DNA from: an uncultured Candidatus Saccharibacteria bacterium
Lineage (GTDB): Bacteria; Patescibacteriota; Minisyncoccia; Phycocordibacterales; Zambryskibacteraceae
DNA length: 64,000 nucleotides
NCBI GenBank assembly: GCA_964349945.1
Contig: CAYGIH010000002.1
Location: forward strand, 46,937 to 110,936
Reading direction: 5' to 3'
Within the stretch, counting starts at the first letter, position 1. Each line of letters starts with the position of its first letter. The translations under genes were made by a program, and so were the position numbers. This document shows, piece after piece, positions 1-64,000 of the stretch. Under the pieces are notes generated by a model, which saw only the letters and a list, made by a program, of their open reading frames with translations, ran no database searches and had not been told where the DNA came from.

Positions 1-174
1 TCTGTTGGGCTTGGAACAGCCTCAAACCCAAATAACATTGAGGATACCGTTTCCGATATAAAACATTTTTTCGTTGTTGAATTAACAAAAAAAGGACTCG
101 TTAAAAATCTCCAAACTGCTGGGAGCGATCCTGATAATTATCACAAAGCATATATCATAAAATTTGATGCGGAT

Positions 175-561
175 GTGCAACCTCTTACTGAGTACTTGAA
201 GAAATTTGTAGCAACTGATGGAGGTCAACAAGAAGTAATTTGGTTTGAACCAGATTATGGTTTTTATAAAGCAGATAAAAATCAATATGTACCATATACA
301 GAAAATGGAAAATCAAAAAAGAGCTTTAACGTTTTAATGGCTGTAAGCAACAACGAGTTGTCAGCTTCAGAATTATCGAGAGAGGCAAAACTTGCGAGAC
401 CAAATATGGCTTCAGATACATGCAAAAGAATTAATGATCAATTCAAAAAACATTGTGGAGTTCGCGACTCCTTAATACAACGAGATACTACTAGCGGAAA
501 ATACCGAATCAATAGTAAATATGTGATTAGAGAGGTGAAAAAACATTTGAACATCTCGTAG
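175..561 (+). CDS. Hypothetical protein (element cargo)
   Basis: 128-aa ORF from the six-frame track with no recognisable motif. Confidence 0.3.
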   Translation: MQPLTEYLKKFVATDGGQQEVIWFEPDYGFYKADKNQYVPYTENGKSKKSFNVLMAVSNNELSASELSREAKLARPNMASDTCKRINDQFKKHCGVRDSLIQRDTTSGKYRINSKYVIREVKKHLNIS

Positions 562-833
562 ACATCAACAATCATCTGTGGATAACTTTTAAAATGGCTA
601 TATTGAGCCGTTTATTTTTTATCTTAAATTAACGCATGTCTAAGGGATTCTTTGTCTAATTCTGTTGAGATAAAGAAGATCGTAAGCACGATCATCTATG
701 TCTCGAAAATCCGTCAAAACCAATAGAGAGATTGAAAGAGCTGCTCAACTACTTGCAGATATATTCTTCGAATTGGTTACAAACAAACATGAGGCAAAAA
801 ACATCAAAAAATTAAAAGCTAATAAACATAATT

Positions 834-1814
834 ATGAAAGAACAACAAAAAGATATTAGGATTCGTCCTTTATCCCAATTAATGAAAATAGAGTTTCCAC
901 CTGTCGAATGGCTAGTGGATAAGCTCGTGCCTGTATCAAGTGTCATAGGCATATCGGGTTATCCCGCTTCTTACAAAACATGGTTTATTTTAGATTTAGC
1001 ATTAAAGGTAGCTAAAGGAGAAACTCTTTTTGATAAATTTAAAACTGGGCAAACTGGAGTACTTTTGGTTGATGAGGAAAATGGAGAGCGATCGCTTCAA
1101 AAACGATTCAACATTCTTAAAGCAGAAAGTTCTGATCTCCCTTTATATTGGACGTCCCTTAACGAATTCAAACTAACAAAAGATACGGTTGATTATTTGA
1201 TTAAGTCCGCAAATGAAAAAGGTGTAGGACTCATCATTTTTGACTCGTTAGTAAGAATTCATGAAAGCGATGAAAACAGTTCTCGAGAAATGGCTAAGGT
1301 AGCGTCATTGTTAAAGAGATTTACTAAAAATGATATAGCCGTGATCTTTACACACCACAACCGCAAGCCTAGTGGTGGGCAATCAAATCCCGCTCAAGAT
1401 ATGAGAGGTTCGTCTGATTTACTTGCTTCAATAGAAGTCCATATTGCTCTTTCGAGAAAAGTTGGAGGAAGAGTGGTTACAGTTACGCAGACAAAAATAC
1501 GAGACGGAGAAGAATCAAAGCCTTTCCAACTTGAACTGATATCAGACAAAGAACATTGTCATTTCCAATTCAATGGAACTGTTCAAGACAAAAAAGATGA
1601 AGTAATAGAAGCAATAAAAGAAACTTTGAAAACAAGAGACAACCTTCTTAGAAAGGAACTCTTTGAGTGCATAAAAGCGCTAGGTGTAAATGTCGGGAAT
1701 TCAACATTTAGTATGGCAACCAAAGAGATGATCTTAGATGAAGAACTCTTTGAGAGAAAAGGTTCCGGTAATAGTACATATTATTCACTAAAGCCTTTTA
1801 GCGAGAACGAGTAG
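834..1814 (+). CDS. RecA-fold P-loop ATPase, RepA-like (AAA_25/DnaB C-terminal-like) replication/primase-associated protein
   Basis: Walker A-like GISGYPASYKTW and Walker B-like GLIIFDSLVRIHESDE are present, plus a C-terminal HTH-like tail. This is the usual partner of integrases in integrative elements. Confidence 0.55.
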   Translation: MKEQQKDIRIRPLSQLMKIEFPPVEWLVDKLVPVSSVIGISGYPASYKTWFILDLALKVAKGETLFDKFKTGQTGVLLVDEENGERSLQKRFNILKAESSDLPLYWTSLNEFKLTKDTVDYLIKSANEKGVGLIIFDSLVRIHESDENSSREMAKVASLLKRFTKNDIAVIFTHHNRKPSGGQSNPAQDMRGSSDLLASIEVHIALSRKVGGRVVTVTQTKIRDGEESKPFQLELISDKEHCHFQFNGTVQDKKDEVIEAIKETLKTRDNLLRKELFECIKALGVNVGNSTFSMATKEMILDEELFERKGSGNSTYYSLKPFSENE

Positions 1815-1968
1815 ATTGAAATTCTCCTCTTATATAAGGGAAGAATATCAATCCGCTACCCACTTAGAACATATGAATGAGTAATTACACCAAAATCTCA
1901 AGACAAAACAGTGGCATAACTCTCCGTGAATTATCACGTATTCCAATGGATAATTAATCAATAAAATC

Positions 1969-3594
1969 ATGAATAAAACAAACGATAAAAACAGTAAAGT
2001 GGCCGTGGGGTATTGCCGTGTTAGTACTGACGATCAGGCAGATCAGGGTATATCTTTAGACTACCAAGAGGAACAGTGTAAAAAAGCAGCAGAAAAAGAT
2101 GGTTATAACGATAACGAGGTCCTCATTATTAGAGATGAGGGTAAAAGTGGAACAAACCTTAAAAGAAAAGGTATTCAAGAAATTATTGATCTCGCTAAGA
2201 AAAGAGAAATCTCAATTGTATATGTTACCCACTCTGATAGACTGGCTCGTAATATCGTCGACCACGCATTCTTAAGAAACACTCTACGAGCAAACAACAT
2301 AACTTTAAAATATCTAAACGGACAATCTTCACTCGACGACGCTTCGTCAATTATGGCTGACAACATGTTCGCTACGATTAATCAGTACCACAGTGATAAC
2401 ACGAGAGAAAAAACTAAACAGGCGGTCGATACTAAAGCAGAAGCGGGCTACTTCCCAACTCACGCTCCAGTTGGTTATATAAACACTTCTAACCCAAATA
2501 AAAATTGTGAGAAAGTGGCAAAGAGAATCATCATACCTAACCCCAAGACAGGACTCCTGGTAACCGAAGCGTTTAAAACATATGCTACAGGACAATATAA
2601 CGCCTACGAGCTCAATGATTTGATGTATGCAAAGGGACTTGTGAGCAATAGTGAAAAGAAGCTGAGTCCGAGTATGGTTTACGCAATGTTAAAAAATAAG
2701 GTTTATCTTGGTGAAATACATTGGATGGATATACATAATAAAAATGGTAAACACGAACCACTCATAGATAAGGATACTTTTAACCAAGTGCAAAATATTC
2801 TATCCGAAAGGAATCAGAACAGATGTAGAAGACGGAAGTATTTTTGGCTACTTAATGGTTATATGTTTTGTGCTGAACATAATTGTAGATACACCGCAGA
2901 ATGGCACTTAAATAAATCAAAGGCTTACTATCACTGCTCAAATAAGAAAGGTTGTGGTAAATATGTTGAAAAATCTGATCTCGAAAAACAAGTGGCACAA
3001 AAATTCAAACACTTAGAGTTTAACCAAGAATTTATTAATTCAATTATAGAAAAAGTAAAATCTATTTTTGATGAAAGAAAAAATGTATATCAGTCAGCAC
3101 AAAAAACACTACAAAGCAGAAAGAATGCATGTAATGCGAAATTAAGCAGTGCTGAAAATCGCCTACTCGATGAGACCTTATCAAAAGAAGATTACTTGCG
3201 AATAAAAGAAGCTGTGATAGCAGATACTTCTAGGATTGATAAAGAGTTGAATAATCTTCAGATTGGCCATGATATCAATATAGATCTTACCAGTGAGATA
3301 TTAGGCTTCACAAAGAATATATATAACACTTACATGCAGGCACCAGAGGAACTTCAAAAGAAATTCATAAGTCTTTTCTTTGAAGGATTTGATGTTAAAG
3401 ACGGACTTATAGTAAAAGACCGATACTCCCCATTGTTCCAAGAATTACTGAACTTAAACGCCCTCTCCATAAAAAGCCCATATGGCAGAAAAGCCGTTGA
3501 AAACAAAGGAAAAGAGAAACTTATATTAGATACATCTAGGGGTGGCTACCGGGAATCGAACCCGAATTGCGAGTTCCACAAACTCGAGTGTTAA
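1969..3594 (+). CDS. Large serine recombinase (resolvase/invertase N-terminal domain + recombinase domain + zinc ribbon + coiled coil)
   Basis: The N-terminus VGYCRVSTDDQ carries the catalytic Ser. A Cys-rich zinc ribbon (CAEHNCRYTAEWHLNKSKAYYHCSNKKGC) is present and the protein is 541 aa. Its last ~18 codons are read from the complement of tRNA-His. Confidence 0.85.
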   Translation: MNKTNDKNSKVAVGYCRVSTDDQADQGISLDYQEEQCKKAAEKDGYNDNEVLIIRDEGKSGTNLKRKGIQEIIDLAKKREISIVYVTHSDRLARNIVDHAFLRNTLRANNITLKYLNGQSSLDDASSIMADNMFATINQYHSDNTREKTKQAVDTKAEAGYFPTHAPVGYINTSNPNKNCEKVAKRIIIPNPKTGLLVTEAFKTYATGQYNAYELNDLMYAKGLVSNSEKKLSPSMVYAMLKNKVYLGEIHWMDIHNKNGKHEPLIDKDTFNQVQNILSERNQNRCRRRKYFWLLNGYMFCAEHNCRYTAEWHLNKSKAYYHCSNKKGCGKYVEKSDLEKQVAQKFKHLEFNQEFINSIIEKVKSIFDERKNVYQSAQKTLQSRKNACNAKLSSAENRLLDETLSKEDYLRIKEAVIADTSRIDKELNNLQIGHDINIDLTSEILGFTKNIYNTYMQAPEELQKKFISLFFEGFDVKDGLIVKDRYSPLFQELLNLNALSIKSPYGRKAVENKGKEKLILDTSRGGYRESNPNCEFHKLEC

Positions 3595-3613
3595 CCGTTA
3601 CACCATAGCCACC
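3541..3613 (-). tRNA. tRNA-His (anticodon GTG) with the G-1:C73 feature
   Basis: The reverse complement folds as a cloverleaf GGTGGCTATGGTGTAACGGTTAACACTCGAGTTTGTGGAACTCGCAATTCGGGTTCGATTCCCGGTAGCCACC. It has the anticodon loop TTGTGGA, a GTGT/ACAC D stem and a TTCGATT T-loop. Confidence 0.85.
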
Positions 3614-3627
3614 ATTATATGCACAAT

Positions 3628-4179
3628 CTAATTATAACTCGGCGGAGTCTCCTTTATACCAGATTTATGGTTGGATAGTCGAGCCAGAGCATAAAGTATA
3701 CTTGAAAGCCTGTTCATAAACTTGAGCGTTTGTTCTCCAAGTTTTATAGAATTTTCTGCATTCACCCCTACTACTCGCCTTTCTGCTCGACGAGCGATAG
3801 TGCGAGCGACGTCGAATGTGGCTGCAATGTCCGACCCTCCAGAGATGAAAAAAGTTTTAATTGGAGGCATCTCGTGTTCTACGAGGTCAATCCAATTTTC
3901 AACTTGCTTCACCTTCTCTTCACCGATGTGTTTATCTGCACCGGCGAGTTCTGCTTGAACCATAAAGAGATTTTCTTGGAGTATGTGCACTATACGAGCG
4001 AAAGAATCACCACCAACCTTGAGTTGCGCCTCTTCTGACTTCACCTTACATAATCCAAGAAATGAATTAATCTCATCCAAAGACCCAAGTGCTTCAGCTA
4101 TGGCTGAGCTCTTAGAAATCCTTTGGTCACAACCAAAAGTTTTTGTAGTCCCATCATCACCTTTTTTTGTGTATAACAT
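3628..4179 (-). CDS. ATP:cob(I)alamin adenosyltransferase, PduO type
   Basis: The YTKKGDDGTT motif near the N-terminus is the PduO-type ATR signature. The start is chosen at the internal Met of the 3628..4230 ORF. Confidence 0.65.
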   Translation of the reverse strand: MLYTKKGDDGTTKTFGCDQRISKSSAIAEALGSLDEINSFLGLCKVKSEEAQLKVGGDSFARIVHILQENLFMVQAELAGADKHIGEEKVKQVENWIDLVEHEMPPIKTFFISGGSDIAATFDVARTIARRAERRVVGVNAENSIKLGEQTLKFMNRLSSILYALARLSNHKSGIKETPPSYN

Positions 4180-4263
4180 GTGCACAAGAGAGGACTTGAA
4201 CCTCCACGGGTTGCCCCATACGAACCTCAATCGTACGCGTATACCAATTCCGCCACTTGTGCA

Positions 4264-4953
4264 TTAAGTAGAGCTATTTATGTGCTTTACTTTCAAGCCT
4301 ATCTTAGCGAAAGATTGAGCTATTTTCAATCTCTTTCTTGAAAGACACACAACATCCCTTGAATAGTACATTTTGCTCAAAATTTTGATTGAATCAGCCT
4401 TTGCGTATTTCAATTGTTCTGTACTACCCTTTCCATCTTTGGTTATATGCCCTTTAATACTTAAATGTTCAAAAATTCTTTTCTGCAACCAAAGAACAAA
4501 TTTTGGACTAGCAGAAGCAAACTCTGTATAAAACATAAAACTTGATTTCCATCTCTTGTCCCAATAAGAATAAAAGCACCCGTCTCCATCAAAACATCCG
4601 CGCAAAAAATCAAAGAAATATTCATTTGGTATATCAATTGCACCTATTGTCTTTGATTTTGCAGGAGTTAAACCAATCAACAAAAGAAATTCGTAAAATT
4701 TCTTGTTTTTAATTTGCACTCTTAATCCTTTTTTATTTAAACCTGAATTCTTTAAACCAATTTTTATATTTACACCAATACATTTATTAAAATTTTCGAG
4801 CTGTTCTCTATCATTTGAGGTCAGATCAATAAGATATGAGGTTTTAGATAAATAACCGTCTGTCGTAATCAAACCAATAGCATAAGCCAAATTACCTGAC
4901 CATTTTGTATTTATTACTATTTTTGATTTTCTTCCTCTATCCCCCATATGCAA
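4264..4953 (-). CDS. LAGLIDADG homing endonuclease (two-motif, single-chain), free-standing
   Basis: Two LAGLIDADG-like motifs are present: AIGLITTDGYL and LRGCFDGDGCF. Confidence 0.75.
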   Translation of the reverse strand: MHMGDRGRKSKIVINTKWSGNLAYAIGLITTDGYLSKTSYLIDLTSNDREQLENFNKCIGVNIKIGLKNSGLNKKGLRVQIKNKKFYEFLLLIGLTPAKSKTIGAIDIPNEYFFDFLRGCFDGDGCFYSYWDKRWKSSFMFYTEFASASPKFVLWLQKRIFEHLSIKGHITKDGKGSTEQLKYAKADSIKILSKMYYSRDVVCLSRKRLKIAQSFAKIGLKVKHINSST

Positions 4954-5002
4954 TATATTATATCCCGCTCAAGGGGATAGTGTCTACCCTAAGAAATAAA
5001 CA

Positions 5003-5028
5003 AAAAAACTGAAGAAATTCCGGAATTT
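5003..5028 (-). terminator. Intrinsic terminator after rplS
   Basis: Palindrome AAATTCCGGAATTT followed by a T-run on the minus strand. Confidence 0.5.
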
Positions 5029-5421
5029 TTATTCTGCTGATTTTTCCTCTTTGATCTCTTCGACATCCTTAGCCATACGAGTATTTCGCATTTGTCGTCT
5101 GATATCCTTGGCTGCTCGGTCTCTAATATGATAGAGCTTGGCTCGGCGAACTTTGGATCTCTTCACCACTTCTATCTTGTCTATCATTGGAGAATAAAGG
5201 AGAAAGGTTTTTTCTACACCTACTCCAGAAGAAACTCGACGAACAGTAAAGGTGGCTCCGGCCTCCTTGCCATGTTTCCTGGAGAGCACCAATCCTTCGA
5301 AAGCCTGTAGACGAGTCTTGCCCTTCTCTTGAATCTTCTGCCAAACACGAGCAGTATCGCCTGAACGTAGGTCAAGTTTCGCTCTTTCTTCTGTGTTTAC
5401 TGGTGAATGCACTGTTTTCAT
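5029..5421 (-). CDS. rplS: 50S ribosomal protein L19
   Basis: bL19-like sequence ([33 protein letters not shown]...). Confidence 0.9.
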
Positions 5422-5461
5422 AAGTCAGACTAATTTACCACAAGCACTGACCTGTGGCAAA

Positions 5462-5494
5462 TGAAAAGGGCGGTGTCTCCTAGAGACACCGCCC
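5462..5494 (-). terminator. Intrinsic terminator for the GC-rich small gene
   Basis: Perfect 12-bp stem GGGCGGTGTCTC/GAGACACCGCCC, with an A-run on the plus strand giving a U-run on the minus strand. Confidence 0.7.
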
Positions 5495-5509
5495 AACCCC
5501 AGAAAAGGT

Positions 5510-5800
5510 TCAAGCAGCAGAACGCGCCGCTGCCACCATCTGCTCGTACGCAGCCCGGAATCGTGCCTCGTGCTCAGGGCGATACTTGTACTCCGGACGA
5601 GGATCGTGGGGTTGCCCCTCGAGATACTGAGCCCTCGACGGCGACCCTTCGCACACCACCTTGCCATCTTCGATGATAGGCAGAAGGTGACGTGGCGAGC
5701 CGAACAGCATGATCGTCGGATCATTGGCAGCATAGGCTGCGAAGATCGCTGCATCATTGTTGCTTGGGACATGCTTGCCGCACTTGTCGCACTTCATCAT
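5510..5800 (-). CDS. Hypothetical small protein with an N-terminal CxxC (MMKCDKCGKH...), strongly GC-rich
   Basis: GC-rich 97-aa ORF with its own promoter and terminator. The start was chosen at MMKCDK, preceded by a GAGG RBS. Confidence 0.5.
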   Translation of the reverse strand: MMKCDKCGKHVPSNNDAAIFAAYAANDPTIMLFGSPRHLLPIIEDGKVVCEGSPSRAQYLEGQPHDPRPEYKYRPEHEARFRAAYEQMVAAARSAA

Positions 5801-5843
5801 GGTGGACCTCGTGCTTATGTGGAATAGTGAGCCATCTACATAT

Positions 5844-5872
5844 ATAATAGCACCAATACAGCTAAAAGTCAA
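5844..5872 (-). promoter_or_regulatory. Sigma70-like promoter (TTGACT-17-TATTAT) for the GC-rich small gene
   Basis: The reverse complement reads TTGACT tttagctgtattggtgc TATTAT. Confidence 0.5.
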
Positions 5873-5891
5873 GTATTTTCATGGTTTTGTT

Positions 5892-6647
5892 TTATGGCTT
5901 AAAATCTATCTCTTTAAAGGAGTTTTGAAAATCTTCAGGGAAATCAGCCTTAATTGTATGCTCAACTCCATCTTCATCTTTGAAGGTCACTTCCTTTGCG
6001 TGCAAAGCCAATCTTTTAAATCCAAGCATTGGAGGTTTTGAGGATGCATAAAGTTTGTCACAAACAACTGGTCTTTGGAGAGACTGGAAGTGTACTCTGA
6101 TTTGATGAGTCCTTCCTGTTTTTGGTTTGGCTTCTATAAGACTAAACTCCTTTCCTCTTTTTAGAACTCTAAAATAAGTGACTGCATCCCTCATCTCCCC
6201 CGTCGCTCCACGACCCGCAGAATATTTTCTAAAATCACTTGGACTCTTGCCTATAGGCATAGATAAGGTGCCGTGATCTTCTTTCATATTGCCATACACG
6301 AATGCATAGTAAGTTTTATTTATCTTTCTCTTTAGAAATAAATTTTTCAAATGTTCGAAGCCTTTCTGAGTCTTGGCCAAGAGTAAAACACCGGAAGTAT
6401 CTCTATCCAAACGATGCACCACTCCAGAGCGATCTATGATGTCTCCCCCTTCGAGTCTAATCATCTCTCCCACCCCCTTGGCCTCAGGGAATTTCTCCAC
6501 AAGCCAACCAGAAACAGAGTCTTCTTTGGTCCTTCCATCCCCATGCACAATAATCCCAGCCGGTTTGTTTATGGCCAAGATATCTTCATTTTCAAAAAGG
6601 ATGGTTTTGGTTAAATCAATCATAGGTATACCAAGAGGATACATCAT
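5892..6647 (-). CDS. RluA-family pseudouridine synthase
   Basis: HRLDRDTSGVLLLAKT catalytic-Asp motif. The true start may be an internal Met. Confidence 0.8.
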   Translation of the reverse strand: MMYPLGIPMIDLTKTILFENEDILAINKPAGIIVHGDGRTKEDSVSGWLVEKFPEAKGVGEMIRLEGGDIIDRSGVVHRLDRDTSGVLLLAKTQKGFEHLKNLFLKRKINKTYYAFVYGNMKEDHGTLSMPIGKSPSDFRKYSAGRGATGEMRDAVTYFRVLKRGKEFSLIEAKPKTGRTHQIRVHFQSLQRPVVCDKLYASSKPPMLGFKRLALHAKEVTFKDEDGVEHTIKADFPEDFQNSFKEIDFKP

Positions 6648-6666
6648 ATGTTAGTATCATTCCATC

Positions 6667-6742
6667 GCGGGATTAGCTCAGTTGGTAGAGCAACTCATTT
6701 ACACTGAGAAGGTCACAGGTTCGAGTCCTGTATCCCGCACCA
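6667..6742 (+). tRNA. tRNA-Val (anticodon TAC)
   Basis: Cloverleaf GCGGGAT..GCTCAGTTGGTAGAGC..TTTACAC..TTCGAGT..ATCCCGC ACCA. Confidence 0.85.
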
Positions 6743-6776
6743 CGTCCTCTGGTAATTTCCTCCATGAGGACCGCTT

Positions 6777-6848
6777 GTCCTCGTAGTTCAATGGATAGAA
6801 CAGAGCTCTTCTAAGGCTTTGATGCAGGTTCGATTCCTGCCGAGGACA
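6777..6848 (+). tRNA. tRNA-Arg (anticodon TCT)
   Basis: Acceptor GTCCTCG/CGAGGAC, D-loop AATGGATA, anticodon loop CTTCTAA, T-loop TTCGATT. Confidence 0.85.
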
Positions 6849-7196
6849 CTAGATAGATGGATCTATAACACTATTACTACCAGATTTTATTTCCTGAAGC
6901 TTCTTAACTCTTGCCTCATAGAATAAAACAGTCTTTTCTATTGATTCTGCATCAAGTTTTTTTTCTTCTATTGTTGATGGTTTATCTACTAAAAATATAT
7001 TCCCATTAGCTATGGCTATAAACATATAAACACCGAGTGCAAAAACACTGATTGTTAGAGCCAAAAAGATAGTAAACAAAACCTTCCAATCTGCGTTTGG
7101 GCTAACACCCCATCCAAAAAGCTTGCCATTTTTATGCAGATGTAGATGAAGTTTAAATGGTAATTTAGGCATATTATTTAAATATATTAATAGCAA
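6849..7196 (-). CDS. Small membrane protein, possibly pilus-assembly associated
   Basis: Single TM helix; lies at the end of the pilM/N/O operon. Confidence 0.3.
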   Translation of the reverse strand: MLLIYLNNMPKLPFKLHLHLHKNGKLFGWGVSPNADWKVLFTIFLALTISVFALGVYMFIAIANGNIFLVDKPSTIEEKKLDAESIEKTVLFYEARVKKLQEIKSGSNSVIDPSI

Positions 7197-7731
7197 AAGT
7201 CACGTTTAAACGCCAAACTCTGTTCAAAGTTTTTGTGTTTTTATCCGAATCATTAGTAGAATTGTTTAAAGATAAGCTAGCGTTTTCTATAGTGATATTG
7301 GTAGGTAAATTTTCTAAAGCTTGAAGATATCTCATGCTGTTTCCCCATGAACCCTCTGTTTCTGTATTTATATGAACAATTAGTGGATACTTTATCCCCT
7401 TAGTACTAATTTTATCCTGAACTACCGAAACGGTTTTTGTGTCCAGCCCCATATCTTTTCCTAACCGCTCTACAGAATCAATAAGTGGTACAAGATCATC
7501 ACTGTGCACAAGGAGAACCAAAATTTTATCTATCTGTTTTTGATAAATATTTTTTATAGACCTAACAGAACCAGCCAAGGTACTTTCGTTTGCAGCTTCA
7601 TCTGCTTGGTTAGTTATTTGGGAAATATTTTGATTTTCTATTCTGATGATATAAACGCCAAAAATTAAAATTCCAAGTAATATCACAGCCAGGACTCCAA
7701 GTATATACAACAGTAATTTGTTCTTAGACAT
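7174..7731 (-). CDS. PilO-like type IV pilus assembly protein
   Basis: N-terminal TM with periplasmic domain, placed downstream of the PilM and PilN homologs. Confidence 0.4.
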   Translation of the reverse strand: MSKNKLLLYILGVLAVILLGILIFGVYIIRIENQNISQITNQADEAANESTLAGSVRSIKNIYQKQIDKILVLLVHSDDLVPLIDSVERLGKDMGLDTKTVSVVQDKISTKGIKYPLIVHINTETEGSWGNSMRYLQALENLPTNITIENASLSLNNSTNDSDKNTKTLNRVWRLNVTFAINIFK

Positions 7732-7732
7732 A

Positions 7733-8266
7733 TTATTTTGGAGATAGATTAAATTGAAAATTTATATCACTATTTTTTGCAAAATTTGAAACAGGAATAC
7801 TAACTTCAGAAAAATTACCAGAATTATTTAAGATGTTTTCAAAATCATACAAATCCTTTCTTCCTTTGGCCATACCAGCAATAGAGATTGTCGTTGACTT
7901 CAAATCTTTTTTCATAACAAAACTATTTATGATTATCCCGTCCGGTTTTGAATTTATTATCTTTACAAATAATTCATATGGAAGCGCCTTTTCATCAACT
8001 TGAGAAAGTGAAGATATTTCTTTATTTAATTCATCCATCCACTCGACCAACGCATGGGCGTCCTGTGTTGATGATTGATTATTCAATGCATCAATTTTTG
8101 TCTTTGCCTCATTCATCCTGGATTTGGAAATGATGTATGAAGGTAAAAGGGCCACAACCCCAATAAAAAGAATTAGACAAACCCCTCCTAACCCAACGAT
8201 TAATCTGCGAAGAAAATATTCTTTTTTTGCTTTAACTCGCGAATTATCTGTGAGTAATTTAAACAT
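7733..8266 (-). CDS. PilN-like type IV pilus assembly protein
   Basis: Short cytoplasmic N-terminus, TM helix and coiled coil, immediately after pilM. Confidence 0.45.
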   Translation of the reverse strand: MFKLLTDNSRVKAKKEYFLRRLIVGLGGVCLILFIGVVALLPSYIISKSRMNEAKTKIDALNNQSSTQDAHALVEWMDELNKEISSLSQVDEKALPYELFVKIINSKPDGIIINSFVMKKDLKSTTISIAGMAKGRKDLYDFENILNNSGNFSEVSIPVSNFAKNSDINFQFNLSPK

Positions 8267-9296
8267 AACGCGGTTCTTTTTCTGGTAGTGCTACCCCAAT
8301 AGCTACTCCATAAGTAAGCGATTCTTCGAACGATATATCTGGTAAATCTCCAAACAAGGAAAAAGCGTTTACCCAAACATTCGCCACTTCATATTCTATG
8401 TCCATATCTTCCATCAAAGAAGAGACAAACTTATCATCCTTAGCTCCGCGACCAGCAATGAGAACTTTTTCTATTTTTTTACCAGGTTCTCCATTGGTGT
8501 CAGTCTTAGTATTCCAAAAAGCAAAAACTTTTCTCATTTCGCTTTTTAAACTTAATAAATCTTTATAACCATTTTCATCCTTAATTACCCCAAAAGCTGG
8601 AGTGGAGCTAAATTGAACTATTTCATCCTCAACAACATATAAACCTGTCTTGCTTTCTCCAAGATTAACTATTAGTTGAGGCCTTTCGTCTCCATCAGGA
8701 ATAACTGCCCTTGCCAGAGCCTGAGATTCAACTTCAAAGGAAGCTGGTGTTATGCCCGCCGATTCAAAAATACTGGTGTATGTTTGAACTGCCTTGAGTG
8801 GTAACACTGACACCGCTACACGAATTTGTTCTTTATCCTTTATGTTCCCAATTATATCAAAATCAAAAACAGATTCTGCTAAGGAGACAGGAACATTCTC
8901 CTCAATAATAAAAGCCACCCTATCCCTAAGACTATCGAACGGTTCTTTGTCCACCACTGCAGTGAAAAGATACGCTTTTTCTTCAGGTAGAGTAGCTCTC
9001 ACATAATCGAAGGAATGTTTTGATTTTAAATTTTTTAAAGCTTTCACTAGAGCCTCCGTCTCATAAATATACCCCCCTTGAATAACTCCTTTTGGTAAAA
9101 CAACACTATCATAGTTATCTAGGGCCAGGTCTCCAGCTCGATGTGACTTTTTAAACTCTACTACATGTATATCTTGATCAGAAAAAGCTACACCAACTTT
9201 GGATAATTCAAGAAAACGAGGAGTGGGGAAAAAATCAAAAAAATTTCTTTTTCTTTTAGGTACATTTGAAAAACCTGACATGAATACATTATACAC
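8259..9296 (-). CDS. pilM: Type IV pilus assembly protein PilM (actin-like ATPase fold)
   Basis: Size and organisation match PilM/FtsA-like actin-fold proteins, and it heads a pilMNO-like operon. Confidence 0.65.
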   Translation of the reverse strand: MYNVFMSGFSNVPKRKRNFFDFFPTPRFLELSKVGVAFSDQDIHVVEFKKSHRAGDLALDNYDSVVLPKGVIQGGYIYETEALVKALKNLKSKHSFDYVRATLPEEKAYLFTAVVDKEPFDSLRDRVAFIIEENVPVSLAESVFDFDIIGNIKDKEQIRVAVSVLPLKAVQTYTSIFESAGITPASFEVESQALARAVIPDGDERPQLIVNLGESKTGLYVVEDEIVQFSSTPAFGVIKDENGYKDLLSLKSEMRKVFAFWNTKTDTNGEPGKKIEKVLIAGRGAKDDKFVSSLMEDMDIEYEVANVWVNAFSLFGDLPDISFEESLTYGVAIGVALPEKEPRYV

Positions 9297-9315
9297 TCAC
9301 CCCACACAGTTCTCA

Positions 9316-9642
9316 TTAACTAACTCTCGTTCCTTTGGGGGTATCTTCACTTACACGAAGCAATGAGAAGGTGGTGTCAGTGGAAACAGCTAGAATCATC
9401 GCCTCACTGGGTATACCCATGAGTGGTCGTGGTTCAAGGTTTGTGGCGAAAGCACATTTCACTCCAACAAGGGTCTGTGGGTCTTCAAAATACTTTTTTA
9501 TACCAGAGACAACTGTTCTTGGTTTCTCTTCAGCAAAGTCTACTGTTAATTTAAGCAACTTATCTGAGTTTTCAATCAGTTCTACATTCATTATCTCCCC
9601 TATCATTATTTCTCCCTTTTTAAATTCATCTATAGTTATCAT
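9316..9642 (-). CDS. tRNA-binding protein (CsaA/Trbp111/EMAP-like OB fold)
   Basis: The sequence ITIDEFKKGEIMIGEI...LVGVKCAFATNLEPRPLMG resembles the MetRS C-terminal tRNA-binding domain. Confidence 0.6.
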   Translation of the reverse strand: MITIDEFKKGEIMIGEIMNVELIENSDKLLKLTVDFAEEKPRTVVSGIKKYFEDPQTLVGVKCAFATNLEPRPLMGIPSEAMILAVSTDTTFSLLRVSEDTPKGTRVS

Positions 9643-9771
9643 ATTATTATCATACAAAATAATTTACTTTCGTGCCTTAAATATGGAGAAATAATTGGTT
9701 TTCGTGCCTTGCGCAGGACAGCGGTCCGAGCAGAGCAAATTCTTAGTAGAGAATTATGCGTGCAAAGAAAA

Positions 9772-10152
9772 CTAATTATTTTGTAAGTCTATATAACTTT
9801 TAAGTATTAAGGCTGCGGCGGAAGCATCTCGCATTTCATTCTGTCCTTGGATTCTGTCTGCTTCCATAGAAGTATAAACTTCCGGATGCATAACCACATC
9901 GATTTTCTCTGCTTTTAATTTCTCTACAAATAGTTTTATGTCTTGGGAAATTATATTAGGTGATCCGTCTAAGTTTTTTGAATCACCGACCACTACCCTT
10001 TCTATCTTTTCATCATTTATAGTTTTAAGAATCTTTTCAAGAAAGGTTTGGTCGTTTGGTAAAACCGCCCTAGGCAAAGCAAATTCTCCTGATTCATCAG
10101 TTGATGCTATCCCCACTCTTTTTGCCCCATAATCTACAGCCATAATCTTCAT
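9772..10152 (-). CDS. ruvX: Holliday junction resolvase-like RuvX/YqgF (pre-16S rRNA nuclease)
   Basis: MKIMAVDYGAKRVGIA N-terminus with the RNase H-like YqgF pattern. Confidence 0.8.
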   Translation of the reverse strand: MKIMAVDYGAKRVGIASTDESGEFALPRAVLPNDQTFLEKILKTINDEKIERVVVGDSKNLDGSPNIISQDIKLFVEKLKAEKIDVVMHPEVYTSMEADRIQGQNEMRDASAAALILKSYIDLQNN

Positions 10153-10179
10153 AGGAAACATTATAGTATAATAAAAATC

Positions 10180-10419
10180 ATGAATTTAATATCAAACACC
10201 CAAGAAGTAACTAATTGGTTTAGTGCCCATCCAATATTAGTAATAATTATCATGGTTTGGTCTATAGCTTGGAAGGGCTTGGCTTTGTGGAAATCAGCTC
10301 AACGCAATGAACAATATTGGTTTATAGCTCTACTCTTCATTAATACTGTTGGTATTTTGGACATTATTTATATTTACTTTTTTGCCAAAGACTCAAAAGT
10401 AGAGGTAATTAAGAGTTAA
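10180..10419 (+). CDS. Small membrane protein
   Basis: Two predicted TM helices, 79 aa. Confidence 0.3.
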   Translation: MNLISNTQEVTNWFSAHPILVIIIMVWSIAWKGLALWKSAQRNEQYWFIALLFINTVGILDIIYIYFFAKDSKVEVIKS

Positions 10420-10460
10420 AAATTGATTTTAGCCTCCGTTTGTGTTTTTATAGACCTCAC

Positions 10461-10551
10461 GGAGGAGTGGCTCGAGCGGTTTAAGGCACCACTCTTGAAA
10501 AGTGGAATCTGGGCAACTGGATCGTGAGTTCGAATCTCACCTCCTCCGCCA
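10461..10551 (+). tRNA. tRNA-Ser (anticodon TGA), with long variable arm and encoded CCA
   Basis: GGAGGAGTGGCTCGAGCGGTTTAAGGCACCACTCTTGAAAAGTGG...GTTCGAATCTCACCTCCTCCGCCA, close to bacterial tRNA-Ser(UGA). Confidence 0.9.
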
Positions 10552-10638
10552 AAATTGTGATTCTTGATATTCTATATTTTTATGATATGGTTTGAACGGG
10601 TCGTTCTTTAGGCCCTCCCTCATCACAAGGAGTCCTGG

Positions 10639-11214
10639 ATGCGTATTCGTATGATGTCGCTCCTGTCCGCGGCGTTGCTCGCTGCGTGCACGAGCGAGCC
10701 CACTGCTCCAAAGGCGGTGGAGCAGGCTGTCTCCACTTCGAGTGACATGATGGCTCTCAAGGGTGGCAGCTGCACTCTCGCCGATGGTCGGGTTGTGGCT
10801 CCGGGCTTCAACGCCCTCGGTTACAACTACTGCGCCGGCCTTTTCAACGGCCCCGCGGATGGAACCGACAAGGTTCTCGACGGTAAGGTCTGGGGTGACC
10901 CAACCTATGCCGCAGATCACCTCGTCATGAAGTGGAACTCTGCATGGGATGCATGCAACGCAAATCGTAACGTCACGAACTGCACCGGCGCCTGGACCGA
11001 CAATGAATGGAATGGCAAGGTGGCCGGAGGAAGCGGAGAGTCCTGGCACTACAAGATCAAGTGGGTGGGCTCGTGCGGATCATACGGCACACCCCTCGCA
11101 AGTGGCGGATACTGCATCTGGAATGAATATGCAGTATTGTTTTCCCACGGGTCAGTGGCCAACCAACACTTCTGGGACACTCACGCCAAGCCGGCCGGCT
11201 ACGGCACCCAGTAA
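10639..11214 (+). CDS. GC-rich lipoprotein (signal peptide with LAAC lipobox), function unknown
   Basis: N-terminus MRIRMMSLLSAALLAAC. The CDS is much more GC-rich than its surroundings, with an AAGGAG RBS and a terminator after it. Confidence 0.55.
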   Translation: MRIRMMSLLSAALLAACTSEPTAPKAVEQAVSTSSDMMALKGGSCTLADGRVVAPGFNALGYNYCAGLFNGPADGTDKVLDGKVWGDPTYAADHLVMKWNSAWDACNANRNVTNCTGAWTDNEWNGKVAGGSGESWHYKIKWVGSCGSYGTPLASGGYCIWNEYAVLFSHGSVANQHFWDTHAKPAGYGTQ

Positions 11215-11224
11215 GATTTCCCAC

Positions 11225-11258
11225 GGGCGCGATGCAATAGCACGCGCTCTTTTTTTAT
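11225..11258 (+). terminator. Intrinsic terminator after the GC-rich lipoprotein gene
   Basis: GCGCG...CGCGC stem followed by TCTTTTTTT. Confidence 0.5.
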
Positions 11259-11291
11259 TATTTAGATTTATTTTTGTGCTAGAATTTATGT

Positions 11292-11762
11292 ATGGCAAAG
11301 ACAGATCTTCGTCTTGAATGGACTGCTCAAGAATATGAACATAAAGAAAGAACTCAGGATTGGTTCTGGGCAGTAGGGATTATTACTGTCTCTATCTCCA
11401 TTGCTTCAATTATCTTTGGGAACATCATTTTCGGCATCTTTATTTTGGTAGCAGCTTTTTCTCTTTCCCTATACATAAACCGTCCACCAGAAACTCTCCA
11501 AATGAAGATTGACTCTATGGGTATAGCCAGAAATAAAATTTATTACCCCTTTGAGACTCTTCACTCATTCTGTATAGATATAGAACACCCGCACAAAAAA
11601 ATAATCCTTCGCTCAAAAAAAATGTTTATGCCTCTTATAGTCGTCCCTCTTGGTGAAGAAGTTAACTTTGAAAAAGTTAATGCAATATTAAAAGAATATC
11701 TCCCCGAAGAATATCACGAGCTTCCTTTCATGGAGAACATTTTGGAATTCTTAGGATTCTAG
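11292..11762 (+). CDS. Hypothetical membrane protein
   Basis: Two TM helices near the N-terminus. Confidence 0.35.
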   Translation: MAKTDLRLEWTAQEYEHKERTQDWFWAVGIITVSISIASIIFGNIIFGIFILVAAFSLSLYINRPPETLQMKIDSMGIARNKIYYPFETLHSFCIDIEHPHKKIILRSKKMFMPLIVVPLGEEVNFEKVNAILKEYLPEEYHELPFMENILEFLGF

Positions 11763-11834
11763 TGCTCCCAGTAGGAATCGAACCTACATTTTAACTTCCG
11801 CAAAGTTATGTCCTATCCATTGAACGATGGGAGC
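11763..11834 (-). tRNA. tRNA-Arg (anticodon reads GCG; loop TTGCGGA)
   Basis: The reverse complement GCTCCCATCGTTCAATGGATAGGACATAACTTTGCGGAAGTTAAAATGTAGGTTCGATTCCTACTGGGAGCA folds as a cloverleaf. Its D-loop AATGGATA is shared with the Arg(TCT) tRNA. Boundaries are accurate to ±1 nt. Confidence 0.7.
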
Positions 11835-11895
11835 GTGAATCAAAATTAGCACATTTAACCCACTTCTACAAAAAACCGCCTGAGGGCGGATTTCG

Positions 11896-12162
11896 TTAAG
11901 CAATCTTTTTTATCATCTTTGAGAACCTTGAAATCTTTCTTGAAGCTGTGTTTTTATCCAGTGTATGTGCTTTGGCTGCCTTGTCGAATGCTTTTTGAAC
12001 CTCTCTGAGAGCGAGCATGGCTTCCTTTTTCTTATTTTCTTTCACAAGTTTTTTGAGAGTCTTCACTGTCCTTGCAACCTTATCCTTCCTTATAGTATTA
12101 AAAACCTGCTTCTTTAGAGAAGAGCGGAATGCCTTTTTTGCTGAACGTGTTATAGCCATGGG
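11896..12162 (-). CDS. rpsT: 30S ribosomal protein S20
   Basis: MAITRSAKKAFRSS... with basic helical composition typical of bS20. Confidence 0.8.
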   Translation of the reverse strand, partial: PMAITRSAKKAFRSSLKKQVFNTIRKDKVARTVKTLKKLVKENKKKEAMLALREVQKAFDKAAKAHTLDKNTASRKISRFSKMIKKIA

Positions 12163-12212
12163 CAAGATATTAGCGTATATACCTCTATAAATCAACCTGT
12201 TATGATAGAAGT

Positions 12213-12788
12213 ATGATAGGAAGCCTAAACGGGACCGTCCGCCACAAAGATCTCCATTATCTAATCGTAGATGTTGGAGGGGTTGGATATAAGGTGTTTG
12301 TGACCACCGAAGCCTCCCTCGACGCCTTACCCAGTGAGCCTATTTTTCTTTGGACATACCTTGCTGTTCGAGAGACAGCGCTCGACCTTTATGGTTTTTC
12401 TGATAAGGAAACATTGGAAATTTTTGAACTTCTCATCACCATCTCAGGTATTGGACCAAAGACGGCTCTTGGGATATTGAATGTGGCATCCCCTTCTATC
12501 CTTAGACAAGCAGTTAGCGAGAACGACACTTCATACCTTACTCGCGTCTCAGGTATAGGGAAAAAGAACGCAGAAAAAATTGTTCTCGAACTTAAGGATA
12601 AATTAATTATCAAAGAATCTGATCAGGGTCTAAATATGCGCGCCGAAGGTGATGCACTCGAAGCACTTGTCTCTCTTGGATACACAGAACGCGACTCTCG
12701 TGAAGCTCTAAAGAAAGTGTCCAAAGAAATAGACAGTCCAAGTGAACGAGTCAAACAAGCCTTGAAACTCCTTTCAAATAAAAAATAA
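12213..12788 (+). CDS. ruvA: Holliday junction branch-migration protein RuvA
   Basis: MIGSLNGTV...VGGVGYKV N-terminal OB domain and HhH motifs. Confidence 0.9.
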   Translation: MIGSLNGTVRHKDLHYLIVDVGGVGYKVFVTTEASLDALPSEPIFLWTYLAVRETALDLYGFSDKETLEIFELLITISGIGPKTALGILNVASPSILRQAVSENDTSYLTRVSGIGKKNAEKIVLELKDKLIIKESDQGLNMRAEGDALEALVSLGYTERDSREALKKVSKEIDSPSERVKQALKLLSNKK

Positions 12789-12813
12789 AAAACCACACTT
12801 CCGTGTGGTCAAC

Positions 12814-13167
12814 TCAACAAACATCTCCAACTGGACCTCTGTAGTGAAGCTCGATTTCACCCAAGTATCTTGTGATTGAATCACCCATTTCCTCAATGGA
12901 TATAGAATCATCAAATACACCTTCAATCCTGGCCATTACCACTCCGAGAGGCTCTTCGTTTATCCTTGGTTCCGGCCAGGCTCTGAGGTTGAGGTCGTAC
13001 AATCCCCTCATGAACTCCCTGACCTCCTTGATCTCCCAGGGAGACCTTTTGAAAACCTCCTCAGACAATGGTCCAAGCATAACAACATAGCCCTCTCTCC
13101 CCATCCCAGTGAGAAATGAACTCACCCGCCCACCCTCGTTCACCTCGAGCAAAAGATACCGATTCAT
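12814..13167 (-). CDS. Hypothetical protein (moderately GC-enriched)
   Basis: 117-aa ORF with no motif recognised. Its composition is somewhat GC-richer than the neighbouring genes. Confidence 0.3.
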   Translation of the reverse strand: MNRYLLLEVNEGGRVSSFLTGMGREGYVVMLGPLSEEVFKRSPWEIKEVREFMRGLYDLNLRAWPEPRINEEPLGVVMARIEGVFDDSISIEEMGDSITRYLGEIELHYRGPVGDVC

Positions 13168-13240
13168 ATGGCACCTCCGTTCGGGAATGTCCTACTGGTG
13201 GTTACAAGTTCTATATGTATTATATACCCATCAAACTTAT

Positions 13241-14092
13241 ATGCCTGAACTACCAGAAGTCCAAACAACCGTGAACGGTCTAAACAAAACTGTGAGGGGC
13301 AGGACTATTTTAGATGTCTGGACAGATTATAAAAGTGACTTCCATACAGGCAAGGATAATATAAAAAATCCAAAGTTTTTTAAAATTTTTAAAAAGGAAA
13401 TCTTGGGCACGAAAATATTAAAAGCCGAAAGACGAGGAAAAAATATTTTGATCAGTTTGGATAGTGGAAAAACAATTCTTGCTCATATGAAAATGACTGG
13501 ATTCTTCTTCTACAATCCACCAACAGACGAAAGATTTGTGCGAGTAAAATTTTATTTAGACAATAAAAAGGTTCTGGCTTTCTCTGATATGCGTAAGTTT
13601 GCAAAGATTACTCTAATAGAAACAAAAGAAAGAGAAAAGGATTCTGAGCTCTCTCACCTTGGACCAGATGCGCTGGACATCACCATAGAAAAATTTAAAA
13701 AAGTTCTGTCCAAAGAAAAACGTCCCATTAAACAAATGCTTATGGATCAATCGCTCCTCACTGGTGTTGGGAATATTTATTCTGATGAATCCCTCTGGCT
13801 CTCCTGTATCCATCCTCGCTCAACCCCCAACAAAATACCCAATAAACAAGCCGAATTACTCCTAGAAGCAATAAAAAAAGTCCTAAAAACAGGCATAGAT
13901 TTTGGTGGTGATTCTATGTCCGACTACAGAAACATCTATGGAGAAAAAGGTAAATTTCAAAATAAACATAATGCTTATAGAAAAACTGGAGATAAATGTT
14001 CAAGAAAAAACTGCAAGGGAGTAATCACTCGGGATGTAGTCGCCACACGTAGTGCACATTTTTGTTCTATTCATCAAAAACTATTTAAGTAA
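13241..14092 (+). CDS. mutM: Formamidopyrimidine-DNA glycosylase (Fpg/MutM)
   Basis: MPELPEV N-terminus with catalytic Pro2, and a C-terminal Cys zinc finger. The start was moved to this Met inside the 13109..14092 ORF. Confidence 0.85.
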   Translation: MPELPEVQTTVNGLNKTVRGRTILDVWTDYKSDFHTGKDNIKNPKFFKIFKKEILGTKILKAERRGKNILISLDSGKTILAHMKMTGFFFYNPPTDERFVRVKFYLDNKKVLAFSDMRKFAKITLIETKEREKDSELSHLGPDALDITIEKFKKVLSKEKRPIKQMLMDQSLLTGVGNIYSDESLWLSCIHPRSTPNKIPNKQAELLLEAIKKVLKTGIDFGGDSMSDYRNIYGEKGKFQNKHNAYRKTGDKCSRKNCKGVITRDVVATRSAHFCSIHQKLFK

Positions 14093-14548
14093 TTCAAAAA
14101 GGGCTATCCCTGTAGCCACAGAGACATTGAGTGATTCTTTCTCCCCCTTCATCTCTATCTCCACTATTTCATCACATTCATCTAAAACATTTTTGTTTAC
14201 CCCATCAACCTCATTCCCAACAATTAATGCAAATTGTTCTGGAGATTTATATTTTTCTAGATTCACCGACCTATCATCTTGTTCTAATGCTAGGATTTTA
14301 AAATTTTGTTCTTTTAATCCTTTTATCACCCCATCTATCTCTTTTTGATATTCCCATTCAACAAGCTTTTCTGCCCCTAGTGCCACCTTAGAAAAATCAG
14401 TACGTACTCGGCCAAACCTATCTATTGGTGCTGGCGTAGTCCCTATTAAGAAAATCTTTGAAACACCTAAACACTCTGCGGTGCGAAAAATAGAACCAGT
14501 GTTTTCCACTGAGCGAATATTATCTAGTATAAGGACAGCTGTTTTCAT
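14081..14548 (-). CDS. SpoU/TrmH-family RNA 2'-O-methyltransferase (TrmL-like)
   Basis: SPOUT-fold pattern (NIRSVENTGSIFRTAE..., LVGNEVDGV). The size fits TrmL. Confidence 0.65.
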   Translation of the reverse strand: MKTAVLILDNIRSVENTGSIFRTAECLGVSKIFLIGTTPAPIDRFGRVRTDFSKVALGAEKLVEWEYQKEIDGVIKGLKEQNFKILALEQDDRSVNLEKYKSPEQFALIVGNEVDGVNKNVLDECDEIVEIEMKGEKESLNVSVATGIALFELLK

Positions 14549-14565
14549 TATGCTAGAATACACTT

Positions 14566-14970
14566 ATGTTAAATCCATTTCCAGAACTATTAACTTATTC
14601 ATTAATGGGGCCCTTTATTCTTCGGGTGGTGCTTGGTGTCATAATCGCCGAGACAGGCGTTCTTAAATTTAGAAGTGAACGAGATCGTTGGATTGCTTCA
14701 TTCGAAGCGCTTCATCTAAAACCTGCCGATATTTTAGTTTCTATTCTTGGGTTCGTAGAAATAATAGGAGCGGTTGGTCTCATCCTCGGTTTGTATACCC
14801 AAATCGCCGCTCTCATTTTTGTAGTAGTTTATGGATTAGAATTATATGTAGAGTATAAAGAAGAACAGGTCTTGAAACGCGATATTGTTTTCTATCTCCT
14901 CATGTTCACCATCGCCCTCTCTCTTCTCCTCACAGGCGCCGGTGCATACGCATACGATATCCCTTTATAA
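14566..14970 (+). CDS. DoxX-family membrane protein
   Basis: Four-TM small protein with DoxX-like topology. Confidence 0.5.
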   Translation: MLNPFPELLTYSLMGPFILRVVLGVIIAETGVLKFRSERDRWIASFEALHLKPADILVSILGFVEIIGAVGLILGLYTQIAALIFVVVYGLELYVEYKEEQVLKRDIVFYLLMFTIALSLLLTGAGAYAYDIPL

Positions 14971-15018
14971 TCTAGACAATAAGCCTATTTTTAGCTATAG
15001 TTTTGGGGCTTTTAGTAT

Positions 15019-15091
15019 GCGCCCGTAGCTCAGTCGGTAGAGCAGCTCCCTTTTAAGGAGATGGTCATAGGTTCGATTCCTATCGGGCGCA
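15019..15091 (+). tRNA. tRNA-Lys (anticodon TTT)
   Basis: GCGCCCGTAGCTCAGTCGGTAGAGCAGCTCCCTTTTAAGGAGA...GGTTCGATTCCTATCGGGCGCA. Confidence 0.85.
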
Positions 15092-15135
15092 CAACTTGAA
15101 TTAATAACCCTGCATGCTAGGGTATTCGAAGATTC

Positions 15136-15687
15136 ATGTACCTACATAAGGAGCCTAAAGTGACCCAGCCACTCATCCGTGTACCAGAACCAGACCCGAA
15201 CTTCGTTGGGCCTCAATCGTGGTTGAATTACCTCAATGACGGTAGTTCAATTTGTTTCTATGAAGACGTGCATTATTACCTGTCGAACTTCTCCGCCTTC
15301 GCGCTTGTGCTTGGTGGAGAACTCTGGATGACCGTGGAGCACGCCTATCAGGGTTTGAAATTCGACCCGAAGCGTTACTCTGCAATCCGTTCACAAATCA
15401 AGGATGCTCTGTCGGCGCATGAGGCCAAGAAACTTGCATACTTGTGCAAGGATTGCATTCGGCCAGACTGGGAAGCTGTGAAGCTCGACATCATGCGGGG
15501 TTTGATCCATGCGAAGATTCAACAGCATCCGTATGTCCAGAAGAAACTTCTCCAGACTGGTGATGCCGTCCTCATCGAGAACTCGCACAGGGACTCATTC
15601 TGGGGTCGCGGACCAGACTGGCAAGGTATGAATCACCTCGGTCGAATCTGGATGGAGCTCCGTGGTGAACTGAGGAAAATGAAGTGA
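15136..15687 (+). CDS. NADAR-domain protein (YbiA-like N-glycosidase/ADP-ribose-processing fold), GC-enriched
   Basis: Motifs SNFS, VEHAYQGLKF, DSFWGRGPDWQGMNHLGRIWMELR are present. The start may instead be the GTG at 15160, which follows an AAGGAG RBS. Confidence 0.7.
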   Translation: MYLHKEPKVTQPLIRVPEPDPNFVGPQSWLNYLNDGSSICFYEDVHYYLSNFSAFALVLGGELWMTVEHAYQGLKFDPKRYSAIRSQIKDALSAHEAKKLAYLCKDCIRPDWEAVKLDIMRGLIHAKIQQHPYVQKKLLQTGDAVLIENSHRDSFWGRGPDWQGMNHLGRIWMELRGELRKMK

Positions 15688-15694
15688 GATTATC

Positions 15695-15718
15695 GAGCAC
15701 CAATAGGTGCTCTTTTTT
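15695..15718 (+). terminator. Intrinsic terminator after the NADAR gene
   Basis: GAGCACC aata GGTGCTC followed by TTTTTT. Confidence 0.6.
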
Positions 15719-16739
15719 ATTTATCTAAAATTTCTGGAGAGAGCTGGCGGTTAACCAAAACAAAAGTGGTGCGACGAGGTAGTTCTTTTAATCTCTTAGC
15801 TCCTACATATGTACAAGCACTACGGAGTCCTCCAAGGATATCACCAACAGTGTCCAATACTTTTCCTCTATAAGGAATTTTTATTTTCTTACCTTCTGGA
15901 GCTTTATAATGTGCCTTACCTCCATTATGTCTTTCCATAGAATCTGCAGAGCTCGAACCATAGTGATACACAAATTTTTTCTCATTCTCTTCTACTATTT
16001 CTTCTTCTCCTTCATCGTGTCCTGCGAGCATACCTCCAATCATCACAAAGTCTGCCCCCGCACCGAATGCTTTGGCTATATCTCCTGATGTTCTACATCC
16101 TCCGTCCGCACAAATAAGTCCACCTAATCCATGAGCAGAATCTGCACATTCAATAATCGCAGAAAGTTGAGGATAACCAACACCGGTGACTAGTCGAGTC
16201 GTGCAAACTGTCCCTGGACCAATGCCCACCTTCACTATATCTGCCCCTGAGAGTATGAGTTGTTCGGTCATATCTCCGGTGACGACATTGCCCGCCATGA
16301 TAATGCTTCCCTTGCACACACTTCTGACCTCCTTCACAAAATCTACGAATCTTTCTGTGTAACCATTAGCTACATCAATACAGAGTAAATATGGCTCTCC
16401 AAATTTTTTAATATATTTTTTTAGAAAATCTTTATCCTCCTTCCTAACTCCAATTGTTATAAAACTAAATTTTTTATCTACTTCTTCAAAGTGTTTGAGA
16501 TTATGAAATTTGTGTAGAGCCGTAAGGAGTTTTTCTTTCTTTAGAGACTTCACCATAGACACTGTCCCTACTCCATCCATATTGGCAGCAATGATGGGCA
16601 CACCACTCCAAATTTTCTTCGTATGAGGAAACTTGAATTCCCTCTCTAAATTCACCTCCTTTCTACTCGAAAGAGTGCTTCGCTTGGGACGAATCAATAC
16701 ATCTGCATAGTCCAGTTTGACTTCATTTTCTATTCTCAT
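15717..16739 (-). CDS. guaC: GMP reductase/IMP dehydrogenase-family TIM-barrel enzyme (GuaC-like, no CBS insert)
   Basis: [11 protein letters not shown] active-site loop, a GGxxxGGC motif and ~340 aa without a CBS pair. Confidence 0.7.
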
Positions 16740-16758
16740 GCCGGATGAATTATATACC

Positions 16759-17202
16759 TTATAAAGACAAAAGCATCTTCTCTACTAAACCCCCAATATC
16801 CCCCTCTCCTCGACGAGCATTATGGAGCCCTAATACTAGCTTTTCTGATAGTTCCTCTAGTTCTCCTTCTTTAAAATTCTTTAGATTAGCCTTCGCTTTT
16901 TTGTATGGGTACTCTTTCATATCCGTCTCAGTATAATTTTTGGTTCTTTGTGCAATGAGCAAACTCTTTACCACCCAAACCAGTTTCCAAAATATTTCTT
17001 CGGCCACCATTCCGCTGGCCAGAGCTTTTTGATACAAAACCCACGCATCCTTTTTCTTTCTCTCAGCTATCGCATCAGTGAGTGCCCAAATATTAAATTC
17101 ATTTCTCGCTTTTGGTCCAATACTAAATTCTTCTTCATCTCTCTGAAGATCAAGATCTACTACCGAACCAAATATATCTTTGTGATAAAATTCTTCGTCC
17201 AT
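16759..17202 (-). CDS. DNA polymerase III delta subunit-like protein, C-terminal domain only
   Basis: The segment [43 protein letters not shown] resembles HolA domain III. The N-terminal AAA-like part is absent. Confidence 0.35.
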
Positions 17203-17203
17203 A

Positions 17204-19582
17204 TTATTGCATTGCTCCCCAACTATCTCCGGCGACTGCTTCAGCTAAGATGGGCACACCGAGAGTTTTGTCTTTAGGGATAACTTCAGCCATAATTTTT
17301 TTAAACTCTTTCATAGCTTCTTCTACTAATTCCATCTTTATCTCATAAACAATTTCGTCGTGCACGTTGAGTACTGCGAAAACTTTTTCTTCCCAACCTC
17401 GCTTTTTTATATATTCATCTATTCGAAGCATAGATATCTTCACTATATCTGCCTCTGTGCCTTGGATGGGTGCATTGATAGCCATCCTTTCTGCAGCGGC
17501 TTTTATAAAAGGTAGCGGAGATTTTAGACCGGCGAAATATCTTCTACGCCCAAACATTGTTTCTGTATAACCCATCCGTTCTGCTTCTGATTTTGTTTTA
17601 TCTAAATATGATGCTAACCCAGAAAAAGTTGAAAAATAATTATTATAAAATTCCTGTGCTTCAGCTCTATCTGTTTTTAAATTTGTTCGAAGAGCACTCA
17701 CGCCCATACCAAATAACACTCCGAAATTAATAGTCTTAGCCTTGGCCCTCATGCTTTTGTCTACTTCCTCTGCTTTCACTTTAAAAACTTTCATAGCCAC
17801 ACCAGTATGAACATCAATACCTTTCTTGAAAATCTCTATAAGCTTCTCATCCTTGGACAAAATGGCGGCTATACGAAGCTCTATTTGGGAATAATCCAAA
17901 GAAAGGAGTTTGTATCCCTTGTCTACGATGAATGCGTGTCTAATAGCCTGACCAAGTGGAGAACGAATAGGAATGTTTTGAAGATTTGGTTCTTCTGAAG
18001 CCATCCTTCCTGTAGTTGTTCCTGCCTGAATAAAGTTTGAATGCAAACGGTTTTCCTTATCCAATAATTTAGGAATGGTATCTATATAAGTAGAGAGTAA
18101 TTTCTGTAATTCTCTATAATCCAAAATTTTGTTGATGATTGGATGTTTGTCTACAAGTTTTTGAAGCTCTGATTCCTTAGTCGAGAATCCGCCTGTGGCA
18201 GTCTTTTTTTGTCTCTTCTCAGCCAAGCCCATCTTGGTGAATAAAATTTCACCAAGCTGTTTTGGAGAATTCACGTTGAATTCTTCTCCTGCAGCTGACC
18301 AAATTTCTTTTTCTAACCTGTCTAATTCTTTATGATAAGTAGTTGAAAGGTTTTCTAAATTCTTTCTATCTATTTTAACCCCATGAGCATTCATCCTTTC
18401 AACCACAGGTATGAGTGGGAGTTCAATCTCTTCGAAGACTTTCTTTAAGTTTCTTTTATCTAATTCTATCTGTAAAACTTTCCAAGCCACATCTTGGTTG
18501 TTTGTTTTAGTAAATGTATAAACATCTTCAAGAGTTGGGTTAGTAAAGTTTGAATCTATAACCCAAAGAGCTAAGCAAAGTTTTTTATCTTCTTTTGTCT
18601 CTAGCTTGGTTTCTTTTTTTGTTTCTTTAATTATCTTTTCTTTTATTTCTGGTTTTTTCCCATCATTTGCAACCAATTGTTTGATTCTCTCCCCAAGAGT
18701 TCTAAATTCAAGTTGCTTAAACAATTCTAATAAATTTTCTATTACCAAACTTTCTTTCCACTCTTTTGGAAGTTTAAAATCTATTGGTGCGTCTCGTCGA
18801 ATGGTGGCTAGGGTTTTAGAGAAGAGGGCTTCTTCTTCGTTCTCAATTAGAAGTTCTCCAATTCTTTCAGTAATACCTGCCTCTTTCCATTCATCTTTGC
18901 CTTTCTTCAAAGCCTTATAAATTTTCTCTATTGTGCCGTATTTAACTATAAGCTGTGTGGCTGTTTTCTCTCCAATACCCTTCACCCCAATGATGTTGTC
19001 TGAAGGATCTCCACGAAGACCTTTGTAGTCTGGGAGTAAAAGTGGTTTAAACCCAAACCTCTCTTCTACCGCCTTCTCATCATAAAGAATGGTGTCTTTT
19101 ATACCTTTCTTTAGAGTATAAACCCGCACCTCTTTACCTCGTACAAGTTGGAGAGTGTCCATATCTCCAGAAGCGATGATAATTTCCAAATCTTTATTTT
19201 TCTTTTCTAGTTCTACTATCGTGCCTAAAATATCATCGGCTTCAAAGCCGGGCATAGAAAATATAGGGATACCCCACGCAGTGAAAATATCTTTGGCTCT
19301 ATTGAGTTGGAGGATTAAATTATCATCAATTTTTTTTCTCGTACCTTTGTACTCTTCATAAGCTTCATGTCTATGGGTTTTGTCTGGGAGATCAAAACAG
19401 GCCACAATAAACTGTGGTTTTAATTCTTCTATTATCTTTATGAGCATAGTCACCACACCAAAGAGCGCTCCTGTTGGTTCTCCGGTCGACGTCTGAAAGT
19501 CAGGTAGAGCATGATAAGCACGATGAATAATCGCATGAGCATCTAGGAGAACGAGTTTCTTTTTATCAGTTTTCACTTTCAT
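17204..19582 (-). CDS. polA: DNA polymerase I (5'-3' exonuclease + polymerase domains)
   Basis: N-terminal FEN-like LLDAHAIIHRAYHA, C-terminal polymerase motifs (INFGVLFGMG, HDEIV) and 792 aa. Confidence 0.9.
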   Translation of the reverse strand: MKVKTDKKKLVLLDAHAIIHRAYHALPDFQTSTGEPTGALFGVVTMLIKIIEELKPQFIVACFDLPDKTHRHEAYEEYKGTRKKIDDNLILQLNRAKDIFTAWGIPIFSMPGFEADDILGTIVELEKKNKDLEIIIASGDMDTLQLVRGKEVRVYTLKKGIKDTILYDEKAVEERFGFKPLLLPDYKGLRGDPSDNIIGVKGIGEKTATQLIVKYGTIEKIYKALKKGKDEWKEAGITERIGELLIENEEEALFSKTLATIRRDAPIDFKLPKEWKESLVIENLLELFKQLEFRTLGERIKQLVANDGKKPEIKEKIIKETKKETKLETKEDKKLCLALWVIDSNFTNPTLEDVYTFTKTNNQDVAWKVLQIELDKRNLKKVFEEIELPLIPVVERMNAHGVKIDRKNLENLSTTYHKELDRLEKEIWSAAGEEFNVNSPKQLGEILFTKMGLAEKRQKKTATGGFSTKESELQKLVDKHPIINKILDYRELQKLLSTYIDTIPKLLDKENRLHSNFIQAGTTTGRMASEEPNLQNIPIRSPLGQAIRHAFIVDKGYKLLSLDYSQIELRIAAILSKDEKLIEIFKKGIDVHTGVAMKVFKVKAEEVDKSMRAKAKTINFGVLFGMGVSALRTNLKTDRAEAQEFYNNYFSTFSGLASYLDKTKSEAERMGYTETMFGRRRYFAGLKSPLPFIKAAAERMAINAPIQGTEADIVKISMLRIDEYIKKRGWEEKVFAVLNVHDEIVYEIKMELVEEAMKEFKKIMAEVIPKDKTLGVPILAEAVAGDSWGAMQ

Positions 19583-20009
19583 AAATATCTATTTCTCTGG
19601 TTGTCTCATCTACAAATTTAAAGAAAATATTTTGAACTCCTTCAGGAATAATATCCACTACCCTCTCTGGCCATTCAATCAATATTAAATTCTCCCTCTC
19701 ACTAATTATTTTTTGCCACCCTAAATGAAGGAGTTCCTTAAAGTGATCTAGTCTATACGCATCAATATGAATGAGGTGTTTAAAACCATGATAGTCAATC
19801 GGGTAAATTTTCTCTATTACAAATGTTGGACTATGCATATTCTCTATCACCCCAAGCGTTGAGCCAACAGCTTGAGAGAAAGCGGTTTTACCTGAACCAA
19901 GATTCCCAGCCAGAGCTATAACACGAGCCTTTTCTCCTATTTCTAAAGTCTTCACAAACTGCTCTGCCACTTCTCGTGTTTCTTCTAAACTCTTAGAAAT
20001 ATACTTCAT
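19566..20009 (-). CDS. tsaE: tRNA threonylcarbamoyladenosine biosynthesis protein TsaE
   Basis: P-loop ALAGNLGSGKTAF and typical TsaE size. Confidence 0.8.
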   Translation of the reverse strand: MKYISKSLEETREVAEQFVKTLEIGEKARVIALAGNLGSGKTAFSQAVGSTLGVIENMHSPTFVIEKIYPIDYHGFKHLIHIDAYRLDHFKELLHLGWQKIISERENLILIEWPERVVDIIPEGVQNIFFKFVDETTREIDIYESEN

Positions 20010-20046
20010 TTGGGCATTATAACATTTCTCAAAAACAAATATTTAT

Positions 20047-20078
20047 ATGAAAAAAGGCGAAGGATTCTCCTCCGCCTT
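20047..20078 (-). terminator. Intrinsic terminator after the GC-rich lipoprotein gene
   Basis: Stem AAGGCGAAGGA/TCCTCCGCCTT with one mismatch, then a U-run on the minus strand. Confidence 0.55.
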
Positions 20079-20104
20079 AGCCCCATGAAAGGCTCGAGCT
20101 TCCA

Positions 20105-20518
20105 CTACTTGATGCACCCTCCTCGGCCGTTCGGGAGGTTCAGATAATTCACCTCCCACACCTCGTTCTTCTCCCCTTCGTACGAAGAGATCGAGTAGCG
20201 ACGGGTGTCGGTGCCGAGAAATTCTTTCTTCTCGTTGTAACCTCTGACAACGAGAGTGAATTCGCCATTTGTGAAAGGTTGGCGAACCAGTGGTGCAACA
20301 ACGTGATCTGCATATGGCAAGCCAACGCTGTAAACGACTGTGCCCGTAAAAACATCAATATACGGCACACAATTGTTTTGCACGGTCACCAGCACTCGCT
20401 GTTGAAGCGAGACCGTACCAAACCTTGGCCCGTGTGGCTGTTGGATGATGACCGGAGCACATGCGCTCTGGCTCATCACGACACCCACAACGATGAGGGT
20501 TGAAAGGAACTTGCGCAT
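20105..20518 (-). CDS. GC-rich lipoprotein, function unknown
   Basis: The N-terminus MRKFLSTLIVVGVVMSQSAC has a signal peptide and lipobox-like Cys. The CDS is strongly GC-rich and preceded by a GGAGG RBS. Confidence 0.5.
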   Translation of the reverse strand: MRKFLSTLIVVGVVMSQSACAPVIIQQPHGPRFGTVSLQQRVLVTVQNNCVPYIDVFTGTVVYSVGLPYADHVVAPLVRQPFTNGEFTLVVRGYNEKKEFLGTDTRRYSISSYEGEKNEVWEVNYLNLPNGRGGCIK

Positions 20519-20556
20519 GGTGACCTCCGTGTCCGAATTGGTTTGCCAGCGTTTGT

Positions 20557-20585
20557 ATACCTATATTATATACCCAAAGTCACTT
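20557..20585 (-). promoter_or_regulatory. Consensus sigma70 promoter (TTGACA-17-TATAAT) for the GC-rich lipoprotein gene
   Basis: The reverse complement reads TTGACA aaaagtgactttgggta TATAAT. Confidence 0.55.
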
Positions 20586-20659
20586 TTTGTCAAGAGTAAT
20601 TTAGCCTAGGATTATAGGCTTATTCTGGTATTTGGTCTTATATAAGATACAATAGAGTC

Positions 20660-22342
20660 ATGATTAAATTCGATGAAGATGATGAGAAAGCGAAAACCGC
20701 CCTCCTCAAAAGACAAGAAGAAGAGGTGCTCGCTTCTATGCTTTCGAAGAAATACGGTGTTCCCTATCTCGATCTTTCTGCTCATCCAATAAACATAGAT
20801 GCTCTAAGAATAATAAAGGAAGGAGACGCACGAGCAGCGGAGATTGCGGTTTTTAATCTCACCGATAAAAAGATTGATGTCGGAGTTTTATCTCCTGAAA
20901 GCGATAAGGCAAAAGTCGCCATCGCTGAACTTGAAGGTCGTGGCTACATCCCCACTATTTATATGGTCTCTCATGCATCACTCAATAAAGTTTGGGACAG
21001 ATACAAAGACATGTCTTATTCTTTTGAAACCACTTCCGGAGCTTTGGATATTTCAAGTACAGAAATTATAGAAATTGTGGGTAAGGTTCATGTTGTCGGT
21101 GATGTGAAAGCCCTTATAGAAGAAGTCCTATCAGCAAAAAAATCATATCGTATTTCAAAAATCCTTGAAATAATTTTAGCTTCAGCTATCGCTCTAAAGG
21201 TTTCAGATATTCACATAGAACCAGAAGAAGATTCAGTCCGTTTGCGCTACAGACTCGATGGAGTGCTCATGGATATTCTCCACTTAGACACAGATACATT
21301 CAACCTATTGCTCTCTCGTATAAAACTTGTTTCCACTCTTAAACTAAACTTAAACAATCAGGCCCAGGACGGGAGGTTTTCTATCCGCCTTGGTGATGAG
21401 GAAGTAGAAGTGCGTACTTCTCTTCTCCCTGGTCCGTACAATGAATCCGTGGTGCTTCGTATCCTTACCCCAGATTCTATTTCTGTCCCCTTAGAGCAAC
21501 TTGGTATTCATCCTAGACTCTTGAAAATTTTAGAAAAAGAAATCGCCAAACCAAACGGTATGATTCTCACCACAGGTCCAACTGGTTCAGGAAAAACCAC
21601 CACTCTCTATGCATTTTTAAAAAAGATTTATAATCCTGAAATTAAAGTTATAACTATAGAAAACCCAGTTGAATACCACCTCACTGGTATTGTTCAAACC
21701 CAAACTGACCCAGATGGAGAATATACCTTCGCAGAAGGTCTGCGTAGTGCTTTACGTCAGGATCCGGATGTCATCATGGTTGGAGAAATCAGAGACCCAG
21801 AAACAGCCAAAACTGCAGTCAACGCCGCCCTCACTGGCCACCTTGTGCTCTCCACACTTCATACCAACAATGCTGCAGGTTCTATTCCCCGTCTTCTTGA
21901 CCTAGATATAAATCCAAAAGTGGTTTCTTCGGCTCTTAATATTTCTATTGCCCAAAGATTGGTTAGAAAGCTTTGTAAGGAGTGTAAAAAAGAAGTTACC
22001 CCTGATGGTCGTTCTAAAAAAATTGTTGAACAAACTATTTCTGGAATAACAGACAAAACTTATATAGAAGATCTTCAGACTGAACATATATGGGAAGCAG
22101 TTGGGTGTGAGAAATGCCACAACACTGGTTATAAGGGTCGCGAAGGTATCTATGAAGCGATACTTATGGATGAAAATATAGAAAAAGCGATCCTTACAAA
22201 CCCCGGCGAAAGAGATATTGTGACTGCAGCCAAGAGTCAAAACCTCCTCTCCCTAACAGAAGATGGAATAATCAAGGTTCTAAAAGGTGAAACGGATATC
22301 AAAGAACTCGAACGAGTTATCGACCTTTCGAGTTTTGAATAA
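20660..22342 (+). CDS. pilB: Type IV pilus assembly ATPase PilB (GspE family)
   Basis: Walker A GPTGSGKTTT, Asp/His boxes and a C-terminal tetracysteine motif. Confidence 0.85.
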   Translation: MIKFDEDDEKAKTALLKRQEEEVLASMLSKKYGVPYLDLSAHPINIDALRIIKEGDARAAEIAVFNLTDKKIDVGVLSPESDKAKVAIAELEGRGYIPTIYMVSHASLNKVWDRYKDMSYSFETTSGALDISSTEIIEIVGKVHVVGDVKALIEEVLSAKKSYRISKILEIILASAIALKVSDIHIEPEEDSVRLRYRLDGVLMDILHLDTDTFNLLLSRIKLVSTLKLNLNNQAQDGRFSIRLGDEEVEVRTSLLPGPYNESVVLRILTPDSISVPLEQLGIHPRLLKILEKEIAKPNGMILTTGPTGSGKTTTLYAFLKKIYNPEIKVITIENPVEYHLTGIVQTQTDPDGEYTFAEGLRSALRQDPDVIMVGEIRDPETAKTAVNAALTGHLVLSTLHTNNAAGSIPRLLDLDINPKVVSSALNISIAQRLVRKLCKECKKEVTPDGRSKKIVEQTISGITDKTYIEDLQTEHIWEAVGCEKCHNTGYKGREGIYEAILMDENIEKAILTNPGERDIVTAAKSQNLLSLTEDGIIKVLKGETDIKELERVIDLSSFE

Positions 22343-22402
22343 GACACAATTTTATTAAAAAGCGAGGTTGAACTGGGGGTAGATTTGTGAATAATTAGGG
22401 AT

Positions 22403-22575
22403 AGAGATTTGGCTCAAAAGCATAAATCTCCAAACAACACTTTTAACGGGTAGCTAAAAGTTAGACAAGACTTTCTAGGATAGTTTCAGCTGGTACAAGA
22501 CCAACCAAAACGTCCTCAAAGAGAAGTCCGAAGTGCCTTGCGGCAGTTGTTGTTTAGAGATTTATGATTTGGAGA
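22403..22575. repeat. Structured repeat element upstream of ruvB: an 11-mer TTTGGAGATTT/AAATCTCCAAA occurs in four copies, and a 16-bp long-range inverted repeat encloses ~110 nt
   Basis: Positions 22424-22439 (AAATCTCCAAACAACA) pair with 22548-22563 (TGTTGTTTAGAGATTT) at 15 of 16 bp. Further copies lie at 22404-22411 and 22566-22573. Confidence 0.45.
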
Positions 22576-22606
22576 ACTACAAGAAGTCTAGCACATAATA
22601 CATTTT

Positions 22607-23638
22607 ATGTCAAGTAAGAAAGTTAAAAACAAACCAGATGTCAATTTAGCTGAAGAGGTGGCTTTTGTTGGTGAAGAGCTTCGACCAACTCATTGGGAGG
22701 ACTATATTGGTCAAGAAATTATCAAGGAAAACCTTCGTATTTTACTAAAAGCAGCTTCTGAGCGTGGGGTTCCTCCTGAACACATTCTTTTCTATGGACC
22801 CCCAGGATTGGGTAAGACCACTCTCGCCCACCTCATATCCAAGGAGACCCGCCGAGCGATGAAAATCACTTCTGGTCCAGCCATAGAGAAGGTTGGAGAC
22901 CTCGCATCTATCCTCACAAATCTCTCTGCTGGCGATATTCTTTTTATAGATGAGATTCATCGTTTAAATAAATCAATTGAAGAAGTCTTATATCCAGCCA
23001 TGGAGTCCGGAGTTTTAGACATCATTATAGGTAAAGGTCCTTCAGCTCGTACTATCCAGCTTGAGCTTCCTCCGTTTACCCTCATCGCCGCCACCACTCG
23101 TGTAGCTAGTGTTTCCTCCCCCCTTCGTTCCAGATTCTCTGGTGGAGTATTCCGACTAGAATTTTATTCAGCTCCCGAAATAGAAAAAATAGTAAAAAGG
23201 TCTGCAAAGATTTTAGGGGTAAAGACAGACGGCTCTGCAGAGAAAGAAATTTCTATGCGCTCTCGCTTTACTCCCCGTACTGCAAATTATTTCCTCAAAC
23301 GTGCTCGTGATTTTGCCCAAGTACATAAAAAGAATCTAGATAGTGATGTGGTTGAGGAAGCTCTTAAACTTTTGGGTATAGATGAAGCAGGTCTTTCTCC
23401 ATCGGATAGAAAACTAATGCAAACAATAGCAACCAAGTTTAATGGTGGGCCAGTTGGTCTAGGCACTCTCGCTGCAGCACTATCTGAGGAAGAAGCCACT
23501 ATTGAGGAATTCAATGAACCATATTTAATCCAGCTCGGATTCCTAGAGAGAACTTCTCGCGGACGAACTCTCACCCCTCTCGGCTACAAACACTTGAACC
23601 TCGCGGTTCCTAAAAACTTACAAGCTAAACTTTTATAA
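22607..23638 (+). CDS. ruvB: Holliday junction branch-migration helicase RuvB
   Basis: Walker A GPPGLGKTTLA, Walker B DEIHRL and a C-terminal winged helix. Confidence 0.9.
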   Translation: MSSKKVKNKPDVNLAEEVAFVGEELRPTHWEDYIGQEIIKENLRILLKAASERGVPPEHILFYGPPGLGKTTLAHLISKETRRAMKITSGPAIEKVGDLASILTNLSAGDILFIDEIHRLNKSIEEVLYPAMESGVLDIIIGKGPSARTIQLELPPFTLIAATTRVASVSSPLRSRFSGGVFRLEFYSAPEIEKIVKRSAKILGVKTDGSAEKEISMRSRFTPRTANYFLKRARDFAQVHKKNLDSDVVEEALKLLGIDEAGLSPSDRKLMQTIATKFNGGPVGLGTLAAALSEEEATIEEFNEPYLIQLGFLERTSRGRTLTPLGYKHLNLAVPKNLQAKLL

Positions 23639-23639
23639 C

Positions 23640-24173
23640 ATGTCAGGACACAATAAATGGTCAAAAATTAAAAGGCAGAAGGGCGCCACAGACGCGGCTA
23701 AATCAAAAATATTTGGCAAGATGGCCAAACTCATTGCCACTGCCTCTCGTGAACATAAAGGCGATATTTCTTCACCAGCTCTGCGAGCGGTCATAGAAAA
23801 AGCTCGTGAGTATAATATGCCCTCAGACAACATCGATAGGGCGGTCAAAAAAGGATTGGGTGGTGAAGGAGAAGTGCTTGAATCAATCACATATGAAGCA
23901 TATGGTCCGGGTGGTTCTGCACTTATAATCGAAACCCTAACCTCAAACCGAAATAAAGCTGCCCAAGAAATAAAACACATCCTTTCAAGCCACGGGTTTG
24001 AGCTGGCTCACCCAGGATCTGCCACCTGGGCCTTCACCAAGGGCCACGGCAACGATTGGACACCAAATGCGACAATTCCATTATCTCCTGAAGACGAGGT
24101 CGTCCTAGAGGCTCTCATAAACGAATTAGAAGAAAATGAAGAAATCCAAGAAGTTTATACTAATGCGGAGTAA
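23640..24173 (+). CDS. YebC/PmpR-family transcriptional regulator (compact, 177 aa)
   Basis: N-terminus MSGHNKWSKIKRQKG is characteristic of YebC. The protein is shorter than the usual ~240 aa. Confidence 0.7.
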   Translation: MSGHNKWSKIKRQKGATDAAKSKIFGKMAKLIATASREHKGDISSPALRAVIEKAREYNMPSDNIDRAVKKGLGGEGEVLESITYEAYGPGGSALIIETLTSNRNKAAQEIKHILSSHGFELAHPGSATWAFTKGHGNDWTPNATIPLSPEDEVVLEALINELEENEEIQEVYTNAE

Positions 24174-24666
24174 TTGCGTGGTGGCCATAGACCCTGGATT
24201 TGACCGTGTTGGGGTGGCAGTTTTAGTCAAAGAAAATTCTAAAGAAAAACTTTTGTATTCGACTTGTATCGTCACAAATAGAAAAGAAACTCGTGCAGAG
24301 AGATTAGGAATGATTGGAAAAGAAATAAAAAAAATTTTAAAGAAGTGGGGGCCAGAATATTTGGCCATAGAAAAACTTTTCTTTAATCAGAACACCACGA
24401 GCGTCATCGGTGTGGCTGAAGCTCGGGGGGTTATTCTTTATGAGGCATCCCTCGCTAACTTAGAAATATTTGAATATGGTCCACAAGAAATAAAAATTGC
24501 GACAACTGGTTTTGGGCAAGCCACCAAGAAACAAGTGGAAGACATGGTGGGGAGAATTTTAAATTTAAAGCAATTACCAGAGCTCGATGATGAGATAGAC
24601 GCTATTGCAGTTGGTATTACTCACCTCGCTTCAGTCAAGCACAAAAGAAGGTTATCCACATTTTAA
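24163..24666 (+). CDS. ruvC: Crossover junction endodeoxyribonuclease RuvC
   Basis: VVAIDPGFDRVGVAVL N-terminus with RNase H fold. The start was moved to MRSNC inside the 24136 ORF. Confidence 0.85.
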   Translation: MRSNCVVAIDPGFDRVGVAVLVKENSKEKLLYSTCIVTNRKETRAERLGMIGKEIKKILKKWGPEYLAIEKLFFNQNTTSVIGVAEARGVILYEASLANLEIFEYGPQEIKIATTGFGQATKKQVEDMVGRILNLKQLPELDDEIDAIAVGITHLASVKHKRRLSTF

Positions 24667-24768
24667 CTGTTTTGTATTTGCAAAAGAAAATCGTATTTGC
24701 TACAAATATGAAATCGAAAAATGTCAGCCTTTATTAAAAGCATTTTTTGACCTTAAACATATATAACA

Positions 24769-24963
24769 ATGGACGACGTCACAATAAAAGATGATGAGCT
24801 TGATCTAGATGATATAGATCCAGCCAAGGCTACCATCCCCTTAATAGATGATGAGCTAGAAGACGCTGAGGTTGTTGGGGATCCAGACATAGTATCCATA
24901 GATGACTTAGCTGACGCAGAAGAGGAAGAAGAGGAAGAAATGTTTGACGAAGAAGACTTATAA
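24769..24963 (+). CDS. Small highly acidic protein
   Basis: 64 aa, D/E-rich, followed by a strong terminator. Confidence 0.3.
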   Translation: MDDVTIKDDELDLDDIDPAKATIPLIDDELEDAEVVGDPDIVSIDDLADAEEEEEEEMFDEEDL

Positions 24964-24964
24964 C

Positions 24965-24992
24965 AAAAAAACCGCCCGCGGGCGGTTTTTTT
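24965..24992. terminator. Bidirectional intrinsic terminator
   Basis: AAAAAAACCGCCCGCGGGCGGTTTTTTT lies between convergent genes. Confidence 0.65.
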
Positions 24993-26175
24993 ATAGCACT
25001 TCTATCTTTATAAACCTTCGCTTACCTACCTTTAGGGTTATCCCGTCCTTGAGAGCTTCATCTGCCTTTTCTATCTTTTCTCCAGACTCGGCGTTTGTGA
25101 TGGCCCCATCTTCTACAAGCCTTCTCCACTCTGTTTTAGACTCTACTATTTTATTTGAAAGTAAAATATCTACTAACAATGAGCCTTGGCTCGCTTCTGT
25201 TGTTGGTAAATCTATGGGCACACCCTTTTCTGAAAATGTTTTTATGAAATTTTCTTCTGCTTTCTCCGAAGCTTCATCTCCGTGGTAGAACCTTACAATT
25301 TCTCTGGCTAGTTTCATTTTAGCTTCCTTTGGATGGAGTTCCCCTGACTCAAGCTTGCCTCTTATTTCTTCTACTTCTTCCATTGGTATCCTAGTACAAA
25401 GTGTAAAATATGTGAGGATTTGGGCATCTACCATACTCATCACCTTGCCATACATATCACTCGGTTCAGCACTGACGCTGATTGTATTCCCCCAACTTGA
25501 GCTCATCTTTCTACCATCAAGCCCGTCTATAAGAGGTCCAAGGATGATGCTCTGTGGTTCCTGCCCATATTTTTGCTGGAGTGTTCTACCAGAAAGAATG
25601 TTAAATTTTTGATCCATCCCTCCGAGTTCTACATCTGCCCTTACCATCACACTGTCGTATCCCTGCATTAATGGATATAAAATTTCTCTTAGAGAAACTC
25701 TCTTCCCCGCTTCTAACCTTCTGGCAATATTATCTCGAGCAATAAAATCAGAAACAGAGAAACAGTCCGCTTGTTCCCCTATTTCTCTGTATGTGAGTTT
25801 CTCTAACCACTCACTGTTGTGATATAACTCTGCTTTGGATAAATCGATTATTTTACCGACCTGTTCGAAATACGATTTTTTATTCTCATCTATTGTTTCC
25901 TTTGAAAGCATTGGTCTTTCAGCATCTTTGTCTGATGTGTCGCCGATAATACCGGTAAAATCTCCAACGATAAAAACGATCGTGTGTCCGAGTTTTTGAA
26001 AATCTCGAAGTTTGAGTAGCGGAATAGATCGACCCAAGTGTAGGTTCGGGCTCGTTGGATCTATCCCGAGTTTTATTCGCATTGGTTTACCAGAGCGAAG
26101 CCTTTCTTCTAGTTCTTTTTGACCAATTATTTCTGAGACCCCCCTGGTGAGAAGCTCTTTTATATCTCTTTCCAT
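24991..26175 (-). CDS. tyrS: Tyrosine--tRNA ligase
   Basis: HIGH-like HLGR motif, KMSSS motif and a C-terminal S4 domain. Confidence 0.9.
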   Translation of the reverse strand: MERDIKELLTRGVSEIIGQKELEERLRSGKPMRIKLGIDPTSPNLHLGRSIPLLKLRDFQKLGHTIVFIVGDFTGIIGDTSDKDAERPMLSKETIDENKKSYFEQVGKIIDLSKAELYHNSEWLEKLTYREIGEQADCFSVSDFIARDNIARRLEAGKRVSLREILYPLMQGYDSVMVRADVELGGMDQKFNILSGRTLQQKYGQEPQSIILGPLIDGLDGRKMSSSWGNTISVSAEPSDMYGKVMSMVDAQILTYFTLCTRIPMEEVEEIRGKLESGELHPKEAKMKLAREIVRFYHGDEASEKAEENFIKTFSEKGVPIDLPTTEASQGSLLVDILLSNKIVESKTEWRRLVEDGAITNAESGEKIEKADEALKDGITLKVGKRRFIKIEVL

Positions 26176-26205
26176 GTCTTTAATCTAACATGGTAGAATG
26201 CTTTT

Positions 26206-28380
26206 ATGAAAGGACATCAAAAAGGAGGGTTGTTTCATAACAAAATATTGGTTGTGGTTACTTTCGGCTTATTTTTCCTTGGGGCTTTTCTCCTTTGGGC
26301 TGCCACCCTTAGAATTCCTGATCTTTCTGATCTAGGGGGAAGAAGAGTTATTCAATCAACAAAAATCTTTGATAAAACTGGGTTGATTTTGCTTTATGAT
26401 ATGTCTCCCAACCTAAAGAGAACCGTAGTGCCGTTTGAGGACATTTCTGATTATTTAAAAAAAGCCACTCTTGCAATCGAAGATAAGGATTTTTATAGCC
26501 ACGGCGGAGTTAAATTTAGCTCTCTCATTAGAGCTCTCCTTGTTGATTTGTCTACTCTTTCCTTTAGCCAAGGGGGGTCAACAATTACTCAGCAGGTTGT
26601 AAAAAACACAATTTTAAATGGAGACAAAACTCCAACAAGAAAAATAAAAGAGTTGATTTTAGCTGAAAAACTAGATAAGGCTCTACCAAAAGATCAGATA
26701 TTGAACATTTACTTGAACGAGAGTCCTTATGGGGGGAGTGTTTATGGTGTTGAAGAAGCCTCTCTTAATTTTTTTGGTAAAAAAGCAAAAGACGTTACGC
26801 TTGCGGAAGCCGCATATATTGCTTCTATGACCAAGGCCCCAACATATTATTCGCCCTATGGTGAACATAGAGATAAATTAGAGGAAAGAAAAAATTTGGT
26901 TTTAAATGAAATGTTAAGTGGGGGGTTAATCACAAAAACAGAATACGATGAAGCAAAAAAAGAATCTGTTTCCTTCTTGCAAAAAATTGATAGGGGTGGA
27001 CTTCGTGCCCCTCATTTTGTTTTTTTTGTTATAGATTATCTTGCGAACAAGTATGGGGAAGAAGTTCTTTCTAGTGATGGATTAAAAGTCACCACGACCC
27101 TTGATTATGATATTCAAGCTAAGGCCGAAGAGGTGGCAAAGGAATACGGACAAATTAATGAGAAAAGCTTTGGTGCAGACAATAATGCAATTGTGGCCAT
27201 AGATCCAAAAACTGGAAACATTCTATCAATGGTCGGCTCGAAAGATTACTTTGATTCAAAAATTAATGGGAACTTTAATGTTGCAACAGCCCACAGACAA
27301 CCAGGATCCACATTTAAACCATTTGTTTATTCAGTTCTTTTTAACAAAGGATACACACCAAATACAATTCTTTTTGATCTAAGAACTCAGTTCAATTCTG
27401 GTTGTGATGTGGATAATTTTACCTCTGAAAACAAATGTTACTCACCAGACAACTATGACCATGTCTTTCGTGGTCCGATGAAAATACGAGATGCACTTGC
27501 CCAATCAATCAACGTTCCTGCAGTAAAAGCGCTTTATTTAGCAGGAGTGCAGGATTCTTTAGATTTGGCTAGAAGTATGGGAATTGAGGAATTAGGAGAC
27601 CAGAATCAATACGGTCTAACCTTAGTACTTGGAGGAGGTGAGGTTTCCTTACTTGATATGACCTCTGCATATTCTGTCTTTGCGAATGATGGTGCTAGAA
27701 ATCCTTATAATGCTGTTTTGAAAGTAGAAGACAAAGATGGAAACATATTAGAAGAATTTATTCCAAATCCAAGAGATGTATTATCAAAAGAAACTGCTCG
27801 TAACATTAATTCAATTCTCTCAGACAACACCGCGCGCGCTCCGGCATATGGAGAAAGTTCCGCTTTGTATATCCCTTCAAGGCCAGTAGCAGTAAAAACA
27901 GGAACAACAAATGATTATAAAGATGCTTGGATAATGGGTTATACACCAAATGTTATTGTTGGTGCGTGGGTTGGAAACAATGAAAACATCCCTATGGAAA
28001 AAAAGGTAGCTGGTTTTATCGTTGCTCCTCTTTGGAGAAAATTGATGGATCAGATACTTCCGTCCTTTCAAGTTGAACCTTTTGTTGATCCGTCTCCAAC
28101 CAACCAGAGTATCAAGCCTGTGTTAAGGGGGGTATTAGAAAATGTAGAACAAAATGATTTTTCTCAAGGCTCTGTACACGACATTCTTCATTATGTAGAT
28201 AAAGACAACCCTCTTGGTCCCTACCCACAATCCCCCGAAGACGATCCTCAATATAAATCTTGGGAATACAGTGTCCGTTTTTGGGCAAATTCGCCTCAAT
28301 ATAGAGATTATGCAATCTCTTATCTACAAACAAGAATAAATTCCACCACAGCCACCACATCCCCAAATACAGTATATTAA
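26206..28380 (+). CDS. Class A penicillin-binding protein (glycosyltransferase + transpeptidase)
   Basis: N-terminal TM, GT51 motifs (ATLAIEDKDFYSHGG), and transpeptidase motifs STFKP and KTGTT. Confidence 0.85.
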   Translation: MKGHQKGGLFHNKILVVVTFGLFFLGAFLLWAATLRIPDLSDLGGRRVIQSTKIFDKTGLILLYDMSPNLKRTVVPFEDISDYLKKATLAIEDKDFYSHGGVKFSSLIRALLVDLSTLSFSQGGSTITQQVVKNTILNGDKTPTRKIKELILAEKLDKALPKDQILNIYLNESPYGGSVYGVEEASLNFFGKKAKDVTLAEAAYIASMTKAPTYYSPYGEHRDKLEERKNLVLNEMLSGGLITKTEYDEAKKESVSFLQKIDRGGLRAPHFVFFVIDYLANKYGEEVLSSDGLKVTTTLDYDIQAKAEEVAKEYGQINEKSFGADNNAIVAIDPKTGNILSMVGSKDYFDSKINGNFNVATAHRQPGSTFKPFVYSVLFNKGYTPNTILFDLRTQFNSGCDVDNFTSENKCYSPDNYDHVFRGPMKIRDALAQSINVPAVKALYLAGVQDSLDLARSMGIEELGDQNQYGLTLVLGGGEVSLLDMTSAYSVFANDGARNPYNAVLKVEDKDGNILEEFIPNPRDVLSKETARNINSILSDNTARAPAYGESSALYIPSRPVAVKTGTTNDYKDAWIMGYTPNVIVGAWVGNNENIPMEKKVAGFIVAPLWRKLMDQILPSFQVEPFVDPSPTNQSIKPVLRGVLENVEQNDFSQGSVHDILHYVDKDNPLGPYPQSPEDDPQYKSWEYSVRFWANSPQYRDYAISYLQTRINSTTATTSPNTVY

Positions 28381-28389
28381 ACGCGGTTG

Positions 28390-28650
28390 TTATTTATAAA
28401 AAATTTTATTTATTTCTAGTTTTTGGTTTGTTTTTAAATCTTTAATTATTAAATCTTCTTTCAATCTAATCTCGTTGTTTTTTATTGGGGTTGATTTTAT
28501 TTCAAGAATTGCATTTTTCAAATAAACTTCTTCTAAAGAAAGTTTGATTTTAGTCTTGTCCTCTATACACAAGATTATTTTTTCCTTTATGAAGGAATCA
28601 TTTCCTAATGATTTTTTAAATCTTTCTAATAATGAGCTTAGGTTTTTCAC
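28390..28650 (-). CDS. Small hypothetical protein downstream of dnaN
   Basis: 86-aa ORF, function unknown. Confidence 0.3.
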   Translation of the reverse strand: MKNLSSLLERFKKSLGNDSFIKEKIILCIEDKTKIKLSLEEVYLKNAILEIKSTPIKNNEIRLKEDLIIKDLKTNQKLEINKIFYK

Positions 28651-29750
28651 GATTTATTCATCGGCATCACTAGGTACATAAAGCTTTTATCTCCGACCCC
28701 TTCTACTACTATTGGCTTTGTTTGGCCGTTAAATCTCAAACTTATTGTGTCTCCAGAGATAGAGGCAAAGCTGTCTGTGAGGTATTTTTGGTTAATATTT
28801 ATAGACAAATCATCTCCTTCTACAACAGCGTCTATGTTGTATTTATTTTCTCCGATTGCTGTGTTTTTGGATTCTATTTCAAATAATTTTTTGGCTTTGG
28901 AAATCGTTATCCTTAGTTGATTAAAGGAATCTGAAAAAATCATGGCTGTTTTTAGTGAATTATTTAAGTCTTGTTTAAGAACCAACGATTTTGTTGTTGT
29001 CTCTTTTGGTATTATTTGTCTGTAATCAGGAAAAATACCTTCGATGATTCTTGAAGTTAAATATATTCCTCCTCCAAACATCGATATCTGGTTATCATGA
29101 ATAGAAAGAGAGACATCATCTTCGATTGAATCAAACACTCTTATTATTTCAGAAATATTCTTTTGTGGGATTAATATGTATTTGAAGTTTGGTGTTTTTT
29201 TAATTTTTATTTTCTTTTCTGCCAATCTAAATGAATCTGTGGCTGCGAATATTAAAAACTCATTCTCATGATAAATATAAACTGATGATAATTCTGGTTT
29301 CATACTCCCAATTGCTGCTGTATAGTTAACAGACTTTAAACCTAAAATAAAATCCTTTATAGGAAGGGTAAAATTTTCTTCATTTTTTAATGTGGGTATT
29401 ATAGGGAAATCTTCAGTTGGTAGTGTTTTTATATTTGTCTCTGTATTACCTGTTTTTACTAAAATTGTTTGCCCGCTCGTGTTAATAATTATATTTTTCT
29501 CTTTCGGTAAAGAATTTAAAAAAGAACTTATTACTTGAGCCGGAACAACAACTTCCCCCGGTTCAATAACCTTTACTGGTATTTTAGAAAAAAATCCCAA
29601 ATCAAGGTTCGTGGTTCTTATTGATAGAGTGTTGTTCTCAGCTTTAAAGTAAACTCCACTAAGAGAAGGAAGGGTTGGATTCTTTATAGCTATCTTTTCT
29701 GCTTTCCCTAATACCTCACTGAGCTTTTCTTTTATGCATTCTATTTTCAT
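28647..29750 (-). CDS. dnaN: DNA polymerase III beta sliding clamp
   Basis: Three-domain clamp, 367 aa, immediately downstream of dnaA. Confidence 0.85.
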   Translation of the reverse strand: MKIECIKEKLSEVLGKAEKIAIKNPTLPSLSGVYFKAENNTLSIRTTNLDLGFFSKIPVKVIEPGEVVVPAQVISSFLNSLPKEKNIIINTSGQTILVKTGNTETNIKTLPTEDFPIIPTLKNEENFTLPIKDFILGLKSVNYTAAIGSMKPELSSVYIYHENEFLIFAATDSFRLAEKKIKIKKTPNFKYILIPQKNISEIIRVFDSIEDDVSLSIHDNQISMFGGGIYLTSRIIEGIFPDYRQIIPKETTTKSLVLKQDLNNSLKTAMIFSDSFNQLRITISKAKKLFEIESKNTAIGENKYNIDAVVEGDDLSININQKYLTDSFASISGDTISLRFNGQTKPIVVEGVGDKSFMYLVMPMNKS

Positions 29751-29963
29751 ATATAAATACTTGTTACTACTATTAGTACTGTGGATATGGGGACAACAAA
29801 TCTATCTTTATTTTGGACCATATTTTTAAGAAAAGAAAAAACATGACTGGGGACAAGAACTAATAAGTGATTTATTGAAGTCATTAAAAACCAAAAGAAC
29901 AAAGAAAACATTGAGGGAATCAAGACTTTTTCCACAGTAATTTGGTTAGTTATCAACATAGTT
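29751..29963. promoter_or_regulatory. Candidate oriC segment (dnaA-dnaN intergenic) with DnaA-box-like 9-mers
   Basis: TGTGGATAT, TTTTCCACA, TTATCAACA and TTATCCTAT lie in an AT-rich 213-bp spacer. The 70-aa ORF called here is probably spurious. Confidence 0.45.
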
Positions 29964-31310
29964 TTATACAGATAATAGATTTCTTATCCTATCTATCTCT
30001 TGAGAAAGAAGAACATCTTCTTTAATGTCGTTTTTTATTTTTTCACAAGAGTGAATAACAGTCGTATGGTCTCTTCCCCCAAGTTTTTGACCAATAGAAG
30101 GGTAAGAAATACTAAAATCTTCCCTTAATAGATACATGATTACCTGACGAGGCTTGATTACTTCCTTTCTTCTTGTCTTTTCATAGATACTCTCTTCTTC
30201 AACTGAATAAAAATCAGAAACAATCTTTACTATATCTTTGATGGCAATGGTTTTCTTTGGTTTGGCATTATTCTTCACAAAATGACGGACATCCAAGAGA
30301 GAAATTTCCTTCCCTTTTAATTGGGATTGGATCACGAGGGTGTTTATTACCCCTTCAAGGTCACGGATGTTGCCATTAATTGAGTGAGCGAGATAATTAA
30401 TTATTTCATCTGACAGAGATAGTCCTTGGCTCTTGGCTTTGTTGGATAAAATAGCAATCCGAGACTCTTCATCTGGGGGAGGAATGTCCACGACCATCCC
30501 GGCAGAAAAACGAGACTTGAGTCGCTCTTCTAACCCAGTGATAAAGTGGGGGTGTTTATCGGAAGAAAAAATAATCTGCTTATTGTTGTCATATAGGGTG
30601 TTAAATAAATGGAAGAGCTCCTCTTGGAACTTTTGTTTGTCAGAAAAAAACTGAATGTCATCCATAATCAAAACATCATATTTTCTATATTTTTCTTTAA
30701 AAACGTTCATTTTTTGGTTTTGAAGGGCATTCATACAGTCCTGCCCGAATTTTTCTGAAGTCATGTAAAAGACTTTTTTATTTGGATTCATTGTCTTAAC
30801 ATAATTCCCAACAGCTTGGATTAGATGGGTCTTTCCATGCCCCGTTGAACCATAAATGAACAACGGGTTGTACATCAATCCAGGAGACTTCAATACAGCC
30901 TGAGCAGCTGCGTGTGCAAGTTGGTTAAATGGTCCTATTACAAACGTATCAAAGGTGTACCTTGGATTAAGGTTGTCTTCTTTATTTATCTGGGCTTCTG
31001 GAAGGGGCAACTCCTTTGAGCCGAATGGAATCTGGTTTGAAACAGTTTCCCTTCTTCTTGATTCTTCTTTATTAACAACATACTCAACCGCGTGTATAGA
31101 GCTTTCTAGGTTTCTAAGAGATTTTAGAATTGTGCTGTTATATTTTTGAATTAACCACTCCTTCACAAAAGCGTTTGGAACAGAAATCACCACCACACCA
31201 CCATCCTCTTTGACTATCCTTGTGTCTTTAAACCAAGTGGAAAAGTTTGCTTTAGAAACTGCAAGTTCTATTTCTACCAGAACGCCTTGCCATAGTTGTT
31301 TATAATCCAT
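29964..31310 (-). CDS. dnaA: Chromosomal replication initiator DnaA
   Basis: AAA+ Walker A GSTGHGKTHL and a C-terminal DNA-binding domain. Confidence 0.9.
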   Translation of the reverse strand: MDYKQLWQGVLVEIELAVSKANFSTWFKDTRIVKEDGGVVVISVPNAFVKEWLIQKYNSTILKSLRNLESSIHAVEYVVNKEESRRRETVSNQIPFGSKELPLPEAQINKEDNLNPRYTFDTFVIGPFNQLAHAAAQAVLKSPGLMYNPLFIYGSTGHGKTHLIQAVGNYVKTMNPNKKVFYMTSEKFGQDCMNALQNQKMNVFKEKYRKYDVLIMDDIQFFSDKQKFQEELFHLFNTLYDNNKQIIFSSDKHPHFITGLEERLKSRFSAGMVVDIPPPDEESRIAILSNKAKSQGLSLSDEIINYLAHSINGNIRDLEGVINTLVIQSQLKGKEISLLDVRHFVKNNAKPKKTIAIKDIVKIVSDFYSVEEESIYEKTRRKEVIKPRQVIMYLLREDFSISYPSIGQKLGGRDHTTVIHSCEKIKNDIKEDVLLSQEIDRIRNLLSV

Positions 31311-31409
31311 ACTGATATTGTTGTGCTAGTAGTATATCCTCGGGGAGCACAGAGCAAAACTTGATAAGGTGGTTAAAACTGTTTATAATGTGTGTATAAC
31401 TAAAAAGAG

Positions 31410-31544
31410 ATGTCTACAACATATCAACCAAAAAAACGCAAGAGAGCGAGAGCCCACGGATTTTTAAAAAGAGCAAAAACCACAGGGGGAAGACGCACAG
31501 TTAAGGCTAGAAGAAGAAAAGGACGAGCAAAATTAACGGTATAA
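31410..31544 (+). CDS. rpmH: 50S ribosomal protein L34
   Basis: [44 protein letters not shown]. It is below the length cutoff of the ORF track. Confidence 0.85.
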
Positions 31545-31545
31545 C

Positions 31546-31872
31546 ATGCTTCCAAAGAAATTGAGAATTAAGAGAGAGCTCTACAAAGAGCTTCTTTCTG
31601 GTTCACGCTTTGTGCACTCTACTCATTTCTCATTAAGGTTTAAGGGGATAAAAAGTGGAAACAGTCTGGTTGGCGTATCTGTGTCAAAAAAGGTGGCTAA
31701 AAGCGCTGTCGCAAGGAACACAACCAGGAGAAGAGTGTATTCTGCTGTTGCACTACAAATAAAAAACCAACAAGGATATTTATTATTATTTGTAGCCAAA
31801 AAAGGGGCAGAAACCCTTAGAGGAGAAAAACTTGAGACAGAAATAAAACAACTATTTTCTGAATTAAAGTAA
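31546..31872 (+). CDS. rnpA: RNase P protein component
   Basis: Sits between rpmH and yidC; a basic 108-aa protein. Confidence 0.8.
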   Translation: MLPKKLRIKRELYKELLSGSRFVHSTHFSLRFKGIKSGNSLVGVSVSKKVAKSAVARNTTRRRVYSAVALQIKNQQGYLLLFVAKKGAETLRGEKLETEIKQLFSELK

Positions 31873-31909
31873 GATTGTTTTTGGGTTTCAAAAAGGATAC
31901 AATTCTTAA

Positions 31910-32653
31910 ATGTCAGCTTTCTATCATGGGTTTATTTTTAACCCCCTATATAATCTCCTAATAAGTCTTTTTACTCTCATTCCTTGGATAGACGCAGGTA
32001 TTGCTGTTATTATCCTTACGGTCATTGTGCGCCTCATTCTGTTCCCTCTCTCCAAGAAGGCTGTTTTAACTCAGGTAAGGATGCAAGGAATAAATGATGA
32101 TCTAAAAATAATAAAAGATAAATACAAAAACAAAGAGGAACAAGCAAGAAAAACACTGGAACTATATAAGGAAAAAGGGGTCAATCCTTTCTCTGGTATA
32201 TTGGTTCTCTTGATTCAACTCCCTATTATTTTCGCCCTTTACGGGATCTTTCTTAATGCAGGATTCCCAAATGTAAACGATAGTTTGTTGTATCCATTCA
32301 TTCATGCTCCTGAGCATATCAACACCTTTTTCCTTGGATTAATAGATATAACCAAGAAAAGTATGCCATTGGCATTATTTGCTGCAATAAGTACTTATTT
32401 TCAACTTAAACTAGCAACGACAAATCAATCAAAACCAAAAGGTAAGACAGAAACTAAAAATTCTTTTGGAGAAGACCTCGCTCAGAGTATGCAAACACAA
32501 ATGAAATACTTCTTCCCTATTATTGTTTTCTTCATTTCTTATAACATTTCTGGAGTGATAGCACTTTATTGGTTGGTTTCTAATCTCTTCACTATTGGTC
32601 AAGAGATAGTTGTACGTAGAGGCATTTCAATGGAAACAGTAAAGATTAGTTAA
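31910..32653 (+). CDS. yidC: Membrane protein insertase YidC (short Oxa1-like form)
   Basis: Five-TM core with the conserved region, in rpmH-rnpA-yidC synteny. Confidence 0.8.
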   Translation: MSAFYHGFIFNPLYNLLISLFTLIPWIDAGIAVIILTVIVRLILFPLSKKAVLTQVRMQGINDDLKIIKDKYKNKEEQARKTLELYKEKGVNPFSGILVLLIQLPIIFALYGIFLNAGFPNVNDSLLYPFIHAPEHINTFFLGLIDITKKSMPLALFAAISTYFQLKLATTNQSKPKGKTETKNSFGEDLAQSMQTQMKYFFPIIVFFISYNISGVIALYWLVSNLFTIGQEIVVRRGISMETVKIS

Positions 32654-33854
32654 GTTTGAGGGCCCAGAGAGAAAGATCACCCTTGTTCATAAAGATCATA
32701 TAATCTTCATCAGGAGTAAGTGTTGGATTAAAAACATCTATATCAACGCCTTGGTCCTTCTTTGGTTCTGCAAAGACATCAGTAAGTGTGGTTGATGTGT
32801 TGAATCCCCAAATTCTATCAGAAAAGGAAGTCTTTCCTTGATACCAATCATCTGGTTCATTTGATCCGATTGAGTCTGGCACGCCACAATATATTATTTT
32901 TATTGATTTAGAACTCCACACACACTTTTCAGATAATGTTGCTGGGACAAGAGAAAGGATGGTTTTAGAGGAATTGTTTTTCACTGAAAAATTAATAACC
33001 CCACCGATTTTATAAGAGTAAATAACGGCATCTTCATTTGGGCTAGGAAGCAGAGTGAGAGAATTTAAAGGACCAACAATTTTCGATAGTGTTCCATTTT
33101 TTGTGTTTAATTTATACGAGTAACCATCATAATTCCCACCGGCCTTCGTAGTGATGTAAACCTCATTAGTACCTGAAGGAGAAATTCTCCACTCTGTGAA
33201 GGGGGTGGTGTAAATATTAGTTGGCTTATCTCCAACAAACCCAGAAGTGACTATTGCTCCAGGGTTATTAGTTGAATAAACCAAGTCGCCAGAAGACAAA
33301 ACTTTAATCTCTCCTATGTCTCCACGAAGCATAGAAGCGTTTAATGTATATAAAACATCACCAGTTGATGTTGATTTTGGTGCAGTGAGAGAGATAGATG
33401 TGTTTATGATTGAATCATTATTGTCTAATGACCTATAAACAACCCCACTACCATCTTTTTTATAATATGCTTCATAAATTTTAGGCAGGGTTTTGTTTGA
33501 AATCTTCACTCTCTCCATTGTTTCTGGGTTCACATCAATGATGTGTCCTGTGGCTCTTTCTGTATATCTAATGATGGTTGAGCCGTTTTTAATTATGCCC
33601 ACTGCACCAGAAACAGGAGTGTTTGATATTTGGAAAAGTTTGGCTACAGGACGACCACTGGCGTCTAATCCAGAGCTTGGACTTTTGTTAGTTTGACCAG
33701 CAGGAACAACATCTGGACCACCATATCCAAATGGAGAAGTGGTGCTGGTTGGGGCGGGGGTAGTTGGAGTAGAAGATCTAAAAAAGACAAACCAAACACC
33801 AACAATGATTATCAGCGCAATGGGTATTAAAATTAATAATTTTTTATTATTCAT
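32646..33854 (-). CDS. Membrane-anchored extracytoplasmic protein (T4SS-like operon member)
   Basis: N-terminal TM, Thr/Pro linker and a beta-rich domain. Confidence 0.35.
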   Translation of the reverse strand: MNNKKLLILIPIALIIIVGVWFVFFRSSTPTTPAPTSTTSPFGYGGPDVVPAGQTNKSPSSGLDASGRPVAKLFQISNTPVSGAVGIIKNGSTIIRYTERATGHIIDVNPETMERVKISNKTLPKIYEAYYKKDGSGVVYRSLDNNDSIINTSISLTAPKSTSTGDVLYTLNASMLRGDIGEIKVLSSGDLVYSTNNPGAIVTSGFVGDKPTNIYTTPFTEWRISPSGTNEVYITTKAGGNYDGYSYKLNTKNGTLSKIVGPLNSLTLLPSPNEDAVIYSYKIGGVINFSVKNNSSKTILSLVPATLSEKCVWSSKSIKIIYCGVPDSIGSNEPDDWYQGKTSFSDRIWGFNTSTTLTDVFAEPKKDQGVDIDVFNPTLTPDEDYMIFMNKGDLSLWALKLN

Positions 33855-33855
33855 A

Positions 33856-34908
33856 TCATAATTCTATATGCACACTCTCCCCCGTGGTGGTACCTGGACA
33901 ACTAATAATAAGTTTAGGTTTAAACACATTAAAGACAGTTTTATTTTGAAGTTCTGATAGCCTTGCTCCGCAAACCTCGTATGTATAAGTTCTTGCACCA
34001 CTTTCACTAATAGCTTGAAAGAAGGCTCTTAACCCATTATCTGTTCTGTCTTCTACTGTAGCGTCAACACAAGTCCCATTATTATGACAAGAGTCTGCAT
34101 GTGGAACTGTTGGTGGAAACATTTCTGTTACTTGCCACCTACGAACACTCATTTTTTGAGTAAGATTTCTTAATATGGTTAGCATTTGTGGACTAACAAC
34201 ACACGGTCCAGGGTATTTACAGGCACCGTTTGTTGTTCCTTGAGGAGCAACTCCTTTTTGAGGAATGCCAGTTCCAGCAGCGGGAACACAAGTTAAACAC
34301 CCTGTTGGTGCTGGGCCAGGACCAGAACCAACACAACGCCCACCAGCATCTGCAGTTGTTTCGTCACCATTTTTTATTCCATCAAAACAGGTACCGTTTG
34401 TACCGTCACCACATCGACCACCAACGTCTATTCCAGTTTCATTGCCATTTTTTACACCGTCTCGACAGTCAACAGCAGTGCCGACTCCTAAACCACCACC
34501 AATTGGTCCACTCGGCGCAAAAACTTCTATTGAGAGATCAAGGTTTACTAACTTAGGATTAATGGTGTTTAAAAGAACATAAGAACTTATGGCTAAAATA
34601 AGCCCAAACAAAGCGTTGTTTATTTTATCCTTACCATCGCTCTTTTTTTCTATAGCATCAGTTGAAAGATATTGTATGCCACCAATGATTATGTAGATAA
34701 CTGCAAGGGCACTAGCTATCCCTATCCCTAATTTAAAAAGACCAGGAAGAAATGTGGTAATCGTAGCAGTGCCACCGGGGGCTATTTCTGGGACGTTTCC
34801 TGCAATAGTCTCATAAGTAGCTGGAACATCTGCTGCAAATAACATAAATGGAGAAAAATATAATAAAACCAATGTAATCTTATCTAAAAATTTATAAAGC
34901 CGTTTCAT
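33856..34908 (-). CDS. Cys-rich repeat-containing membrane/surface protein (T4SS-like operon member)
   Basis: Tandem ~24-aa modules DG(V/I)KNG(N/D)ET..D.GGRC with several TM segments. Confidence 0.35.
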   Translation of the reverse strand: MKRLYKFLDKITLVLLYFSPFMLFAADVPATYETIAGNVPEIAPGGTATITTFLPGLFKLGIGIASALAVIYIIIGGIQYLSTDAIEKKSDGKDKINNALFGLILAISSYVLLNTINPKLVNLDLSIEVFAPSGPIGGGLGVGTAVDCRDGVKNGNETGIDVGGRCGDGTNGTCFDGIKNGDETTADAGGRCVGSGPGPAPTGCLTCVPAAGTGIPQKGVAPQGTTNGACKYPGPCVVSPQMLTILRNLTQKMSVRRWQVTEMFPPTVPHADSCHNNGTCVDATVEDRTDNGLRAFFQAISESGARTYTYEVCGARLSELQNKTVFNVFKPKLIISCPGTTTGESVHIEL

Positions 34909-35920
34909 TATTGTATTTTATATTAACCACACTTTCCCCAGTTTGCATAAACCTGTTTAAATTTGTAATTCGCAAACCAAGCGATGAAACACCAGATCCA
35001 GAATCTCCTTGTCGTAATGTTATTGAAGTTTTGCTTGGTGTATCAATGATTTTATTATTAAGTGACCAAATATATTCTAGACCACCATTAGTAAGATCAA
35101 TCAATGCGAAATAGAAAGGAAAACCAACGATGCTCATCTCCTTTTCTTTCATAGTAAAATTGTCTTGTAATGATTTTTCTAATCTTAATCCATATAAAGG
35201 ATTGTTCTCATAAAAAAGAACAAAAGGGTCTGTTGGAGCGATGATCATTGAATTTTCCGCTTGGAAGGTTTTATTTATATTAGTCGCTCTAACAGTAATT
35301 TTCATTGGCTGACTAAAATTAGTGTCAGTTATTTTTAAAGAATTTTTCCCATAACCAGAAGAGTTTCCTAAAACGGTACCATCTTTAGACCAAGTATAAA
35401 TGAAATTATCAGATTTAATAAGTGAACCATTGGAATTCGTGTTGTTTGGTATCGCCACTAACAAAACAGAATTTTGTTTAGTGAAAAGAGGAATACCTTT
35501 ATAAAACACAGGAACAGAAGATAGTCCTTTTATTAATAAATCTACTGTTGCTGGTCTGATTATAATGGTTTTCGTAAATTCACTACTCTCTAGGGGTTTA
35601 ATGTTTATTGATACTGTGGTTGGAGAATTTAAATTTCCTAGAATGGTTGAAAAAGACACTTCACCAACACCATTCTTCATAACTCTCCCTTCAACAGACC
35701 AAGTAATAGTTGAACTATTAAGGTCTACTGAATAACTCTCAATATTAATTACCACAGTAGAATTAGGTTTAGGATTCTCGGGGCTAACTTTTATTGAGAC
35801 ATTTTCAGTTAATTCCTTTAATGCATCAGTGGGGGTGAGCTGAGCGTATATAAAAAAAGGGAAAAAACCAAGAAGGAAGATGGTAAAAAATAAGAAACGC
35901 TTCATATATTTATTATACAC
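34892..35920 (-). CDS. Secreted protein (T4SS-like operon member)
   Basis: Signal peptide and beta-rich sequence. Confidence 0.35.
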   Translation of the reverse strand: MYNKYMKRFLFFTIFLLGFFPFFIYAQLTPTDALKELTENVSIKVSPENPKPNSTVVINIESYSVDLNSSTITWSVEGRVMKNGVGEVSFSTILGNLNSPTTVSINIKPLESSEFTKTIIIRPATVDLLIKGLSSVPVFYKGIPLFTKQNSVLLVAIPNNTNSNGSLIKSDNFIYTWSKDGTVLGNSSGYGKNSLKITDTNFSQPMKITVRATNINKTFQAENSMIIAPTDPFVLFYENNPLYGLRLEKSLQDNFTMKEKEMSIVGFPFYFALIDLTNGGLEYIWSLNNKIIDTPSKTSITLRQGDSGSGVSSLGLRITNLNRFMQTGESVVNIKYNNETAL

Positions 35921-35927
35921 TATAGGC

Positions 35928-36326
35928 TTATTTCTGTGTTTCTACAGGTTGTTGATTTCCTTGTTCTTGTGCTTGTCCACCAGACTTCTTAAGTTTTTTA
36001 TCAGCTTTATCAAGCATCATATTTCTAACCCCAATTGCAGTCCATACAGGAAGAAAATCAAAAACAGGGATCATTTCTAAACCGAATCCTCCAATCATAC
36101 TTCCAATTTTTTTTGTATCGAGTTTTACCCCTCGAAGTTTAAGATACAGAGGTATCATCATACCAACAAATATATTTATAAATCTGTTCACAAGGACCCC
36201 AACAGCAAAAAAGTTCAATAAGGCCTGGACCCCATCCACTACAAGCAGGGCTCCTATAACCAAACCCCATTCTGTATTAGATATTTTACTACCCATATTA
36301 AACTGGTTTAGATGCCAAGGCTTCAT
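35928..36326 (-). CDS. Small polytopic membrane protein (T4SS-like operon member)
   Basis: Three to four TM helices. Confidence 0.35.
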   Translation of the reverse strand: MKPWHLNQFNMGSKISNTEWGLVIGALLVVDGVQALLNFFAVGVLVNRFINIFVGMMIPLYLKLRGVKLDTKKIGSMIGGFGLEMIPVFDFLPVWTAIGVRNMMLDKADKKLKKSGGQAQEQGNQQPVETQK

Positions 36327-38145
36327 CCTTTATGGCCGCCGCTTCTTGTTCAGCTTTCTTCCTCGCAAGCACTTGTGATGGATCAGAAGTAATTATTTGA
36401 TCTTCTGTATAAGAGGCAATGTTTTTTATAGCCACATGTTTGAGTCCAGCGAAGAATATTCCCTCCCCCAAACCAGATTCAAGGAGAAGAAACTTCTCTT
36501 CATCCGTGAGGTTAAATATTTTTTGGAGATTATCTACTGTTGTTGGAGATTGTTTAAGGAGAATCTGGATTGAAGAGTTAGTGATAATGGGTAGACCATA
36601 CGGACTCTTAAGGAAGTCCCCAACATCTTGAGTAATGGTAGCCACACCCAAATAATATTTTCTTCCTCTCTTAACCAAACTCATAAGGAAGCTTGCGGTA
36701 TCATCAGACTTCATCATCCACCACGCCTCGTCTATTACAAGCAGTCTCTTTTTTAGTTCTCGCCTGATGGCATTCCAAATATAGTGAGTGACTATATACA
36801 TTGCTATAGGTTTAAGCTCATCTTCCATGTCTCGGAGAGAGAAGACAATAAATTTTTTGTTTATATCTACGTTTGTAGGTTTGTTTATGAAGCCGGCCCA
36901 AGTACCCTTGGTGTACTTAGTAAGTCTTTGGGCAAGTGACGCTCCTCCTTCTAATCCAGAAAGTACAAGTTCGAAGTCACTCATAAGAGGTGGCTCAACA
37001 GAGCGGAAATCTGAGTCTGCGGTTATGTCTTTCAAAGCGTATGTCTCAGTGATGGCTCGGTCAATAATCGCATCTTCTTCTGCAGTAAGACCACCCATCA
37101 TTAGTCTAAATAGTCCAACGAGGTTAATAATGTTTGAGCGGAGAATGTTGGCTGCAGATTCATCAGCTGCAGGTATAGGGAGGTCAAATGGATTGATGTG
37201 GTGCTCGGAGTTAAGAGAAATTTTAAAGTATCTTCCTCCTGTGGCTTCTGCCATATATTCATATTCCCTCTCTGGGTCTATCACTATCACATCTACATCA
37301 AACATAAGAGTTCTGAGGATTTCTAATTTTGTGGCATACGATTTTCCTGCTCCAGCCTTCGCGAACATCACCGAGCTATAGTTCTCCATAGAGAATCTAT
37401 CAAACAAAACAAGAGAAGAATTGTGCCTATTGATCCCATAAAGTATTGGAGTGCCTTTATCCGAAGTGAGGTCAAAAGAAGTAAATGGGAAAAGAGACGA
37501 GAGCGGAGTCGAGTTCATCTTCGAATGAACTCCAAGTAAATCGTTGCCTAATGGGAGAGTGCTCTTGTACCCTTGCTCTTGTTGAAAGAGAGCGGGCTTC
37601 ATATAAACTAACTTGGCTTCCAGTATAGATTTGATTTCTGTTTCTACTTTATCTAGCTCTGCATCAGAATCTGCATAAATACTCATATATAAACCAACAT
37701 CAAATAATTTTTCTTGCGCTTGTTGGAGTTCGTCTCGGAGATTTTCAAGATCTTGATAGGCTACGTCGAGCATTGGATCACGTACGAGACCTTTATCCTC
37801 TCTAGAGTGAATTTGGCTTTGAACTTCTGCTACCTTCTTTTGAAATTGTCTGAGAACTTTGGATGTTTCTATGGGGTGGATAAAGATTGAGACATCAAAC
37901 GCCTTATCCATATTTATAATTGGAGAAAACCAACTCTCTGCGAGGTATCTTGGGTATGAGATGACGAAGAAACTTCTAACTATTTTTTCCCCTAGATTTA
38001 ACTCCTTAGGGGTAATTTTAAGAGCACTTGGAGCTATAATATCCTTTAATTCAAGTACCCCAGCTTCAAAGATTTCCTGCGGTAAAATAGACTGAATATT
38101 GGATTCCTTTTCCTTCTTTCCAAAAATGTTACTTAAAAAGCTCAT
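36298..38145 (-). CDS. VirB4/TrbE/TraC-family type IV secretion ATPase (C-terminal two-thirds)
   Basis: Walker A AKAGAGKSYATK and the Walker B hallmark VIDEAWWMM (DEAW). Confidence 0.75.
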   Translation of the reverse strand: MSFLSNIFGKKEKESNIQSILPQEIFEAGVLELKDIIAPSALKITPKELNLGEKIVRSFFVISYPRYLAESWFSPIINMDKAFDVSIFIHPIETSKVLRQFQKKVAEVQSQIHSREDKGLVRDPMLDVAYQDLENLRDELQQAQEKLFDVGLYMSIYADSDAELDKVETEIKSILEAKLVYMKPALFQQEQGYKSTLPLGNDLLGVHSKMNSTPLSSLFPFTSFDLTSDKGTPILYGINRHNSSLVLFDRFSMENYSSVMFAKAGAGKSYATKLEILRTLMFDVDVIVIDPEREYEYMAEATGGRYFKISLNSEHHINPFDLPIPAADESAANILRSNIINLVGLFRLMMGGLTAEEDAIIDRAITETYALKDITADSDFRSVEPPLMSDFELVLSGLEGGASLAQRLTKYTKGTWAGFINKPTNVDINKKFIVFSLRDMEDELKPIAMYIVTHYIWNAIRRELKKRLLVIDEAWWMMKSDDTASFLMSLVKRGRKYYLGVATITQDVGDFLKSPYGLPIITNSSIQILLKQSPTTVDNLQKIFNLTDEEKFLLLESGLGEGIFFAGLKHVAIKNIASYTEDQIITSDPSQVLARKKAEQEAAAIKDEALASKPV

Positions 38146-38146
38146 A

Positions 38147-38851
38147 TTATTTTTCTGGTTTTATTGGTTTCTCTGTCTCTCCTGGGTTAAAGGCTTTATA
38201 GAAAAGTTCTATAAGTGCATCTGTGCCTACTCTCTTCACTCTAATACCTGTTCTTACTAATCCTTGCTCTACTATAGACAACCTCTGTTCTAATTGGGTT
38301 CGGTTCTCTTCGAAGGTTGCCTCCTTCTCATCAACTTTTTGTTTAGTAGTTTTGCTTCCAAAGAGAGAGGATAAACCAGAGGCGTTTCCTGTGGATAAAA
38401 CAGGTGGAGTATAGGGAACGACAATAAAAAATTGCTTGGTCATAATACTGGTATCATCTGTGAATTTCTTTATGAATTGAATATATTCTTGAACTTGTAT
38501 CTTCATAAGGTCGTTCACTTGTTTCTTCTCTGTGGCATCGAGGAGGGCGAGGTAGGGCCTTATGTCCAGCCTCCTTGATTGGATGACTATTTCTATGGAA
38601 AAATCCAAAGAATTTAAAAAATCTTGAAATTGAGAGAGGATGGCAGCCCTCTCATCATCTGATTTTAGAGCGAAGTTGACCGACGAAGCCAAGACTACAG
38701 CCCTCATCCCACCATCCTTGAGGATCATGATACCGTCGCGAACTTCTTTTATAGGTACAAATGATTGAGTAGAGCTGTTTCCGGCTGGCATGTTTGTATT
38801 ATATCTTATCTTCGTTCTCCTTGTTCTCTTCCTCGTGGACATCAAGAGCAT
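38147..38851 (-). CDS. VirB4 N-terminal-domain-like protein (possible split or frameshifted VirB4)
   Basis: IKEVRDGIMILKDGGMRAVVLASSVNFALKSDDERAAILSQFQDFLNSL resembles the N-terminal region of Gram-positive-type VirB4. The stop TAA and the next ATG are 1 nt apart in different frames. Confidence 0.45.
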   Translation of the reverse strand: MLLMSTRKRTRRTKIRYNTNMPAGNSSTQSFVPIKEVRDGIMILKDGGMRAVVLASSVNFALKSDDERAAILSQFQDFLNSLDFSIEIVIQSRRLDIRPYLALLDATEKKQVNDLMKIQVQEYIQFIKKFTDDTSIMTKQFFIVVPYTPPVLSTGNASGLSSLFGSKTTKQKVDEKEATFEENRTQLEQRLSIVEQGLVRTGIRVKRVGTDALIELFYKAFNPGETEKPIKPEK

Positions 38852-39224
38852 AACTTAGCTCTTTTAATTTTGATTCTGAAAGTTTAGGCACATAAATCTG
38901 AGGAACCTCTCTTTCCTCTCCAGCAACCCTCTGTATAGGAGCTTTTTCTTCTCTTTTCCATACATATAACCTACTTGAAATCATATACTCGAAAAAAGCC
39001 TGAACGAGTTCTATGAAAGGCTTGGAGTTTGGTCTATAAAACGCAAGGGCGACAGCAAAGGCTAAAATTGGTAAACCAAGAATTATGGCTATATATATGT
39101 TTAAAAACTTGAATAAAACAGCACAAATCCCCACCCCTCCTCCAAGGTATATGAATTGCTTAAAGGTCAGAGGGCCTATAATTTTATCTTCCACATCAAT
39201 GAATTGTGGTACTTTAAATCTCAT
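38799..39224 (-). CDS. VirB3/PrgI-like small two-TM protein
   Basis: Two adjacent TM helices, placed directly upstream of the VirB4 parts. Confidence 0.4.
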   Translation of the reverse strand: MRFKVPQFIDVEDKIIGPLTFKQFIYLGGGVGICAVLFKFLNIYIAIILGLPILAFAVALAFYRPNSKPFIELVQAFFEYMISSRLYVWKREEKAPIQRVAGEEREVPQIYVPKLSESKLKELSYALDVHEEENKENEDKI

Positions 39225-39241
39225 ACTTTATATAGTTTACA

Positions 39242-39859
39242 CTAAACCAACGGTTCTCGATAAGGATCTATACCACCCACGTATTTAGAAGTGGCGGTGA
39301 CAGACTGGGTGAGGTGTTCTTCTACGATATTCTTTGAAGTTTCTGCTTGAACTGGTTGAATAATTGGTTTTGACTCGACAACTACAGGATTCTCTACAAC
39401 AGGTTTTTCTTCTAATAAGTTAATATTTTTGTGTTGAGCTTCTGGTTCTACATTCAAAACAGGCTTGTTTTCTTCGGTGTGTTCAGGGATAAGAACTTCT
39501 TCTTCAGGCAAATCAATTAATGCTTCTGGTTTGGGGGTGTTTAATGCATCCAAGCTATCTGCCATCATTAAGATTGGTGAAAAGACTTCATCCTCGATCT
39601 CTTTTATGAGAGTATCTATTGTTTTCTCATCTATAGAAAGCTCCCTTTTTAAATTTTCTCTGAAGTTTTCTTGTGGTTCAAAACAATAAATTATAAGGAG
39701 AGTTTCTGTTTCCAAAGTTTTTAATTTATCTTCATCAAGTCCAGCACTTTCTCCAATTCCCCTGATCGATTCCTTCCACGACACAGTTTTAATAGCCTCT
39801 TGTAGTGGTTGAGGGAGAGTTTCTAATTGTGCTTGAGTTAATTTGTCTAAGTCGTTCAT
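39242..39859 (-). CDS. Acidic hypothetical protein (T4SS-like operon member)
   Basis: E/D/P-rich 205-aa protein. Confidence 0.3.
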   Translation of the reverse strand: MNDLDKLTQAQLETLPQPLQEAIKTVSWKESIRGIGESAGLDEDKLKTLETETLLIIYCFEPQENFRENLKRELSIDEKTIDTLIKEIEDEVFSPILMMADSLDALNTPKPEALIDLPEEEVLIPEHTEENKPVLNVEPEAQHKNINLLEEKPVVENPVVVESKPIIQPVQAETSKNIVEEHLTQSVTATSKYVGGIDPYREPLV

Positions 39860-42159
39860 GATTCTGGTGTTGTTTTTTTGTCTCCGCCTTCCTTTTTACT
39901 CCCACCTTCCTCTTTTGGTTTTTCGCTACCAGCTTTATCTTTTGCTGCTTCCTCTACTTCTGCTTCTGCTAATAAATCTTTTGCTTTTTCTCTTTTACTT
40001 TTTTCTTTTGAAGCTGTTCGAATAGCAGCAGCCTGTCTTCCCCCTGCGCTAACAAATGAAGTTATCCTTCCAGAGATTGTCTTCACAGCTTCTTCTTTGT
40101 TTGTTGTTATTTCTCCGTTTTTGTTTATATAATTCCCATATTGATCAACTTTGTATCCTTCTTGTATCCTGGCAGCTCTTTCCATACTAGATACTTTTGT
40201 ATTATTTTTTCTTTCAATTGCTTTTTCATGAGCTTCCTTTGTTGATCTTGATTGCTCAGCTACATAATTGTTCCTTGATTCAGTTCTTAACCTTTTTTGT
40301 TCATCGAATTTTGCCTTGGCGGCAGCCACTTTTCTAGATTTTTCCTCAGCTGTGCCTCCATATGGGTTGCCATTTGAATCAACAATTGTTGATACTGGTT
40401 TAGCTGCATCCTCTTCTGCTAATCTCAATTCATTTTCTGCACCAGCATATTCAACCGAAGCGGGGTTTTCTGCTTCAAATTTTTCTTCTGCTTTCGAGAC
40501 AGCACTATCATGTATTTTTTTGGCTTGCTCCTCTGCTTCCTCTGCGGCTTTTACTTGGTCAACCTTAGGTTTATACGACGCATATCTTTTTTCTAACTCC
40601 TTTTTATCAGTAGCGTAGCCGCCGCTAGGTGCACTACCAGCTCCTAGTGTCCCACCCAAAGCAGAACCACGCAAATCAAGGCTACTTTTTGCCCCCTTAT
40701 TTGCTGCCATAAGAGCAAGTCGTGCAGACATACTACCTTCAGCGGCTGCCTTTTTAAGTTTTTCATTATCAGCGATATTTTGAAATCCTGCACCCAAGGT
40801 TGATCTTCCTACATTCGAAACCAATCCAAATGACGCAGATCCAGCTTTCTTCATTGCCCATTGGTTCATTCCAGAGACTATACTTCCAGATTTATCAGAA
40901 ACCTTTTTAGCTATTAATATGGTCGCGATTAGGAACGCGATAATAACAATAAAATTCATAATTAATCCAATATTGCCCACTCCTGCTTCTGCGCTTTGGA
41001 TTATGACCCCGGCGGCATTCTTTTTTTCTACTAAACTCCCAGTTAATGCATCTCCCAGTGTTGATGTAGAAGGAGTACAGACCCCATTTACCATTTTGTT
41101 TCCGTATATAAAAGTACAAGAATTAAATATTTTAATCACAACCCAAGTGATAATCATATAAACTGGTGCAAACAACGCTTGACCAGTTAAGGCATCTTTC
41201 CATTGGTCAGCATAAGTTTTCATCCCTGGGATGATGCTTCCAACTACAAATATTGGGGAAAGAATTAAAACAAATATCAGGACTACATACCTAATAATAA
41301 ACATAAGCGCAATTGCAAAAAATATGAACGCCGCGATGAGTGTGAAAACAGATCCGAGTATACCTATAGTAATGAGGTTGGTTCCAGATAAATTGTCACT
41401 AAGATTCCAAATACTAGATAGGTTAAGTGGCTTCATTATTGCATTCGATAGACCAGTTTGAAGAAGATTTGCTTCATTCACATCTCCACTAACTATTGCT
41501 TTGTAGAAAGTGAGGGTTATAAGATTTGAAGCGTCTATTACTAGTGAAGTGAAGAAAAAACTAAAGTTCATAAGGAGCGCTGCAATGATCATATTCACCA
41601 CAAACTTTTGAGTTTCCTTGCCTTCACCAACTATGGTCCTTATAGCTTGATAGAGGAGAATAAAGATAAAGGTCATGTTTGCGAGATCCCTTATCATTCC
41701 CCAACTTATTTTTATAGCCCCGATATCTCTATAATGTTCTGCCATATCGACAACGGTATACAAGAGAACGAAATTCAAAAGAGCTCCAGCTAGTAAGGTT
41801 ATTAAGCTGAGTAGTCTCATGATAGTAAGGGCAATCCAGCCGACACCCTTCATAAGACAACCAGTAAGATTTGTTAAACCGCAGGTGTCGTCAGTCTGCG
41901 CGGCAGCCATAGCTAACACTGGAGCAGCTCCGGAAGCTCCTGGGTTTGAGGCGGCCGTGGGGGCTGGCGGCAGGGTTGCAGCTCCTGGTGCTGGACCTTG
42001 TCCACCACTAGCAGGTCCTAATCCTCCTTGTCCAGGTAATAATTGTGCGTAGATATTGGAATGAGGAGTAAGAAATCCAACTAATGTCACAAATATTAAA
42101 ATGAAATAGATCCCTTTTTTCATTGTTGATTTAGAGCATTTACATAAATCGAAGTACAA
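39856..42159 (-). CDS. VirB6/TrbL-like polytopic membrane protein with a C-terminal charged tail
   Basis: Signal peptide, Gly/Ala/Pro-rich low-complexity segment, more than six TM helices and a K/E/A-rich C-terminus. Confidence 0.5.
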   Translation of the reverse strand: MYFDLCKCSKSTMKKGIYFILIFVTLVGFLTPHSNIYAQLLPGQGGLGPASGGQGPAPGAATLPPAPTAASNPGASGAAPVLAMAAAQTDDTCGLTNLTGCLMKGVGWIALTIMRLLSLITLLAGALLNFVLLYTVVDMAEHYRDIGAIKISWGMIRDLANMTFIFILLYQAIRTIVGEGKETQKFVVNMIIAALLMNFSFFFTSLVIDASNLITLTFYKAIVSGDVNEANLLQTGLSNAIMKPLNLSSIWNLSDNLSGTNLITIGILGSVFTLIAAFIFFAIALMFIIRYVVLIFVLILSPIFVVGSIIPGMKTYADQWKDALTGQALFAPVYMIITWVVIKIFNSCTFIYGNKMVNGVCTPSTSTLGDALTGSLVEKKNAAGVIIQSAEAGVGNIGLIMNFIVIIAFLIATILIAKKVSDKSGSIVSGMNQWAMKKAGSASFGLVSNVGRSTLGAGFQNIADNEKLKKAAAEGSMSARLALMAANKGAKSSLDLRGSALGGTLGAGSAPSGGYATDKKELEKRYASYKPKVDQVKAAEEAEEQAKKIHDSAVSKAEEKFEAENPASVEYAGAENELRLAEEDAAKPVSTIVDSNGNPYGGTAEEKSRKVAAAKAKFDEQKRLRTESRNNYVAEQSRSTKEAHEKAIERKNNTKVSSMERAARIQEGYKVDQYGNYINKNGEITTNKEEAVKTISGRITSFVSAGGRQAAAIRTASKEKSKREKAKDLLAEAEVEEAAKDKAGSEKPKEEGGSKKEGGDKKTTPES

Positions 42160-43625
42160 TTTATTGGACCACCACCAATCACATTTTCATTTTGATCGTT
42201 AACTAAAATAGTCATTAATTTTGGACCTTCTGTTGTGTAAGAGATAGAAATGTTTGATCCAAAGGCATAAGTAAGGTCAGTGTCATATGTATTTGCTTTT
42301 TCTATCTCATCTCCACTCCAGTTGTATGTATTTGTTGCCCTTGTAGGAGAGGTGTCTCTTACTGTCCAAGTGATTGATTGTCCAATCCCAACATCTGTAT
42401 TATCTGCATAACAACTGATTGAACCTGTTCCGGTCCCTCCTCCTGTTCCCCCACCTGTTCCCCCGCTACCACCGGTGCTTGTTCCTGCATTGTTTCCAAA
42501 TTCATCAGGATTTGCGGTGCCACTATCTGCATAGTCTGAGGTTGCATTATTTGTATCAAACAAAGAGCTACCCGCAGAGAATAATTTTTTCGTAAGGGCT
42601 GTCACAAGTGCACTAATCACATCATCGAATGAACGAGCTAGTCCCAGATCGGTTATACCCTGCCCAAGAATAGGTTGTAGTTGTCCTTCAATGATACTTC
42701 CTGGAGTTTTGGTTGGACCTTCTTCCTTACAAGGACCAGGACTTCTTGTCCCGTCACTAGCCACTATCTCATCTCCAGGAACCTTACAATCACCTTTAAA
42801 AGATAGGAAACCCTTATTCCAATTTGCTTCTAGTTTTTTCATTCCTAATTTGTCATAAATTCTTCGATCCATTTCAACTTTTGCGTCCATATATGCACCA
42901 TATGGATTATTCGCATTATCTTGAGTCATTTGAAACCACTCATTCCAACCACCACTGCTGAAATCTTTGGTAAAGTTTTGCAGATTTGTGCTCACTGAAG
43001 TGAAAGTACAAGATGATGTTCTTTGATATGTATCCACATATTGTTCTGAAAGTGAAACTTTTATTTTTGCTTGAAATGGAGAACACAAAACATCTAAATC
43101 GGCACCATGAATAAAATCTCCAGCAGCGTTGTCTGCGATTGTTTTAAAATACCCCTTTGGATCAGTCACATATGCCGGACCACCCTCAAAACCACCGTTA
43201 ATCCATTTAACCGTAGAATTTGTGATTTGTTTCACTATGCCCTTGATGACAACTTTAGCTATTGAGTCCCAACTTAAGAAAGGCATAGGTACTCCCAAAA
43301 GAGTTGGCCCTACAGTTTTATCCTTTACTGCTTTTGTATTTTTTTGAGTGGCGCAGTTTATTGCTCTCAAATTAATAATCACTGGGTCGATAACAGCATT
43401 ACTGGTCGGTACTGAAAGTAAAGTGTTGCCTGCAGCAAGAGTTACCAAAGGAGCATCAACATCAGCAGCGGTTACTGGCCCATTAGGTATTACACAAGGA
43501 TCAGGGTCAGCGTCAAGAGAGGCCGGTAATATCGCAAAAGTAGTCTTAAAAGGAAGAATTAAAGAAAATATAATTATGAAACTTAATAATGTTGTTTTAA
43601 GTATTTTTGTCATAAAGAGTTCCAA
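42120..43625 (-). CDS. Secreted protein with a Gly-rich linker (GGSGGTGGGTGGGTG) and a C-terminal beta domain
   Basis: Signal peptide present. Confidence 0.35.
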   Translation of the reverse strand: MELFMTKILKTTLLSFIIIFSLILPFKTTFAILPASLDADPDPCVIPNGPVTAADVDAPLVTLAAGNTLLSVPTSNAVIDPVIINLRAINCATQKNTKAVKDKTVGPTLLGVPMPFLSWDSIAKVVIKGIVKQITNSTVKWINGGFEGGPAYVTDPKGYFKTIADNAAGDFIHGADLDVLCSPFQAKIKVSLSEQYVDTYQRTSSCTFTSVSTNLQNFTKDFSSGGWNEWFQMTQDNANNPYGAYMDAKVEMDRRIYDKLGMKKLEANWNKGFLSFKGDCKVPGDEIVASDGTRSPGPCKEEGPTKTPGSIIEGQLQPILGQGITDLGLARSFDDVISALVTALTKKLFSAGSSLFDTNNATSDYADSGTANPDEFGNNAGTSTGGSGGTGGGTGGGTGTGSISCYADNTDVGIGQSITWTVRDTSPTRATNTYNWSGDEIEKANTYDTDLTYAFGSNISISYTTEGPKLMTILVNDQNENVIGGGPINCTSIYVNALNQQ

Positions 43626-44419
43626 CCAAAGGCAGGATCTGTCTTGTTAAAAATTATACCACTAGCCTTAAAATAATCTGCCATAATAATTAATGTTGTA
43701 GATTCATAATCTGAATAATTACTAAAGTTATTTAAACCAGCAATAGTGGAGATTGGGTCAGTTTCTGAATTTTCAAGTTGCTTTAGACTGACCCCACTAG
43801 CTATGTAATTGTTGACTAATTTTAGATGAAGATCCACTAGAGATGCGGGCACGGTTAACTTAGACACTTCTTCTCCCATTTGAGTATATAGGTTAGCAGC
43901 GATTAATATGTCTTTTGTTAAAAGCGAACCAGCAAAATCTAGAGCAGGGTCTCGTTCTGGAGATTTTCTCTGTATAAATAGATTTTTATATTTAGTTTTG
44001 ATAGTCCAAAATGAATTAGCGTAGTTTTTTATATCCTCTTTTGTTTGATTTGGTATTATTTTAATATCGACTGCGGTGTATATTTTGGGAGGAACAATTT
44101 TAATTTGAGAAGAGATGCTTTCTACAAGGCTTTTTGTGGTGTTTTCGTTCAAATTTCCAGATTGTTTAAGGTCTAAGAACTGGGCTAGCAGTTTTTTACT
44201 AATTTCATCTGTTTGGTTTAAACCAGAGTTCAAGGAGTCAGGAGAAACATATTCAGTATTAGTATTTCCTACTGCGAAATTTTGTTGATTTCGGCTCGAT
44301 TCAACCGATAACCCAACGCTTCTAGCAACTGAGTCGTTAAATCTAATAAATAAAGCTAGAATTATGAGAAACAGTGCCAATACTGTAGTGACAATAATCA
44401 CTGGAGAAATTTTCTTCAT
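43610..44419 (-). CDS. Secreted/membrane-anchored protein (first gene of the T4SS-like operon)
   Basis: N-terminal TM or signal sequence. Confidence 0.35.
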   Translation of the reverse strand: MKKISPVIIVTTVLALFLIILALFIRFNDSVARSVGLSVESSRNQQNFAVGNTNTEYVSPDSLNSGLNQTDEISKKLLAQFLDLKQSGNLNENTTKSLVESISSQIKIVPPKIYTAVDIKIIPNQTKEDIKNYANSFWTIKTKYKNLFIQRKSPERDPALDFAGSLLTKDILIAANLYTQMGEEVSKLTVPASLVDLHLKLVNNYIASGVSLKQLENSETDPISTIAGLNNFSNYSDYESTTLIIMADYFKASGIIFNKTDPAFGWNSL

Positions 44420-44496
44420 GTTCTATTAAAGTATAGCAAAACTATTACTGTTTTACATGTGTTATTAGCACTTATTGTGCGTGATATAATAAATGA

Positions 44497-44868
44497 ATGA
44501 AAAAAACATTAATAATGCTAATCTTAATTTTGTCCCCCTCCGTATCTTCTGCTGCTATAGGAGTAAGTTTTGGAGGATTGACTAACGTGGTGATTCCCTG
44601 CACATGTAGCGGCGGAGCCATTATTTCATATTTTCCTTTCTATAATAATACCAAAATACCAACTGTAGGAACGTTATATTATCAATTTCCAGTAAGTTTT
44701 TTATTTAGAAATTACAACCCGATAACTCCACTCACCTTTCATTTGGGGGTATATACTCCTGGTATTCAAGCTGCTTGTTTGACCGGAGTGCCACCATTTT
44801 GTGTTCCTGTGACTATTCCAGTACTTGGAATGATTCAGTATATGGGAACAAGTCTTACCCCTTTATAA
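44497..44868 (+). CDS. Small secreted Cys-containing protein, divergent from the T4SS-like operon
   Basis: Signal peptide, 123 aa. Confidence 0.3.
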   Translation: MKKTLIMLILILSPSVSSAAIGVSFGGLTNVVIPCTCSGGAIISYFPFYNNTKIPTVGTLYYQFPVSFLFRNYNPITPLTFHLGVYTPGIQAACLTGVPPFCVPVTIPVLGMIQYMGTSLTPL

Positions 44869-45646
44869 TTTTAATTGAAAGTTGTTGCCAAATATTGATA
44901 TCTACATCTTCTGCCCTACTGTTGTCTCCTAAATTCAATTCTTTAAACACATTTCTTACTTTTTCTTTGTCTACAATTACAGAAAGGTTAGAAGAAAGCT
45001 TCTTTCTTTTTGAAGCGAAGCCGGCCCGGACAAGCTTAAAGAATTCTACTTCAGAGAAATCTTTGAAAAAGTTTTTGGAGATATTATCTATGAGGAGTAT
45101 AGCTGAATCAACATTAGGGATTGGGAAGAATGACCCAGCCTTTACTGTTTGAATGTATTTTGGTTCACCGTAAGCCTTCACAGAAACAGATAAAATACTT
45201 TCTTTTTTGTCTTTGGCCACAATCCTTTGAGCCACTTCCTTTTGAACCATAAGTACCATCCTCTCAGGTTGAATTTCTGATTCAAGGAATTTGCGGATAA
45301 TTTGTCCAGTGATGTTGTATGGGATGTTGGCAATTAATTTATAACCATTCTTATTTAGTTTGAAATCTTTTGGATTAAAATCTAATGCGTCACCATGGAT
45401 AAGTTCTAACTTTTTATTTTTGATTTCTTTTTTAAATTTTTCTTTTAGATTTAAATACAATTTATCGTCTTTCTCTATGGCTAAAACTTTTCCTCCGAAT
45501 TCTAAAAGTTTTTTAGTGAGTGTTCCCTTACCTGGTCCAATTTCTAGAATTATGTCTTCCCCCATCACATCTCCAGCATCAAGAATTGATTCAACAGCCC
45601 CTTCAGAGGTTAAAAAATTTTGGCCTAAAGATTTTTTTGGTTTCAT
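44855..45646 (-). CDS. rsmA: 16S rRNA (adenine1518/1519-N6)-dimethyltransferase RsmA/KsgA
   Basis: KKSLGQNFL N-terminus and SAM motif LEIGPGKG. Confidence 0.85.
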   Translation of the reverse strand: MKPKKSLGQNFLTSEGAVESILDAGDVMGEDIILEIGPGKGTLTKKLLEFGGKVLAIEKDDKLYLNLKEKFKKEIKNKKLELIHGDALDFNPKDFKLNKNGYKLIANIPYNITGQIIRKFLESEIQPERMVLMVQKEVAQRIVAKDKKESILSVSVKAYGEPKYIQTVKAGSFFPIPNVDSAILLIDNISKNFFKDFSEVEFFKLVRAGFASKRKKLSSNLSVIVDKEKVRNVFKELNLGDNSRAEDVDINIWQQLSIKIIKG

Positions 45647-45647
45647 G

Positions 45648-47603
45648 TTAATCAAATGATATATCAAGAAGTGGTTTTCTGCGCCACCCTTCGTCTGATT
45701 CAAATAATTCTTCTTCGATTAAATCTTCTGGGATGTCTAAAATAAATTCTGAAGGAATATTCACTTGTCTTTGGCCAAAAATCATTCGCATCTGAGCATA
45801 AGAAAGATAAATTTTTTTCTTTGCTCTAGTGAGAGCCACATAGAATAATCTCCTCTCTTCTTCTGCCTCGCTTGGGGTAATATCGGATTCATTTATCTTT
45901 TGGTGTGGGAAGAGTCCATCTTCAAGTCCAGAGATAAAAACCACCTCGAATTCAAGTCCTTTAGAAGCGTGAACGGTCATTAGTCTCACTGCGCTTATGT
46001 CTTCTTTCATCTCATCTTGATCACTCTGGAGAGCAGAATCTTCTAGGAGTTCCTCGATGCCTTTTAGTGGCTCTAATCCATCATATTTTTCTGCGAATGA
46101 GGCCAATTCATAAGCATTTTCCAACCTCTCAAGGTCTTCATTTTTACCATGTTTCCACTCAAGTTCTAAGCCAGAATGTTTCAAAATAAATTGAATAGTT
46201 TGGCTTGGAGTTTTTGTTTCCATTGTTTTCTTAATCTCATCGAGGAGATTATAAAAATTAGCAATTTTTGTTTTGGTTGCGCTGGGCAAATCTTCCTCTC
46301 CACCGGTAAAAATTTTGGCTATTGTTGTCTTCCCTATGCCCCTGGTTGGGACATTTATGATGCGTTTTATATCTGCGAGTGAGTCTCTGTTTAATGATGC
46401 CTTGAGATAAGAAAGCACATCCTTAATTTCTTTTCTCTCAAAGAATCTTGTGCCCAAAAGTTGATATGGTATGCGGTGACGCATGAAGGCTTCTTCCAAA
46501 ACTCTTGATTGAAAGTTGGCTCTATAGAGTACCGCGATTTCTTCTGGTTTTGTTTTATCTTTAATAAGACTCTCAACTTTTGAAGCAATGAATTCTGCTT
46601 CACTGGTTTCATCGAAACCTTGGAAGACCCCAAGTTTCTTCCCTGCGGAGTTTGAGGTGAATAAAGTTTTTTTTCTACGAACAATATTTTTTTCTATAAT
46701 TGAATTGGCTGCATCAAGGATGTTTTTTGTTGAACGATAATTCTCTTCAAGTAAAATTATCTTGGCATCCGGATAATCCTTTTCAAAATCTAAAATATTT
46801 TTTATGTCTGCTCCGCGCCAAGAATAAATATTTTGGTCTATATCCCCCACTACACAAATGTTTCTCTTTGGGCCAACGAGCATTTGAGAAATCTCATACT
46901 GCACTCCATTTGTATCTTGATACTCATCAATATGAATATAATCCCAGATTTTTTGGTAGTAATGCCTAACATCCAAATCGTTTTTTAATATCCAAGCGGT
47001 TTTTAAAAGTAAATCATCAAAATCAAGCGCTCCATCTCGCTTTAAAATATTTTCATACTCTCTCCATACCACATCCACAATTTCTGAAAAGGAACTCCGT
47101 TCTATTCTGTTTGAAAACTCTCCACTGTTTTGTCCTCGACTCTTTTCCCTTGAAATCATACTTAAGATTTTTCCTGCATCATGTGTTTTGGGGTCTAGGC
47201 CGTTTTTCTCCAATGCTTCCTTAACTGCTTTTTTTGAATCATCTCTATCAAAGATGGTGAAATGCCTTTTTAGCCCAAGTTTGGAGGATTGTTCCTTGAT
47301 GATATGAACTCCAAGTGAGTGAAAGGTGGAAATAAAAGGCCTTTCGTTGCTTGATACGGGTCTGTTTATGTCTTTGTCCTCACTAAGCATCACCCCAACC
47401 CTTTCTCTCATTTCTTTGGCAGCTTTGTTAGTAAAGGTGATAGCCAAAATTGAAGATGGGGCGGTACCCGTCTTTATTAGATGCCTAATCCTTTCGGCTA
47501 TTGTTTTGGTTTTTCCCGCTCCGGCTCCAGCAAGGATAAGAAGGGGTCCTTCGGAGGTTAAAACTGCTTTTTTTTGCTCTGGATTTAGGGTTTCAAAGGC
47601 CAT
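45648..47603 (-). CDS. pcrA: ATP-dependent DNA helicase PcrA/UvrD
   Basis: LNPEQKKAV...AGAGAGKT motif I and other SF1 motifs. Confidence 0.85.
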   Translation of the reverse strand: MAFETLNPEQKKAVLTSEGPLLILAGAGAGKTKTIAERIRHLIKTGTAPSSILAITFTNKAAKEMRERVGVMLSEDKDINRPVSSNERPFISTFHSLGVHIIKEQSSKLGLKRHFTIFDRDDSKKAVKEALEKNGLDPKTHDAGKILSMISREKSRGQNSGEFSNRIERSSFSEIVDVVWREYENILKRDGALDFDDLLLKTAWILKNDLDVRHYYQKIWDYIHIDEYQDTNGVQYEISQMLVGPKRNICVVGDIDQNIYSWRGADIKNILDFEKDYPDAKIILLEENYRSTKNILDAANSIIEKNIVRRKKTLFTSNSAGKKLGVFQGFDETSEAEFIASKVESLIKDKTKPEEIAVLYRANFQSRVLEEAFMRHRIPYQLLGTRFFERKEIKDVLSYLKASLNRDSLADIKRIINVPTRGIGKTTIAKIFTGGEEDLPSATKTKIANFYNLLDEIKKTMETKTPSQTIQFILKHSGLELEWKHGKNEDLERLENAYELASFAEKYDGLEPLKGIEELLEDSALQSDQDEMKEDISAVRLMTVHASKGLEFEVVFISGLEDGLFPHQKINESDITPSEAEEERRLFYVALTRAKKKIYLSYAQMRMIFGQRQVNIPSEFILDIPEDLIEEELFESDEGWRRKPLLDISFD

Positions 47604-47859
47604 TTGGACACTATAGCATATTGACCTTGTGCGTTGTCCTAACCCATTTTTTGTAGTAAAATGGTCGGGTTGGTCATTCAGGACTTCCTGGCCACTTTTC
47701 AGAAATTCAGGCCAATATTAAACAGTTTAACCAAAGAGTATAAAAAACAGTTATAATCCAAAAAAGGGCTATAAACAAGGCTTTTTTGGAAAAATTAATT
47801 CATCCAATACCTTCTTTCTCCGTCGAGCATTAATCATCGGAGCTGTTTTTGTCATAGGA

Positions 47860-48789
47860 GTGCCCGCGTTTGTGAATGCTCGTTCTCAAGGTATAAAGTT
47901 TTCAAGGACTCCCACAATAATAGAAGCCAAGAATTCTCAAAATATGGCTCTACTTGAAGGCCATTTTGGCACTACTCCGATATCCACAGCTACTCCACAT
48001 TTGGCTATTGTTGATAATAATGCACTTGCTCCAGAATCTGACCAGGGAGTAATCTTCGCTGACGCCGGTAAGGCGGGGGGCGGACAAATCTCTGTTTATA
48101 TCGTTCATAAGGGGGATACTCTTCCTGCGATAGCCAAAATGTTCGGTGTTTCTACTAACACAATCGCGTGGGCTAATGATATAAAAGGGGGCAAGATTTC
48201 AGAAGGACAAGAGCTCGTTATACTCCCTATTTCTGGAGTGAAGCATACGGTTAAAAAGGGCGATACACTCAAATCTATTGCTCTAAAATATAAGGCAGAT
48301 GTAAATGATATTTTGGCTTTCAATGATGTTTTAATAAATTCCAAACTTAATGTTGGTGATGTGATTATAGTCCCAGATGGAGAGGTCACTTTGGGGGTAA
48401 GCTCGTCTCCATCGAAAAGTGCTCAATTTAATAATCTTCCAACCTTTGCTGGATACTATATGAGGCCGATTAATGGAGGAAGGAGAAGTCAGGGTATGCA
48501 TGGACACAACGGTGTAGACCTCGCGGATCGATATGGATCACCTATTTATGCAGCTGCAGACGGTGTGGTTATTATCTCAAGGACTGGTTGGAATGGTGGT
48601 TATGGTACTTATGTGGTTATTAGTCATCCAAATGGTACTCAAACACTCTATGCTCATATGAGTAAACTTTTGGTTTCTTCTGGTCAGAGTGTGAAGCAGG
48701 GCGAACAAATAGGAAATATGGGTAGTACAGGTAAATCTACAGGCAACCACCTACACTTCGAGGTCCGTGGAGCTAAAAACCCTTTCTAA
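47860..48789 (+). CDS. LysM-domain M23 metallopeptidase (peptidoglycan endopeptidase)
   Basis: Two LysM repeats and M23 HxxxD/HxH motifs (HNGVDLA, HLHFEV). The start is a GTG; an in-frame upstream TTG at 47785 would add a TM or signal segment. Confidence 0.8.
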   Translation: MPAFVNARSQGIKFSRTPTIIEAKNSQNMALLEGHFGTTPISTATPHLAIVDNNALAPESDQGVIFADAGKAGGGQISVYIVHKGDTLPAIAKMFGVSTNTIAWANDIKGGKISEGQELVILPISGVKHTVKKGDTLKSIALKYKADVNDILAFNDVLINSKLNVGDVIIVPDGEVTLGVSSSPSKSAQFNNLPTFAGYYMRPINGGRRSQGMHGHNGVDLADRYGSPIYAAADGVVIISRTGWNGGYGTYVVISHPNGTQTLYAHMSKLLVSSGQSVKQGEQIGNMGSTGKSTGNHLHFEVRGAKNPF

Positions 48790-48892
48790 TATTAAATTAA
48801 AATATAGTTTTCTTTGCACGATAATTTCTTGCTAGAAATTTCTCTACTCAAGCCAAGCTTTCCGTAAGGCACAAAAACTATATTTTAATTTT

Positions 48893-50431
48893 TTAAACGT
48901 CGAATTTTTTTGGTCTGTATTCAACTGCTTCAAGGATGTGGTCACGAGTAATTTCTTTGGAGTTATCCAAATCCGCAATGGTGCGAGCGACCTTAAGCAT
49001 TCGGTGATACACACGAGGAGAAAACCCTAATCTATCTGCAGCTAAATTTAAAGCAGACTTCGCATCTGGTTCAAGAGCAATAAAATTCACCAAATCCCTC
49101 GCACTCATTTCAGAATTTTTTAGTAAATGAGTTTTGTGGATTTTATTTGATTCACTGAATCTAGCCCGTTGAACATTCCTTGCATCAGTCACTTTGTTTT
49201 TAAAGAATTCACTCTTTGCACCTTCGTCATTTCCAGAAAGTTGTTCAGAACTTATTCTGTCTACTTCGAGCCATATATCAATACGATCAATAATAGGACC
49301 ACTCATTTTTCTTCTATATCTTTGGAGTGATGTGGGTGTACAAATACAAGGTTTACCTCTAAATCCATAATTACCACAAGGACAAGGATTCATCGCAGCT
49401 ATTAAAATCACATTGGCTGGGAAGTTGGCTGTGCCCTTGGCCCGAGCTACAGAAATAACTTTGTCTTCTAAAGGCTGGCGTAAACTCTCGACAACTCTGC
49501 GTTCAAATTCTGGGAACTCGTCCATGAACAAGACCCCTCTGTGGGCGAGAGTTATTTCTCCAGGTTTTGGTGTGGCTCCTCCACCAACAAGTGAGACATA
49601 AGATGAAGTGTGGTGTGGGGCACGAAACGGTGGTTCAGTTATAAAATTAGTAAGAGTGCCAGCCACAGAATGAATACTGGTGGCCTCGAGCGCCTCATCA
49701 AAAGAAAGTGAAGGCAAGATGCCTGAGAATGCCTTCGCGAGCATTGACTTACCCGTCCCCGGAGGTCCATACATAGCCACATTGTGACCACCAGCAGCTG
49801 CGATGAGTAGACCTCTCTTAGCCCTCTCCTGGCCCTTTATGTCAGAAAAATCTATGGTTGAGACTTTGATTTCTTTTTTAAATTCAGTTGTAGGATTTTT
49901 AATTAAAAGTTTTTCTCCAGATAAATGTGAGATGAGTGACTTTAAAGAATCAACTCCATAAACATCTATCCCGGAGATAATAGCAGCTTCTTCTGCGTTT
50001 TCTTTAGGCACATAAATTTCTTTTATACCTTTTAGTTTACAAAATTGAGTAATGGGTAAAATTCCTCGAATAGGACGAAGAGAACCATCCAAGGATAATT
50101 CTCCAAGGAAAATTTTTTTCTCTGGGTCAAAATCTATTTCTTCTGCAGAAAGTAGATAGGATAGAGCGATAGACACATCAAATGATGGCCCCTCTTTCTT
50201 TTCTGATGCTGGAGCAAGAGAAATTATTACTTTTTGATTTTTTGATTTTGGAGAGCCGAGACCGGTATTTTTTATTGCTGCACTAACTCTGTCTCTTGAT
50301 TCCTCAACTGCTTTGTCTGGGAGTCCGACAATGTTGAAAGCATAAAGTCCACGAGAAATATCTGTCTCTACAGAAACTATTCCTACTGATAACCCCAAAG
50401 TTTGAGCGCTGTAGACCTTGGAGAAGCTCAT
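48893..50431 (-). CDS. comM: YifB/ComM-family Mg-chelatase-like AAA+ ATPase
   Basis: Lon-like N-domain, Walker A GPPGTGKS and a C-terminal MgCh domain. Confidence 0.8.
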   Translation of the reverse strand: MSFSKVYSAQTLGLSVGIVSVETDISRGLYAFNIVGLPDKAVEESRDRVSAAIKNTGLGSPKSKNQKVIISLAPASEKKEGPSFDVSIALSYLLSAEEIDFDPEKKIFLGELSLDGSLRPIRGILPITQFCKLKGIKEIYVPKENAEEAAIISGIDVYGVDSLKSLISHLSGEKLLIKNPTTEFKKEIKVSTIDFSDIKGQERAKRGLLIAAAGGHNVAMYGPPGTGKSMLAKAFSGILPSLSFDEALEATSIHSVAGTLTNFITEPPFRAPHHTSSYVSLVGGGATPKPGEITLAHRGVLFMDEFPEFERRVVESLRQPLEDKVISVARAKGTANFPANVILIAAMNPCPCGNYGFRGKPCICTPTSLQRYRRKMSGPIIDRIDIWLEVDRISSEQLSGNDEGAKSEFFKNKVTDARNVQRARFSESNKIHKTHLLKNSEMSARDLVNFIALEPDAKSALNLAADRLGFSPRVYHRMLKVARTIADLDNSKEITRDHILEAVEYRPKKFDV

Positions 50432-50440
50432 AAAGGATCC

Positions 50441-50800
50441 TTAGTTCATATGCTCTCTACAGGTACGAGCAGCAGGATTTGCAGAAAGTCTTTCTTCATC
50501 TATCATTTCTCCACAAACTTCACAAAGACCATAGTTATCTGATTCAATTTTTTCTAAGGCCAGTTTAACATCCCTGTATCTTGGTTCGAGTCTGTTCACT
50601 ATGGCATTATTGTCTTCATACTCAGAAATGTTATCAGCCTGATCGTTTTCATCTGGTTCGATTCCTCCATCCTTCTCCGGTACAGCTTCCCAGTCTTCTA
50701 GATTATCTGGATTTTTCCTTGCAACATTAGCAAGCTCTTTTTCTAAAGCTAATTTCTCTTCTTCAAGTTTGGTTTTTATTTGTTTAGTATCTATTGTCAT
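50441..50800 (-). CDS. DksA/TraR-family C4 zinc-finger protein
   Basis: Coiled-coil N-terminus and a C-terminal CEVCGEMI...CREH motif. Confidence 0.6.
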   Translation of the reverse strand: MTIDTKQIKTKLEEEKLALEKELANVARKNPDNLEDWEAVPEKDGGIEPDENDQADNISEYEDNNAIVNRLEPRYRDVKLALEKIESDNYGLCEVCGEMIDEERLSANPAARTCREHMN

Positions 50801-50831
50801 ACGACCATTCTATCAAACCAAAAAAATAGTG

Positions 50832-51767
50832 CTAGCGAGAAAGTTTTTCTGAATCAAGTCTATCCAAAATGATTTTTAAGGTGTTTTCGTTATCTGTGAT
50901 AATAAGCATATTGTTGTCATAAAAGGTATAAATGAGAACTGTTTGACCGGTTGAATTTTTTAGAATCCTCACATCTTTGTTTCTTATGATAAGGTCACCA
51001 AAGGTTGTTTGAGAAGGGACATTCTGGCTTACATCAAGAGGAACAAATAAAGGCAAAATGTCATCTGCCAAATCCATTTCCCATTTAAGCATGCCAGCGA
51101 AAGCTAGATCAAATGAGTCTAGTTTTATGAGAATAAAAGTATGCTTAGGGTTCATGTCAATCAATCCAAACATAAACAATGGATCGAAGGCCCGCACCAA
51201 GCTCCCCGGAGCACGGCTTCTGATTAGATTTAGAAAATCAGCAGTAGTGATTATTTCTGTAGTGGAACCAGAATTTTTTTCTAATTGAATTTGTTTAACT
51301 CCAGAACCAGTCATCGGAAGCCATTCGGATTGAATTTTTTGGATGAAGGAATCTCTGTTTAAAGTTAAAACATTTAATTTTTCATATTCTTCAGTAATAA
51401 GAAATCTGTTTGGAACAACTTGTGGTGAAGGGAGAGATGTTTTTGCCTTGTATGCTTTATATGCAAATAATGCTCCAGTAGTACCAAAACCAAAAAGCAC
51501 AATAATCCCTATTAAAAGCATGATGGTTTTTTTTCTTGATTCCCTTTCTGCTTTTTCTTCTGGAGAAAGAGTGATGCCTAGAGCTATATCTTCTGCATTT
51601 TTTTGTTCTTGGGCACGTTGAATAGAAATGAGTGTTTCATTTTGTTCTTCAATAGCCGAGGCTACATCTCCTTGAAAAGTACGAATTTGTTTAAGGAAGG
51701 TGTCCTCTGTTGTATTCTTATTTACTTCGTGCACATTTAAATCTGGCTGTTTTTCTACTGGCTCCAT
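50832..51767 (-). CDS. Hypothetical membrane-anchored protein
   Basis: Single TM helix after a ~90-aa cytoplasmic region. Confidence 0.3.
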   Translation of the reverse strand: MEPVEKQPDLNVHEVNKNTTEDTFLKQIRTFQGDVASAIEEQNETLISIQRAQEQKNAEDIALGITLSPEEKAERESRKKTIMLLIGIIVLFGFGTTGALFAYKAYKAKTSLPSPQVVPNRFLITEEYEKLNVLTLNRDSFIQKIQSEWLPMTGSGVKQIQLEKNSGSTTEIITTADFLNLIRSRAPGSLVRAFDPLFMFGLIDMNPKHTFILIKLDSFDLAFAGMLKWEMDLADDILPLFVPLDVSQNVPSQTTFGDLIIRNKDVRILKNSTGQTVLIYTFYDNNMLIITDNENTLKIILDRLDSEKLSR

Positions 51768-51781
51768 AAGTCTATTCTATC

Positions 51782-52324
51782 TTATCTTTGGTTTTTCCCA
51801 CGAGGTTTTCCTTCATTTGAATTTATTAGAAACTTTTTTGGATCTTTGTCTAAATCTAAGAAATCATCACATGCTTCTATGAGCTTTGATGAAGAAGATT
51901 TACCGAATGAAACCACTTCTACTTGAGTGCCGTGAGTGTTTTGTAAATACTCTATGAGTGAAACAAAATCTCCATCACCAGAACAGATGATGATTGTGTC
52001 GAGTCGAGGCGCGAGTTTGACTGCGTCTATGGCTAGGTCGATGTCCCAATTAGCCTTCTTGGCTCCGCCGATGAAAACTTGTAGAGGTTTGGTACGGGTT
52101 TCAATACCGACCTTAGAAAGAGCGTCAAAAAAACTTCCTTCATCTCCTGATTCAGTGGTGGCTACATAAGCAATAGCTCGCACGAGCACCCGTCCATCCA
52201 AGGCTTCTTTGAGTATGGCTCCAAAATTTGCTTTCGCATGATAAAGATTCTTCGCACTATGATAAAGGTTCTGTGTGTCTATGAATACGCCGACACGCTG
52301 AGCTTTGTGTTTTATTACTGACAT
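51782..52324 (-). CDS. NYN/LabA-like (PIN-fold) domain protein
   Basis: VGVFIDTQNLYHS...IICSGDGDF pattern. Confidence 0.65.
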   Translation of the reverse strand: MSVIKHKAQRVGVFIDTQNLYHSAKNLYHAKANFGAILKEALDGRVLVRAIAYVATTESGDEGSFFDALSKVGIETRTKPLQVFIGGAKKANWDIDLAIDAVKLAPRLDTIIICSGDGDFVSLIEYLQNTHGTQVEVVSFGKSSSSKLIEACDDFLDLDKDPKKFLINSNEGKPRGKNQR

Positions 52325-52390
52325 GAAAAATAACTTAGTAAACTATTATTAAAAATTCTGATTTCAAACACCCACTACTATAATAGTATC

Positions 52391-52657
52391 CTACTTCTTC
52401 AAACCGAGTTTCTTTTGAAGTGCGAGAGCGGCCTTTGGAGATTTTTTCTCTAGGTATTTCATATGAGCCTGGCGGTCAGCCACCATTGCGAGCAAACCTC
52501 GTCTTGAGTGGTTATCCTTGGCATTTTTCTTCAAATGAGCTGCAAGCTCCTCAATTCTCTTCGAAAGTATGGAAATTTGTACCGCAGCAGAGCCCGTATC
52601 CTTGTCGTGGATCTGAGCTTCTTTGATAGCTTTGGACTTTTTGGTCTTTGAAATCAT
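52391..52657 (-). CDS. rpsO: 30S ribosomal protein S15
   Basis: HSRRGLLAMV and the rest match uS15. Confidence 0.9.
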   Translation of the reverse strand: MISKTKKSKAIKEAQIHDKDTGSAAVQISILSKRIEELAAHLKKNAKDNHSRRGLLAMVADRQAHMKYLEKKSPKAALALQKKLGLKK

Positions 52658-52709
52658 CTAAAAACAATAGCATATAAGCCAATATTAAGCAAGTAAGCCG
52701 TTTTAGATA

Positions 52710-52735
52710 TAAAAAAGCCCGGTTTTACCCGGGCT
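52710..52735 (-). terminator. Intrinsic terminator after the DGQHR gene
   Basis: AGCCCGG ttttac CCGGGCT followed by a U-run on the minus strand. Confidence 0.65.
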
Positions 52736-52747
52736 GAAGGACAGACC

Positions 52748-53830
52748 TTATTCGGTCGGCTCTTCCGACTCATCCATGGACACAGCATCACCACGGCGAG
52801 AACGGATCCTCTTGGTCCGCTTGCCACTGTTGATGTGGTCACGCATGAGGATGTAGAGCATGTCAGCAGCCTTACCGTTGCCGGTGGCCAGACTGACGAT
52901 CTGCGGGTCGTTGATCGGGAAGAGAGAAATCTTGCGACGAAGCGACGCTTCGACGGTCAAGACCTTCTCATCCGACTCACGCCAGAAATCGTAATGATCC
53001 GACATGAGACGAGCGAGCACGTTCAGAAAGGTGCTCTTCACGTAGATGGCACCTTCACGATACTGGATGCGCTTGATTCCCCAGCACTCATCAACGAGCT
53101 GGAAAAAGGTCTTGGTATTCGATCGAAGGATCTGAACACCGAAGACATCAACCGCCTTATCGAGAGCAGGCACCAGTTCGTCAACGGAAGTCCGTCGCGC
53201 TGGAGCCTTGTGCGAATGCAGGTGACCAACCACCTTGAGCATGGTGAGAGCGGAGATGAGCTCCCCGCGGGTCATCCGCTGATTCCACGAGACACGGTCA
53301 TTCAGCGGGAAGCCCTTGTCGCTCGTCGAGAGCGAATAGAGGGTTGCCACTGAAGAACTGTCCTCTCGCCTGTTGCGCAGAATCACATTCGGCGACACCT
53401 TGTTGCGCAAGGTGTTCAAGATGCGGAAACGCTCCCGTTCCCACTCCTTGGTTGTGCCGAAGTGAATAGTCGCACCGAGTCGCACCTGCGCAGCTGAGTT
53501 CTGGGCCAGGAAGTGGATCGCACCATTGACGCGCTGAAGGCCGTCGATGATGTAAACCTCGTCCTTGAGCAGAGCCGTACCTTCCCTTTCGGAAAAGTTC
53601 TCACCGCGCATGCCGAGTTCGATGTCAGGAAGAGTTTCCCCTCCCTTGAGGGCTCCCAGAATGCTACTGAGAGCAGTGATCGGCGCAGCCTCACGCTGGT
53701 AGTCGTCGATCTTCAGGTGGACCAGACTATTCTGGTCGACCACACCACGCAGGACGATTTCCCCCTTTGGGGTTTCGTCGAGAGCGCAGTGGATGATGCG
53801 GATAGGCGCATCAGCCTTACGTGCGTTCAT
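52748..53830 (-). CDS. DGQHR/ParB-like-nuclease-fold protein (DndB/DUF262-related), GC-rich
   Basis: The motif YIIDGLQRVNGAIHFL matches the DGQ(H/Q)R signature of DndB/DUF262 ParB-fold proteins. The start was set at MNARKA, which follows a GGAG RBS. The CDS is strongly GC-rich. Confidence 0.55.
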   Translation of the reverse strand: MNARKADAPIRIIHCALDETPKGEIVLRGVVDQNSLVHLKIDDYQREAAPITALSSILGALKGGETLPDIELGMRGENFSEREGTALLKDEVYIIDGLQRVNGAIHFLAQNSAAQVRLGATIHFGTTKEWERERFRILNTLRNKVSPNVILRNRREDSSSVATLYSLSTSDKGFPLNDRVSWNQRMTRGELISALTMLKVVGHLHSHKAPARRTSVDELVPALDKAVDVFGVQILRSNTKTFFQLVDECWGIKRIQYREGAIYVKSTFLNVLARLMSDHYDFWRESDEKVLTVEASLRRKISLFPINDPQIVSLATGNGKAADMLYILMRDHINSGKRTKRIRSRRGDAVSMDESEEPTE

Positions 53831-53930
53831 TGCCCATCTCCATGTAATTGGGCTGTGAAAGAGCATCTCGGAGCAGTAGACTCAAAATGGTCTCTTATGT
53901 CCGAGGATTCGTCAACCGACGAAATCAAGA

Positions 53931-53962
53931 CGATTTTTACATATTTGTAGAGGGTTTGTCAA
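53931..53962 (-). promoter_or_regulatory. Sigma70-like promoter (TTGACA, ~17-nt spacer, TAAAAA/AAAAAT) for the DGQHR gene
   Basis: The reverse complement reads TTGACAaaccctctacaaatatgTAAAAAtcg. Confidence 0.4.
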
Positions 53963-53977
53963 TTATAAAATTAAGCA

Positions 53978-54019
53978 AAAGAAAACCGCGTTGCAGAGAA
54001 GGTTCTCTCTGCAACGCGG
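53978..54019 (-). terminator. Intrinsic terminator after the Pro-rich membrane protein gene
   Basis: Perfect 14-bp stem CCGCGTTGCAGAGA/TCTCTGCAACGCGG followed by a U-run. Confidence 0.65.
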
Positions 54020-54044
54020 GTACTAAGGTGCTTTGATTCTGGTG

Positions 54045-54848
54045 TTACGAACGCGCCGGCGGTGGCAACACGATGCGAGTGCCGTCCTCGTAGAAGAGAA
54101 CGACCTCATGCCGAACTGGCATAACGATCGACGGAGCCGGTGCCGGGGTCGGGGCAGGAACCGGAACGACAGGAGCCGGCGGAGCGACCACTGGGGTCGG
54201 CGTCGCGGGCACAGGCGTCGGTGCCGGAGCAACCGGAGCGGGTGCTGGCGTCTTGGGCGGAGTGTTCCGTCCGTTCAACCAGTTCCACAACTCACTCAGG
54301 AACCAGAAGATGACCGCGAGGAGCAGACCCAGGAAGAGAATGCTCAGCAGGAACTTGAAGAGGTCCCAAAGCCAGTTGGCGGCCCGTTCGAACCAGCCCC
54401 CATTCTGCTTTGCGAGCGTCTTGTTCACCGCCGTGTAGAGCTCCTTGTTCTGCTCCTTCATGGTGGCGACTTGCCGTTCGAGGTCCGCGAGCATCTCGCG
54501 ACATTTCGGGCACTCGCTCGCCTTCACGATGCGGTTGGTGCAATCCGCTTTGTAGCGGAGCGTACCATCCTGGTCGGCCCACACGATCGTGCCGCGCACG
54601 AGCGTCTCGAGGACGAAACGATTCGTGTTGTTGAAGTAGTTGAGCACCGTGACGGTGTCAGCGAGCTCAACGGCGTGCAGACCGAGCTTGGCCTGCATGG
54701 CCGGGGTCATCTCGCCCTGCTTCATGATCGGGTACTTGTTCAGCTCGGCCTCGGCCGGCGCTGCGTACGTTCCCCGCTGAGCCAGAGCGTTAGACGCTCC
54801 ACCGAAGGTGAGGACGACGATGAACATGGACAGCAAATACTTGCGCAT
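54045..54848 (-). CDS. GC-rich signal-peptide protein with an extracytoplasmic domain, a single TM helix and a Pro/Ala/Val/Thr-rich C-terminal tail
   Basis: MRKYLLSMFIVVLTFGGASNALA signal peptide, TM FKFLLSILFLGLLLAVIFWFL, and a PAPAPVAPAPTPVPATPTPVVAPPAPVV tail. Confidence 0.5.
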   Translation of the reverse strand: MRKYLLSMFIVVLTFGGASNALAQRGTYAAPAEAELNKYPIMKQGEMTPAMQAKLGLHAVELADTVTVLNYFNNTNRFVLETLVRGTIVWADQDGTLRYKADCTNRIVKASECPKCREMLADLERQVATMKEQNKELYTAVNKTLAKQNGGWFERAANWLWDLFKFLLSILFLGLLLAVIFWFLSELWNWLNGRNTPPKTPAPAPVAPAPTPVPATPTPVVAPPAPVVPVPAPTPAPAPSIVMPVRHEVVLFYEDGTRIVLPPPARS

Positions 54849-55006
54849 TTGTAGCTCCGTGGTGTGTGGTCTCTGAGTTGCGAACGATTCGCAACCAATG
54901 AATCAAAGTAAAGGTTCTTCGCACTATCTTTTTTAATATTAGCATATTCAAACCTATTTGTCAATAGAGCAAATAAAGCCTATAAATATGAGTAAATGTT
55001 ATAATA

Positions 55007-55939
55007 TTGTGCGACATGGCTACGACAGAACTTGAAAATTTAAAACGGCAATTTCTCGAACACACGGAGATTGAGAGAGGTCGTGCACTCAAAACTATTG
55101 AGAACTATGATCACTATCTCACTCGGTTTTTAACTTTTTCTAAAGCAAAGAATGCAAAGGATATAGATGAAAGTTTAATTAGAGAATTTAGGTTGTGGTT
55201 GAACAGACAATCAACAGGCAACAATAGAGCGACGAGGCAAACTCTTTCTAAAAAGACTCAGAATTATTATATGATTGCTCTTCGTGCGTTTTTAAAATTT
55301 TTGGCCAAAAAAGGAATCAAATCTCTTTCACCGGAAGTAATAGAATTAGCAAAAGTGCCTGAACGACACCTCGACCTCATCTCCCCTTCTGAACTCACTC
55401 GACTCCTCGATGCACCGAAGGGTGATGATTTAATTTCTCTCCGAGATAGAGCCATCTTAGAATTATTTTTCTCTACCGGTCTTCGTGTTTCTGAACTTGC
55501 GTCGCTTACAAATGATTTGGATTTAAAGGCTGATGAATTTTCTATCAGAGGTAAGGGCAGTAAAGTGCGTGTAGTTTTCCTTTCGGACGAAGCCAAGGAT
55601 GCTTTGAAGAAATATTTGGCTGCGAGGAAAGATATGAGTGATGCGATGTTTGTCTCTGTGGGTGGTGAGTCTAAGAAGAAAGAACCCACCCAACTCACTC
55701 GTCGGTCCATAGAGAGGTTAGTCAAAAAATATGCTATTAAGGCTGGGATATCGAAGAAAGTTACTCCTCACGTTATCCGCCACTCCTTCGCCACTGACCT
55801 ACTCTCGAACGGTGCAGACATAAGAAGTGTCCAAATGCTCCTTGGCCACGCGAACATCTCTACTACGCAGATTTATACACATGTGACAGACAAAGCCCTT
55901 CGAGACACCCACAAAAAATTCCACACAAGGAGAAAATAG
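55007..55939 (+). CDS. xerC: Tyrosine site-specific recombinase, XerC/XerD type
   Basis: C-terminal catalytic region HVIRHSFAT...LLGHANISTTQIYTHV with the catalytic Tyr. Confidence 0.8.
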   Translation: MCDMATTELENLKRQFLEHTEIERGRALKTIENYDHYLTRFLTFSKAKNAKDIDESLIREFRLWLNRQSTGNNRATRQTLSKKTQNYYMIALRAFLKFLAKKGIKSLSPEVIELAKVPERHLDLISPSELTRLLDAPKGDDLISLRDRAILELFFSTGLRVSELASLTNDLDLKADEFSIRGKGSKVRVVFLSDEAKDALKKYLAARKDMSDAMFVSVGGESKKKEPTQLTRRSIERLVKKYAIKAGISKKVTPHVIRHSFATDLLSNGADIRSVQMLLGHANISTTQIYTHVTDKALRDTHKKFHTRRK

Positions 55940-55945
55940 AATCGC

Positions 55946-55975
55946 TTGACAAATTCTGTGAAAGGTGTATTATTG
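55946..55975 (+). promoter_or_regulatory. Sigma70-like promoter (TTGACA-16-TATTAT) driving a non-coding transcript
   Basis: cTTGACAaattctgtgaaaggtgTATTATtg. Confidence 0.5.
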
Positions 55976-55979
55976 TACT

Positions 55980-56241
55980 TGGAAAGCAAAATCCCTCGTA
56001 ATCCGAGCTGTGAGTAAGTTTCTCTGAGTCTGGGCTCTGAATAGCCAGAATCAGTACTCACTAGGCCAATAGGCGGGTTTTAGGCTGATAGGTGTAGCGT
56101 TTGTGGTTAGGAAACAAGTCCACCACAGCGTGAATACTGTCAGCTGTGTTCAAATAAACTCTCTAATTTGAGAGCGATATACATACCGATTAGCAGAAAT
56201 GTTACAAAGCCCGCATCCAATTGGACGCGGGTTGATTTTTT
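55980..56241 (+). ncRNA. Candidate small RNA (~260 nt) bracketed by a promoter and an intrinsic terminator; identity unresolved
   Basis: No ORF of 60 aa or more. The terminator CCCGCATCC aatt GGACGCGGG is followed by TTGATTTTTT. An internal segment GAGTCTGGGCTCTGAATAGCCAG faintly resembles RNase P RNA CR-I (AGUCCGGGCUCCAUAGGGCAG). Confidence 0.35.
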
Positions 56242-56351
56242 ATATATCAATCACAAAAAATTCCATTCTAGAAGGAAATAGAGGTATAAATATAGGTTTT
56301 ATTGACTATTTACGGATTGATTTTTGTCCTGTTTTGGTGTATTATGGAGAG

Positions 56352-56650
56352 TAGTTTTCGATTGGATGCATCAATTTTGTCGATTTTTCTTACTTAGTGA
56401 CCTAAACGAGGAGAGGGGTCCGTTAGAAGATAAATCTGTCACAATTGACCCCGTTATGACAGGAATTCACCAATGGCATACATATGTCGGATGTGGATCA
56501 CTTTGAGAAACGGTAAGAAATACCGAAGACCAGATGGCAAGCCAATCTGTTGGGAGAACAGCAAATCTCCTAAAAAGGAAATCCCATCACTGGATGATGG
56601 GATGACCAAAGCTTAAGTTTGAAGGTAAAATCGTCCTCAGGGGCGGTTTT
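56352..56650 (+). ncRNA. Second candidate non-coding transcript downstream of a TTGATT-17-TATTAT promoter
   Basis: Several hairpins (CTGTCA...TGACAG; CCCATCA ctgga TGATGGG) with no convincing ORF. No clear terminator, so the 3' end is uncertain. Confidence 0.25.
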
Positions 56651-56722
56651 ACTTAACTAAGTTTACCTTATATATAATTATATATCTAATATATTGGGGA
56701 TAGCTCAAACACTTGAAAATAT

Positions 56723-56752
56723 TTGACAAAACTGGGTTGTTAGGTATATAAT
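56723..56752 (+). promoter_or_regulatory. Consensus sigma70 promoter (TTGACA-18-TATAAT) upstream of nusA, with a 5'-UTR hairpin
   Basis: TTGACAaaactgggttgttaggtaTATAAT. The leader forms the hairpin GAAGTTCGCC tcac GGCGGACTTC. Confidence 0.55.
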
Positions 56753-56825
56753 ACTGAGGTAATAAGTTTACGAGAAGTTCGCCTCACGGCGGACTTCTTT
56801 GTTAGAAGATTAATATATAAACATC

Positions 56826-58004
56826 ATGTTTGATCTAAAAGTCATCAATTCAGTCTTAGGAGAACTCGAAGAACTTCGAGGTATTCCTCGTGCCAAAATT
56901 ATTGAAGCCATAGAATCTGCTCTAGCCACTGCTTATAAAAAGGAGTACGGCAAACGCGGACAAATAATCAGAACTACTTTTGATGTGAAGACTGGTGAAA
57001 CCCATTTCTTCCAAGTGAAGGTGGTTGTGGATGATACTCGTGTCATCTTCCCTGAAGAAGCAGCTCGATTAGAAGATGAGGCCAATGAAAATCCAGAAGC
57101 CGCAGAAGAAAAGGCTGATGAAAGAGTTTTATACAATCCAGAACAACATATTCTCCTTGCAGATGCGAAGAAAATCAAACGTGATGCCCAACTTGATGAA
57201 GAAATAATCTTCCCTATTGAATCCAAGGGTGACTACGGACGCATCGCTGCTCAAACTGCGAAGCAAGTGATAATGCAAAAGATTCGTGAAGCAGAAAAAG
57301 TTTCTGTCTTTGCAGAATTTGGACAACGAGAGGGTCAAATAGTGAGCGGGACAGTAGAACGTATTGAACGAGGCAACATTTTCGTGAACCTCGGACGTGC
57401 TCCTGGACTTCTCTCATATGAAGAACAAATACCTGGAGAGAGATTTAACCAAGGTGAACGAGTACGAGCCTATCTTTATAGAGTAGAAGAATCTCCACGC
57501 GGAGTATTCCTCAGACTTTCGAGGAGCCATCCAAAATTCCTAGAGAAACTCTTTGAAGCAGAATCACCAGAACTACAAAATGGTGCTGTTGTTATAAAAG
57601 CCGTGGCTCGTGAAGCAGGTTATCGTTCGAAGATTGCAGGCTTCGCCACAGATTCTCACATTGACCCAGTTGGAGCCCTAGTTGGCCAACGTGGAGTGAG
57701 GGTTTCTACAGTAATGTCTGAAATCCGTGGAGAAAAGATTGATGTCATAGAGTGGAACGAAGATCCAAAGAAATTTATCGAAGAGGCTCTCTCCCCAGCT
57801 AAAATCTTGGACATTAAGATAAACGAAGAGGACAAATCAGCTACAGTAAACGTGTCTGAAGATCAGCAATCTCTAGCCATAGGTAAAGGTGGACAGAATG
57901 TTCGCCTTGCAGCCAAGCTCACAGGTTGGAAGATTGATATCCAATCAGCAAAGGGTGAAGAACTGGCTACCGCAGATGCTGAAGCGGTTCCAGAAACAAA
58001 CTAA
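56826..58004 (+). CDS. nusA: Transcription termination/antitermination factor NusA
   Basis: N-terminal domain, S1 domain and two KH domains (GKGGQNVRLAAKLTGW). Confidence 0.9.
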   Translation: MFDLKVINSVLGELEELRGIPRAKIIEAIESALATAYKKEYGKRGQIIRTTFDVKTGETHFFQVKVVVDDTRVIFPEEAARLEDEANENPEAAEEKADERVLYNPEQHILLADAKKIKRDAQLDEEIIFPIESKGDYGRIAAQTAKQVIMQKIREAEKVSVFAEFGQREGQIVSGTVERIERGNIFVNLGRAPGLLSYEEQIPGERFNQGERVRAYLYRVEESPRGVFLRLSRSHPKFLEKLFEAESPELQNGAVVIKAVAREAGYRSKIAGFATDSHIDPVGALVGQRGVRVSTVMSEIRGEKIDVIEWNEDPKKFIEEALSPAKILDIKINEEDKSATVNVSEDQQSLAIGKGGQNVRLAAKLTGWKIDIQSAKGEELATADAEAVPETN

Positions 58005-58025
58005 AATAAGGCTAATTACATGAAC

Positions 58026-58056
58026 AAAAATCCGAGAGCATTTGCTCTCGGATTTT
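58026..58056 (+). terminator. Intrinsic terminator after nusA
   Basis: ATCCGAGAGC attt GCTCTCGGAT followed by TTTT. Confidence 0.6.
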
Positions 58057-58122
58057 GATATAATAGTGTCTACACAGTTCATATAACTGTGTAGCTAAAA
58101 TTATAATTAACCTTAAAGACGG

Positions 58123-58806
58123 ATGAAAAAAAATCACACAATATTAGTCGTGGGAGCCGCGCTTTCAGCCCTACCTTTCTTTGCCATGGCTCAAACAGCT
58201 CCAACAGTTCCCCCTCGACCAGTTCAAATTAGAGAAGAGGTCAGAGATGCAAGGACTCAACTCAAACAAGACATTCAAGAAAAAAGAGAAGATGTTAAGG
58301 ATTTAAGAGAACAAGGAAAGCAGGAGATAAAAGACCTTAGAGAAGAAGGAAAAAAAGAAATTCAAGAAAAGAAAAATAATATTCGAGGTATTGAATTAAC
58401 AAACCGAGTGAACAATACAGTTAGGATGCTTACAGCTACAGCCAACAGATTAGATGCAATTATTGTTCGAATTGAATCAAGATTAGCCAAGATAACCGCA
58501 GCAAAGGGAGACACTACAGCACTAGTGGCAGCCATAGCAACAGCTAAGACAGATATGGCTTCAGCCAGAACTCACATCGCCACCATTGGTTCAATCGATC
58601 TTTCTGGAGCAAGCACCACAGTAAAAGCAAACTTTGAGAAAATAAAAACAGAAACTAAGCTAGCCAAAGATTTGTACGACAAGGTAAGAAAAGACCTTGT
58701 GAGGGTTACAAATGATTTAAGAGAATTAGGTAAGGTCAAGAAAGTAAATGATGATGCTCCAAAGGAAATTGAAGTAGAAAAACCAGTCGCTACTCCAACA
58801 CAATAA
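58123..58806 (+). CDS. Secreted coiled-coil protein with K/E-rich repeats
   Basis: Signal peptide MKKNHTILVVGAALSALPFFAMA and repetitive (D/E)(L/V)REQGKQEIK units. Confidence 0.35.
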   Translation: MKKNHTILVVGAALSALPFFAMAQTAPTVPPRPVQIREEVRDARTQLKQDIQEKREDVKDLREQGKQEIKDLREEGKKEIQEKKNNIRGIELTNRVNNTVRMLTATANRLDAIIVRIESRLAKITAAKGDTTALVAAIATAKTDMASARTHIATIGSIDLSGASTTVKANFEKIKTETKLAKDLYDKVRKDLVRVTNDLRELGKVKKVNDDAPKEIEVEKPVATPTQ

Positions 58807-58831
58807 AAATTAGTAATAAATAATAAATAAA

Positions 58832-59104
58832 ATGGACAATCAAAATTCAAATGAAGGAGGAGTTGGACCAATTATTGCTACAGTTATAATTCTCGCGGTT
58901 ATTATCCTAGGAGGATTCTACTTCTGGAGTCAAAGACAAGGAGCAGATACCACACAACCTGCAGGTTTGACTGATGTTGCACCTGTTTCAAATGACGCCG
59001 TTCAAGCGATAGAAAAGCAATCAACCTCAGATGATACAGCTTCAATAGAAGCAGATCTAAAGGCAACAGACACAACTGGATTAGACGCTTCCCTCGTACA
59101 ATAA
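58832..59104 (+). CDS. Small single-TM protein
   Basis: 90 aa with TM helix IIATVIILAVIILGGFYFW. Confidence 0.3.
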   Translation: MDNQNSNEGGVGPIIATVIILAVIILGGFYFWSQRQGADTTQPAGLTDVAPVSNDAVQAIEKQSTSDDTASIEADLKATDTTGLDASLVQ

Positions 59105-59126
59105 GTTTTGGTTCTATAGGTCGCAT

Positions 59127-59167
59127 AACCCCGCCCTGACACACGTCAGGGCGGGGTTTGCTTTTAT
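59127..59167 (+). terminator. Intrinsic terminator
   Basis: AACCCCGCCCTGAC acac GTCAGGGCGGGGTT followed by a T-rich tail. Confidence 0.65.
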
Positions 59168-59192
59168 CTTCAACTTTCTTTATGCTCTCAAC

Positions 59193-60167
59193 ATGAATAA
59201 ACATTTCACCGACATCAAATCAAAAACACTTCCAGAGAGTGAAGTAGAAATCACTGGTTCTATTAGTTTAGATTTTATAAATGAATGTAGAAAAGAGGCT
59301 ATTAAGGAGCTTGGTAAGAAGGCAAATATAGATGGTTTTAGAAAGGGTCATATACCAGAAGATATACTTATAAAACGAGTTGGAGAAATTGCAGTCCTCG
59401 AAGAGGCGGCTGAAATTGCTCTGGGAAAAGAAATCTATGAGGTGATAAAGGAAACAAAAGTTCAGGCCATCGGTCGTCCAGCGGTAACCATCACCAAGCT
59501 TGCTCCTGGGATTCCCCTTGAATTTAAAATTATCACTGCCGTAGAACCAGAGTTTAAACTTCCTGATTATAAAAAAATATCAAAGGCTATCTTTTCTAAA
59601 GAGGAAAAAGTGGAAGTGATAGACAAGGAAGTAGAAGATGTTTTAGAAGAAATAAAAAAGCACAACCTCAAACCAGATTTAAAGGAAGGTGAAGATTTAA
59701 ATATTAAAATTAGAGAAAATCTTTTGATGGAGAAAGGACTCAGAGCCAAAGAACAAAATAGACAAAAGGCTTTGGAGCAAATGATTAAAGAAACTGAAGT
59801 GGTAGTGCCTAAAATTTTGGTTCAAGCAGAACTTGATAGGATGATGAATCAATTTATGGACGATGTGGCTCGCGCAGGACTTAAATGGGATGAATATTTG
59901 AAGACTCTTAAGAAAACCGAAGATGATGTGAAGGCAGAGTGGAAGGAACAAGCATTAGACAGAGCCAAAGCAGAACTTATCGTGTCCAAAATTGCTATAG
60001 AAGAAAAAATAGAACCAGATGAGAAGGAATTAGATCATGAGGCTAAACACATCCTAGAGCACTATCCTGATGCTGATCCGTTACGTGTTCGAATATATCT
60101 CTATACTCAAATGCGAAACCAAAAAGTCTTTGAATTCTTGGAGAATGTTGACAAGCGACAAAAATAG
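59193..60167 (+). CDS. tig: Trigger factor, short form apparently lacking the PPIase domain
   Basis: The ribosome-binding signature GFRKGHIP is in the N-terminal domain. At 324 aa it is ~100 aa shorter than canonical Tig. Confidence 0.65.
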   Translation: MNKHFTDIKSKTLPESEVEITGSISLDFINECRKEAIKELGKKANIDGFRKGHIPEDILIKRVGEIAVLEEAAEIALGKEIYEVIKETKVQAIGRPAVTITKLAPGIPLEFKIITAVEPEFKLPDYKKISKAIFSKEEKVEVIDKEVEDVLEEIKKHNLKPDLKEGEDLNIKIRENLLMEKGLRAKEQNRQKALEQMIKETEVVVPKILVQAELDRMMNQFMDDVARAGLKWDEYLKTLKKTEDDVKAEWKEQALDRAKAELIVSKIAIEEKIEPDEKELDHEAKHILEHYPDADPLRVRIYLYTQMRNQKVFEFLENVDKRQK

Positions 60168-60218
60168 TTATACTTTAAGGTCTGATTTTGACCTTTACTT
60201 ATACTCACGAGGTGAATA

Positions 60219-61478
60219 ATGTGGGATCCATATGCTGGTTTTGAAACTACCGTGATGCCAAACGGTTTGACCGTTCATGTGGCTCATTGGCCTGATCGAC
60301 CATGGTCTGCTGTGGGCTTTGTGGTTCACAGTGGAGCGAGAGTTGATCCGATTGGTCTTGAAGGCACCGCTCATTTCGTGGAGCATTTGGTGTCTAGAAA
60401 TGGGAATATGCTTTATGGTGATGTCGAAAAGTTTTTCGACAGAATCGGTGGTTCGTGCATGCTTGGAGTAACGAATTTTAAGAGCACTAGTTACAGTTTC
60501 TTCGCTCCATCTGATTCAGATAATCTCAAAAAAGCTTTTCGCTATTTTGGGAATATGCTTCTTGATCTCCGACTCGAAAGATTCATTGAGGAACAGCGTA
60601 AGGTGATTCTCAGTGAATTTCATAGAAAGTTCCCCATCCCTGCCCAGATGGATTTGAGGTGGAGAGAACGAAAGACAGTTTTCTATGGAACTTGGCTTGA
60701 GCGATTCTTGTCTCCCTTGGGAGAGCCTGGTTCAATTAGTCGTATCTCTGAAATGGATTTGCAGAATTACTATGATTGGCATTACACCCCAGCCAACATG
60801 AGTGTGGTGTGTGTTGGCGGATTGGGTTCTCAAGAAGTGTTGAAATACTTGGAAAACAGTCCGTTTTCATTAATGAAAACAGGAAAACGATCAATAATTC
60901 CTGAACCACAAAGTGATTTTCATGTCCCGTCAGAAAATCGTTATGTGGTTGAGATGCACAAGATCGCTAAGACAGAAGTGCCCATGGAGAGAGCTTCATA
61001 TTCTAGTGTAGTGGTTGTTCCTGGAACAATCGATTGGCCTATTCTTACGGTATTTAGGAATATGGTCGACAGGCTTCTTTTTGATGAGATTAGAGAAAGG
61101 CGTGGTTGGACTTATTCAGTTGGTTTGAATAATTACAACCATCAAGCTTTTCGTGAAGCAACAATCTCTTGTTCAGGTATTCCTCTCGAGGCGCTTGATC
61201 GGATAGAAGCTGTTATTGAATCATGTTTAGAATCAATACCAGACATGTCTGATTTGTTTTCTGAAACTGTTCATCGATTGGTTTCAGATATTCATGATTT
61301 GGATATGACTGGCAGAGCTTTGCGCGATAATGTGATGAATCAACTTCAAACTGATCATCTCTTCACAACGTCAACTGAAGATAACCACAGAATTTCTCTG
61401 GTTACATTGGAGGACATTCGTGAAGTGATGAAATGGTTTGCTCCGCATCGTCGAAGAACCGTTCTCACTGTTCCTTGA
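60219..61478 (+). CDS. M16-family zinc metallopeptidase (pitrilysin/insulinase-like, inverted HxxEH motif), GC-enriched
   Basis: The HFVEHLV zinc-binding motif lies near the N-terminus, and the 419-aa size fits a single M16 unit. The CDS is GC-richer than flanking tig and clpP. Confidence 0.7.
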   Translation: MWDPYAGFETTVMPNGLTVHVAHWPDRPWSAVGFVVHSGARVDPIGLEGTAHFVEHLVSRNGNMLYGDVEKFFDRIGGSCMLGVTNFKSTSYSFFAPSDSDNLKKAFRYFGNMLLDLRLERFIEEQRKVILSEFHRKFPIPAQMDLRWRERKTVFYGTWLERFLSPLGEPGSISRISEMDLQNYYDWHYTPANMSVVCVGGLGSQEVLKYLENSPFSLMKTGKRSIIPEPQSDFHVPSENRYVVEMHKIAKTEVPMERASYSSVVVVPGTIDWPILTVFRNMVDRLLFDEIRERRGWTYSVGLNNYNHQAFREATISCSGIPLEALDRIEAVIESCLESIPDMSDLFSETVHRLVSDIHDLDMTGRALRDNVMNQLQTDHLFTTSTEDNHRISLVTLEDIREVMKWFAPHRRRTVLTVP

Positions 61479-61483
61479 TTTAT

Positions 61484-61507
61484 AGCCCGCATAAGTGCGG
61501 GTTTTTT
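61484..61507 (+). terminator. Intrinsic terminator after the M16 peptidase gene
   Basis: CCCGC ataagt GCGGG followed by TTTTTT. Confidence 0.6.
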
Positions 61508-61548
61508 GTTAATTTGATTTAGAGGGTTATTTTCTATATAGTATCGGC

Positions 61549-62124
61549 ATGAGTTATTTAATCCCAACCGTGATTGAGAAATCACAAAACGGCGAACGAG
61601 CCTACGACATTTATTCACGTTTATTAAAAGAACGTATTATTTTTTTAGCTGGTCCTATTGATTTTGATACAGCTAATATAGTTATTGCTCAAATGTTGTT
61701 TCTCCAATCAGAAGACCCAAAGAAAGATATCACTCTTTATATTAACTCTCCTGGTGGAGAAGTTCCTTCTGGACTTGCCATTATTGATACGATGAATCAC
61801 ATTAAGCCGGATGTTTCCACTCTTTGTATTGGCATGGCCGCTTCTATGGGTGCTATGATTCTTTCTTCTGGGGCTAAAGGCAAGAGATTTGCTCTTCCCA
61901 ATTCTGAGGTTATGATTCACCAACCATCTGGTGGATATGAAGGCAAGGCTTCGGACATAGAGATAGGGGCCAAGAGAATTCTTAAAAATCGCGCTATTTT
62001 GAATAAAATACTTGTAAAGAATACTGGGCAGACATTATCAAAGATTGAAAAGGATATGGACAGAGATTTTTTCATGGACCCAGAAGAAGCCAAAAAATAC
62101 GGCATTATAGACAAAATATTATAG
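61549..62124 (+). CDS. clpP: ATP-dependent Clp protease proteolytic subunit
   Basis: GMAASMGA with the Ser active site, and a His-containing IHQPSGG segment. Confidence 0.9.
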
Positions 62125-62244
62125 ATATAGTATTCTTCGGGTGTTCACTTATTATTGAATTAATTGAAACGTTCGCTCCGTTTTCTGACTATCTGACTGA
62201 CTTACCTACTCGACTGACCGCTTGACCGAACTGCGATCACACAC

Positions 62245-63774
62245 ATGTCACTAAAATTAGCATTGCTACTTGCGCTTCTTGCTGCATCTGCCGGAATGGG
62301 TTTGGGTTATTTGTTGCGCCTTATTATTGCCTTGGGCAAGAAGGGCTCAATGGAGCTTGATATCAAACAGATGGAGATTCAAGCCAGAGATGAAGCTCAA
62401 AAGATTGTTTCTGAAGCAGAAAGTAAGGCCACAGAGCTTATAGAGAAAGCAGAATCAATATTGAAAGAAAGAGATGAGAGGATAAATAAAACTGAAGATA
62501 GATTGATAAAAAAGGAAGAATTTTTGGATAAAAGACAGTTAGATATAGACAAAGAAGCTGAATACATCAAAGAAAAAGCCAATGAAATAAGGGCTATTAA
62601 AGAAAAAGCCGACGAGCTCATCCAAATGAGAAATTCAGAACTTTCTAAGGTAGCCGGTCTTTCGGAGACTGAAGCCAAAGAGGAACTATTAAATACAGTA
62701 GAGAAAAAAGCCGAAGAAGACCTACTTATTCGTATGCAAAAGCTTGATAATCAAGCTGAAGAGAAACTGACAGACAAGGCCAAGGATATTTTAGCTACAG
62801 TTATCCAGCGTTTGGCTTCAACTGTCTCTGGAGAAATCATGATCACTTCTGTTCCTCTCCCATCAGATGAAATAAAAGGAAAAATTATAGGAAAGGAAGG
62901 TAGAAACATAAAAGCTTTTGAACGAGTCACTGGTGTTGAAGTGATTGTCGATGATACTCCTGGGGCTATCACCATTTCTTCTTTTGATCCGATTCGAAGG
63001 GCTGTGGCTTGCCTCGCGCTCGAAAACTTAATCACTGATGGAAGAATTCAACCGGCCAAAATAGAAGAATTCGTGGAGAAGGCCAAAATAGAAACAAATA
63101 AAATAATAAAAGAGAAAGGAGAGGCTGCGGCCTTTGAGTGTGGAGTTTATAACCTTGACCCAAAACTCATTGCAATACTTGGGCGATTGCACTTTCGTAC
63201 TTCTTATGGGCAAAATGTCCTCGCTCACTCCATAGAAATGACTCACATTGCTGGGATGCTCGCCGAAGAGCTTGGAGCAAATGTAGCCGTAGCCAAAACA
63301 GGCGCGCTTCTCCACGACATAGGCAAGGCTCTTGATCATGAGGTTAGTGGTACACATGTAGAGATCGGTAGGAGAATTCTACAGAAATTTAATGTTTCAG
63401 AAGAAATAATTAAAGCTATGCAAGCACATCACGGAGAGTATCCATATGAAACCATTGAATCAATTATTGTGCAGACTGCAGACGCAATTTCTGGTGGTAG
63501 ACCTGGCGCAAGGCGAGATACAGTAGAAAACTACCTCAAACGCCTTGAAGACCTTGAAGCTATTGCCCTATCGTTCCCTGGTGTTGAAAAGGCTTATGCC
63601 CTTCAGGCTGGCCGAGAAATTAGGATTTTTGTTACCCCAGAGAAGGTCACCGACCTAGAAGCCAAAAAAATGGCTAGAGATATAGCTATTCGGGTAGAAA
63701 ACGAATTAAAGTACCCAGGGGAAATAAAGGTAAATGTTATCCGAGAGGCACGTTCTGTAGAGTTTGCCAGATAA
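62245..63774 (+). CDS. rny: Ribonuclease Y
   Basis: N-terminal TM, coiled coil, KH domain (GKIIGKEGRNIK) and HD domain (HSIEMTHIAGMLA...LLHDIGK). Confidence 0.85.
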   Translation: MSLKLALLLALLAASAGMGLGYLLRLIIALGKKGSMELDIKQMEIQARDEAQKIVSEAESKATELIEKAESILKERDERINKTEDRLIKKEEFLDKRQLDIDKEAEYIKEKANEIRAIKEKADELIQMRNSELSKVAGLSETEAKEELLNTVEKKAEEDLLIRMQKLDNQAEEKLTDKAKDILATVIQRLASTVSGEIMITSVPLPSDEIKGKIIGKEGRNIKAFERVTGVEVIVDDTPGAITISSFDPIRRAVACLALENLITDGRIQPAKIEEFVEKAKIETNKIIKEKGEAAAFECGVYNLDPKLIAILGRLHFRTSYGQNVLAHSIEMTHIAGMLAEELGANVAVAKTGALLHDIGKALDHEVSGTHVEIGRRILQKFNVSEEIIKAMQAHHGEYPYETIESIIVQTADAISGGRPGARRDTVENYLKRLEDLEAIALSFPGVEKAYALQAGREIRIFVTPEKVTDLEAKKMARDIAIRVENELKYPGEIKVNVIREARSVEFAR

Positions 63775-63901
63775 TAGTCATTTGTGACTTTAGACGAAGT
63801 CTTTCATGGCATTGCTTAAAATATGGCTTAGTATATAATTTTTATTGGGCAAAGATCCTGATCGGACCTTGTTTATAAGTAAGTTTTAATGAAAGAAAAA
63901 A

Positions 63902-64000
63902 ATGAATAAAGTTGCAATAGTAGAGGCTGTACACGCAAAACTTGGAGGAACAAAAGTTCAAGCAGAAGAAGTTGTAGATGTAGTGATTGATTCTATCGTT
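63902..64000 (+). CDS. hup: HU/IHF-family DNA-binding protein (5' part; continues beyond the window)
   Basis: MNKVAIVEAVHAKLGGTKVQAEEVVDVVIDSIV is a typical HU N-terminus. Confidence 0.6.
   Translation, partial: MNKVAIVEAVHAKLGGTKVQAEEVVDVVIDSIV

What the first reader, a model, noticed from the sequence alone, without database searches (positions are those of the whole stretch)
1..3613. Integrative-element end at tRNA-His, with a large serine recombinase whose 3' end is written across the tRNA
The last ~18 codons of the 541-aa serine recombinase (…GGYRESNPNCEFHKLEC) are the reverse complement of the 3' half of tRNA-His(GTG). This is the arrangement produced when an element integrates into a tRNA 3' end and rebuilds it from its own att sequence. 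A RepA-like RecA-fold ATPase and a hypothetical ORF lie upstream, and the element continues past the left window edge. Large serine recombinases at tRNA sites are less common than tyrosine integrases. An integrated plasmid- or phage-like element in a CPR-type genome would be a rare mobile element for this lineage.
Basis: partly seen in the sequence, partly recalled or inferred. Interest (0 to 1): 0.6.

Follow-up and report, generated by a model that had tools for sequence, protein, structure and literature searches.

The report
Recombinase gene split by tRNA integration
A 10.8-kb mobile element sits at the very tip of a tRNA-His gene in a candidate-phyla-radiation bacterium, and its serine recombinase gene runs across the element's own attachment site, so that integrating swaps the enzyme's true tail for meaningless tRNA-antisense codons.

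Summary
A 541-aa large serine recombinase (LSR) ORF (window 1969-3594, +) overlaps tRNA-His(GTG) (3539-3612, -) by 56 nt.

The element does not rebuild the tRNA 3' half:
- A close relative with an empty site carries the identical tRNA.
- attL and attR share only the 4-nt core GGGT, at tRNA positions 71-74.
- The last 16 LSR codons are therefore host DNA.

The LSR gene spans attP. A conserved tail of about 35 aa is encoded at the far (attL) end of the element, 7.27 kb left of the window. The tail is in frame with the LSR across the core in 12 of 12 reconstructed loci, and it is contiguous with the LSR in uninterrupted ORFs at tandem junctions. Integration therefore exchanges the C-terminus, as in the tyrosine integrase of phage Mx8.

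This arrangement is family-wide in Patescibacteria. 40 of 48 homologues end in an antisense tRNA (His, Lys, Asn, Arg or Phe). The inverted TTATAW/TWATAA motifs of the reconstructed attP lie 33 bp apart in 9 of 12 loci.

The elements also carry the orphan LOOT RNA, a replication-type ATPase or an HTH protein, and restriction-modification cargo.

This is a new variant of a known kind. What the tail does is unknown.

The parts
1..561 (+). 3' part of a 250-aa hypothetical gene (starts at L001 7841 = window -191). It is the first gene of the hyp-rep-LSR block and is divergent from the LOOT RNA just outside the window.
   Evidence: Called gene L001 7841-8593. It has no Pfam or PHROG match. A gene of 230-340 aa occupies the same position in most family loci.
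834..1814 (+). AAA_25 (RepA/DnaB-like RecA-fold) ATPase, the presumed replication or maintenance function of the excised circle.
   Evidence: Pfam AAA_25 4.9e-29. PHROG hits fall on the helicase parts of primase-helicases. Cluster 1 is present in 14 loci; in other loci this slot holds a wHTH protein (c3) or a 526-aa HTH protein (c24).
1969..3543 (+). Element-encoded part of the large serine recombinase gene, codons 1-525. It comprises the catalytic domain (S19 in YCRVSTDDQ), the recombinase domain, the zinc ribbon with its coiled-coil insertion, and a disordered linker from about residue 503.
   Evidence: Pfam. Invariant residues R17, C301, H304, C323 and C329 in a 50-sequence alignment. AF2 model with helices 353-400 and 406-432 and pLDDT<50 from residue 503. 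Foldseek hits to SPbeta, Bxb1, PhiC31 and LI integrases.
3544..3594 (+). The last 16 codons and the stop of the ORF in its integrated state (GYRESNPNCEFHKLEC*). They are encoded by the antisense of the host tRNA-His and are probably meaningless read-through.
   Evidence: This segment is identical to the tRNA in the empty-site relative L163. In homologues the stop falls anywhere from 10 to 106 nt into the tRNA. pLDDT is below 50.
3520..3539 (.). P arm of attR, CTTATATTAGATACATCTAG. The outer TTATAT motif (3521-3526) also supplies the Leu-Ile-Leu codons.
   Evidence: The arm is nearly identical in the related element L162. In the reconstructed attP the motif lies 33 bp from the inverted TTATAA of the P' arm.
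3540..3543 (.). Core GGGT shared by attL and attR. It corresponds to tRNA-His A71-C74 and includes codon 525 (GGT). The predicted 2-bp crossover is at 3542-3543 (GT).
   Evidence: attL has ...GATCTT-GGGT-CAGTATTCG at L001 759-762 and attR has ...ATCTAG-GGGT-GGCTACC. The central position follows from the 33-bp symmetry (inference).
3539..3612 (-). tRNA-His(GTG), intact, with G-1 at 3613. It is the host target (B' arm = its acceptor and T-arm 3' strand).
   Evidence: ARAGORN and Rfam at 59.3 bits. The gene is 100% identical to tRNA-His of L163, which has no element.

Best explanation
**What it is.** The window holds the right-hand 3.5 kb of a 10,813-bp integrative element of a Patescibacteria (Minisyncoccia-like) genome. 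The element was inserted by its own large serine recombinase at the extreme 3' end of tRNA-His.

**Shown:**
- The attachment sites are LSR-type. The reconstructed attP is about 45 bp, with inverted TTATAW/TWATAA motifs 33 bp apart. It shares only a 4-nt core (GGGT, tRNA positions 71-74) with attB.
- The tRNA is not split in any meaningful way, and no tRNA fragment is duplicated at attL.
- attP lies inside the recombinase ORF. The P arm encodes the end of a disordered linker (...KLILDTSRG). The P' arm and the following ~80 nt, which after integration sit at the opposite end of the element (L001 763-870, window -7269..-7162), encode a conserved 35-aa tail (QYSNTIITILEDEKYMTSLYSRYHAIKVDLASTLL).

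**Inferred:**
- The excised circle encodes a 560-aa enzyme. The integrated copy encodes a 541-aa enzyme in which the tail is replaced by 16 residues read from the antisense tRNA.
- The crossover is the GT at 3542-3543.
- The element replicates or is maintained as a circle using the AAA_25 ATPase. It carries two C5-methylases plus an HNH nuclease as cargo, and the LOOT RNA as a conserved non-coding part.
- The tail exchange makes the enzyme's properties depend on the element's state. The most likely version is that the full-length form is the proficient integrase and the truncated prophage form has altered or reduced activity, as with Mx8 IntP/IntX. This last step is speculative.
For: 1. Empty sites. 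Relatives found through the neighbouring CobAT gene (90%, 94% and 83% identity) have tRNA-His with no recombinase next to it. The L163 tRNA is identical to the window's, and homology breaks right after ...CCACCCC, resuming 12.3 kb away.
2. A related element in a different host shares the P arm up to GGGGTG and then has that host's tRNA variant.
3. No repeat of the tRNA of 11-12 nt or more was found upstream in 30 loci.
4. A conserved peptide is encoded at the element's left ends. A profile gives 20 hits with E<1e-4, all on the LSR strand and all upstream of LOOT and the LSR; the window's element scores E 8.6e-6.
5. The tail is in frame with the LSR across the shared codon in 12 of 12 loci of His, Lys and Arg types. 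The chance of this is about (1/3)^12.
6. Uninterrupted LSR+tail ORFs exist at tandem junctions: L081 1525-3294 (589 aa, with Resolvase, Recombinase and Zn_ribbon_recom) and L012.
7. Third-codon-position differences are 1.6-2 times those at positions 1 and 2, with many synonymous changes, across ~31 codons. That is far beyond a 25-bp binding site.
8. The spacing of the inverted motifs is exactly 33 bp in 9 of 12 reconstructed attP sites.
9. The pattern is family-wide: 40 of 48 ORFs end in an antisense tRNA.
10. The fold is that of an LSR, and residues 503-541 are disordered.
11. Variable cargo, tandem arrays, and contigs that break at both att sites (L005, L048) indicate mobility.
Against: - No excised circle or attP junction of this particular element was observed. 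The full-length ORF is reconstructed for the window's element and seen directly only at tandem junctions of other family members.
- None of the 120 nearest database proteins carries the tail.
- The tail has no known domain, so its function is untested.
- Tails were not found within the 10-kb flank of several loci (L002, L006, L013 and the Asn-type loci).
- Older 14-20-nt pseudo-copies of the tRNA-His 3' end lie further left (L001 704-717; L170 12378-12400; L163). Some other event at this site therefore did duplicate tRNA sequence, and the model does not explain this.
- A few homologues (P0034, P0061, L031) end in a different shared sequence (..DVRTI..) that the tail profile does not recognise.
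Confidence: 0.82

Rival explanations
1. Classical tRNA-island model. The crossover lies deep in the tRNA (T-loop or anticodon loop). The element carries its own copy of the tRNA 3' half, which now forms the functional gene, and the displaced host 3' half marks the other end.
For: The ORF-tRNA overlap of 56 nt looks like this arrangement. Pseudo-copies of 14-20 nt of the tRNA-His 3' end do exist further left in this genome and its relatives (L001 704-717; L170 12378-12400 and L163 10815-10836). So an event of this kind has happened at this locus in the past.
Against: - The attL of the LSR element, defined by the conserved in-frame tail, shares only GGGT with attR.
- The tRNA is identical to that of the empty-site relative.
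- L162 carries the same P arm joined to a different, internally compensated tRNA variant.
- The pseudo-copies lie outside the element. One lies beyond MurB and HIT. The other has the sequence of a different tRNA-His variant (GTAGTCAC rather than GTAGCCAC).
Confidence: 0.05
2. The overlap is incidental read-through and the gene is not split. The recombinase really ends near residue 525, the stop codon was simply lost, and the conserved peptide at the left end is either a separate small gene or the remnant of a deleted upstream recombinase copy.
For: The tRNA-encoded residues are clearly not conserved, since the stop falls anywhere from 10 to 106 nt in, and they are predicted to be disordered. 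Some attL sites have an in-frame ATG, TTG or GTG just before the core.
Against: - The tail is in frame in 12 of 12 loci across the core.
- Contiguous LSR+tail ORFs exist at tandem junctions.
- Several attL sites have a stop codon and no start directly upstream of the tail (L007, L022).
- A deletion remnant would have to end exactly at the core every time, with host terminator hairpins abutting it.
Confidence: 0.06
3. This particular copy is a fixed, no longer mobile relic, or a domesticated recombinase inherited vertically.
For: The same arrangement is seen in the three assemblies that carry it. The locus holds older decayed scars. No recombination directionality factor (RDF) was identified.
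Against: The three closest relatives lack it. The LSR ORF, the tail ORF, both cores and the 33-bp attP geometry are all intact. Logan contigs break inside the tRNA, which is compatible with population heterogeneity, although shared tRNA sequence among strains could also explain the breaks.
Confidence: 0.15

Closest known systems
Phage and ICE large serine integrases (SPbeta SprA, PhiC31, Bxb1, A118/LI, TP901-1)
   Same: The domain order and fold are the same: catalytic domain, recombinase domain, and zinc ribbon with a coiled coil. The attP is short (about 45 bp) with inverted outer motifs, and its identity with attB is limited to a few bases around a central dinucleotide. The gene sits at the edge of the element.
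   Different: The targets are the 3' tips of tRNA genes. Serine integrases were stated not to be known to use tDNAs (PMC4383910), and only 14/297 computational cases were later reported, flagged as needing proof (PMC7192596). attP lies inside the integrase ORF, so the C-terminus changes on integration; I found no report of this for a serine integrase (searches; absence from the searched library is not proof). No RDF was recognised. The hosts are Patescibacteria.
Myxophage Mx8 IntP/attP and fusellovirus SSV1 integrase (tyrosine recombinases whose gene extends across attP)
   Same: The integrase ORF spans attP. Integration into a tRNA gene replaces (Mx8) or splits off (SSV) the C-terminal coding part, so the prophage and the free form encode different proteins (cited in PMC4383910, refs 24 and 25). 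The Mx8 case, in which the C-terminal region is altered and the target is a tRNA gene, is the closest logical analogue.
   Different: The enzyme family and chemistry are unrelated (tyrosine versus serine). In Mx8 and SSV the attP carries a sizeable tRNA segment, whereas here the core is only 4-7 nt. Here the exchanged part is a ~35-aa tail behind a disordered linker, not part of the catalytic domain.
Islander-type tRNA genomic islands and tycheposons
   Same: These are small integrative elements at tRNA genes with an integrase at the tRNA-proximal edge, a replication-type gene (primase, helicase or RepA-like) and variable cargo. Tandem arrays and decayed remnants accumulate at the same tRNA (bioRxiv 10.1101/2020.12.28.424599 reports 910 of 937 tycheposons/cryptic elements with a tyrosine recombinase and the rest with an LSR).
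   Different: There is no displaced tRNA fragment at the distal end, and the integrase is a serine recombinase throughout the family. The hosts are CPR bacteria. The conserved LOOT RNA is present.
LOOT RNA motif (Rfam RF03000)
   Same: L001 7641-7752 scores 72.5 bits against a gathering score of 46.4. About 35 family loci carry it.
   Different: The family was described only from metagenomic sequence, with no function or genomic context known to me (PMC7779021 lists it among 'metagenomic-based RNAs'). Here it is placed in a defined mobile element, just outside the window.

Membership tests
Large serine recombinase (serine integrase) | N-terminal resolvase-type catalytic domain with the nucleophilic serine | tested here: met
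   PF00239 at E 4.5e-31 over residues 12-160. S19 lies in YCRVSTDDQ, R17 is invariant and S19 is at least 90% conserved in 50 homologues. The closest sequence match in the PDB is the TP901-1 catalytic domain, 5.2e-11.
Large serine recombinase (serine integrase) | Recombinase domain plus zinc-ribbon domain with a coiled-coil insertion | tested here: met
   PF07508 at 2.9e-11. PF13408 scores 23.1 bits, below the 25.3 cutoff. C301, H304, C323 and C329 are invariant. The AF2 model has long helices at 353-400 and 406-432. Full-length Foldseek matches include SPbeta integrase 9dxd_A (4.7e-19), Bxb1 9iu2_A, PhiC31 9tep_A and LI 4kis.
Large serine recombinase (serine integrase) | Short attP (about 40-50 bp) with imperfect dyad symmetry, and identity with attB limited to a small core around a 2-bp crossover | tested here: met
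   Twelve attP sites were reconstructed. The inverted TTATAW/TWATAA motifs are exactly 33 bp apart in 9 of them, and the cores are 3-7 nt.
Large serine recombinase (serine integrase) | Catalyses attP x attB integration, with excision dependent on an RDF | not testable with these tools
   This needs recombination assays. No RDF candidate was recognised among the small ORFs.
Islander-type tRNA island (attP carries a tDNA fragment that restores the gene) | A displaced tDNA fragment at the distal end, forming a direct repeat with the restored tDNA | tested here: not met
   Only GGGT is shared between attL (L001 759-762) and attR. No repeat of 11-12 nt or more was found in 30 family loci. The longer pseudo-copies lie outside the element.
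Islander-type tRNA island (attP carries a tDNA fragment that restores the gene) | Tyrosine-family integrase | tested here: not met
   The integrase is a serine recombinase. No Phage_integrase gene is present in the 10.8 kb.
Integrases whose ORF extends across attP (Mx8 IntP type) | The crossover lies within the integrase coding sequence, so integration changes the C-terminus | tested here: met
   The conserved tail at attL is in frame in 12 of 12 loci. Contiguous LSR+tail ORFs exist at tandem junctions. For the window's element, residues 1-525 plus a 35-aa tail give 560 aa, against 541 aa when integrated.
Integrases whose ORF extends across attP (Mx8 IntP type) | The prophage-form protein has altered activity | not testable with these tools
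   This needs biochemistry. The only support here is protein-level conservation of the tail.
LOOT RNA (RF03000) | Score above the Rfam gathering threshold over the full model | tested here: met
   L001 7641-7752 (-) scores 72.5 bits against 46.4, over model positions 1-121. The RNA lies 280-391 nt left of the window start.

The most novel reading that the evidence does not exclude
The C-terminal exchange is a built-in switch that reports the element's state and replaces or supplements a recombination directionality factor. The full-length 560-aa enzyme, made only from the excised circle, would drive and lock integration. The tail-less enzyme, made only from the integrated copy, would lack that lock and permit excision, or the reverse. 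This would give a serine integrase whose directionality is encoded by the topology of its own gene. The conserved tail behind a ~25-residue disordered linker recalls engineered integrase-linker-RDF fusions that switch direction (PMC5737554; bioRxiv 10.1101/2025.05.02.651858).
Probability: 0.25. Interest if true: 0.85.

Novelty: new variant of a known kind. Interest (0 to 1): 0.7.

Why it matters
- It adds a large, coherent family of serine integrases that target tRNA genes. The literature treats this combination as unknown or unproven.
- It shows the family does this without splitting the tRNA, by crossing over in the last bases of the acceptor end.
- It gives what appears to be the first serine-recombinase example of an integrase gene that spans its own attP. 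The free and integrated forms therefore encode different proteins, which makes a directly testable hypothesis about directionality control.
- It gives the orphan LOOT RNA a genomic home in a mobile element of Patescibacteria.
- It supplies defined attP/attB pairs for tRNA-His, Lys, Asn, Arg and Phe. These could serve as integration tools for candidate-phyla-radiation bacteria, which largely lack genetics.

Tried and rejected
- **Direct repeats of the tRNA.** I searched the 10 kb upstream and 30 family loci and found none. This first suggested a missing attL; in fact it reflects the tiny core.
- **Generic palindrome and core scoring to find attL.** It was too noisy in AT-rich DNA and did not even rank the true sites.
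- **A hand-picked attL candidate at L001 ~1995-2045 (TTTTGGT...TATTATAGAC).** I rejected it once the tail profile placed attL at L001 759-762.
- **u340, MurB and HIT as one unit.** The 12.3-kb insertion relative to L163/L166 first suggested MurB and HIT were cargo. attL shows that u340 is inside the LSR element and that MurB and HIT lie outside it.
- **IMG/VR search for LSR relatives.** None were found. The metagenome scan added only about 10 family members and no circular contig.
- **Whether the '..DVRTI..' endings of P0034, P0061 and L031 are divergent tails.** The resemblance is by eye only and the profile does not support it. L177 shows that one of them sits at a tandem junction with a second LOOT element.
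- **Logan contig breaks inside the tRNA as evidence for the crossover position.** I did not use them, because tRNA sequence shared between strains explains them equally well.
- **The tail against Pfam and the whole protein against PDB sequences beyond the catalytic domain.** Neither gave a hit.


Full report
**1. The observation**

The window has a 541-aa ORF at 1969..3594 (+) ending ...GGYRESNPNCEFHKLEC. A tRNA-His(GTG) lies at 3539..3612 (-) (Rfam 59.3 bits). The two converge and overlap by 56 nt.

The ORF is a large serine recombinase (LSR):
- Pfam gives Resolvase 4.5e-31, Recombinase 2.9e-11 and Zn_ribbon_recom just under threshold.
- A 50-sequence alignment keeps R17, S19 and a C301/H304/C323/C329 zinc site.
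- An AlphaFold model (mean pLDDT 81.7) has the long coiled-coil helices. It matches full-length solved integrases of SPbeta, Bxb1, PhiC31 and Listeria (best E 4.7e-19).

The upstream ORF 834..1814 is AAA_25, with PHROG matches to the helicase parts of primase-helicases.

**2. The overlap is a property of the whole family**

The recombinase has 759 homologues at E<=1e-10, essentially all from Patescibacteria metagenomes. Many of their C-termini read like antisense tRNA T-arms.

In one-genome-per-species contigs I recovered 52 loci of relatives with 33-64% identity. Of 48 complete ORFs:
- 30 overlap a converging tRNA by 10-106 nt. The tRNAs are His, Lys, Asn, Arg and Phe, and the type tracks the recombinase subfamily.
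- 10 more run into an antisense T-arm motif. Several of these targets carry a group I intron, as recently described for Patescibacteria tRNA-Asn (PMC13011429).

The position of the stop inside the tRNA varies freely. The tRNA-encoded residues are therefore not selected.

**3. Where the element ends on the tRNA side**

Homologues of the neighbouring CobAT gene led to three close relatives without any recombinase at tRNA-His: L163 (90% identity), L166 (94%) and L168 (83%).
- The tRNA-His of L163 is identical to the window's over its whole length. The two genomes diverge only after ...GGTAGCCACCCC.
- DNA homology resumes 12.3 kb further on.
- A related element (73% LSR identity) in another host shares the sequence up to ...ATCTAGGGGTG. 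It then continues with that host's own tRNA-His variant, whose stem differences are compensated on the host side.
- No repeat of the tRNA of 11-12 nt or more exists upstream in the window's element or in 30 other loci.

The 56-nt overlap is therefore host DNA, not an element-borne copy.

**4. Where the element ends on the far side, and the split gene**

The Logan contigs L001 and L170 extend the window 13.7 kb to the left.

Left ends were first recognised in two other loci, L014 (tRNA-Arg) and L021 (tRNA-Lys). There a 5-7-nt core shared with attR is followed by an inverted copy of the TTATAA motif of the recombinase-proximal arm. A pattern search then showed that the sequence after the core is conserved and coding: PE[HQ]EIIITI[FL]SDxxYMxxLYxKLLFIKA....

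A profile of ten such peptides finds 20 significant hits in six-frame translations. All are on the recombinase strand and all lie upstream of the LOOT RNA and the recombinase. His-type variants read QYPNFIITILEDxxYMxSLYxKxLNIK. The window's element has LILG|QYSNTIITILEDEKYMTSLYSRYHAIKVDLASTLL* at L001 763-870 (E 8.6e-6).

Evidence that this peptide is the recombinase's own C-terminus:
- Joining the left part of attR to the right part of attL at the shared codon (GGT for His; TCC or TGC for Lys and Arg) puts the peptide in frame with the recombinase in 12 of 12 loci.
- Real uninterrupted recombinase+tail ORFs exist where two elements lie in tandem, for example L081 1525-3294. That ORF is 589 aa and carries all three LSR Pfam domains.
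- Differences among tails concentrate at third codon positions and include many synonymous changes over ~31 codons. The conservation is therefore at the protein level, not only that of a 25-bp binding site.

The recombinase gene spans attP. Integration separates its last ~35 codons, and the truncated ORF runs on into the tRNA until a stop happens to occur.

**5. Anatomy of the window's element**

| Feature | Coordinates |
|---|---|
| attL core GGGT | L001 759-762 (window -7273..-7270) |
| attR core GGGT | window 3540-3543 |
| Element length | 10,813 bp |
| Codon 525 (GGT) | window 3541-3543 |
| Residues read from the antisense tRNA | 526-541 |

The reconstructed free-form protein has 560 aa. 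The AF2 model is confident to about residue 502 and disordered from 503 on. The P arm therefore encodes a flexible linker, and the tail would sit behind it.

Gene order from attL, in L001 coordinates:

| Feature | Coordinates | Strand |
|---|---|---|
| Orphan tail | 763-870 | + |
| 332-aa gene of sporadic distribution (25 homologues only) | 879-1877 | - |
| Two C5 DNA methylases | 2117-4476 | + |
| HNH_2 protein | 4430-5437 | + |
| Small hypotheticals, including a DUF5681 protein | 6799-7077 | + |
| 172-aa gene | 7080-7598 | - |
| LOOT RNA | 7641-7752 | - |
| 250-aa gene that crosses the window edge | 7841-8593 | + |
| AAA_25 | 8866-9846 | + |
| Recombinase | 10001-11626 | + |

No capsid or terminase gene is present. 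The element looks like an integrative plasmid-like or satellite-like element rather than a complete prophage.

**6. The att sites are serine-integrase sites**

In the reconstructed attP sites an outer TTATAW in the P arm and an inverted TWATAA in the P' arm are exactly 33 bp apart in 9 of 12 loci of three tRNA types. The remaining three are a script mis-assignment and two variant motifs. That gives a site of about 45 bp, as expected for this enzyme class.

These motifs are at the same time the codons for V-I-I in the linker and I-I-I-T in the tail. By symmetry the central base is the last base of the shared codon. I therefore infer a crossover at GT (window 3542-3543), which is A71-C72 of the tRNA. 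The element then contributes only C73-C75 and the trailer. One visible consequence is that the encoded ...CCA of L163 reads ...CCT in the window.

The B arm (host side of attL) is poorly conserved and usually begins in the tRNA's terminator hairpin.

**7. Mobility**

Several results argue for a mobile family:
- Close relatives lack the element.
- The cargo differs between otherwise related elements, while the right flank is syntenic.
- Tandem arrays occur in L012, L038, L081, L046 and L177.
- Duplicated attL tails occur in L028 and L031.
- Contigs L005 and L048 start about 60 nt left of the tail and end in the tRNA.

For this copy, all parts needed for excision are intact. I could not observe an excised form.

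**8. What remains unexplained**

- **Older scars left of attL.** An attR-like remnant has a degenerate P arm and 14 nt of a different tRNA-His variant (L001 704-717). A further pseudo 3' end lies beyond MurB and HIT (L170 12378-12400). It is positionally homologous to 15-20-nt copies in L163 and L166, whereas L168 looks virgin. A 2-bp crossover cannot make such duplications, so another process has also acted at this hotspot.
- **Stranded recombinases.** Some sit about 3.8 kb from tRNA-His (L160, L004).
- **A second shared ending.** The ..DVRTI.. ending occurs in a few homologues and is not recognised by the tail profile.
- **Tail function and RDF.** The function of the tail is unknown, and no directionality factor was found.

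**9. Comparison with what is known**

In fold and site architecture this is a bona fide large serine integrase system. It differs from the studied ones in three respects.

- *Target.* The Islander paper states that only tyrosine integrases are known to target tDNAs (PMC4383910). Its successor found 14/297 serine-integrase cases computationally and called for proof (PMC7192596). A minority of tycheposons use an LSR (bioRxiv 10.1101/2020.12.28.424599).
- *Integrase ORF across attP.* This is known for the tyrosine integrases of Mx8 and SSV (PMC4383910, refs 24 and 25). I found no report for a serine integrase in four literature searches. That is not proof of absence.
- *Association with LOOT RNA.* This Rfam family was described only from metagenomes (PMC7779021). 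Here it is present in about 35 family loci. It is also present in five IMG/VR contigs, one of which has a large terminase.

The system is not an Islander-type island, because the defining displaced tDNA fragment was tested and is absent.

**10. Verdict**

The explanation given for the overlap, and the proposed refutation test, were wrong.

The better-supported reading is a serine integrase whose gene is interrupted by its own integration at the tip of a tRNA gene. This is a new variant of a known kind, widespread in Patescibacteria. It comes with a testable hypothesis that the C-terminal exchange tunes directionality.

Noticed in passing
L001 7641-7752 (-), i.e. 280-391 nt left of window position 1; also L002-L034, L038-L039, L048-L049, L080-L083, L172-L177: LOOT RNA (Rfam RF03000, an orphan 'metagenomic' family) is a constant component of these elements. 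It always lies immediately 5' of a 170-270-aa minus-strand gene and is divergent from the hyp-rep-recombinase block. It also occurs in five IMG/VR contigs, one of which has a large terminase.
   Followed up: partly
L001 704-717 and 722-752; L170 12378-12400; L163 10815-10836; L166 ~11050-11075: Layered pseudo-copies (14-20 nt) of the tRNA-His 3' end lie outside the LSR element. One is attached to a degenerate P-arm and has the sequence of a different tRNA-His variant. MurB and HIT lie between two of the copies and are absent from this position in three close relatives. A serine-integrase crossover does not explain these duplications.
   Followed up: partly
L008 2049-2345, L012 11580-11764, L019 11585-11860: Group I introns lie directly after the recombinase stop. 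The targets there are intron-containing tRNAs, which ARAGORN misses or misnames.
   Followed up: partly
L012 2-1456, L038 3-1274, L081 1525-3294, L046 9998-11623, L177 (LOOT at 8016-8132 and 13809-13921): These are tandem arrays of two elements at one tRNA. In L012 and L081 the upstream recombinase keeps a full-length ORF by reading into the neighbour's left end.
   Followed up: partly
L160 10001-11584 (P0034), L004 10001-11581, L031 9959-11578, L177 10001-11638 (P0061): These recombinases do not end in a tRNA. Three (L160, L031, L177) share the ending ..(D/E)(D/N/E)VRT...; L004 ends differently (...ARELYNPQTT). The ..DVRT.. ending starts 3-9 nt deeper in the tRNA acceptor sequence than the usual core. 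In L160 and L004 the tRNA-His lies about 3.8 kb further on.
   Followed up: partly
L014 3093-3185; L021 334-400: Left of attL, a terminator-like palindrome is flanked by an inverted copy of the tRNA 3' end (12-13 nt).
   Followed up: no
window 3538 versus L163 10663: The empty-site relative encodes ...CACCCCA (a CCA end). After integration the window reads ...CACCCCT, so the A of the CCA end is no longer encoded.
   Followed up: no
window 4264-4953 (-): A free-standing LAGLIDADG-type ORF (229 aa, weak Pfam match) lies between tRNA-Leu and rplS. Relatives L163 and L166 have an M16 peptidase at this position, while L014, L022 and L080 share the LAGLIDADG gene.
   Followed up: no
window 3628-4230 (-) / 4180-4262 (-): The longest ORF of the cobalamin adenosyltransferase starts at a TTG inside tRNA-Leu. 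The gene on record starts at the ATG at 4179.
   Followed up: yes
L002 5024-5140 (-): A SAM riboswitch (64.4 bits) lies within the element-side flank of a related element.
   Followed up: no
window 53001-55000: This segment has a G+C content of 0.54-0.58 against a background of about 0.38. It has no Rfam match, so it is not rRNA.
   Followed up: no

What the first reader, a model, noticed from the sequence alone, without database searches (positions are those of the whole stretch)
5425..5890. GC-rich single-gene islet with host-style promoter and terminator between rplS and the pseudouridine synthase
About 450 bp of sharply elevated GC (runs such as cgccgctgccaccatctgctcgtacgcagcccgg) encode a 97-aa protein starting MMKCDKCGKH. 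It is flanked by an AT-rich TTGACT-17-TATTAT promoter and a perfect 12-bp-stem terminator. The composition is unlike the ~AT-rich host genes on both sides. This is one of six such islets in the window.
Basis: seen in the sequence. Interest (0 to 1): 0.5.

Follow-up and report, generated by a model that had tools for sequence, protein, structure and literature searches.

The report
Foreign single-gene cassette beside rplS
A 428-bp GC-rich stretch carrying its own promoter, one small zinc-binding protein gene of unknown function and its own terminator was inserted between two housekeeping genes of an AT-rich ultra-small bacterium; this is ordinary horizontal gene transfer, caught in unusually clean detail.

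Summary
Window 5464-5891 is a 428-bp insert lying exactly between the stop codon of an RluA-family pseudouridine synthase gene and the ancestral rplS promoter.

- **Contents:** a TG-extended sigma-70-type promoter, a 96-aa ORF (not 97) and a 12-bp-stem intrinsic terminator.
- **Composition:** the ORF has GC 0.59 and GC3 0.65, against a host median GC3 of 0.32.
- **Not a chimera:** an independent assembly has the same gene order. A diverged sister lineage (L033) carries the orthologous insert.
- **Insertion, not loss:** the next clade (L118) and more than 10 further relatives have RluA directly followed by rplS. L118's 42-nt spacer matches window 5422-5463.
- **Purifying selection:** dN 0.11, with dS saturated.
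- **Protein family:** about 670 unannotated small proteins, nearly all from Patescibacteria. They share invariant C-C-H-C residues and a GSPSRAQY(L/I)xGQPRDxR motif. The AlphaFold model is confident (pLDDT 96) and has no relative in the libraries that could be searched (solved structures and predicted viral structures).
- **Likely source:** family genes are GC-richer than host codon usage predicts in 20 of 24 cellular loci. They match their surroundings in two ~61% GC viral contigs, so a GC-rich mobile pool is suggested.

Verdict: a chromosomal, moron-like, horizontally acquired cassette. The molecular function is unknown; a regulatory or adapter role is a weak inference.

The parts
5464..5891 (-). 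The whole 428-bp insert: promoter, 5' UTR, CDS and terminator.
   Evidence: Comparison with the empty site in L118. L118's 42-nt spacer CATTTGCCACATGCACGCGCTTGTGTTAAATTGGTCTGACTT corresponds to window 5463..5422, and the RluA stop codon is 5892-5894. No target-site duplication or terminal inverted repeat was found.
5844..5872 (-). Sigma-70-type promoter TTGACT-17-TATTAT with a TG extension. It lies in the AT-rich leader of the insert.
   Evidence: L033 conserves it as TTGACA-17-TATTAT with GTGCTATTATAT identical.
5807..5810 (-). Shine-Dalgarno GAGG, 6 nt upstream of the ATG.
   Evidence: Read from the sequence. CGAGGT is conserved in L033.
5510..5800 (-). CDS of 96 aa plus stop. It encodes a small soluble protein of an unannotated family with invariant Cys4, Cys7, His38 and Cys50.
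   Evidence: dN is 0.11 with saturated dS against L033. The AlphaFold model has pLDDT 96.4. pI is 6.9 and there is no hydrophobic segment.
5464..5494 (-). Intrinsic terminator: a 12-bp GC-rich stem (5468-5494) with a 3-nt loop. The first four T of its T tract (5464-5467) are insert sequence. The tail then runs on into the ancestral spacer.
   Evidence: The stem is conserved in L033.
5422..5463 (-). Ancestral RluA-rplS spacer, not part of the insert. It carries the rplS promoter: TTGCCA at 5460..5455, a 17-nt spacer, then TG-extended TAAATT at 5437..5432.
   Evidence: The same 42-nt spacer is present in empty-site relative L118, and related 21-22-nt spacers occur in L038-L041, L046 and L048.
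5892..6647 (-). Upstream host gene: RluA-family pseudouridine synthase, forming the left border of the insertion site.
   Evidence: Pfam PF00849.
5029..5421 (-). Downstream host gene rplS (ribosomal protein L19), forming the right border of the insertion site.
   Evidence: Pfam PF01245.

Best explanation
This is a horizontally acquired, self-contained transcription unit of promoter, one gene and terminator. It was inserted by illegitimate (non-site-specific) recombination into the 42-nt spacer between an RluA-family gene and rplS. The insertion happened in the common ancestor of the window organism, a Parcubacteria-type Patescibacterium, and its sister lineage L033.

The insert sits immediately after the RluA stop codon and upstream of the ancestral rplS promoter. 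rplS therefore keeps its own promoter, and the cassette's terminator insulates it.

The gene came from a GC-rich gene pool. Family members match their surroundings in ~61% GC viral contigs, at least one of them a phage, and are compositional aliens in most Patescibacteria. In this genome the gene has been decaying only partly towards host composition.

The product is a 10.7-kDa cytoplasmic protein kept under purifying selection. It probably binds one zinc ion through Cys4, Cys7, His38 and Cys50.

Inferred with low confidence: it acts as a small regulatory or adapter module that contacts a conserved partner through the invariant GSPSRAQY(L/I)xGQPRDxR loop. The basis is that in a few relatives the same domain is fused to OmpR-type or XRE-type DNA-binding domains.
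For: Shown:
- Foreign composition at synonymous sites: GC3 0.66 against 0.34 expected from host codon usage.
- Independent assembly with the identical protein and the same neighbours.
- Orthologous insert in L033, where RluA is 88% identical, CobAT 94% and the islet protein 83%. Promoter, SD, terminator and both junctions are conserved.
- Empty sites in L118, L121 and L122/L123, and in L037-L044, L046-L048 and L056, with spacers of 6-60 nt. L118's spacer aligns to window 5422-5463.
- Pairwise identities place the window and L033 as sisters and L118+L119 as the next clade, so one gain suffices.
- Purifying selection: dN 0.11, and 49 of 96 third positions differ.
- The family is real: 74 single-sequence hits, 383 representatives at 50% identity and 668 profile hits, all unnamed.
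- 22 of 24 species-level loci carry Patescibacteria or unassigned 'bacterium' labels, or 'Gammaproteobacteria' MAG labels that I did not check.
- Neighbours differ in every genome.
- Gene GC3 exceeds the host expectation in 20 of 24 cellular loci, mean +0.17, Wilcoxon P = 3.7e-5. The excess is only +0.03 and +0.06 in the two distinct viral contigs, which are about 61% GC; L113 carries a terminase with E = 1e-42.
- A second, independent example is L117: the closest long-contig homolog is again a GC-rich islet with a perfect TTGACA-18-TATAAT promoter, between fba and rplY.
- Invariant C4, C7, H38 and C50.
- Fusions to Trans_reg_C (P0115, P0206) and HTH_3 (P0126).
Against: - No mobility signature marks the insert: no target-site duplication, no terminal repeat and no adjacent integrase. 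The mechanism of insertion is therefore inferred.
- The donor is not identified. The viral contigs are only about 50-55% identical at protein level, and their hosts are unknown.
- A two-state amelioration model using host 4-fold sites predicts GC4 of 0.62 or less by now, even from an ancestor at 100% GC. The observed value is 0.71 (n = 36; P = 0.09 for an ancestor at 1.0, P = 0.015 for 0.9). Simple neutral decay therefore fits only marginally.
- Zinc binding is inferred from residue conservation alone.
Confidence: 0.8

Rival explanations
1. The GC-rich composition is actively maintained rather than being a decaying relic. One route is selection, or GC-biased conversion, acting on synonymous sites of this family. 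The other is repeated replacement of the resident copy by diverged alleles from a GC-rich mobile pool, such as phage, at a recombination hot spot.
For: - Window and L033 copies differ at 67% of 4-fold sites, against 46% in host genes (Fisher P = 0.02). Both still keep GC4 of 0.64-0.78.
- Neutral decay at host rates predicts GC4 of 0.62 or less.
- The GC3 excess is family-wide and does not correlate with host GC3 (Spearman rho 0.25, P = 0.24).
- The same junction holds unrelated cargo, namely DGR cassettes, in L035, L119 and L120. That marks it as a hot spot.
Against: - Some family members are fully ameliorated (L013, L014, L024, L028, L029, L030), so GC-richness is not required for function.
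- The S/W discordance of 0.47 fits non-equilibrium decay (predicted 0.47) better than stationarity (predicted 0.32, P = 0.04).
- Only 36 sites were available and the model is crude.
- Promoter, terminator and junctions are conserved between the window and L033, which argues against wholesale replacement.
Confidence: 0.15
2. The islet is an assembly or binning chimera: a fragment of a GC-rich organism joined into an AT-rich contig.
For: Sharp GC steps at both ends, and several such islets in one contig.
Against: - The same protein with the same four neighbours appears on an independently assembled Logan contig.
- A diverged relative from another metagenome has the same insert at the same junctions.
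- The promoter and terminator are in register with the ORF, and the ORF is under purifying selection.
Confidence: 0.02
3. The gene is ancestral in this clade and was lost from the relatives. Its GC content only reflects an Ala/Gly/Pro/Arg-rich protein.
For: GC1 (0.57) and GC2 (0.48) are also above host values. The conserved motif is rich in G, P, R and A.
Against: - GC3 is 0.66 against 0.34 expected for this very protein with host codons.
- More than 12 relatives in at least three clades have a short intact spacer with the rplS promoter. That would need many precise deletions.
- Family members sit in different neighbourhoods in every genome.
Confidence: 0.03

Closest known systems
Phage 'morons', as described for lambdoid phages by Juhala, Hendrix and colleagues around 2000 (cited from my own knowledge, not checked here).
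   Same: - A single ORF with its own sigma-70 promoter and intrinsic terminator.
- Inserted between two genes that are adjacent in relatives.
- Nucleotide composition differs from the flanks.
- No transposition signature.
   Different: - The flanks here are chromosomal housekeeping genes (RluA, rplS), not phage genes.
- The host is a Patescibacterium.
- The cargo is GC-richer than the host, and its family also occurs in GC-rich phage contigs.
Individually transferred genes and genomic islands in Patescibacteria (PMC12455944).
   Same: [quoted passage not shown] Up to 13% of genome length was attributed to HGT, mostly between Patescibacteria. This window has about 7% of its length in GC-rich islets.
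   Different: This case is resolved to the base pair, with an empty site, and shows the promoter-gene-terminator design. The paper text does not mention promoters (0 occurrences).
Integron gene cassettes.
   Same: Single-gene mobile units inserted at a recurrent site.
   Different: - This unit has its own promoter and a terminator hairpin.
- No attC-like imperfect palindrome was found apart from the terminator.
- There is no integron integrase nearby and no cassette array.
DGR (diversity-generating retroelement) cassettes at the same RluA-rplS junction in relatives L035, L119 and L120.
   Same: They occupy the identical intergenic site, and their target genes are also GC-rich (0.63 in L035).
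   Different: They are multi-gene cassettes of target gene, template repeat, bAvd and reverse transcriptase. They share no sequence similarity with the islet.

Membership tests
Moron (autonomous promoter-gene-terminator unit) | Inserted between genes that are adjacent in related genomes. | tested here: met
   RluA is directly followed by rplS in L118, L121, L122/L123, L037-L044, L046-L048 and L056.
Moron (autonomous promoter-gene-terminator unit) | Own promoter and own factor-independent terminator. | tested here: met
   Consensus scans, hairpin energy z = -6.3 and conservation in L033. This is in silico only; transcription was not measured.
Moron (autonomous promoter-gene-terminator unit) | Nucleotide composition unlike the neighbouring genes. 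| tested here: met
   GC 0.59 against 0.39. GC3 0.66 against 0.34 expected.
Moron (autonomous promoter-gene-terminator unit) | Resides in a phage or prophage genome. | tested here: not met
   The flanks are RluA, rplS, a LAGLIDADG gene, Cob_adeno_trans and tRNAs. So it is moron-like, not a moron in the strict sense.
Classical genomic island | More than about 10 kb, at a tRNA gene, flanked by direct repeats, with an integrase. | tested here: not met
   The insert is 428 bp, has no flanking repeat and has no tRNA at the junction. The nearest recombinase (1969-3594) is separated from it by host genes.
Integron cassette | attC recombination site, promoterless ORF and a nearby IntI integrase. | tested here: not met
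   The only strong inverted repeat is the terminator. The unit has its own promoter. No tyrosine integrase is adjacent.
Any curated protein family (Pfam, NCBIfam, PHROGs, PADLOC, PDB) | A significant profile, sequence or fold match. | tested here: not met
   - Best Pfam E-value is 0.078 (DUF7685, covering the CxxC knuckle only).
- No other library gave a significant hit.
- The AFDB library was unavailable.
Zinc-binding small protein (zinc-ribbon or knuckle type) | Four conserved metal ligands, including a CxxC knuckle. | tested here: inconclusive
   C4, C7, H38 and C50 are invariant in 25 sequences. The model coordinates could not be inspected and the metal was not measured.

The most novel reading that the evidence does not exclude
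This small-protein family may belong to a GC-rich mobile (phage-borne) gene pool that repeatedly seeds promoter-gene-terminator cassettes into Patescibacteria of very different base composition. Under this reading, its GC-rich synonymous composition is actively kept, by re-seeding or by selection, instead of ameliorating. The RluA-rplS junction would then be a dedicated hot spot that also receives DGR cassettes. The protein itself would be a new zinc-binding fold acting in phage-host or episymbiont-host conflict or regulation.
Probability: 0.15. Interest if true: 0.65.

Novelty: new member of a known kind. Interest (0 to 1): 0.38.

Why it matters
- **A textbook-clean HGT example.** It shows how a streamlined, AT-rich Patescibacterium gains a gene. 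A complete transcription unit dropped between a stop codon and the next gene's promoter without disturbing either neighbour. A filled site, an empty site and alternative cargo (DGRs) at the same junction are all sampled in nature.
- **An unannotated protein family.** It flags about 670 small proteins at 90% clustering with near-invariant motifs and a confidently predicted fold with no relative among solved structures or predicted viral structures (AFDB could not be searched). The family is shared between Patescibacteria and GC-rich viral contigs, which makes it a reasonable target for structural and functional work.
- **A possible marker of gene flow.** The family-wide GC excess, if confirmed, could trace gene flow from a GC-rich mobile pool into ultra-small bacteria.

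None of this overturns current understanding. HGT in Patescibacteria is already documented.

Tried and rejected
**Searches for a known family or fold**
- Pfam, NCBIfam, PHROGs and PADLOC scans of the protein and of 25 family members gave nothing significant.
- A profile search of PDB sequences gave 0 hits at E up to 10.
- Foldseek against AFDB was unavailable.

**Searches for a donor or a mobility signature**
- tblastn against INPHARED phages and PLSDB plasmids gave no match.
- Flanking direct or inverted repeats that could be a target-site duplication or element ends were not found.
- Conserved neighbours across 27 loci: none. The only recurrence is a large serine recombinase within 2-3.5 kb in 3 loci. 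In the window, host genes and tRNAs lie between it and the islet, so I do not link the two.
- The L113 terminase has cultured-phage relatives at 29% identity or less (Thermus, Halorubrum, Tunturiibacter phages), which gives no host clue.

**Tests of the other islets**
- tblastn of the other window islet proteins against all fetched loci gave no hits, so there is no shared source with islet 1.
- Viral-contig scans with four other islet proteins found no close relatives.

**Explanations rejected:** chimeric assembly, an amino-acid-composition artefact, and an ancestral gene with multiple losses (see rivals).

Full report
**1. The observation**

The window is 39.3% GC. Between about 5400 and 5800, 300-nt windows reach 0.57-0.58 and 200-nt windows reach 0.63.

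The minus strand carries an ORF at 5510..5800 of 96 codons plus a stop, starting MMKCDKCGKH.

Its GC is 0.59 and its GC3 is 0.65-0.66. The median GC3 of 71 window ORFs is 0.32. If this protein were encoded with the codon usage of its neighbours, its GC3 would be 0.34. Amino-acid content therefore does not explain the excess.

The consensus scan finds two flanking signals:
- TTGACT-17-TATTAT with a TG extension at 5872..5844 on the minus strand.
- A perfect 12-bp stem at 5494..5468 followed by TTTTCATTTG.

The hairpin folds at -27.9 kcal/mol, z = -6.3, and 0 of 200 shuffles fold as well. A GAGG lies 6 nt upstream of the ATG. The neighbours are an RluA-family pseudouridine synthase gene (5892-6647) and rplS (5029-5421), all on the minus strand.

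**2. It is not a chimera**

The exact protein occurs on an independently assembled Logan contig (ERR3094302, L001). The gene order there is the same: PseudoU_synth_2, the gene, L19, a LAGLIDADG gene, Cob_adeno_trans.

A JGI metagenome contig (L033) from a diverged relative carries an orthologous copy at the same place. Protein identities to the window are RluA 88%, L19 93%, CobAT 94% and the islet protein 83%. The promoter is conserved (TTGACA-17-TATTAT, with GTGCTATTATAT identical). So are the SD, the terminator stem and both junctions.

**3. It is an insertion, mapped to the base**

I retrieved relatives through the RluA protein.

- RluA is followed directly by rplS in L118, L121 and L122/L123. 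The same holds in L037-L044, L046-L048 and L056. Spacers are 6-60 nt.
- Pairwise identities of RluA, L19, CobAT and RuvX place the window and L033 as sisters. L118+L119 form the next clade and L121+L122 a further one. A single gain in the (window, L033) ancestor is enough.
- L118's 42-nt spacer is CATTTGCCACATGCACGCGCTTGTGTTAAATTGGTCTGACTT. It aligns with window 5463..5422, CATTTGCCACAGGTCAGTGCTTGTGGTAAATTAGTCTGACTT.

The insert is therefore 5464..5891, 428 bp. It lies exactly between the RluA stop codon (5892-5894) and the ancestral spacer.

That spacer holds the rplS promoter, TTGCCA-17-TAAATT with a TG extension, at 5460..5432. The promoter is present in the empty site too, so rplS kept its own promoter.

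The insert consists of 91 nt of AT-rich leader with the promoter, a 291-nt CDS and 46 nt with the terminator. No target-site duplication, terminal inverted repeat or adjacent integrase is present. The mechanism of insertion, illegitimate recombination, is therefore an inference.

**4. The junction is a hot spot**

In L035 (RluA 58% identical) and in L119/L120 (81%), the same intergenic site holds a diversity-generating retroelement. Each has:
- a GC-rich target gene (0.63 in L035) with a C-terminal variable region,
- an asparagine-rich template repeat,
- a bAvd-type accessory gene,
- a reverse transcriptase.

**5. The gene is functional**

Between the window and L033, dN is 0.11. Forty-nine of 96 third positions differ, and the Nei-Gojobori dS of 2.6 is saturated. 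This is strong purifying selection in the annotated frame. The long alternative-frame ORFs in the segment are the usual by-product of GC-rich DNA.

**6. The protein family**

| Search | Result |
|---|---|
| Single-sequence search | 74 homologs |
| Profile against 1.84 billion representatives | 383 clusters at 50% identity |
| Profile word search | 668 proteins at 90% clustering |

All are named 'hypothetical' or unnamed, and none has a Pfam domain.

In one-genome-per-species data the family occurs in 24 of 185,579 species. The record labels are Saccharibacteria, Parcubacteria, Uhrbacteria, Adlerbacteria, Pacebacteria and generic Patescibacteria. There are also one unassigned 'bacterium' MAG, six 'Gammaproteobacteria' MAG labels that I did not verify, and one Udaeobacter.

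The alignment shows these invariant residues:
- C4, K6, C7, N15, R37, H38, L40 and C50
- G52-S-P-S55 and A57-Q-Y59
- D66 and Y85

The signature is CDKCG...NDA...(P)RHLLP...CEGSPSRAQY(L/I)xGQPRDxR. C4, C7, H38 and C50 form a plausible zinc site, which is an inference.

AlphaFold2 on 25 sequences gives pLDDT 96.4 and pTM 0.86. The model has an N-terminal knuckle, two short helices, a beta-hairpin, a long conserved loop and a 21-residue C-terminal helix.

No solved or viral predicted structure resembles it:
- Foldseek against PDB: E of 3.3 or more.
- BFVD: E of 1.7 or more.
- AFDB could not be searched.

Pfam, NCBIfam, PHROGs, PADLOC and PDB sequence searches gave nothing. The protein is soluble with pI 6.9.

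Three cluster representatives fuse the domain N-terminally to DNA-binding domains: Trans_reg_C in P0115 and P0206, and HTH_3 in P0126. This is the only functional hint. It suggests a sensing or partner-binding module in transcription control. I rate that reading at about 0.3.

**7. Where it comes from**

Neighbours of family members differ in every genome. Clustering the ORFs of 27 loci found no conserved partner.

Family genes are GC-richer than host codon usage predicts in 20 of 24 cellular loci. The mean GC3 excess is +0.17 (Wilcoxon P = 3.7e-5), and gene GC3 does not correlate with host GC3.

The closest homolog on a long contig is P0003 on L117, at 61% identity. It is again a GC-rich islet (about 0.60 against about 0.38), between fba and rplY, behind a perfect TTGACA-18-TATAAT promoter. 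Promoter-like sites lie within 200 nt upstream in 13 of the 27 loci scanned, all 13 of them among the 25 cellular loci. These promoters are not homologous to one another.

In contrast, three IMG/VR contigs carry the gene in a matching context:
- L113 is 140 kb and L115 is 130 kb; L114 (78 kb) has the same coordinates and scores as L113 and appears to be the same sequence. L113 and L115 are 61-62% GC.
- L113 has a large terminase 1.5 kb upstream (phrog_2, E = 1e-42).
- The gene's GC3 is 0.74-0.76, against 0.71-0.73 for the surrounding viral genes.

A GC-rich, at least partly phage-borne gene pool is therefore the most likely source. The actual donor is unknown, and the hosts of these phages could not be inferred.

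**8. Amelioration**

I compared 4-fold degenerate sites with conserved amino acids between the window and L033.

| | Host genes (8 genes, n = 493) | Islet gene (n = 36) |
|---|---|---|
| GC4 | 0.28 | 0.71 |
| S/W discordance | 0.31 | 0.47 |
| Any difference | 46% | 67% |

The difference in 'any difference' has Fisher P = 0.02. The host values give a two-state relaxation of 1.48.

The discordance fits non-equilibrium decay from a very GC-rich ancestor (predicted 0.47). It fits a stationary GC-rich state less well (predicted 0.32, P = 0.04). However, the remaining GC is higher than decay predicts. The model gives 0.62 or less even from a 100% GC ancestor (P = 0.09), and 0.58 from a 90% GC ancestor (P = 0.015).

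With 36 sites and a crude model I treat this as unexplained, not as evidence for selection. It keeps alive the rival that GC is maintained or re-seeded.

**9. The other islets**

Six genes in the window have GC3 of 0.60 or more.

| Islet | Product | Promoter | Terminator |
|---|---|---|---|
| 20105-20518 (-) | 137-aa lipoprotein-like | TTGACA-17-TATAAT | 11-bp stem |
| 54045-54848 (-) | 267 aa | TTGACA-17-TAATAT | 15-bp stem |
| 52748-53866 (-) | 372 aa | TTGACA-18-AAAAAT | 7-bp stem |
| 15136-15687 (+) | NADAR domain; follows tRNA-Lys | none of its own found | terminator present |
| 10639-11214 (+) | lipoprotein; follows tRNA-Ser | TTGATA-16-TATGGT (weak, 9/12) | none found |

None of these proteins is related to islet 1 or to anything in the loci fetched. 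The four scanned against viral contigs (all but the NADAR gene) gave no close relative.

**10. Comparison with what is known**

The architecture is that of a phage 'moron': own promoter, one ORF, own terminator, deviant composition, and insertion between genes that are adjacent in relatives. That comparison comes from my own knowledge of the lambdoid-phage literature.

The unit sits in a chromosomal housekeeping context, so it fails the 'in a phage genome' criterion. It is best called moron-like. It is neither a classical genomic island nor an integron cassette.

Frequent HGT, including individually transferred genes, has been reported for groundwater Patescibacteria (PMC12455944). The phenomenon is therefore expected. 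What is new here is the base-pair resolution and the unannotated protein family.

**11. Verdict**

This is an ordinary kind of event, horizontal acquisition of a single-gene cassette, documented unusually cleanly. The cargo is an uncharacterized small zinc-binding-type protein whose fold has no solved relative. Interest is moderate to low at 0.38. Novelty: a new member of a known kind.

Noticed in passing
L035:808-3439; L119:3732-6427; L120:1510-4195: Relatives carry a diversity-generating retroelement at exactly the RluA-rplS junction where the window has the islet. Each has a GC-rich target gene with a C-terminal variable region, an Asn-rich template repeat, a bAvd-type gene and a reverse transcriptase. 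The junction looks like an insertion hot spot.
   Followed up: partly
window 1969-3612: The last ~56 nt of a 541-aa large serine recombinase ORF (1969-3594, +) overlap an antisense tRNA-His gene (3539-3612, -). This suggests an integrated element with its attachment site in the tRNA gene. Related recombinases lie 2-3.5 kb from family members in L007 and L028 as well.
   Followed up: no
window 20054-20593: A GC-rich islet encodes a 137-aa lipoprotein-like protein (20105-20518, -; GC3 0.61). It lies behind a perfect TTGACA-17-TATAAT promoter and before an 11-bp-stem terminator. It has no Pfam or PADLOC hit.
   Followed up: partly
window 52716-54964: Two adjacent GC-rich units lie here, each with its own TTGACA promoter and hairpin terminator.
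- A 372-aa protein (52748-53866, -) has a DGLQR motif and a weak PADLOC hit to PD-T4-2_A (E = 0.003).
- A 267-aa secreted or membrane protein (54045-54848, -) has a Pro/Ala/Val-rich tail.
- Both lie next to a tyrosine-recombinase-like gene (XerC/D-like by sequence, not scanned) at 55007-55939.
   Followed up: partly
window 15019-15712: A GC-rich NADAR-domain gene (15136-15687, +; Pfam E = 9e-27; weak PADLOC hit to PDC-M42C) sits directly downstream of tRNA-Lys and is followed by a terminator. It may be a conflict-system gene.
   Followed up: no
window 10461-11273: A GC-rich 191-aa lipoprotein gene (10639-11214, +; GC3 0.70) lies immediately downstream of tRNA-Ser, a classical integration position. 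No terminator was found by the scan.
   Followed up: no
window 41768-42102: This GC peak is not an islet. It encodes the low-complexity Gly/Pro/Ala-rich N-terminal part of a 767-aa host membrane protein (39856-42159, -).
   Followed up: yes
window 4264-4953: A free-standing LAGLIDADG-type gene lies between tRNA-Leu and rplS. It is conserved at this position in L035 and L037 (65-69% aa identity). L033 and L118 lack it, and L033 has an M16-peptidase-like gene (by sequence, not scanned) there instead.
   Followed up: partly
window 12814-13206: GC is moderately elevated (up to 0.545) over a 117-aa minus-strand ORF with GC3 0.53 and no Pfam hit. It is unclear whether this is a seventh islet or a spurious ORF.
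   Followed up: no
L033:4750-4762: In L033 the RluA stop codon seen in the window (TAA) reads CAG, and the ORF runs two codons further into the start of the insert. The left junction has therefore evolved since insertion.
   Followed up: yes

Follow-up and report, generated by a model that had tools for sequence, protein, structure and literature searches.

A GC-rich lipoprotein gene beside tRNA-Ser(UGA) in a Minisyncoccia genome: a probable case of horizontal acquisition

How does a gene of high GC content come to lie directly behind a tRNA gene on an AT-rich chromosome? The question is raised by a 64,000-nucleotide stretch of DNA, here called the window, from a tiny groundwater bacterium of the Minisyncoccia (CPR/Patescibacteria). 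The ultra-small genomes of CPR bacteria and DPANN archaea are mostly treated as cases of gene loss; at this locus a gene has been gained. A sequence-only reading of the window proposed that a GC-rich lipoprotein gene had been inserted immediately 3' of tRNA-Ser, and it pointed to tRNA 3' ends as classic sites of integration.

We find that the islet is a clear and fairly ordinary case of horizontal gene transfer, recently acquired. The fuller explanation that we consider likely is that it belongs to a family transferred recurrently from high-GC to low-GC genomes, that it sits at a recombination hot spot and that the gene is a mosaic. How it arrived is less clear-cut, and two routes are weighed below.

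An insertion between conserved neighbours

Three collinear relatives have an empty site. RuvX, DUF5652, tRNA-Ser and the 156-aa membrane protein are syntenic in L083, L087 and L101, where the gap between the tRNA and the next gene measures 24 bp, 40 bp and 53 bp, respectively. These genomes indicate that the ancestral order, which all three have kept, is one in which the tRNA directly abuts the membrane-protein gene. L101, about 81% identical to the window in nucleotide sequence, defines the insert: homology stops just past CCAAAA, 3-4 nt beyond the tRNA CCA, and restarts at TTTTTGTGCTAGAATTT. At the position of the insert L101 has a small hairpin of ~25 nt and nothing more. The extended -10 region ahead of the membrane-protein gene is conserved in the empty-site relatives. 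The proposed insertion next to tRNA-Ser is thus borne out by comparison with related genomes, in which we saw no conservation of a gene of like composition at this site.

The tRNA is a host gene whose 3' end forms the left edge of the insertion site; ARAGORN and Rfam agree that its encoded CCA ends at 10551, as in the sequence-only reading. An Rfam scan of the window returned tRNAs alone and no other RNA family. RuvX, DUF5652, tRNAs, S20 and RuvA make up the neighbourhood of the islet. The tRNA-Ser of the window is 100% identical to that of L102, a genome discussed below, and differs from that of L101 at ~20 positions; the alleles group the window with L102, against L101 and the similar L094. 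We dropped the idea that the tRNA body had been swapped together with the insert because genome-wide nucleotide identity is itself just ~81%.

Might the insert be an artefact, a high-GC fragment spliced into a CPR contig during assembly or brought in by contamination? The switch in composition is abrupt and the source is a metagenome-assembled genome, both of which a chimera would explain. However, the 1309 bp of 10526..11834, both junctions included, recur with 100% identity in an independent Logan assembly from another run (L100, ERR3094292). L102, which belongs to a different lineage, has at this site a leader and a gene homologous to those of the window, and the insert is a precise transcription unit between intact host signals. 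We give a chimera practically no credence: the ~0.7-kb single-gene insertion between tRNA-Ser(UGA) and the membrane-protein gene is genuine. An exact look-up of the protein P0001 returned no contig; the identical 191-aa form P0121 gave one. The features of the locus are collected in Table 1.

Table 1. Features of the islet, its flanks and the other GC-rich islands of the window
Feature	Position	Strand	Basis or remark
tRNA-Ser(UGA)	10461..10551	+	ARAGORN and Rfam RF00005; CCA encoded
AT-rich leader, promoter-like: TTGATA (10564-10569), 16-nt spacer, TATGGT (10586-10591)	10552..10595	+	promoter scan
Inserted segment, ~711 bp, defined against empty-site relative L101	10555..11265	+	alignment
GC-rich 5'UTR, RBS AAGGAG at 10628-10633	10596..10638	+	sequence
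Lipoprotein ORF, 191 aa	10639..11214	+	ORF list; only long intact ORF in insert
Predicted type II (lipoprotein) signal peptide	10639..10689	+	read from translation MRIRMMSLLSAALLAAC
Low-complexity linker, aa 18-44, ending at mosaic breakpoint near 'ALKGG'	10690..10770	+	alignment A6, per-segment identities
Mature conserved domain, ~147 aa, beta-rich	10771..11211	+	
Intrinsic-terminator-like hairpin (11225-11249), GGGCGCG-A-UGC-AAUA-GCA-CGCGCUC, then T7 (11250-11256)	11225..11256	+	RNA fold
Host sequence resumes: promoter-like extended -10 TG-c-TAGAAT (11277-11285) of 156-aa gene	11266..11291	+	alignments A3, A5
Host 156-aa membrane protein gene	11292..11762	+	right-hand syntenic anchor for finding empty sites
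Other GC-rich island	5462-5892		same architecture as lipoprotein islet; not tRNA-adjacent
Other GC-rich island, milder	12814-13167		
Other GC-rich island	15095-15716		
Other GC-rich island	20105-20518		
Other GC-rich island	52748-54848		

The ORF that had been read as a lipoprotein gene with the lipobox LAAC is intact and starts 88 nt after the tRNA. The 191-aa protein shows the charged n-region, h-region and lipobox ([LVI][ASTVI][GAS]C) typical of lipoproteins: the positive charges are R2 and R4, a hydrophobic stretch follows, and L14-A15-A16-C17 is the lipobox, with the Cys17 codon at 10687-10689. NCBIfam gave weak matches to lipoproteins, at the level of the signal peptide only, and residues 1-40 are modelled with a pLDDT of ~50-56. 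The mature domain contains six cysteines (45, 65, 106, 115, 146, 159), and many of its Trp, Tyr, Asp, Asn and Gly residues are invariant. It had no match in Pfam, PDB and fold searches, no significant structural similarity to known folds (lectins/CBMs, DPBB, OspA-like and others) and one weak match only in PHROG (E = 0.003). Identity to the homolog L002 by codon position is 0.83/0.92/0.56, a pattern of purifying selection; this signature indicates that the gene is intact and functional. The product would be exported by Sec, lipidated at Cys17, disulfide-bonded and shown on the cell surface. Tentatively, our first choice of function for the Trp/Tyr/Asp/Asn-rich beta domain is to bind glycan or cell wall as an extracellular ligand, which might serve, for instance, the attachment of the episymbiont.

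The gene brings its own putative expression signals. The leader, which may work as a promoter, has TG (10583-10584) ahead of TATGGT; it matches L102 at 27 of 33 positions, apart from an 11-nt indel, and is absent from L101. The 5'UTR is closer still to L102 (41/43 identical). We found no counterpart of it upstream of any other family member and no signal of a structured RNA (z = -0.2). At the other end, the terminator that had been noticed at the outset does fold: hairpin and T7 together reach -16.4 kcal/mol (z = -3.3 vs shuffles), although a simple terminator scan missed the hairpin because of its 11-nt loop. It forms the right end of the GC-rich block and, matching the L102 terminator at 23/42 positions, is not homologous to it. 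Transcription would start from the AT-rich extended -10 leader, possibly aided by read-through from the tRNA; the strong RBS would drive translation, and the hairpin would shield the downstream gene.

Composition and provenance

The ORF has a GC content of 0.59 and a GC3 of 0.70, as compared with 0.39 for the window and a median GC3 of 0.315 for its ORFs; the robust z for its GC3 among the window ORFs is 6.4. The GC-rich block extends from ~10596 to 11249 and the switch is complete within ~20 nt at both ends, as abrupt after the tRNA and after the terminator as first described. The islet is not the sole one of its kind, since at least five further GC-rich islands of one or two genes lie in the window (Table 1). 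We sought a common donor for these others; the gene at 54045-54848, with 7 homologs only, was uninformative in this respect.

Could the gene be native, inherited vertically and GC-rich through its amino-acid composition or through codon selection? GC at codon positions 1 and 2 (0.54 and 0.53) is indeed raised by the many Gly, Ala, Trp and Pro residues of the protein, and in low-GC hosts the mean GC of family copies slightly exceeds that of the genes next to them. Yet GC3 does not depend on amino-acid composition, and it is 0.70 vs 0.32 in the host. Many copies in low-GC hosts have a host-like GC3 of 0.22-0.40, so the family is not GC-rich by nature. The site is empty in three syntenic relatives and the closest relatives of the gene lie at unrelated loci. 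We regard a native origin as very improbable.

What, then, is the family? The protein is a member of an unnamed, highly conserved secreted-domain family with a core of ~140 aa and 1042 homologs (best E = 1e-84 at 71% identity). A profile search with the lipoprotein domain, suggested as a check, produced 285 clusters at 50% identity; Pfam gave no match. The homologs and 175 genome loci cover CPR and DPANN as well as many phyla, with identities of 45-70%. All 28 residues invariant in the family are present in the window protein (row 1 of alignment A1): G61, N63, A66, F69, D74, G75, D77, G86, Y90, D93, M97, W99, W103, A118, W119, N122, W124, N125, G126, G131, Y138, G156, Y158, W161, G171, W179, A183 and P185. 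A lipobox-like N-terminus occurs in 113 of 204 family proteins, and others visibly have signal peptides of the A-x-A type. What lengthens the longer members is insertions or tandem duplication; Pfam recognises no domain in them, and they offer no informative fusions. No neighbour genes are conserved across 80 loci. A full-text literature search returned nothing on the family or on such islets in CPR.

The composition of these copies depends on the host. Copies in the high-GC, free-living Gemmatimonadota, Chloroflexota, Acidobacteriota and Actinomycetota have the composition of a native gene; the low-GC genomes of CPR bacteria and DPANN archaea carry the gene time and again as a GC-rich islet, each time at an unrelated site. 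When the GC of the flanks is subtracted from that of the gene, none of 80 loci falls under -0.05 and 14 lie above +0.10, every one of these in a low-GC host. Gene GC3 follows neighbour GC3 (r = 0.79), with a difference of ~0 in high-GC hosts and an excess above +0.2 at 11 of the 38 low-GC loci. Because the islets lie at unrelated low-GC sites and the family is native in high-GC genomes, the distribution indicates that genes of the family have passed repeatedly from high-GC to low-GC genomes, which amelioration would have followed; it is from such sequence data that we infer direction within the family.

In an NJ tree that is based on a 133-column alignment, lacks branch support and includes many MAGs with doubtful taxonomic labels, the copy in the window clusters with the islets L002, L003, L006 and L007, and their sister group consists of native Gemmatimonadota copies. 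Native close homologs occur in high-GC contigs (L097, 0.60 vs 0.58; L099, 0.62 vs 0.64), and the flanks of the closest copies are mutually unrelated. The tree and the composition together suggest that the donor was probably a Gemmatimonadota-like bacterium.

Occupancy of the tRNA-Ser flank and routes of entry

Another comparison is with the sister locus in L102. Here an 18-nt duplicate of the tRNA-Ser 3' end (17/18) lies at 2412-2429, directly before the homologous leader. The duplicate bounds a filler of 155 bp that precedes the gene and that also holds an inverted 15-nt fragment of the T-arm. The L102 duplicate indicates that att-type recombination has acted at tRNA-Ser in the genus. The attL/attR repeat of an intact element at tRNA-Ser(UGA) would read GAATCTCACCTCCTCCGC. 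Upstream of the 'ALKGG' breakpoint L102 and the window are 74-95% identical; downstream the figure falls to ~51%. Their mature domains are ~33% identical and have different nearest relatives, that of L102 being closest to Gemmatimonadota proteins (60-65% identity). In the shared 5' module 19 of 26 third codon positions are identical, vs ~0.60 in host genes, which is too few sites to date the module. The module has a GC3 of ~0.73 in both genomes, which fits awkwardly with simple vertical inheritance since the two diverged to ~81% identity.

A different mature domain behind the same leader, together with a tRNA duplicate, therefore marks the site as a hot spot and the gene as a mosaic. The tRNA-Ser site is occupied differently in L090, L084/L085 and L102, and these comparisons indicate a recombination hot spot in the genus with at least four occupancy states. 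As judged from the alignments, the leader, UTR and signal peptide of the gene are common with L102, and the mature domains belong to different subfamilies of Gemmatimonadota type.

By what mechanism did the DNA enter? One possibility is that a tyrosine or serine integrase put a circular element into the tRNA-Ser 3' end, after which the cargo gene was left and attR and the integrase were lost. The left junction 3-4 nt past the tRNA CCA, the duplicate and T-arm fragment in L102 and the variable occupancy of the site all favour such an event, and the window has recombinase genes in other places (1969-3594, serine; 55007-55939, tyrosine). Against it, the direct repeat of the tRNA 3' end that had been expected near 11215-11290 is absent: no copy occurs in 10552-11400, where the best matches are 8/12, 10/15 and 12/20. 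No integrase gene lies in or beside the islet (within 7 kb), and the insert consists of a single ORF. The role of the tRNA 3' end as an integration site is accordingly upheld in part, by the junction and by the L102 duplicate, but not by repeat or integrase. Across the family neither the tRNA target nor the orientation is consistent, and we found no repeats at the flanks; members elsewhere adjoin many different tRNAs or none. The islet at 5462-5892 is built alike and lies away from any tRNA. Finally, the L102 repeat bounds the filler and not the lipoprotein gene, and may therefore mark a later, separate event. On balance we put integrase-mediated entry at close to an even chance.

An AT-rich repeat, D1 (10572-10593 / 11247-11268), was considered as a target-site duplication and rejected, 662 of 2000 shuffles having equalled it. 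D1 resembles the generic extended -10 promoter motif of the organism.

CPR bacteria encode type IV pilus and competence machinery. The alternative route, appreciable though short of even, is that DNA from a high-GC neighbour or host was taken up and integrated wherever tolerated by illegitimate or microhomology-mediated recombination. Adjacency to a tRNA would then reflect a permissive, well-transcribed intergenic spot without site specificity. PilM/PilN genes occur in the window (from the annotation of the collinear L101). In its 64 kb there are at least six GC-rich islets of one or two genes and of differing ages, only two of them beside tRNAs, and at this one there are neither repeats nor an integrase. 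Proximity to tRNAs is weakly enriched in the family (6 of ~76 independent loci, p = 0.03-0.18). The search for a phage or plasmid vehicle was negative: no IMG/VR contig, phage, plasmid or viral record encodes the family. Uptake leaves unexplained, however, the 18-nt duplicate in L102, the junction exactly at the tRNA end and the presence of two different family members behind the same leader at the same site.

A more specific proposal joins the hot spot to the mosaic. The tRNA-Ser flank would be a landing pad for expression and export, on which mature-domain cassettes of a single surface-protein family are repeatedly replaced by versions from Gemmatimonadota-like bacteria. It would comprise the att-like 3' end of the tRNA, a promoter with an extended -10, the conserved UTR and the signal peptide of the lipoprotein. 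We hold this to be improbable. If the donors were the physical hosts of the episymbionts, such islets would vary or mimic a host-interaction protein through horizontal transfer, and their composition and phylogeny would trace the hosts of CPR and DPANN organisms.

Significance and likeness to known systems

Horizontal acquisition of one small gene matters here for the family that it exposes. An unnamed protein family has spread unusually widely, across phyla and between Bacteria and Archaea; very highly conserved, secreted and structurally unmatched, it appears to enter CPR and DPANN genomes preferentially and directionally. The compositional gradient over many independent insertions offers a natural series in which to follow amelioration and the way streamlined symbionts gain genes. 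Both the signal of a Gemmatimonadota-like donor and the mosaic of leader and mature domain give a testable lead on interaction partners and on the renewal of surface proteins.

Several known systems resemble the islet in part. tRNA-associated genomic islands reportedly arise through integrase-mediated insertion at the 3' ends of tRNA and tmRNA genes. Like them, the islet starts at a tRNA 3' end, is atypical in composition, varies in presence among close relatives that carry different cargo at the same site, and, in the sister genome L102, comes with an 18-nt, att-like copy of the 3' end of the tRNA. Unlike them, it consists of one 0.7-kb gene in a locus without integrase or attR repeat, and its family has no fixed tRNA target across genomes. 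Phage 'morons' are said to be autonomous units of promoter, gene and terminator, deviant in GC content, between conserved genes. The promoter-like leader, one ORF, stem-loop terminator and sharp compositional contrast between two conserved neighbours agree with that description; the islet, however, lies on a CPR chromosome, not in a prophage, and its family is in no phage or viral record. An integron cassette is a poorer likeness: the sole 3' inverted repeat is the terminator hairpin and not an attC, the gene has its own promoter-like leader, and there is no adjacent integron integrase.

As a protein, the product resembles substrates of the Lgt/LspA lipoprotein pathway in its canonical n-region, h-region and lipobox LAAC with Cys17, from which lipidation is predicted, whereas many family members have ordinary Sec signal peptides. 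CDI/Rhs polymorphic toxins are modular secreted proteins that join a conserved N-terminal module to exchangeable C-terminal domains. The conserved leader and signal module (74-95%) on mature domains of ~33% identity recalls this design. It differs in that two alleles are seen, with no orphan cassettes, immunity gene or toxin signature, and in that the domains exchanged are homologs belonging to one family. Horizontally transferred genes are, according to the amelioration model, said to approach the composition of their hosts over time. The 80 loci range from strongly GC-rich to host-like, as transfers of different ages would; what sets this case apart from the model is that one small family provides a multi-phylum, cross-domain series, whose direction we infer.

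The insertion downstream of tRNA-Ser

The gene for the 191-residue protein has a GC content of 0.59, against 0.39 for the window, and its GC3 of 0.70 stands well above the median for the window's ORFs, 0.315 (robust z = 6.4). Composition shifts at about 10596 and again at about 11249, each time within about 20 nt. The hairpin and T7 run downstream fold at -16.4 kcal/mol (z = -3.3). The sequence-only reading had described a GC-rich lipoprotein gene 3' of tRNA-Ser, ending in a terminator and bounded by abrupt switches in GC; tRNA, encoded CCA, ORF, lipobox, terminator and GC figures were all found. The N-terminus, MRIRMMSLLSAALLAAC, reads as a canonical lipoprotein signal with a predicted lipobox at L14-A15-A16-C17, and the six cysteines of the mature part fit an extracytoplasmic, disulfide-bonded protein.

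To locate relatives, the 156-aa gene that follows the islet served as the anchor. Two metagenome loci (L083 and L087; 62-64% protein identity) retain the order RuvX(-), DUF5652(+), tRNA-Ser(tga)(+), 156-aa gene(+), tRNA-Arg, with gaps of 24 and 40 bp, respectively, between tRNA-Ser and the 156-aa gene. L101, a collinear Minisyncoccia genome (GCA_049295975.1; about 81% nucleotide identity to the window), likewise lacks the islet, and the 53 bp at its site consist of a small hairpin and the promoter-like motif of the 156-aa gene. Homology between the window and L101 stops 3-4 nt past the CCA and restarts at about 11266 (TTTTTGTGCTAGAATTT...ATG), so the window has about 711 extra bp (10555-11265). 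With the site empty in all three relatives, the window's extra segment is a real insertion. An assembly chimera is ruled out by L100, an independent Logan assembly from another run, which is 100% identical over 1309 bp including both junctions.

Transcription of the gene would start from an extended -10-like leader (TTGATA-16-TG-n-TATGGT), possibly with a contribution from tRNA read-through, and a strong RBS would drive translation. The hairpin would stop transcription before the downstream gene, whose own promoter-like motif is preserved. Sec would export the product, which would be lipidated at Cys17 and exposed at the cell surface.

Features of the window and of the corresponding site in L102, a sister genome
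Feature	Position	Strand	Remarks
tRNA-Ser(tga)	10461-10551	+	ARAGORN and Rfam; CCA encoded
RBS AAGGAG	10628-10633		5' of 191-aa ORF
191-aa ORF	10639-11214	+	sole long intact ORF 3' of tRNA-Ser
Terminator (hairpin, T7)	hairpin 11225-11249		3' of 191-aa ORF
Single-gene insertion	5462-5892	-	GC 0.57; not in collinear L101
its promoter-like site			AT-rich; TTGACT-17-TATTAT
its ORF	from ATG 5800		MMKCDKCGK..., about 96 aa
its hairpin			GGGCGGTGTCTC/GAGACACCGCCC, then T-run
NADAR-domain gene	15136-15687, in island 15095-15716		GC 0.51, GC3 0.60; Pfam E = 9e-27
372-aa gene	in 52748-54848		strongly GC-rich; GC3 0.68
267-aa gene	in 52748-54848		adjoins 372-aa gene; signal peptide; GC3 0.79, window's highest
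Tyrosine recombinase	55007-55939		Phage_integrase, E = 1e-44; host GC; adjoins both preceding genes
137-aa ORF	20105-20518	-	GC 0.52, GC3 0.61; signal- or lipoprotein-like N-terminus (MRKFLSTLIVVGVVMSQSAC...)
Mildly GC-rich ORF	12814-13167	-	GC3 0.53, robust z 3.5; between RuvA and Fpg
Large serine recombinase	1969-3594, in 834-4953		Resolvase, Recombinase, Zn_ribbon_recom
L102, first: tRNA-Ser			100% identical to window's
L102, second: 155-bp filler	within 2258-2429		inverted 15-nt T-arm copy (GGTGAGATTCGAACT) at 2301-2315
L102, third: 18-nt direct duplicate of tRNA 3' end			17/18
L102, fourth: 5' module			matches to window: AT-rich leader 27/33, GC-rich UTR 41/43, signal peptide 46/54, linker 53/72
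L102, fifth: mature domain			51% DNA, about 33% protein identity to window's; GC-rich, about 0.62

The protein family and its source

A profile search of the lipoprotein domain drew a blank: no Pfam family matched, and NCBIfam returned nothing beyond noise at the level of the signal peptide. The protein nevertheless has 1042 homologs (285 clusters at 50% identity), and the family that they form is undescribed and unusually promiscuous. Nearly every member is 150-200 aa long and has a single domain behind a Sec or lipoprotein leader that varies (lipobox-like in 113 of 204). The core of about 140 aa is strongly conserved, and many of its 28 invariant positions are Trp, Tyr, Asp, Asn or Gly. The extra length of the larger members contains no known domain, and no conserved neighbour gene was found across 80 family loci. 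The AlphaFold model of the 191-aa protein is beta-rich and confident (pLDDT > 90 over residues ~45-180). Identity to the closest copy at the three codon positions (0.83/0.92/0.56) shows purifying selection. A surface-anchored role in binding a ligand or glycan is a tentative suggestion: the protein has an export signal, aromatic and acidic residues among its invariant positions, and the motif DGxDxxLDG.

The family is encoded at 175 genome loci, in CPR bacteria (Paceibacterota, Levy-, Woese-, Roizman-, Collier-, Kaiserbacteria, 'Saccharibacteria'), in DPANN archaea (Woesearchaeota, Nanoarchaeota) and in Gemmatimonadota, Chloroflexota, Acidobacteriota, Actinomycetota, Caldisericota, Atribacterota and others. 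Identity among these groups is 45-70%, and they are thoroughly interleaved in an NJ tree. Is high GC a property of the family itself? The contrast is directional: in high-GC hosts the gene equals its neighbours in GC, in low-GC hosts it exceeds them by 0.03-0.24, and nowhere does it fall more than 0.05 below them. GC3 correlates with that of neighbouring genes (r = 0.79), the difference being about 0 in high-GC hosts and above 0.2 at 11 of 38 low-GC loci. Fully host-like copies are present in many low-GC hosts, which shows that the family is not GC-rich by nature.

The window copy groups with islets of low-GC genomes (L002, 0.66 vs 0.41; L003; L006; L007; L098, 0.59 vs 0.37), and the sister group of this cluster is native Gemmatimonadota copies. 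At L097 and L099, close homologs are native to high-GC contigs whose metabolism is of the free-living type. What the closest copies have in common is the RBS and coding sequence only; their flanks are unrelated. We conclude that the gene is native to high-GC bacteria and has moved repeatedly and independently into low-GC ultra-small prokaryotes, the source of the window copy being most likely Gemmatimonadota-like. As for a vehicle, the family turned up neither in IMG/VR contigs nor in phage or plasmid records.

Locus-tag prefixes are adjacent for a CPR islet copy (P0002, WC783_02260, Paceibacterota) and a native one (P0133, WC700_07990, Gemmatimonadaceae). This suggests that both MAGs come from the same groundwater study, a hint that organisms of recipient and donor type co-occur. 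Loci from TPA MAGs labelled 'uncultured Gammaproteobacteria' (L006, L016, L019, L021, L026, L062) and one labelled 'Chloroflexi' (L056) have GC values of 0.38-0.43 and cluster with copies from CPR bacteria; these labels look unreliable. L056 shares exactly the Nanopelagicaceae gene/tRNA-Arg(tcg) arrangement, with four further near-copies of the tRNA-Arg 3' 16-mer (7643, 9221, 9693, 11432).

The tRNA-Ser flank and the mode of insertion

The tRNA-Ser flank is clearly a hot spot in the window's clade. Besides the empty sites, three ordinary-GC genes occupy it in L090, and L084/L085 have an inverted tRNA and two genes. L102, about 82% identical to the window, has a complex state at the site (see the table). 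Its mature domain shares 60-65% identity with Gemmatimonadota proteins of another subfamily; its 5' module was found upstream of no other family member but the window's. The 191-aa gene is thus a mosaic that breaks near 10770 ('ALKGG'): a leader/export module specific to the locus has been joined to mature domains that differ in origin. Third-position identity of the module is 19/26 between the window and L102, vs about 0.60 in host genes, and its GC3 is still about 0.73 in both; it may come from their common ancestor or from later exchange.

Alleles of tRNA-Ser(tga) were compared between the window, L102 (2169-2257), L101 (4863-4951) and L094 (2359-2447). The window and L102 have an identical allele. 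That of L101 departs from it at about 20 positions, in the D-arm, anticodon stem and variable arm and including compensatory changes, and resembles the one in L094, a more distant genome. Overall, window, L101 and L102 are about equidistant (0.80-0.82). The unusual allele is found together with the inserted 5' module. Public annotation of L102 calls a 184-aa ORF at 2374-2928 that runs across the GC-rich family gene and lies on the wrong strand (minus), and the window has an equivalent 170-aa shadow ORF (10537-11049, minus). GC-rich islets in AT-rich genomes produce long antisense ORFs that mislead gene callers.

How did the islet enter? The sequence-only reading took the tRNA 3' end for an integration site and proposed a search for a short direct repeat of it near 11215-11290. 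That repeat is absent from the window, an AT-rich flanking repeat is non-significant (matched by 662 of 2000 shuffles), and no integrase lies near the islet. At least one att-type duplication has taken place at tRNA-Ser, in L102, and this and the hot spot favour such a site; L102 2258-2429 looks like the scar of an element integrated and then deleted or inverted. We rate a decayed integrase-type insertion at tRNA-Ser as an even chance. Across the family, enrichment near tRNAs is weak (6 of about 76 independent loci, p = 0.03-0.18), and the loci lie by many different tRNAs, in both orientations, without repeats. DNA uptake with illegitimate recombination, to which we give a little under an even chance, is favoured by the other islets with no adjoining tRNA, such as 5462-5892.

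Other islands and known systems

The 191-aa gene is not the sole GC-rich island: the window holds at least five others of one or two genes. The 5462-5892 islet, which has the same architecture as the focal one, expands the L19-RluD spacing from 42 bp in L101 to 470 bp, and has no match in Rfam. The NADAR gene begins 44 nt past tRNA-Lys(ttt) and has its own terminator; L101 also carries one after tRNA-Lys (9211-9756; GC 0.49), which marks it as an older, partly ameliorated, tRNA-adjacent acquisition. The tyrosine recombinase and its two GC-rich neighbours may form an integrase-associated islet; the 267-aa protein has only 7 homologs, one from another Minisyncoccia (63% identity). Nothing in Pfam or PHROG matched the 137-aa ORF, and nothing in Pfam the ORF at 12814-13167, which has a shorter counterpart in L101 (6630-6863, GC 0.50). 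The serine recombinase ORF overlaps tRNA-His at its end (3539-3612, minus), with tRNA-Leu nearby (4180-4262), and 834-4953 may be part of another integrated element.

It is improbable that the tRNA-Ser flank serves as a landing pad at which cassettes for surface proteins, taken from Gemmatimonadota hosts, are exchanged; if it did, this would give a way of tracing unknown hosts of CPR organisms. Horizontal transfer of an islet into a tRNA hot spot, with amelioration, is a phenomenon of a familiar kind; the mosaic of leader and mature domain comes as a small surprise. Set against an integrative island, the focal islet has neither integrase nor att repeat; against an integron cassette, neither attC nor IntI. 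It has the architecture of a phage 'moron', differing in that there is no prophage here, and it works like a tRNA-flanking genomic islet.
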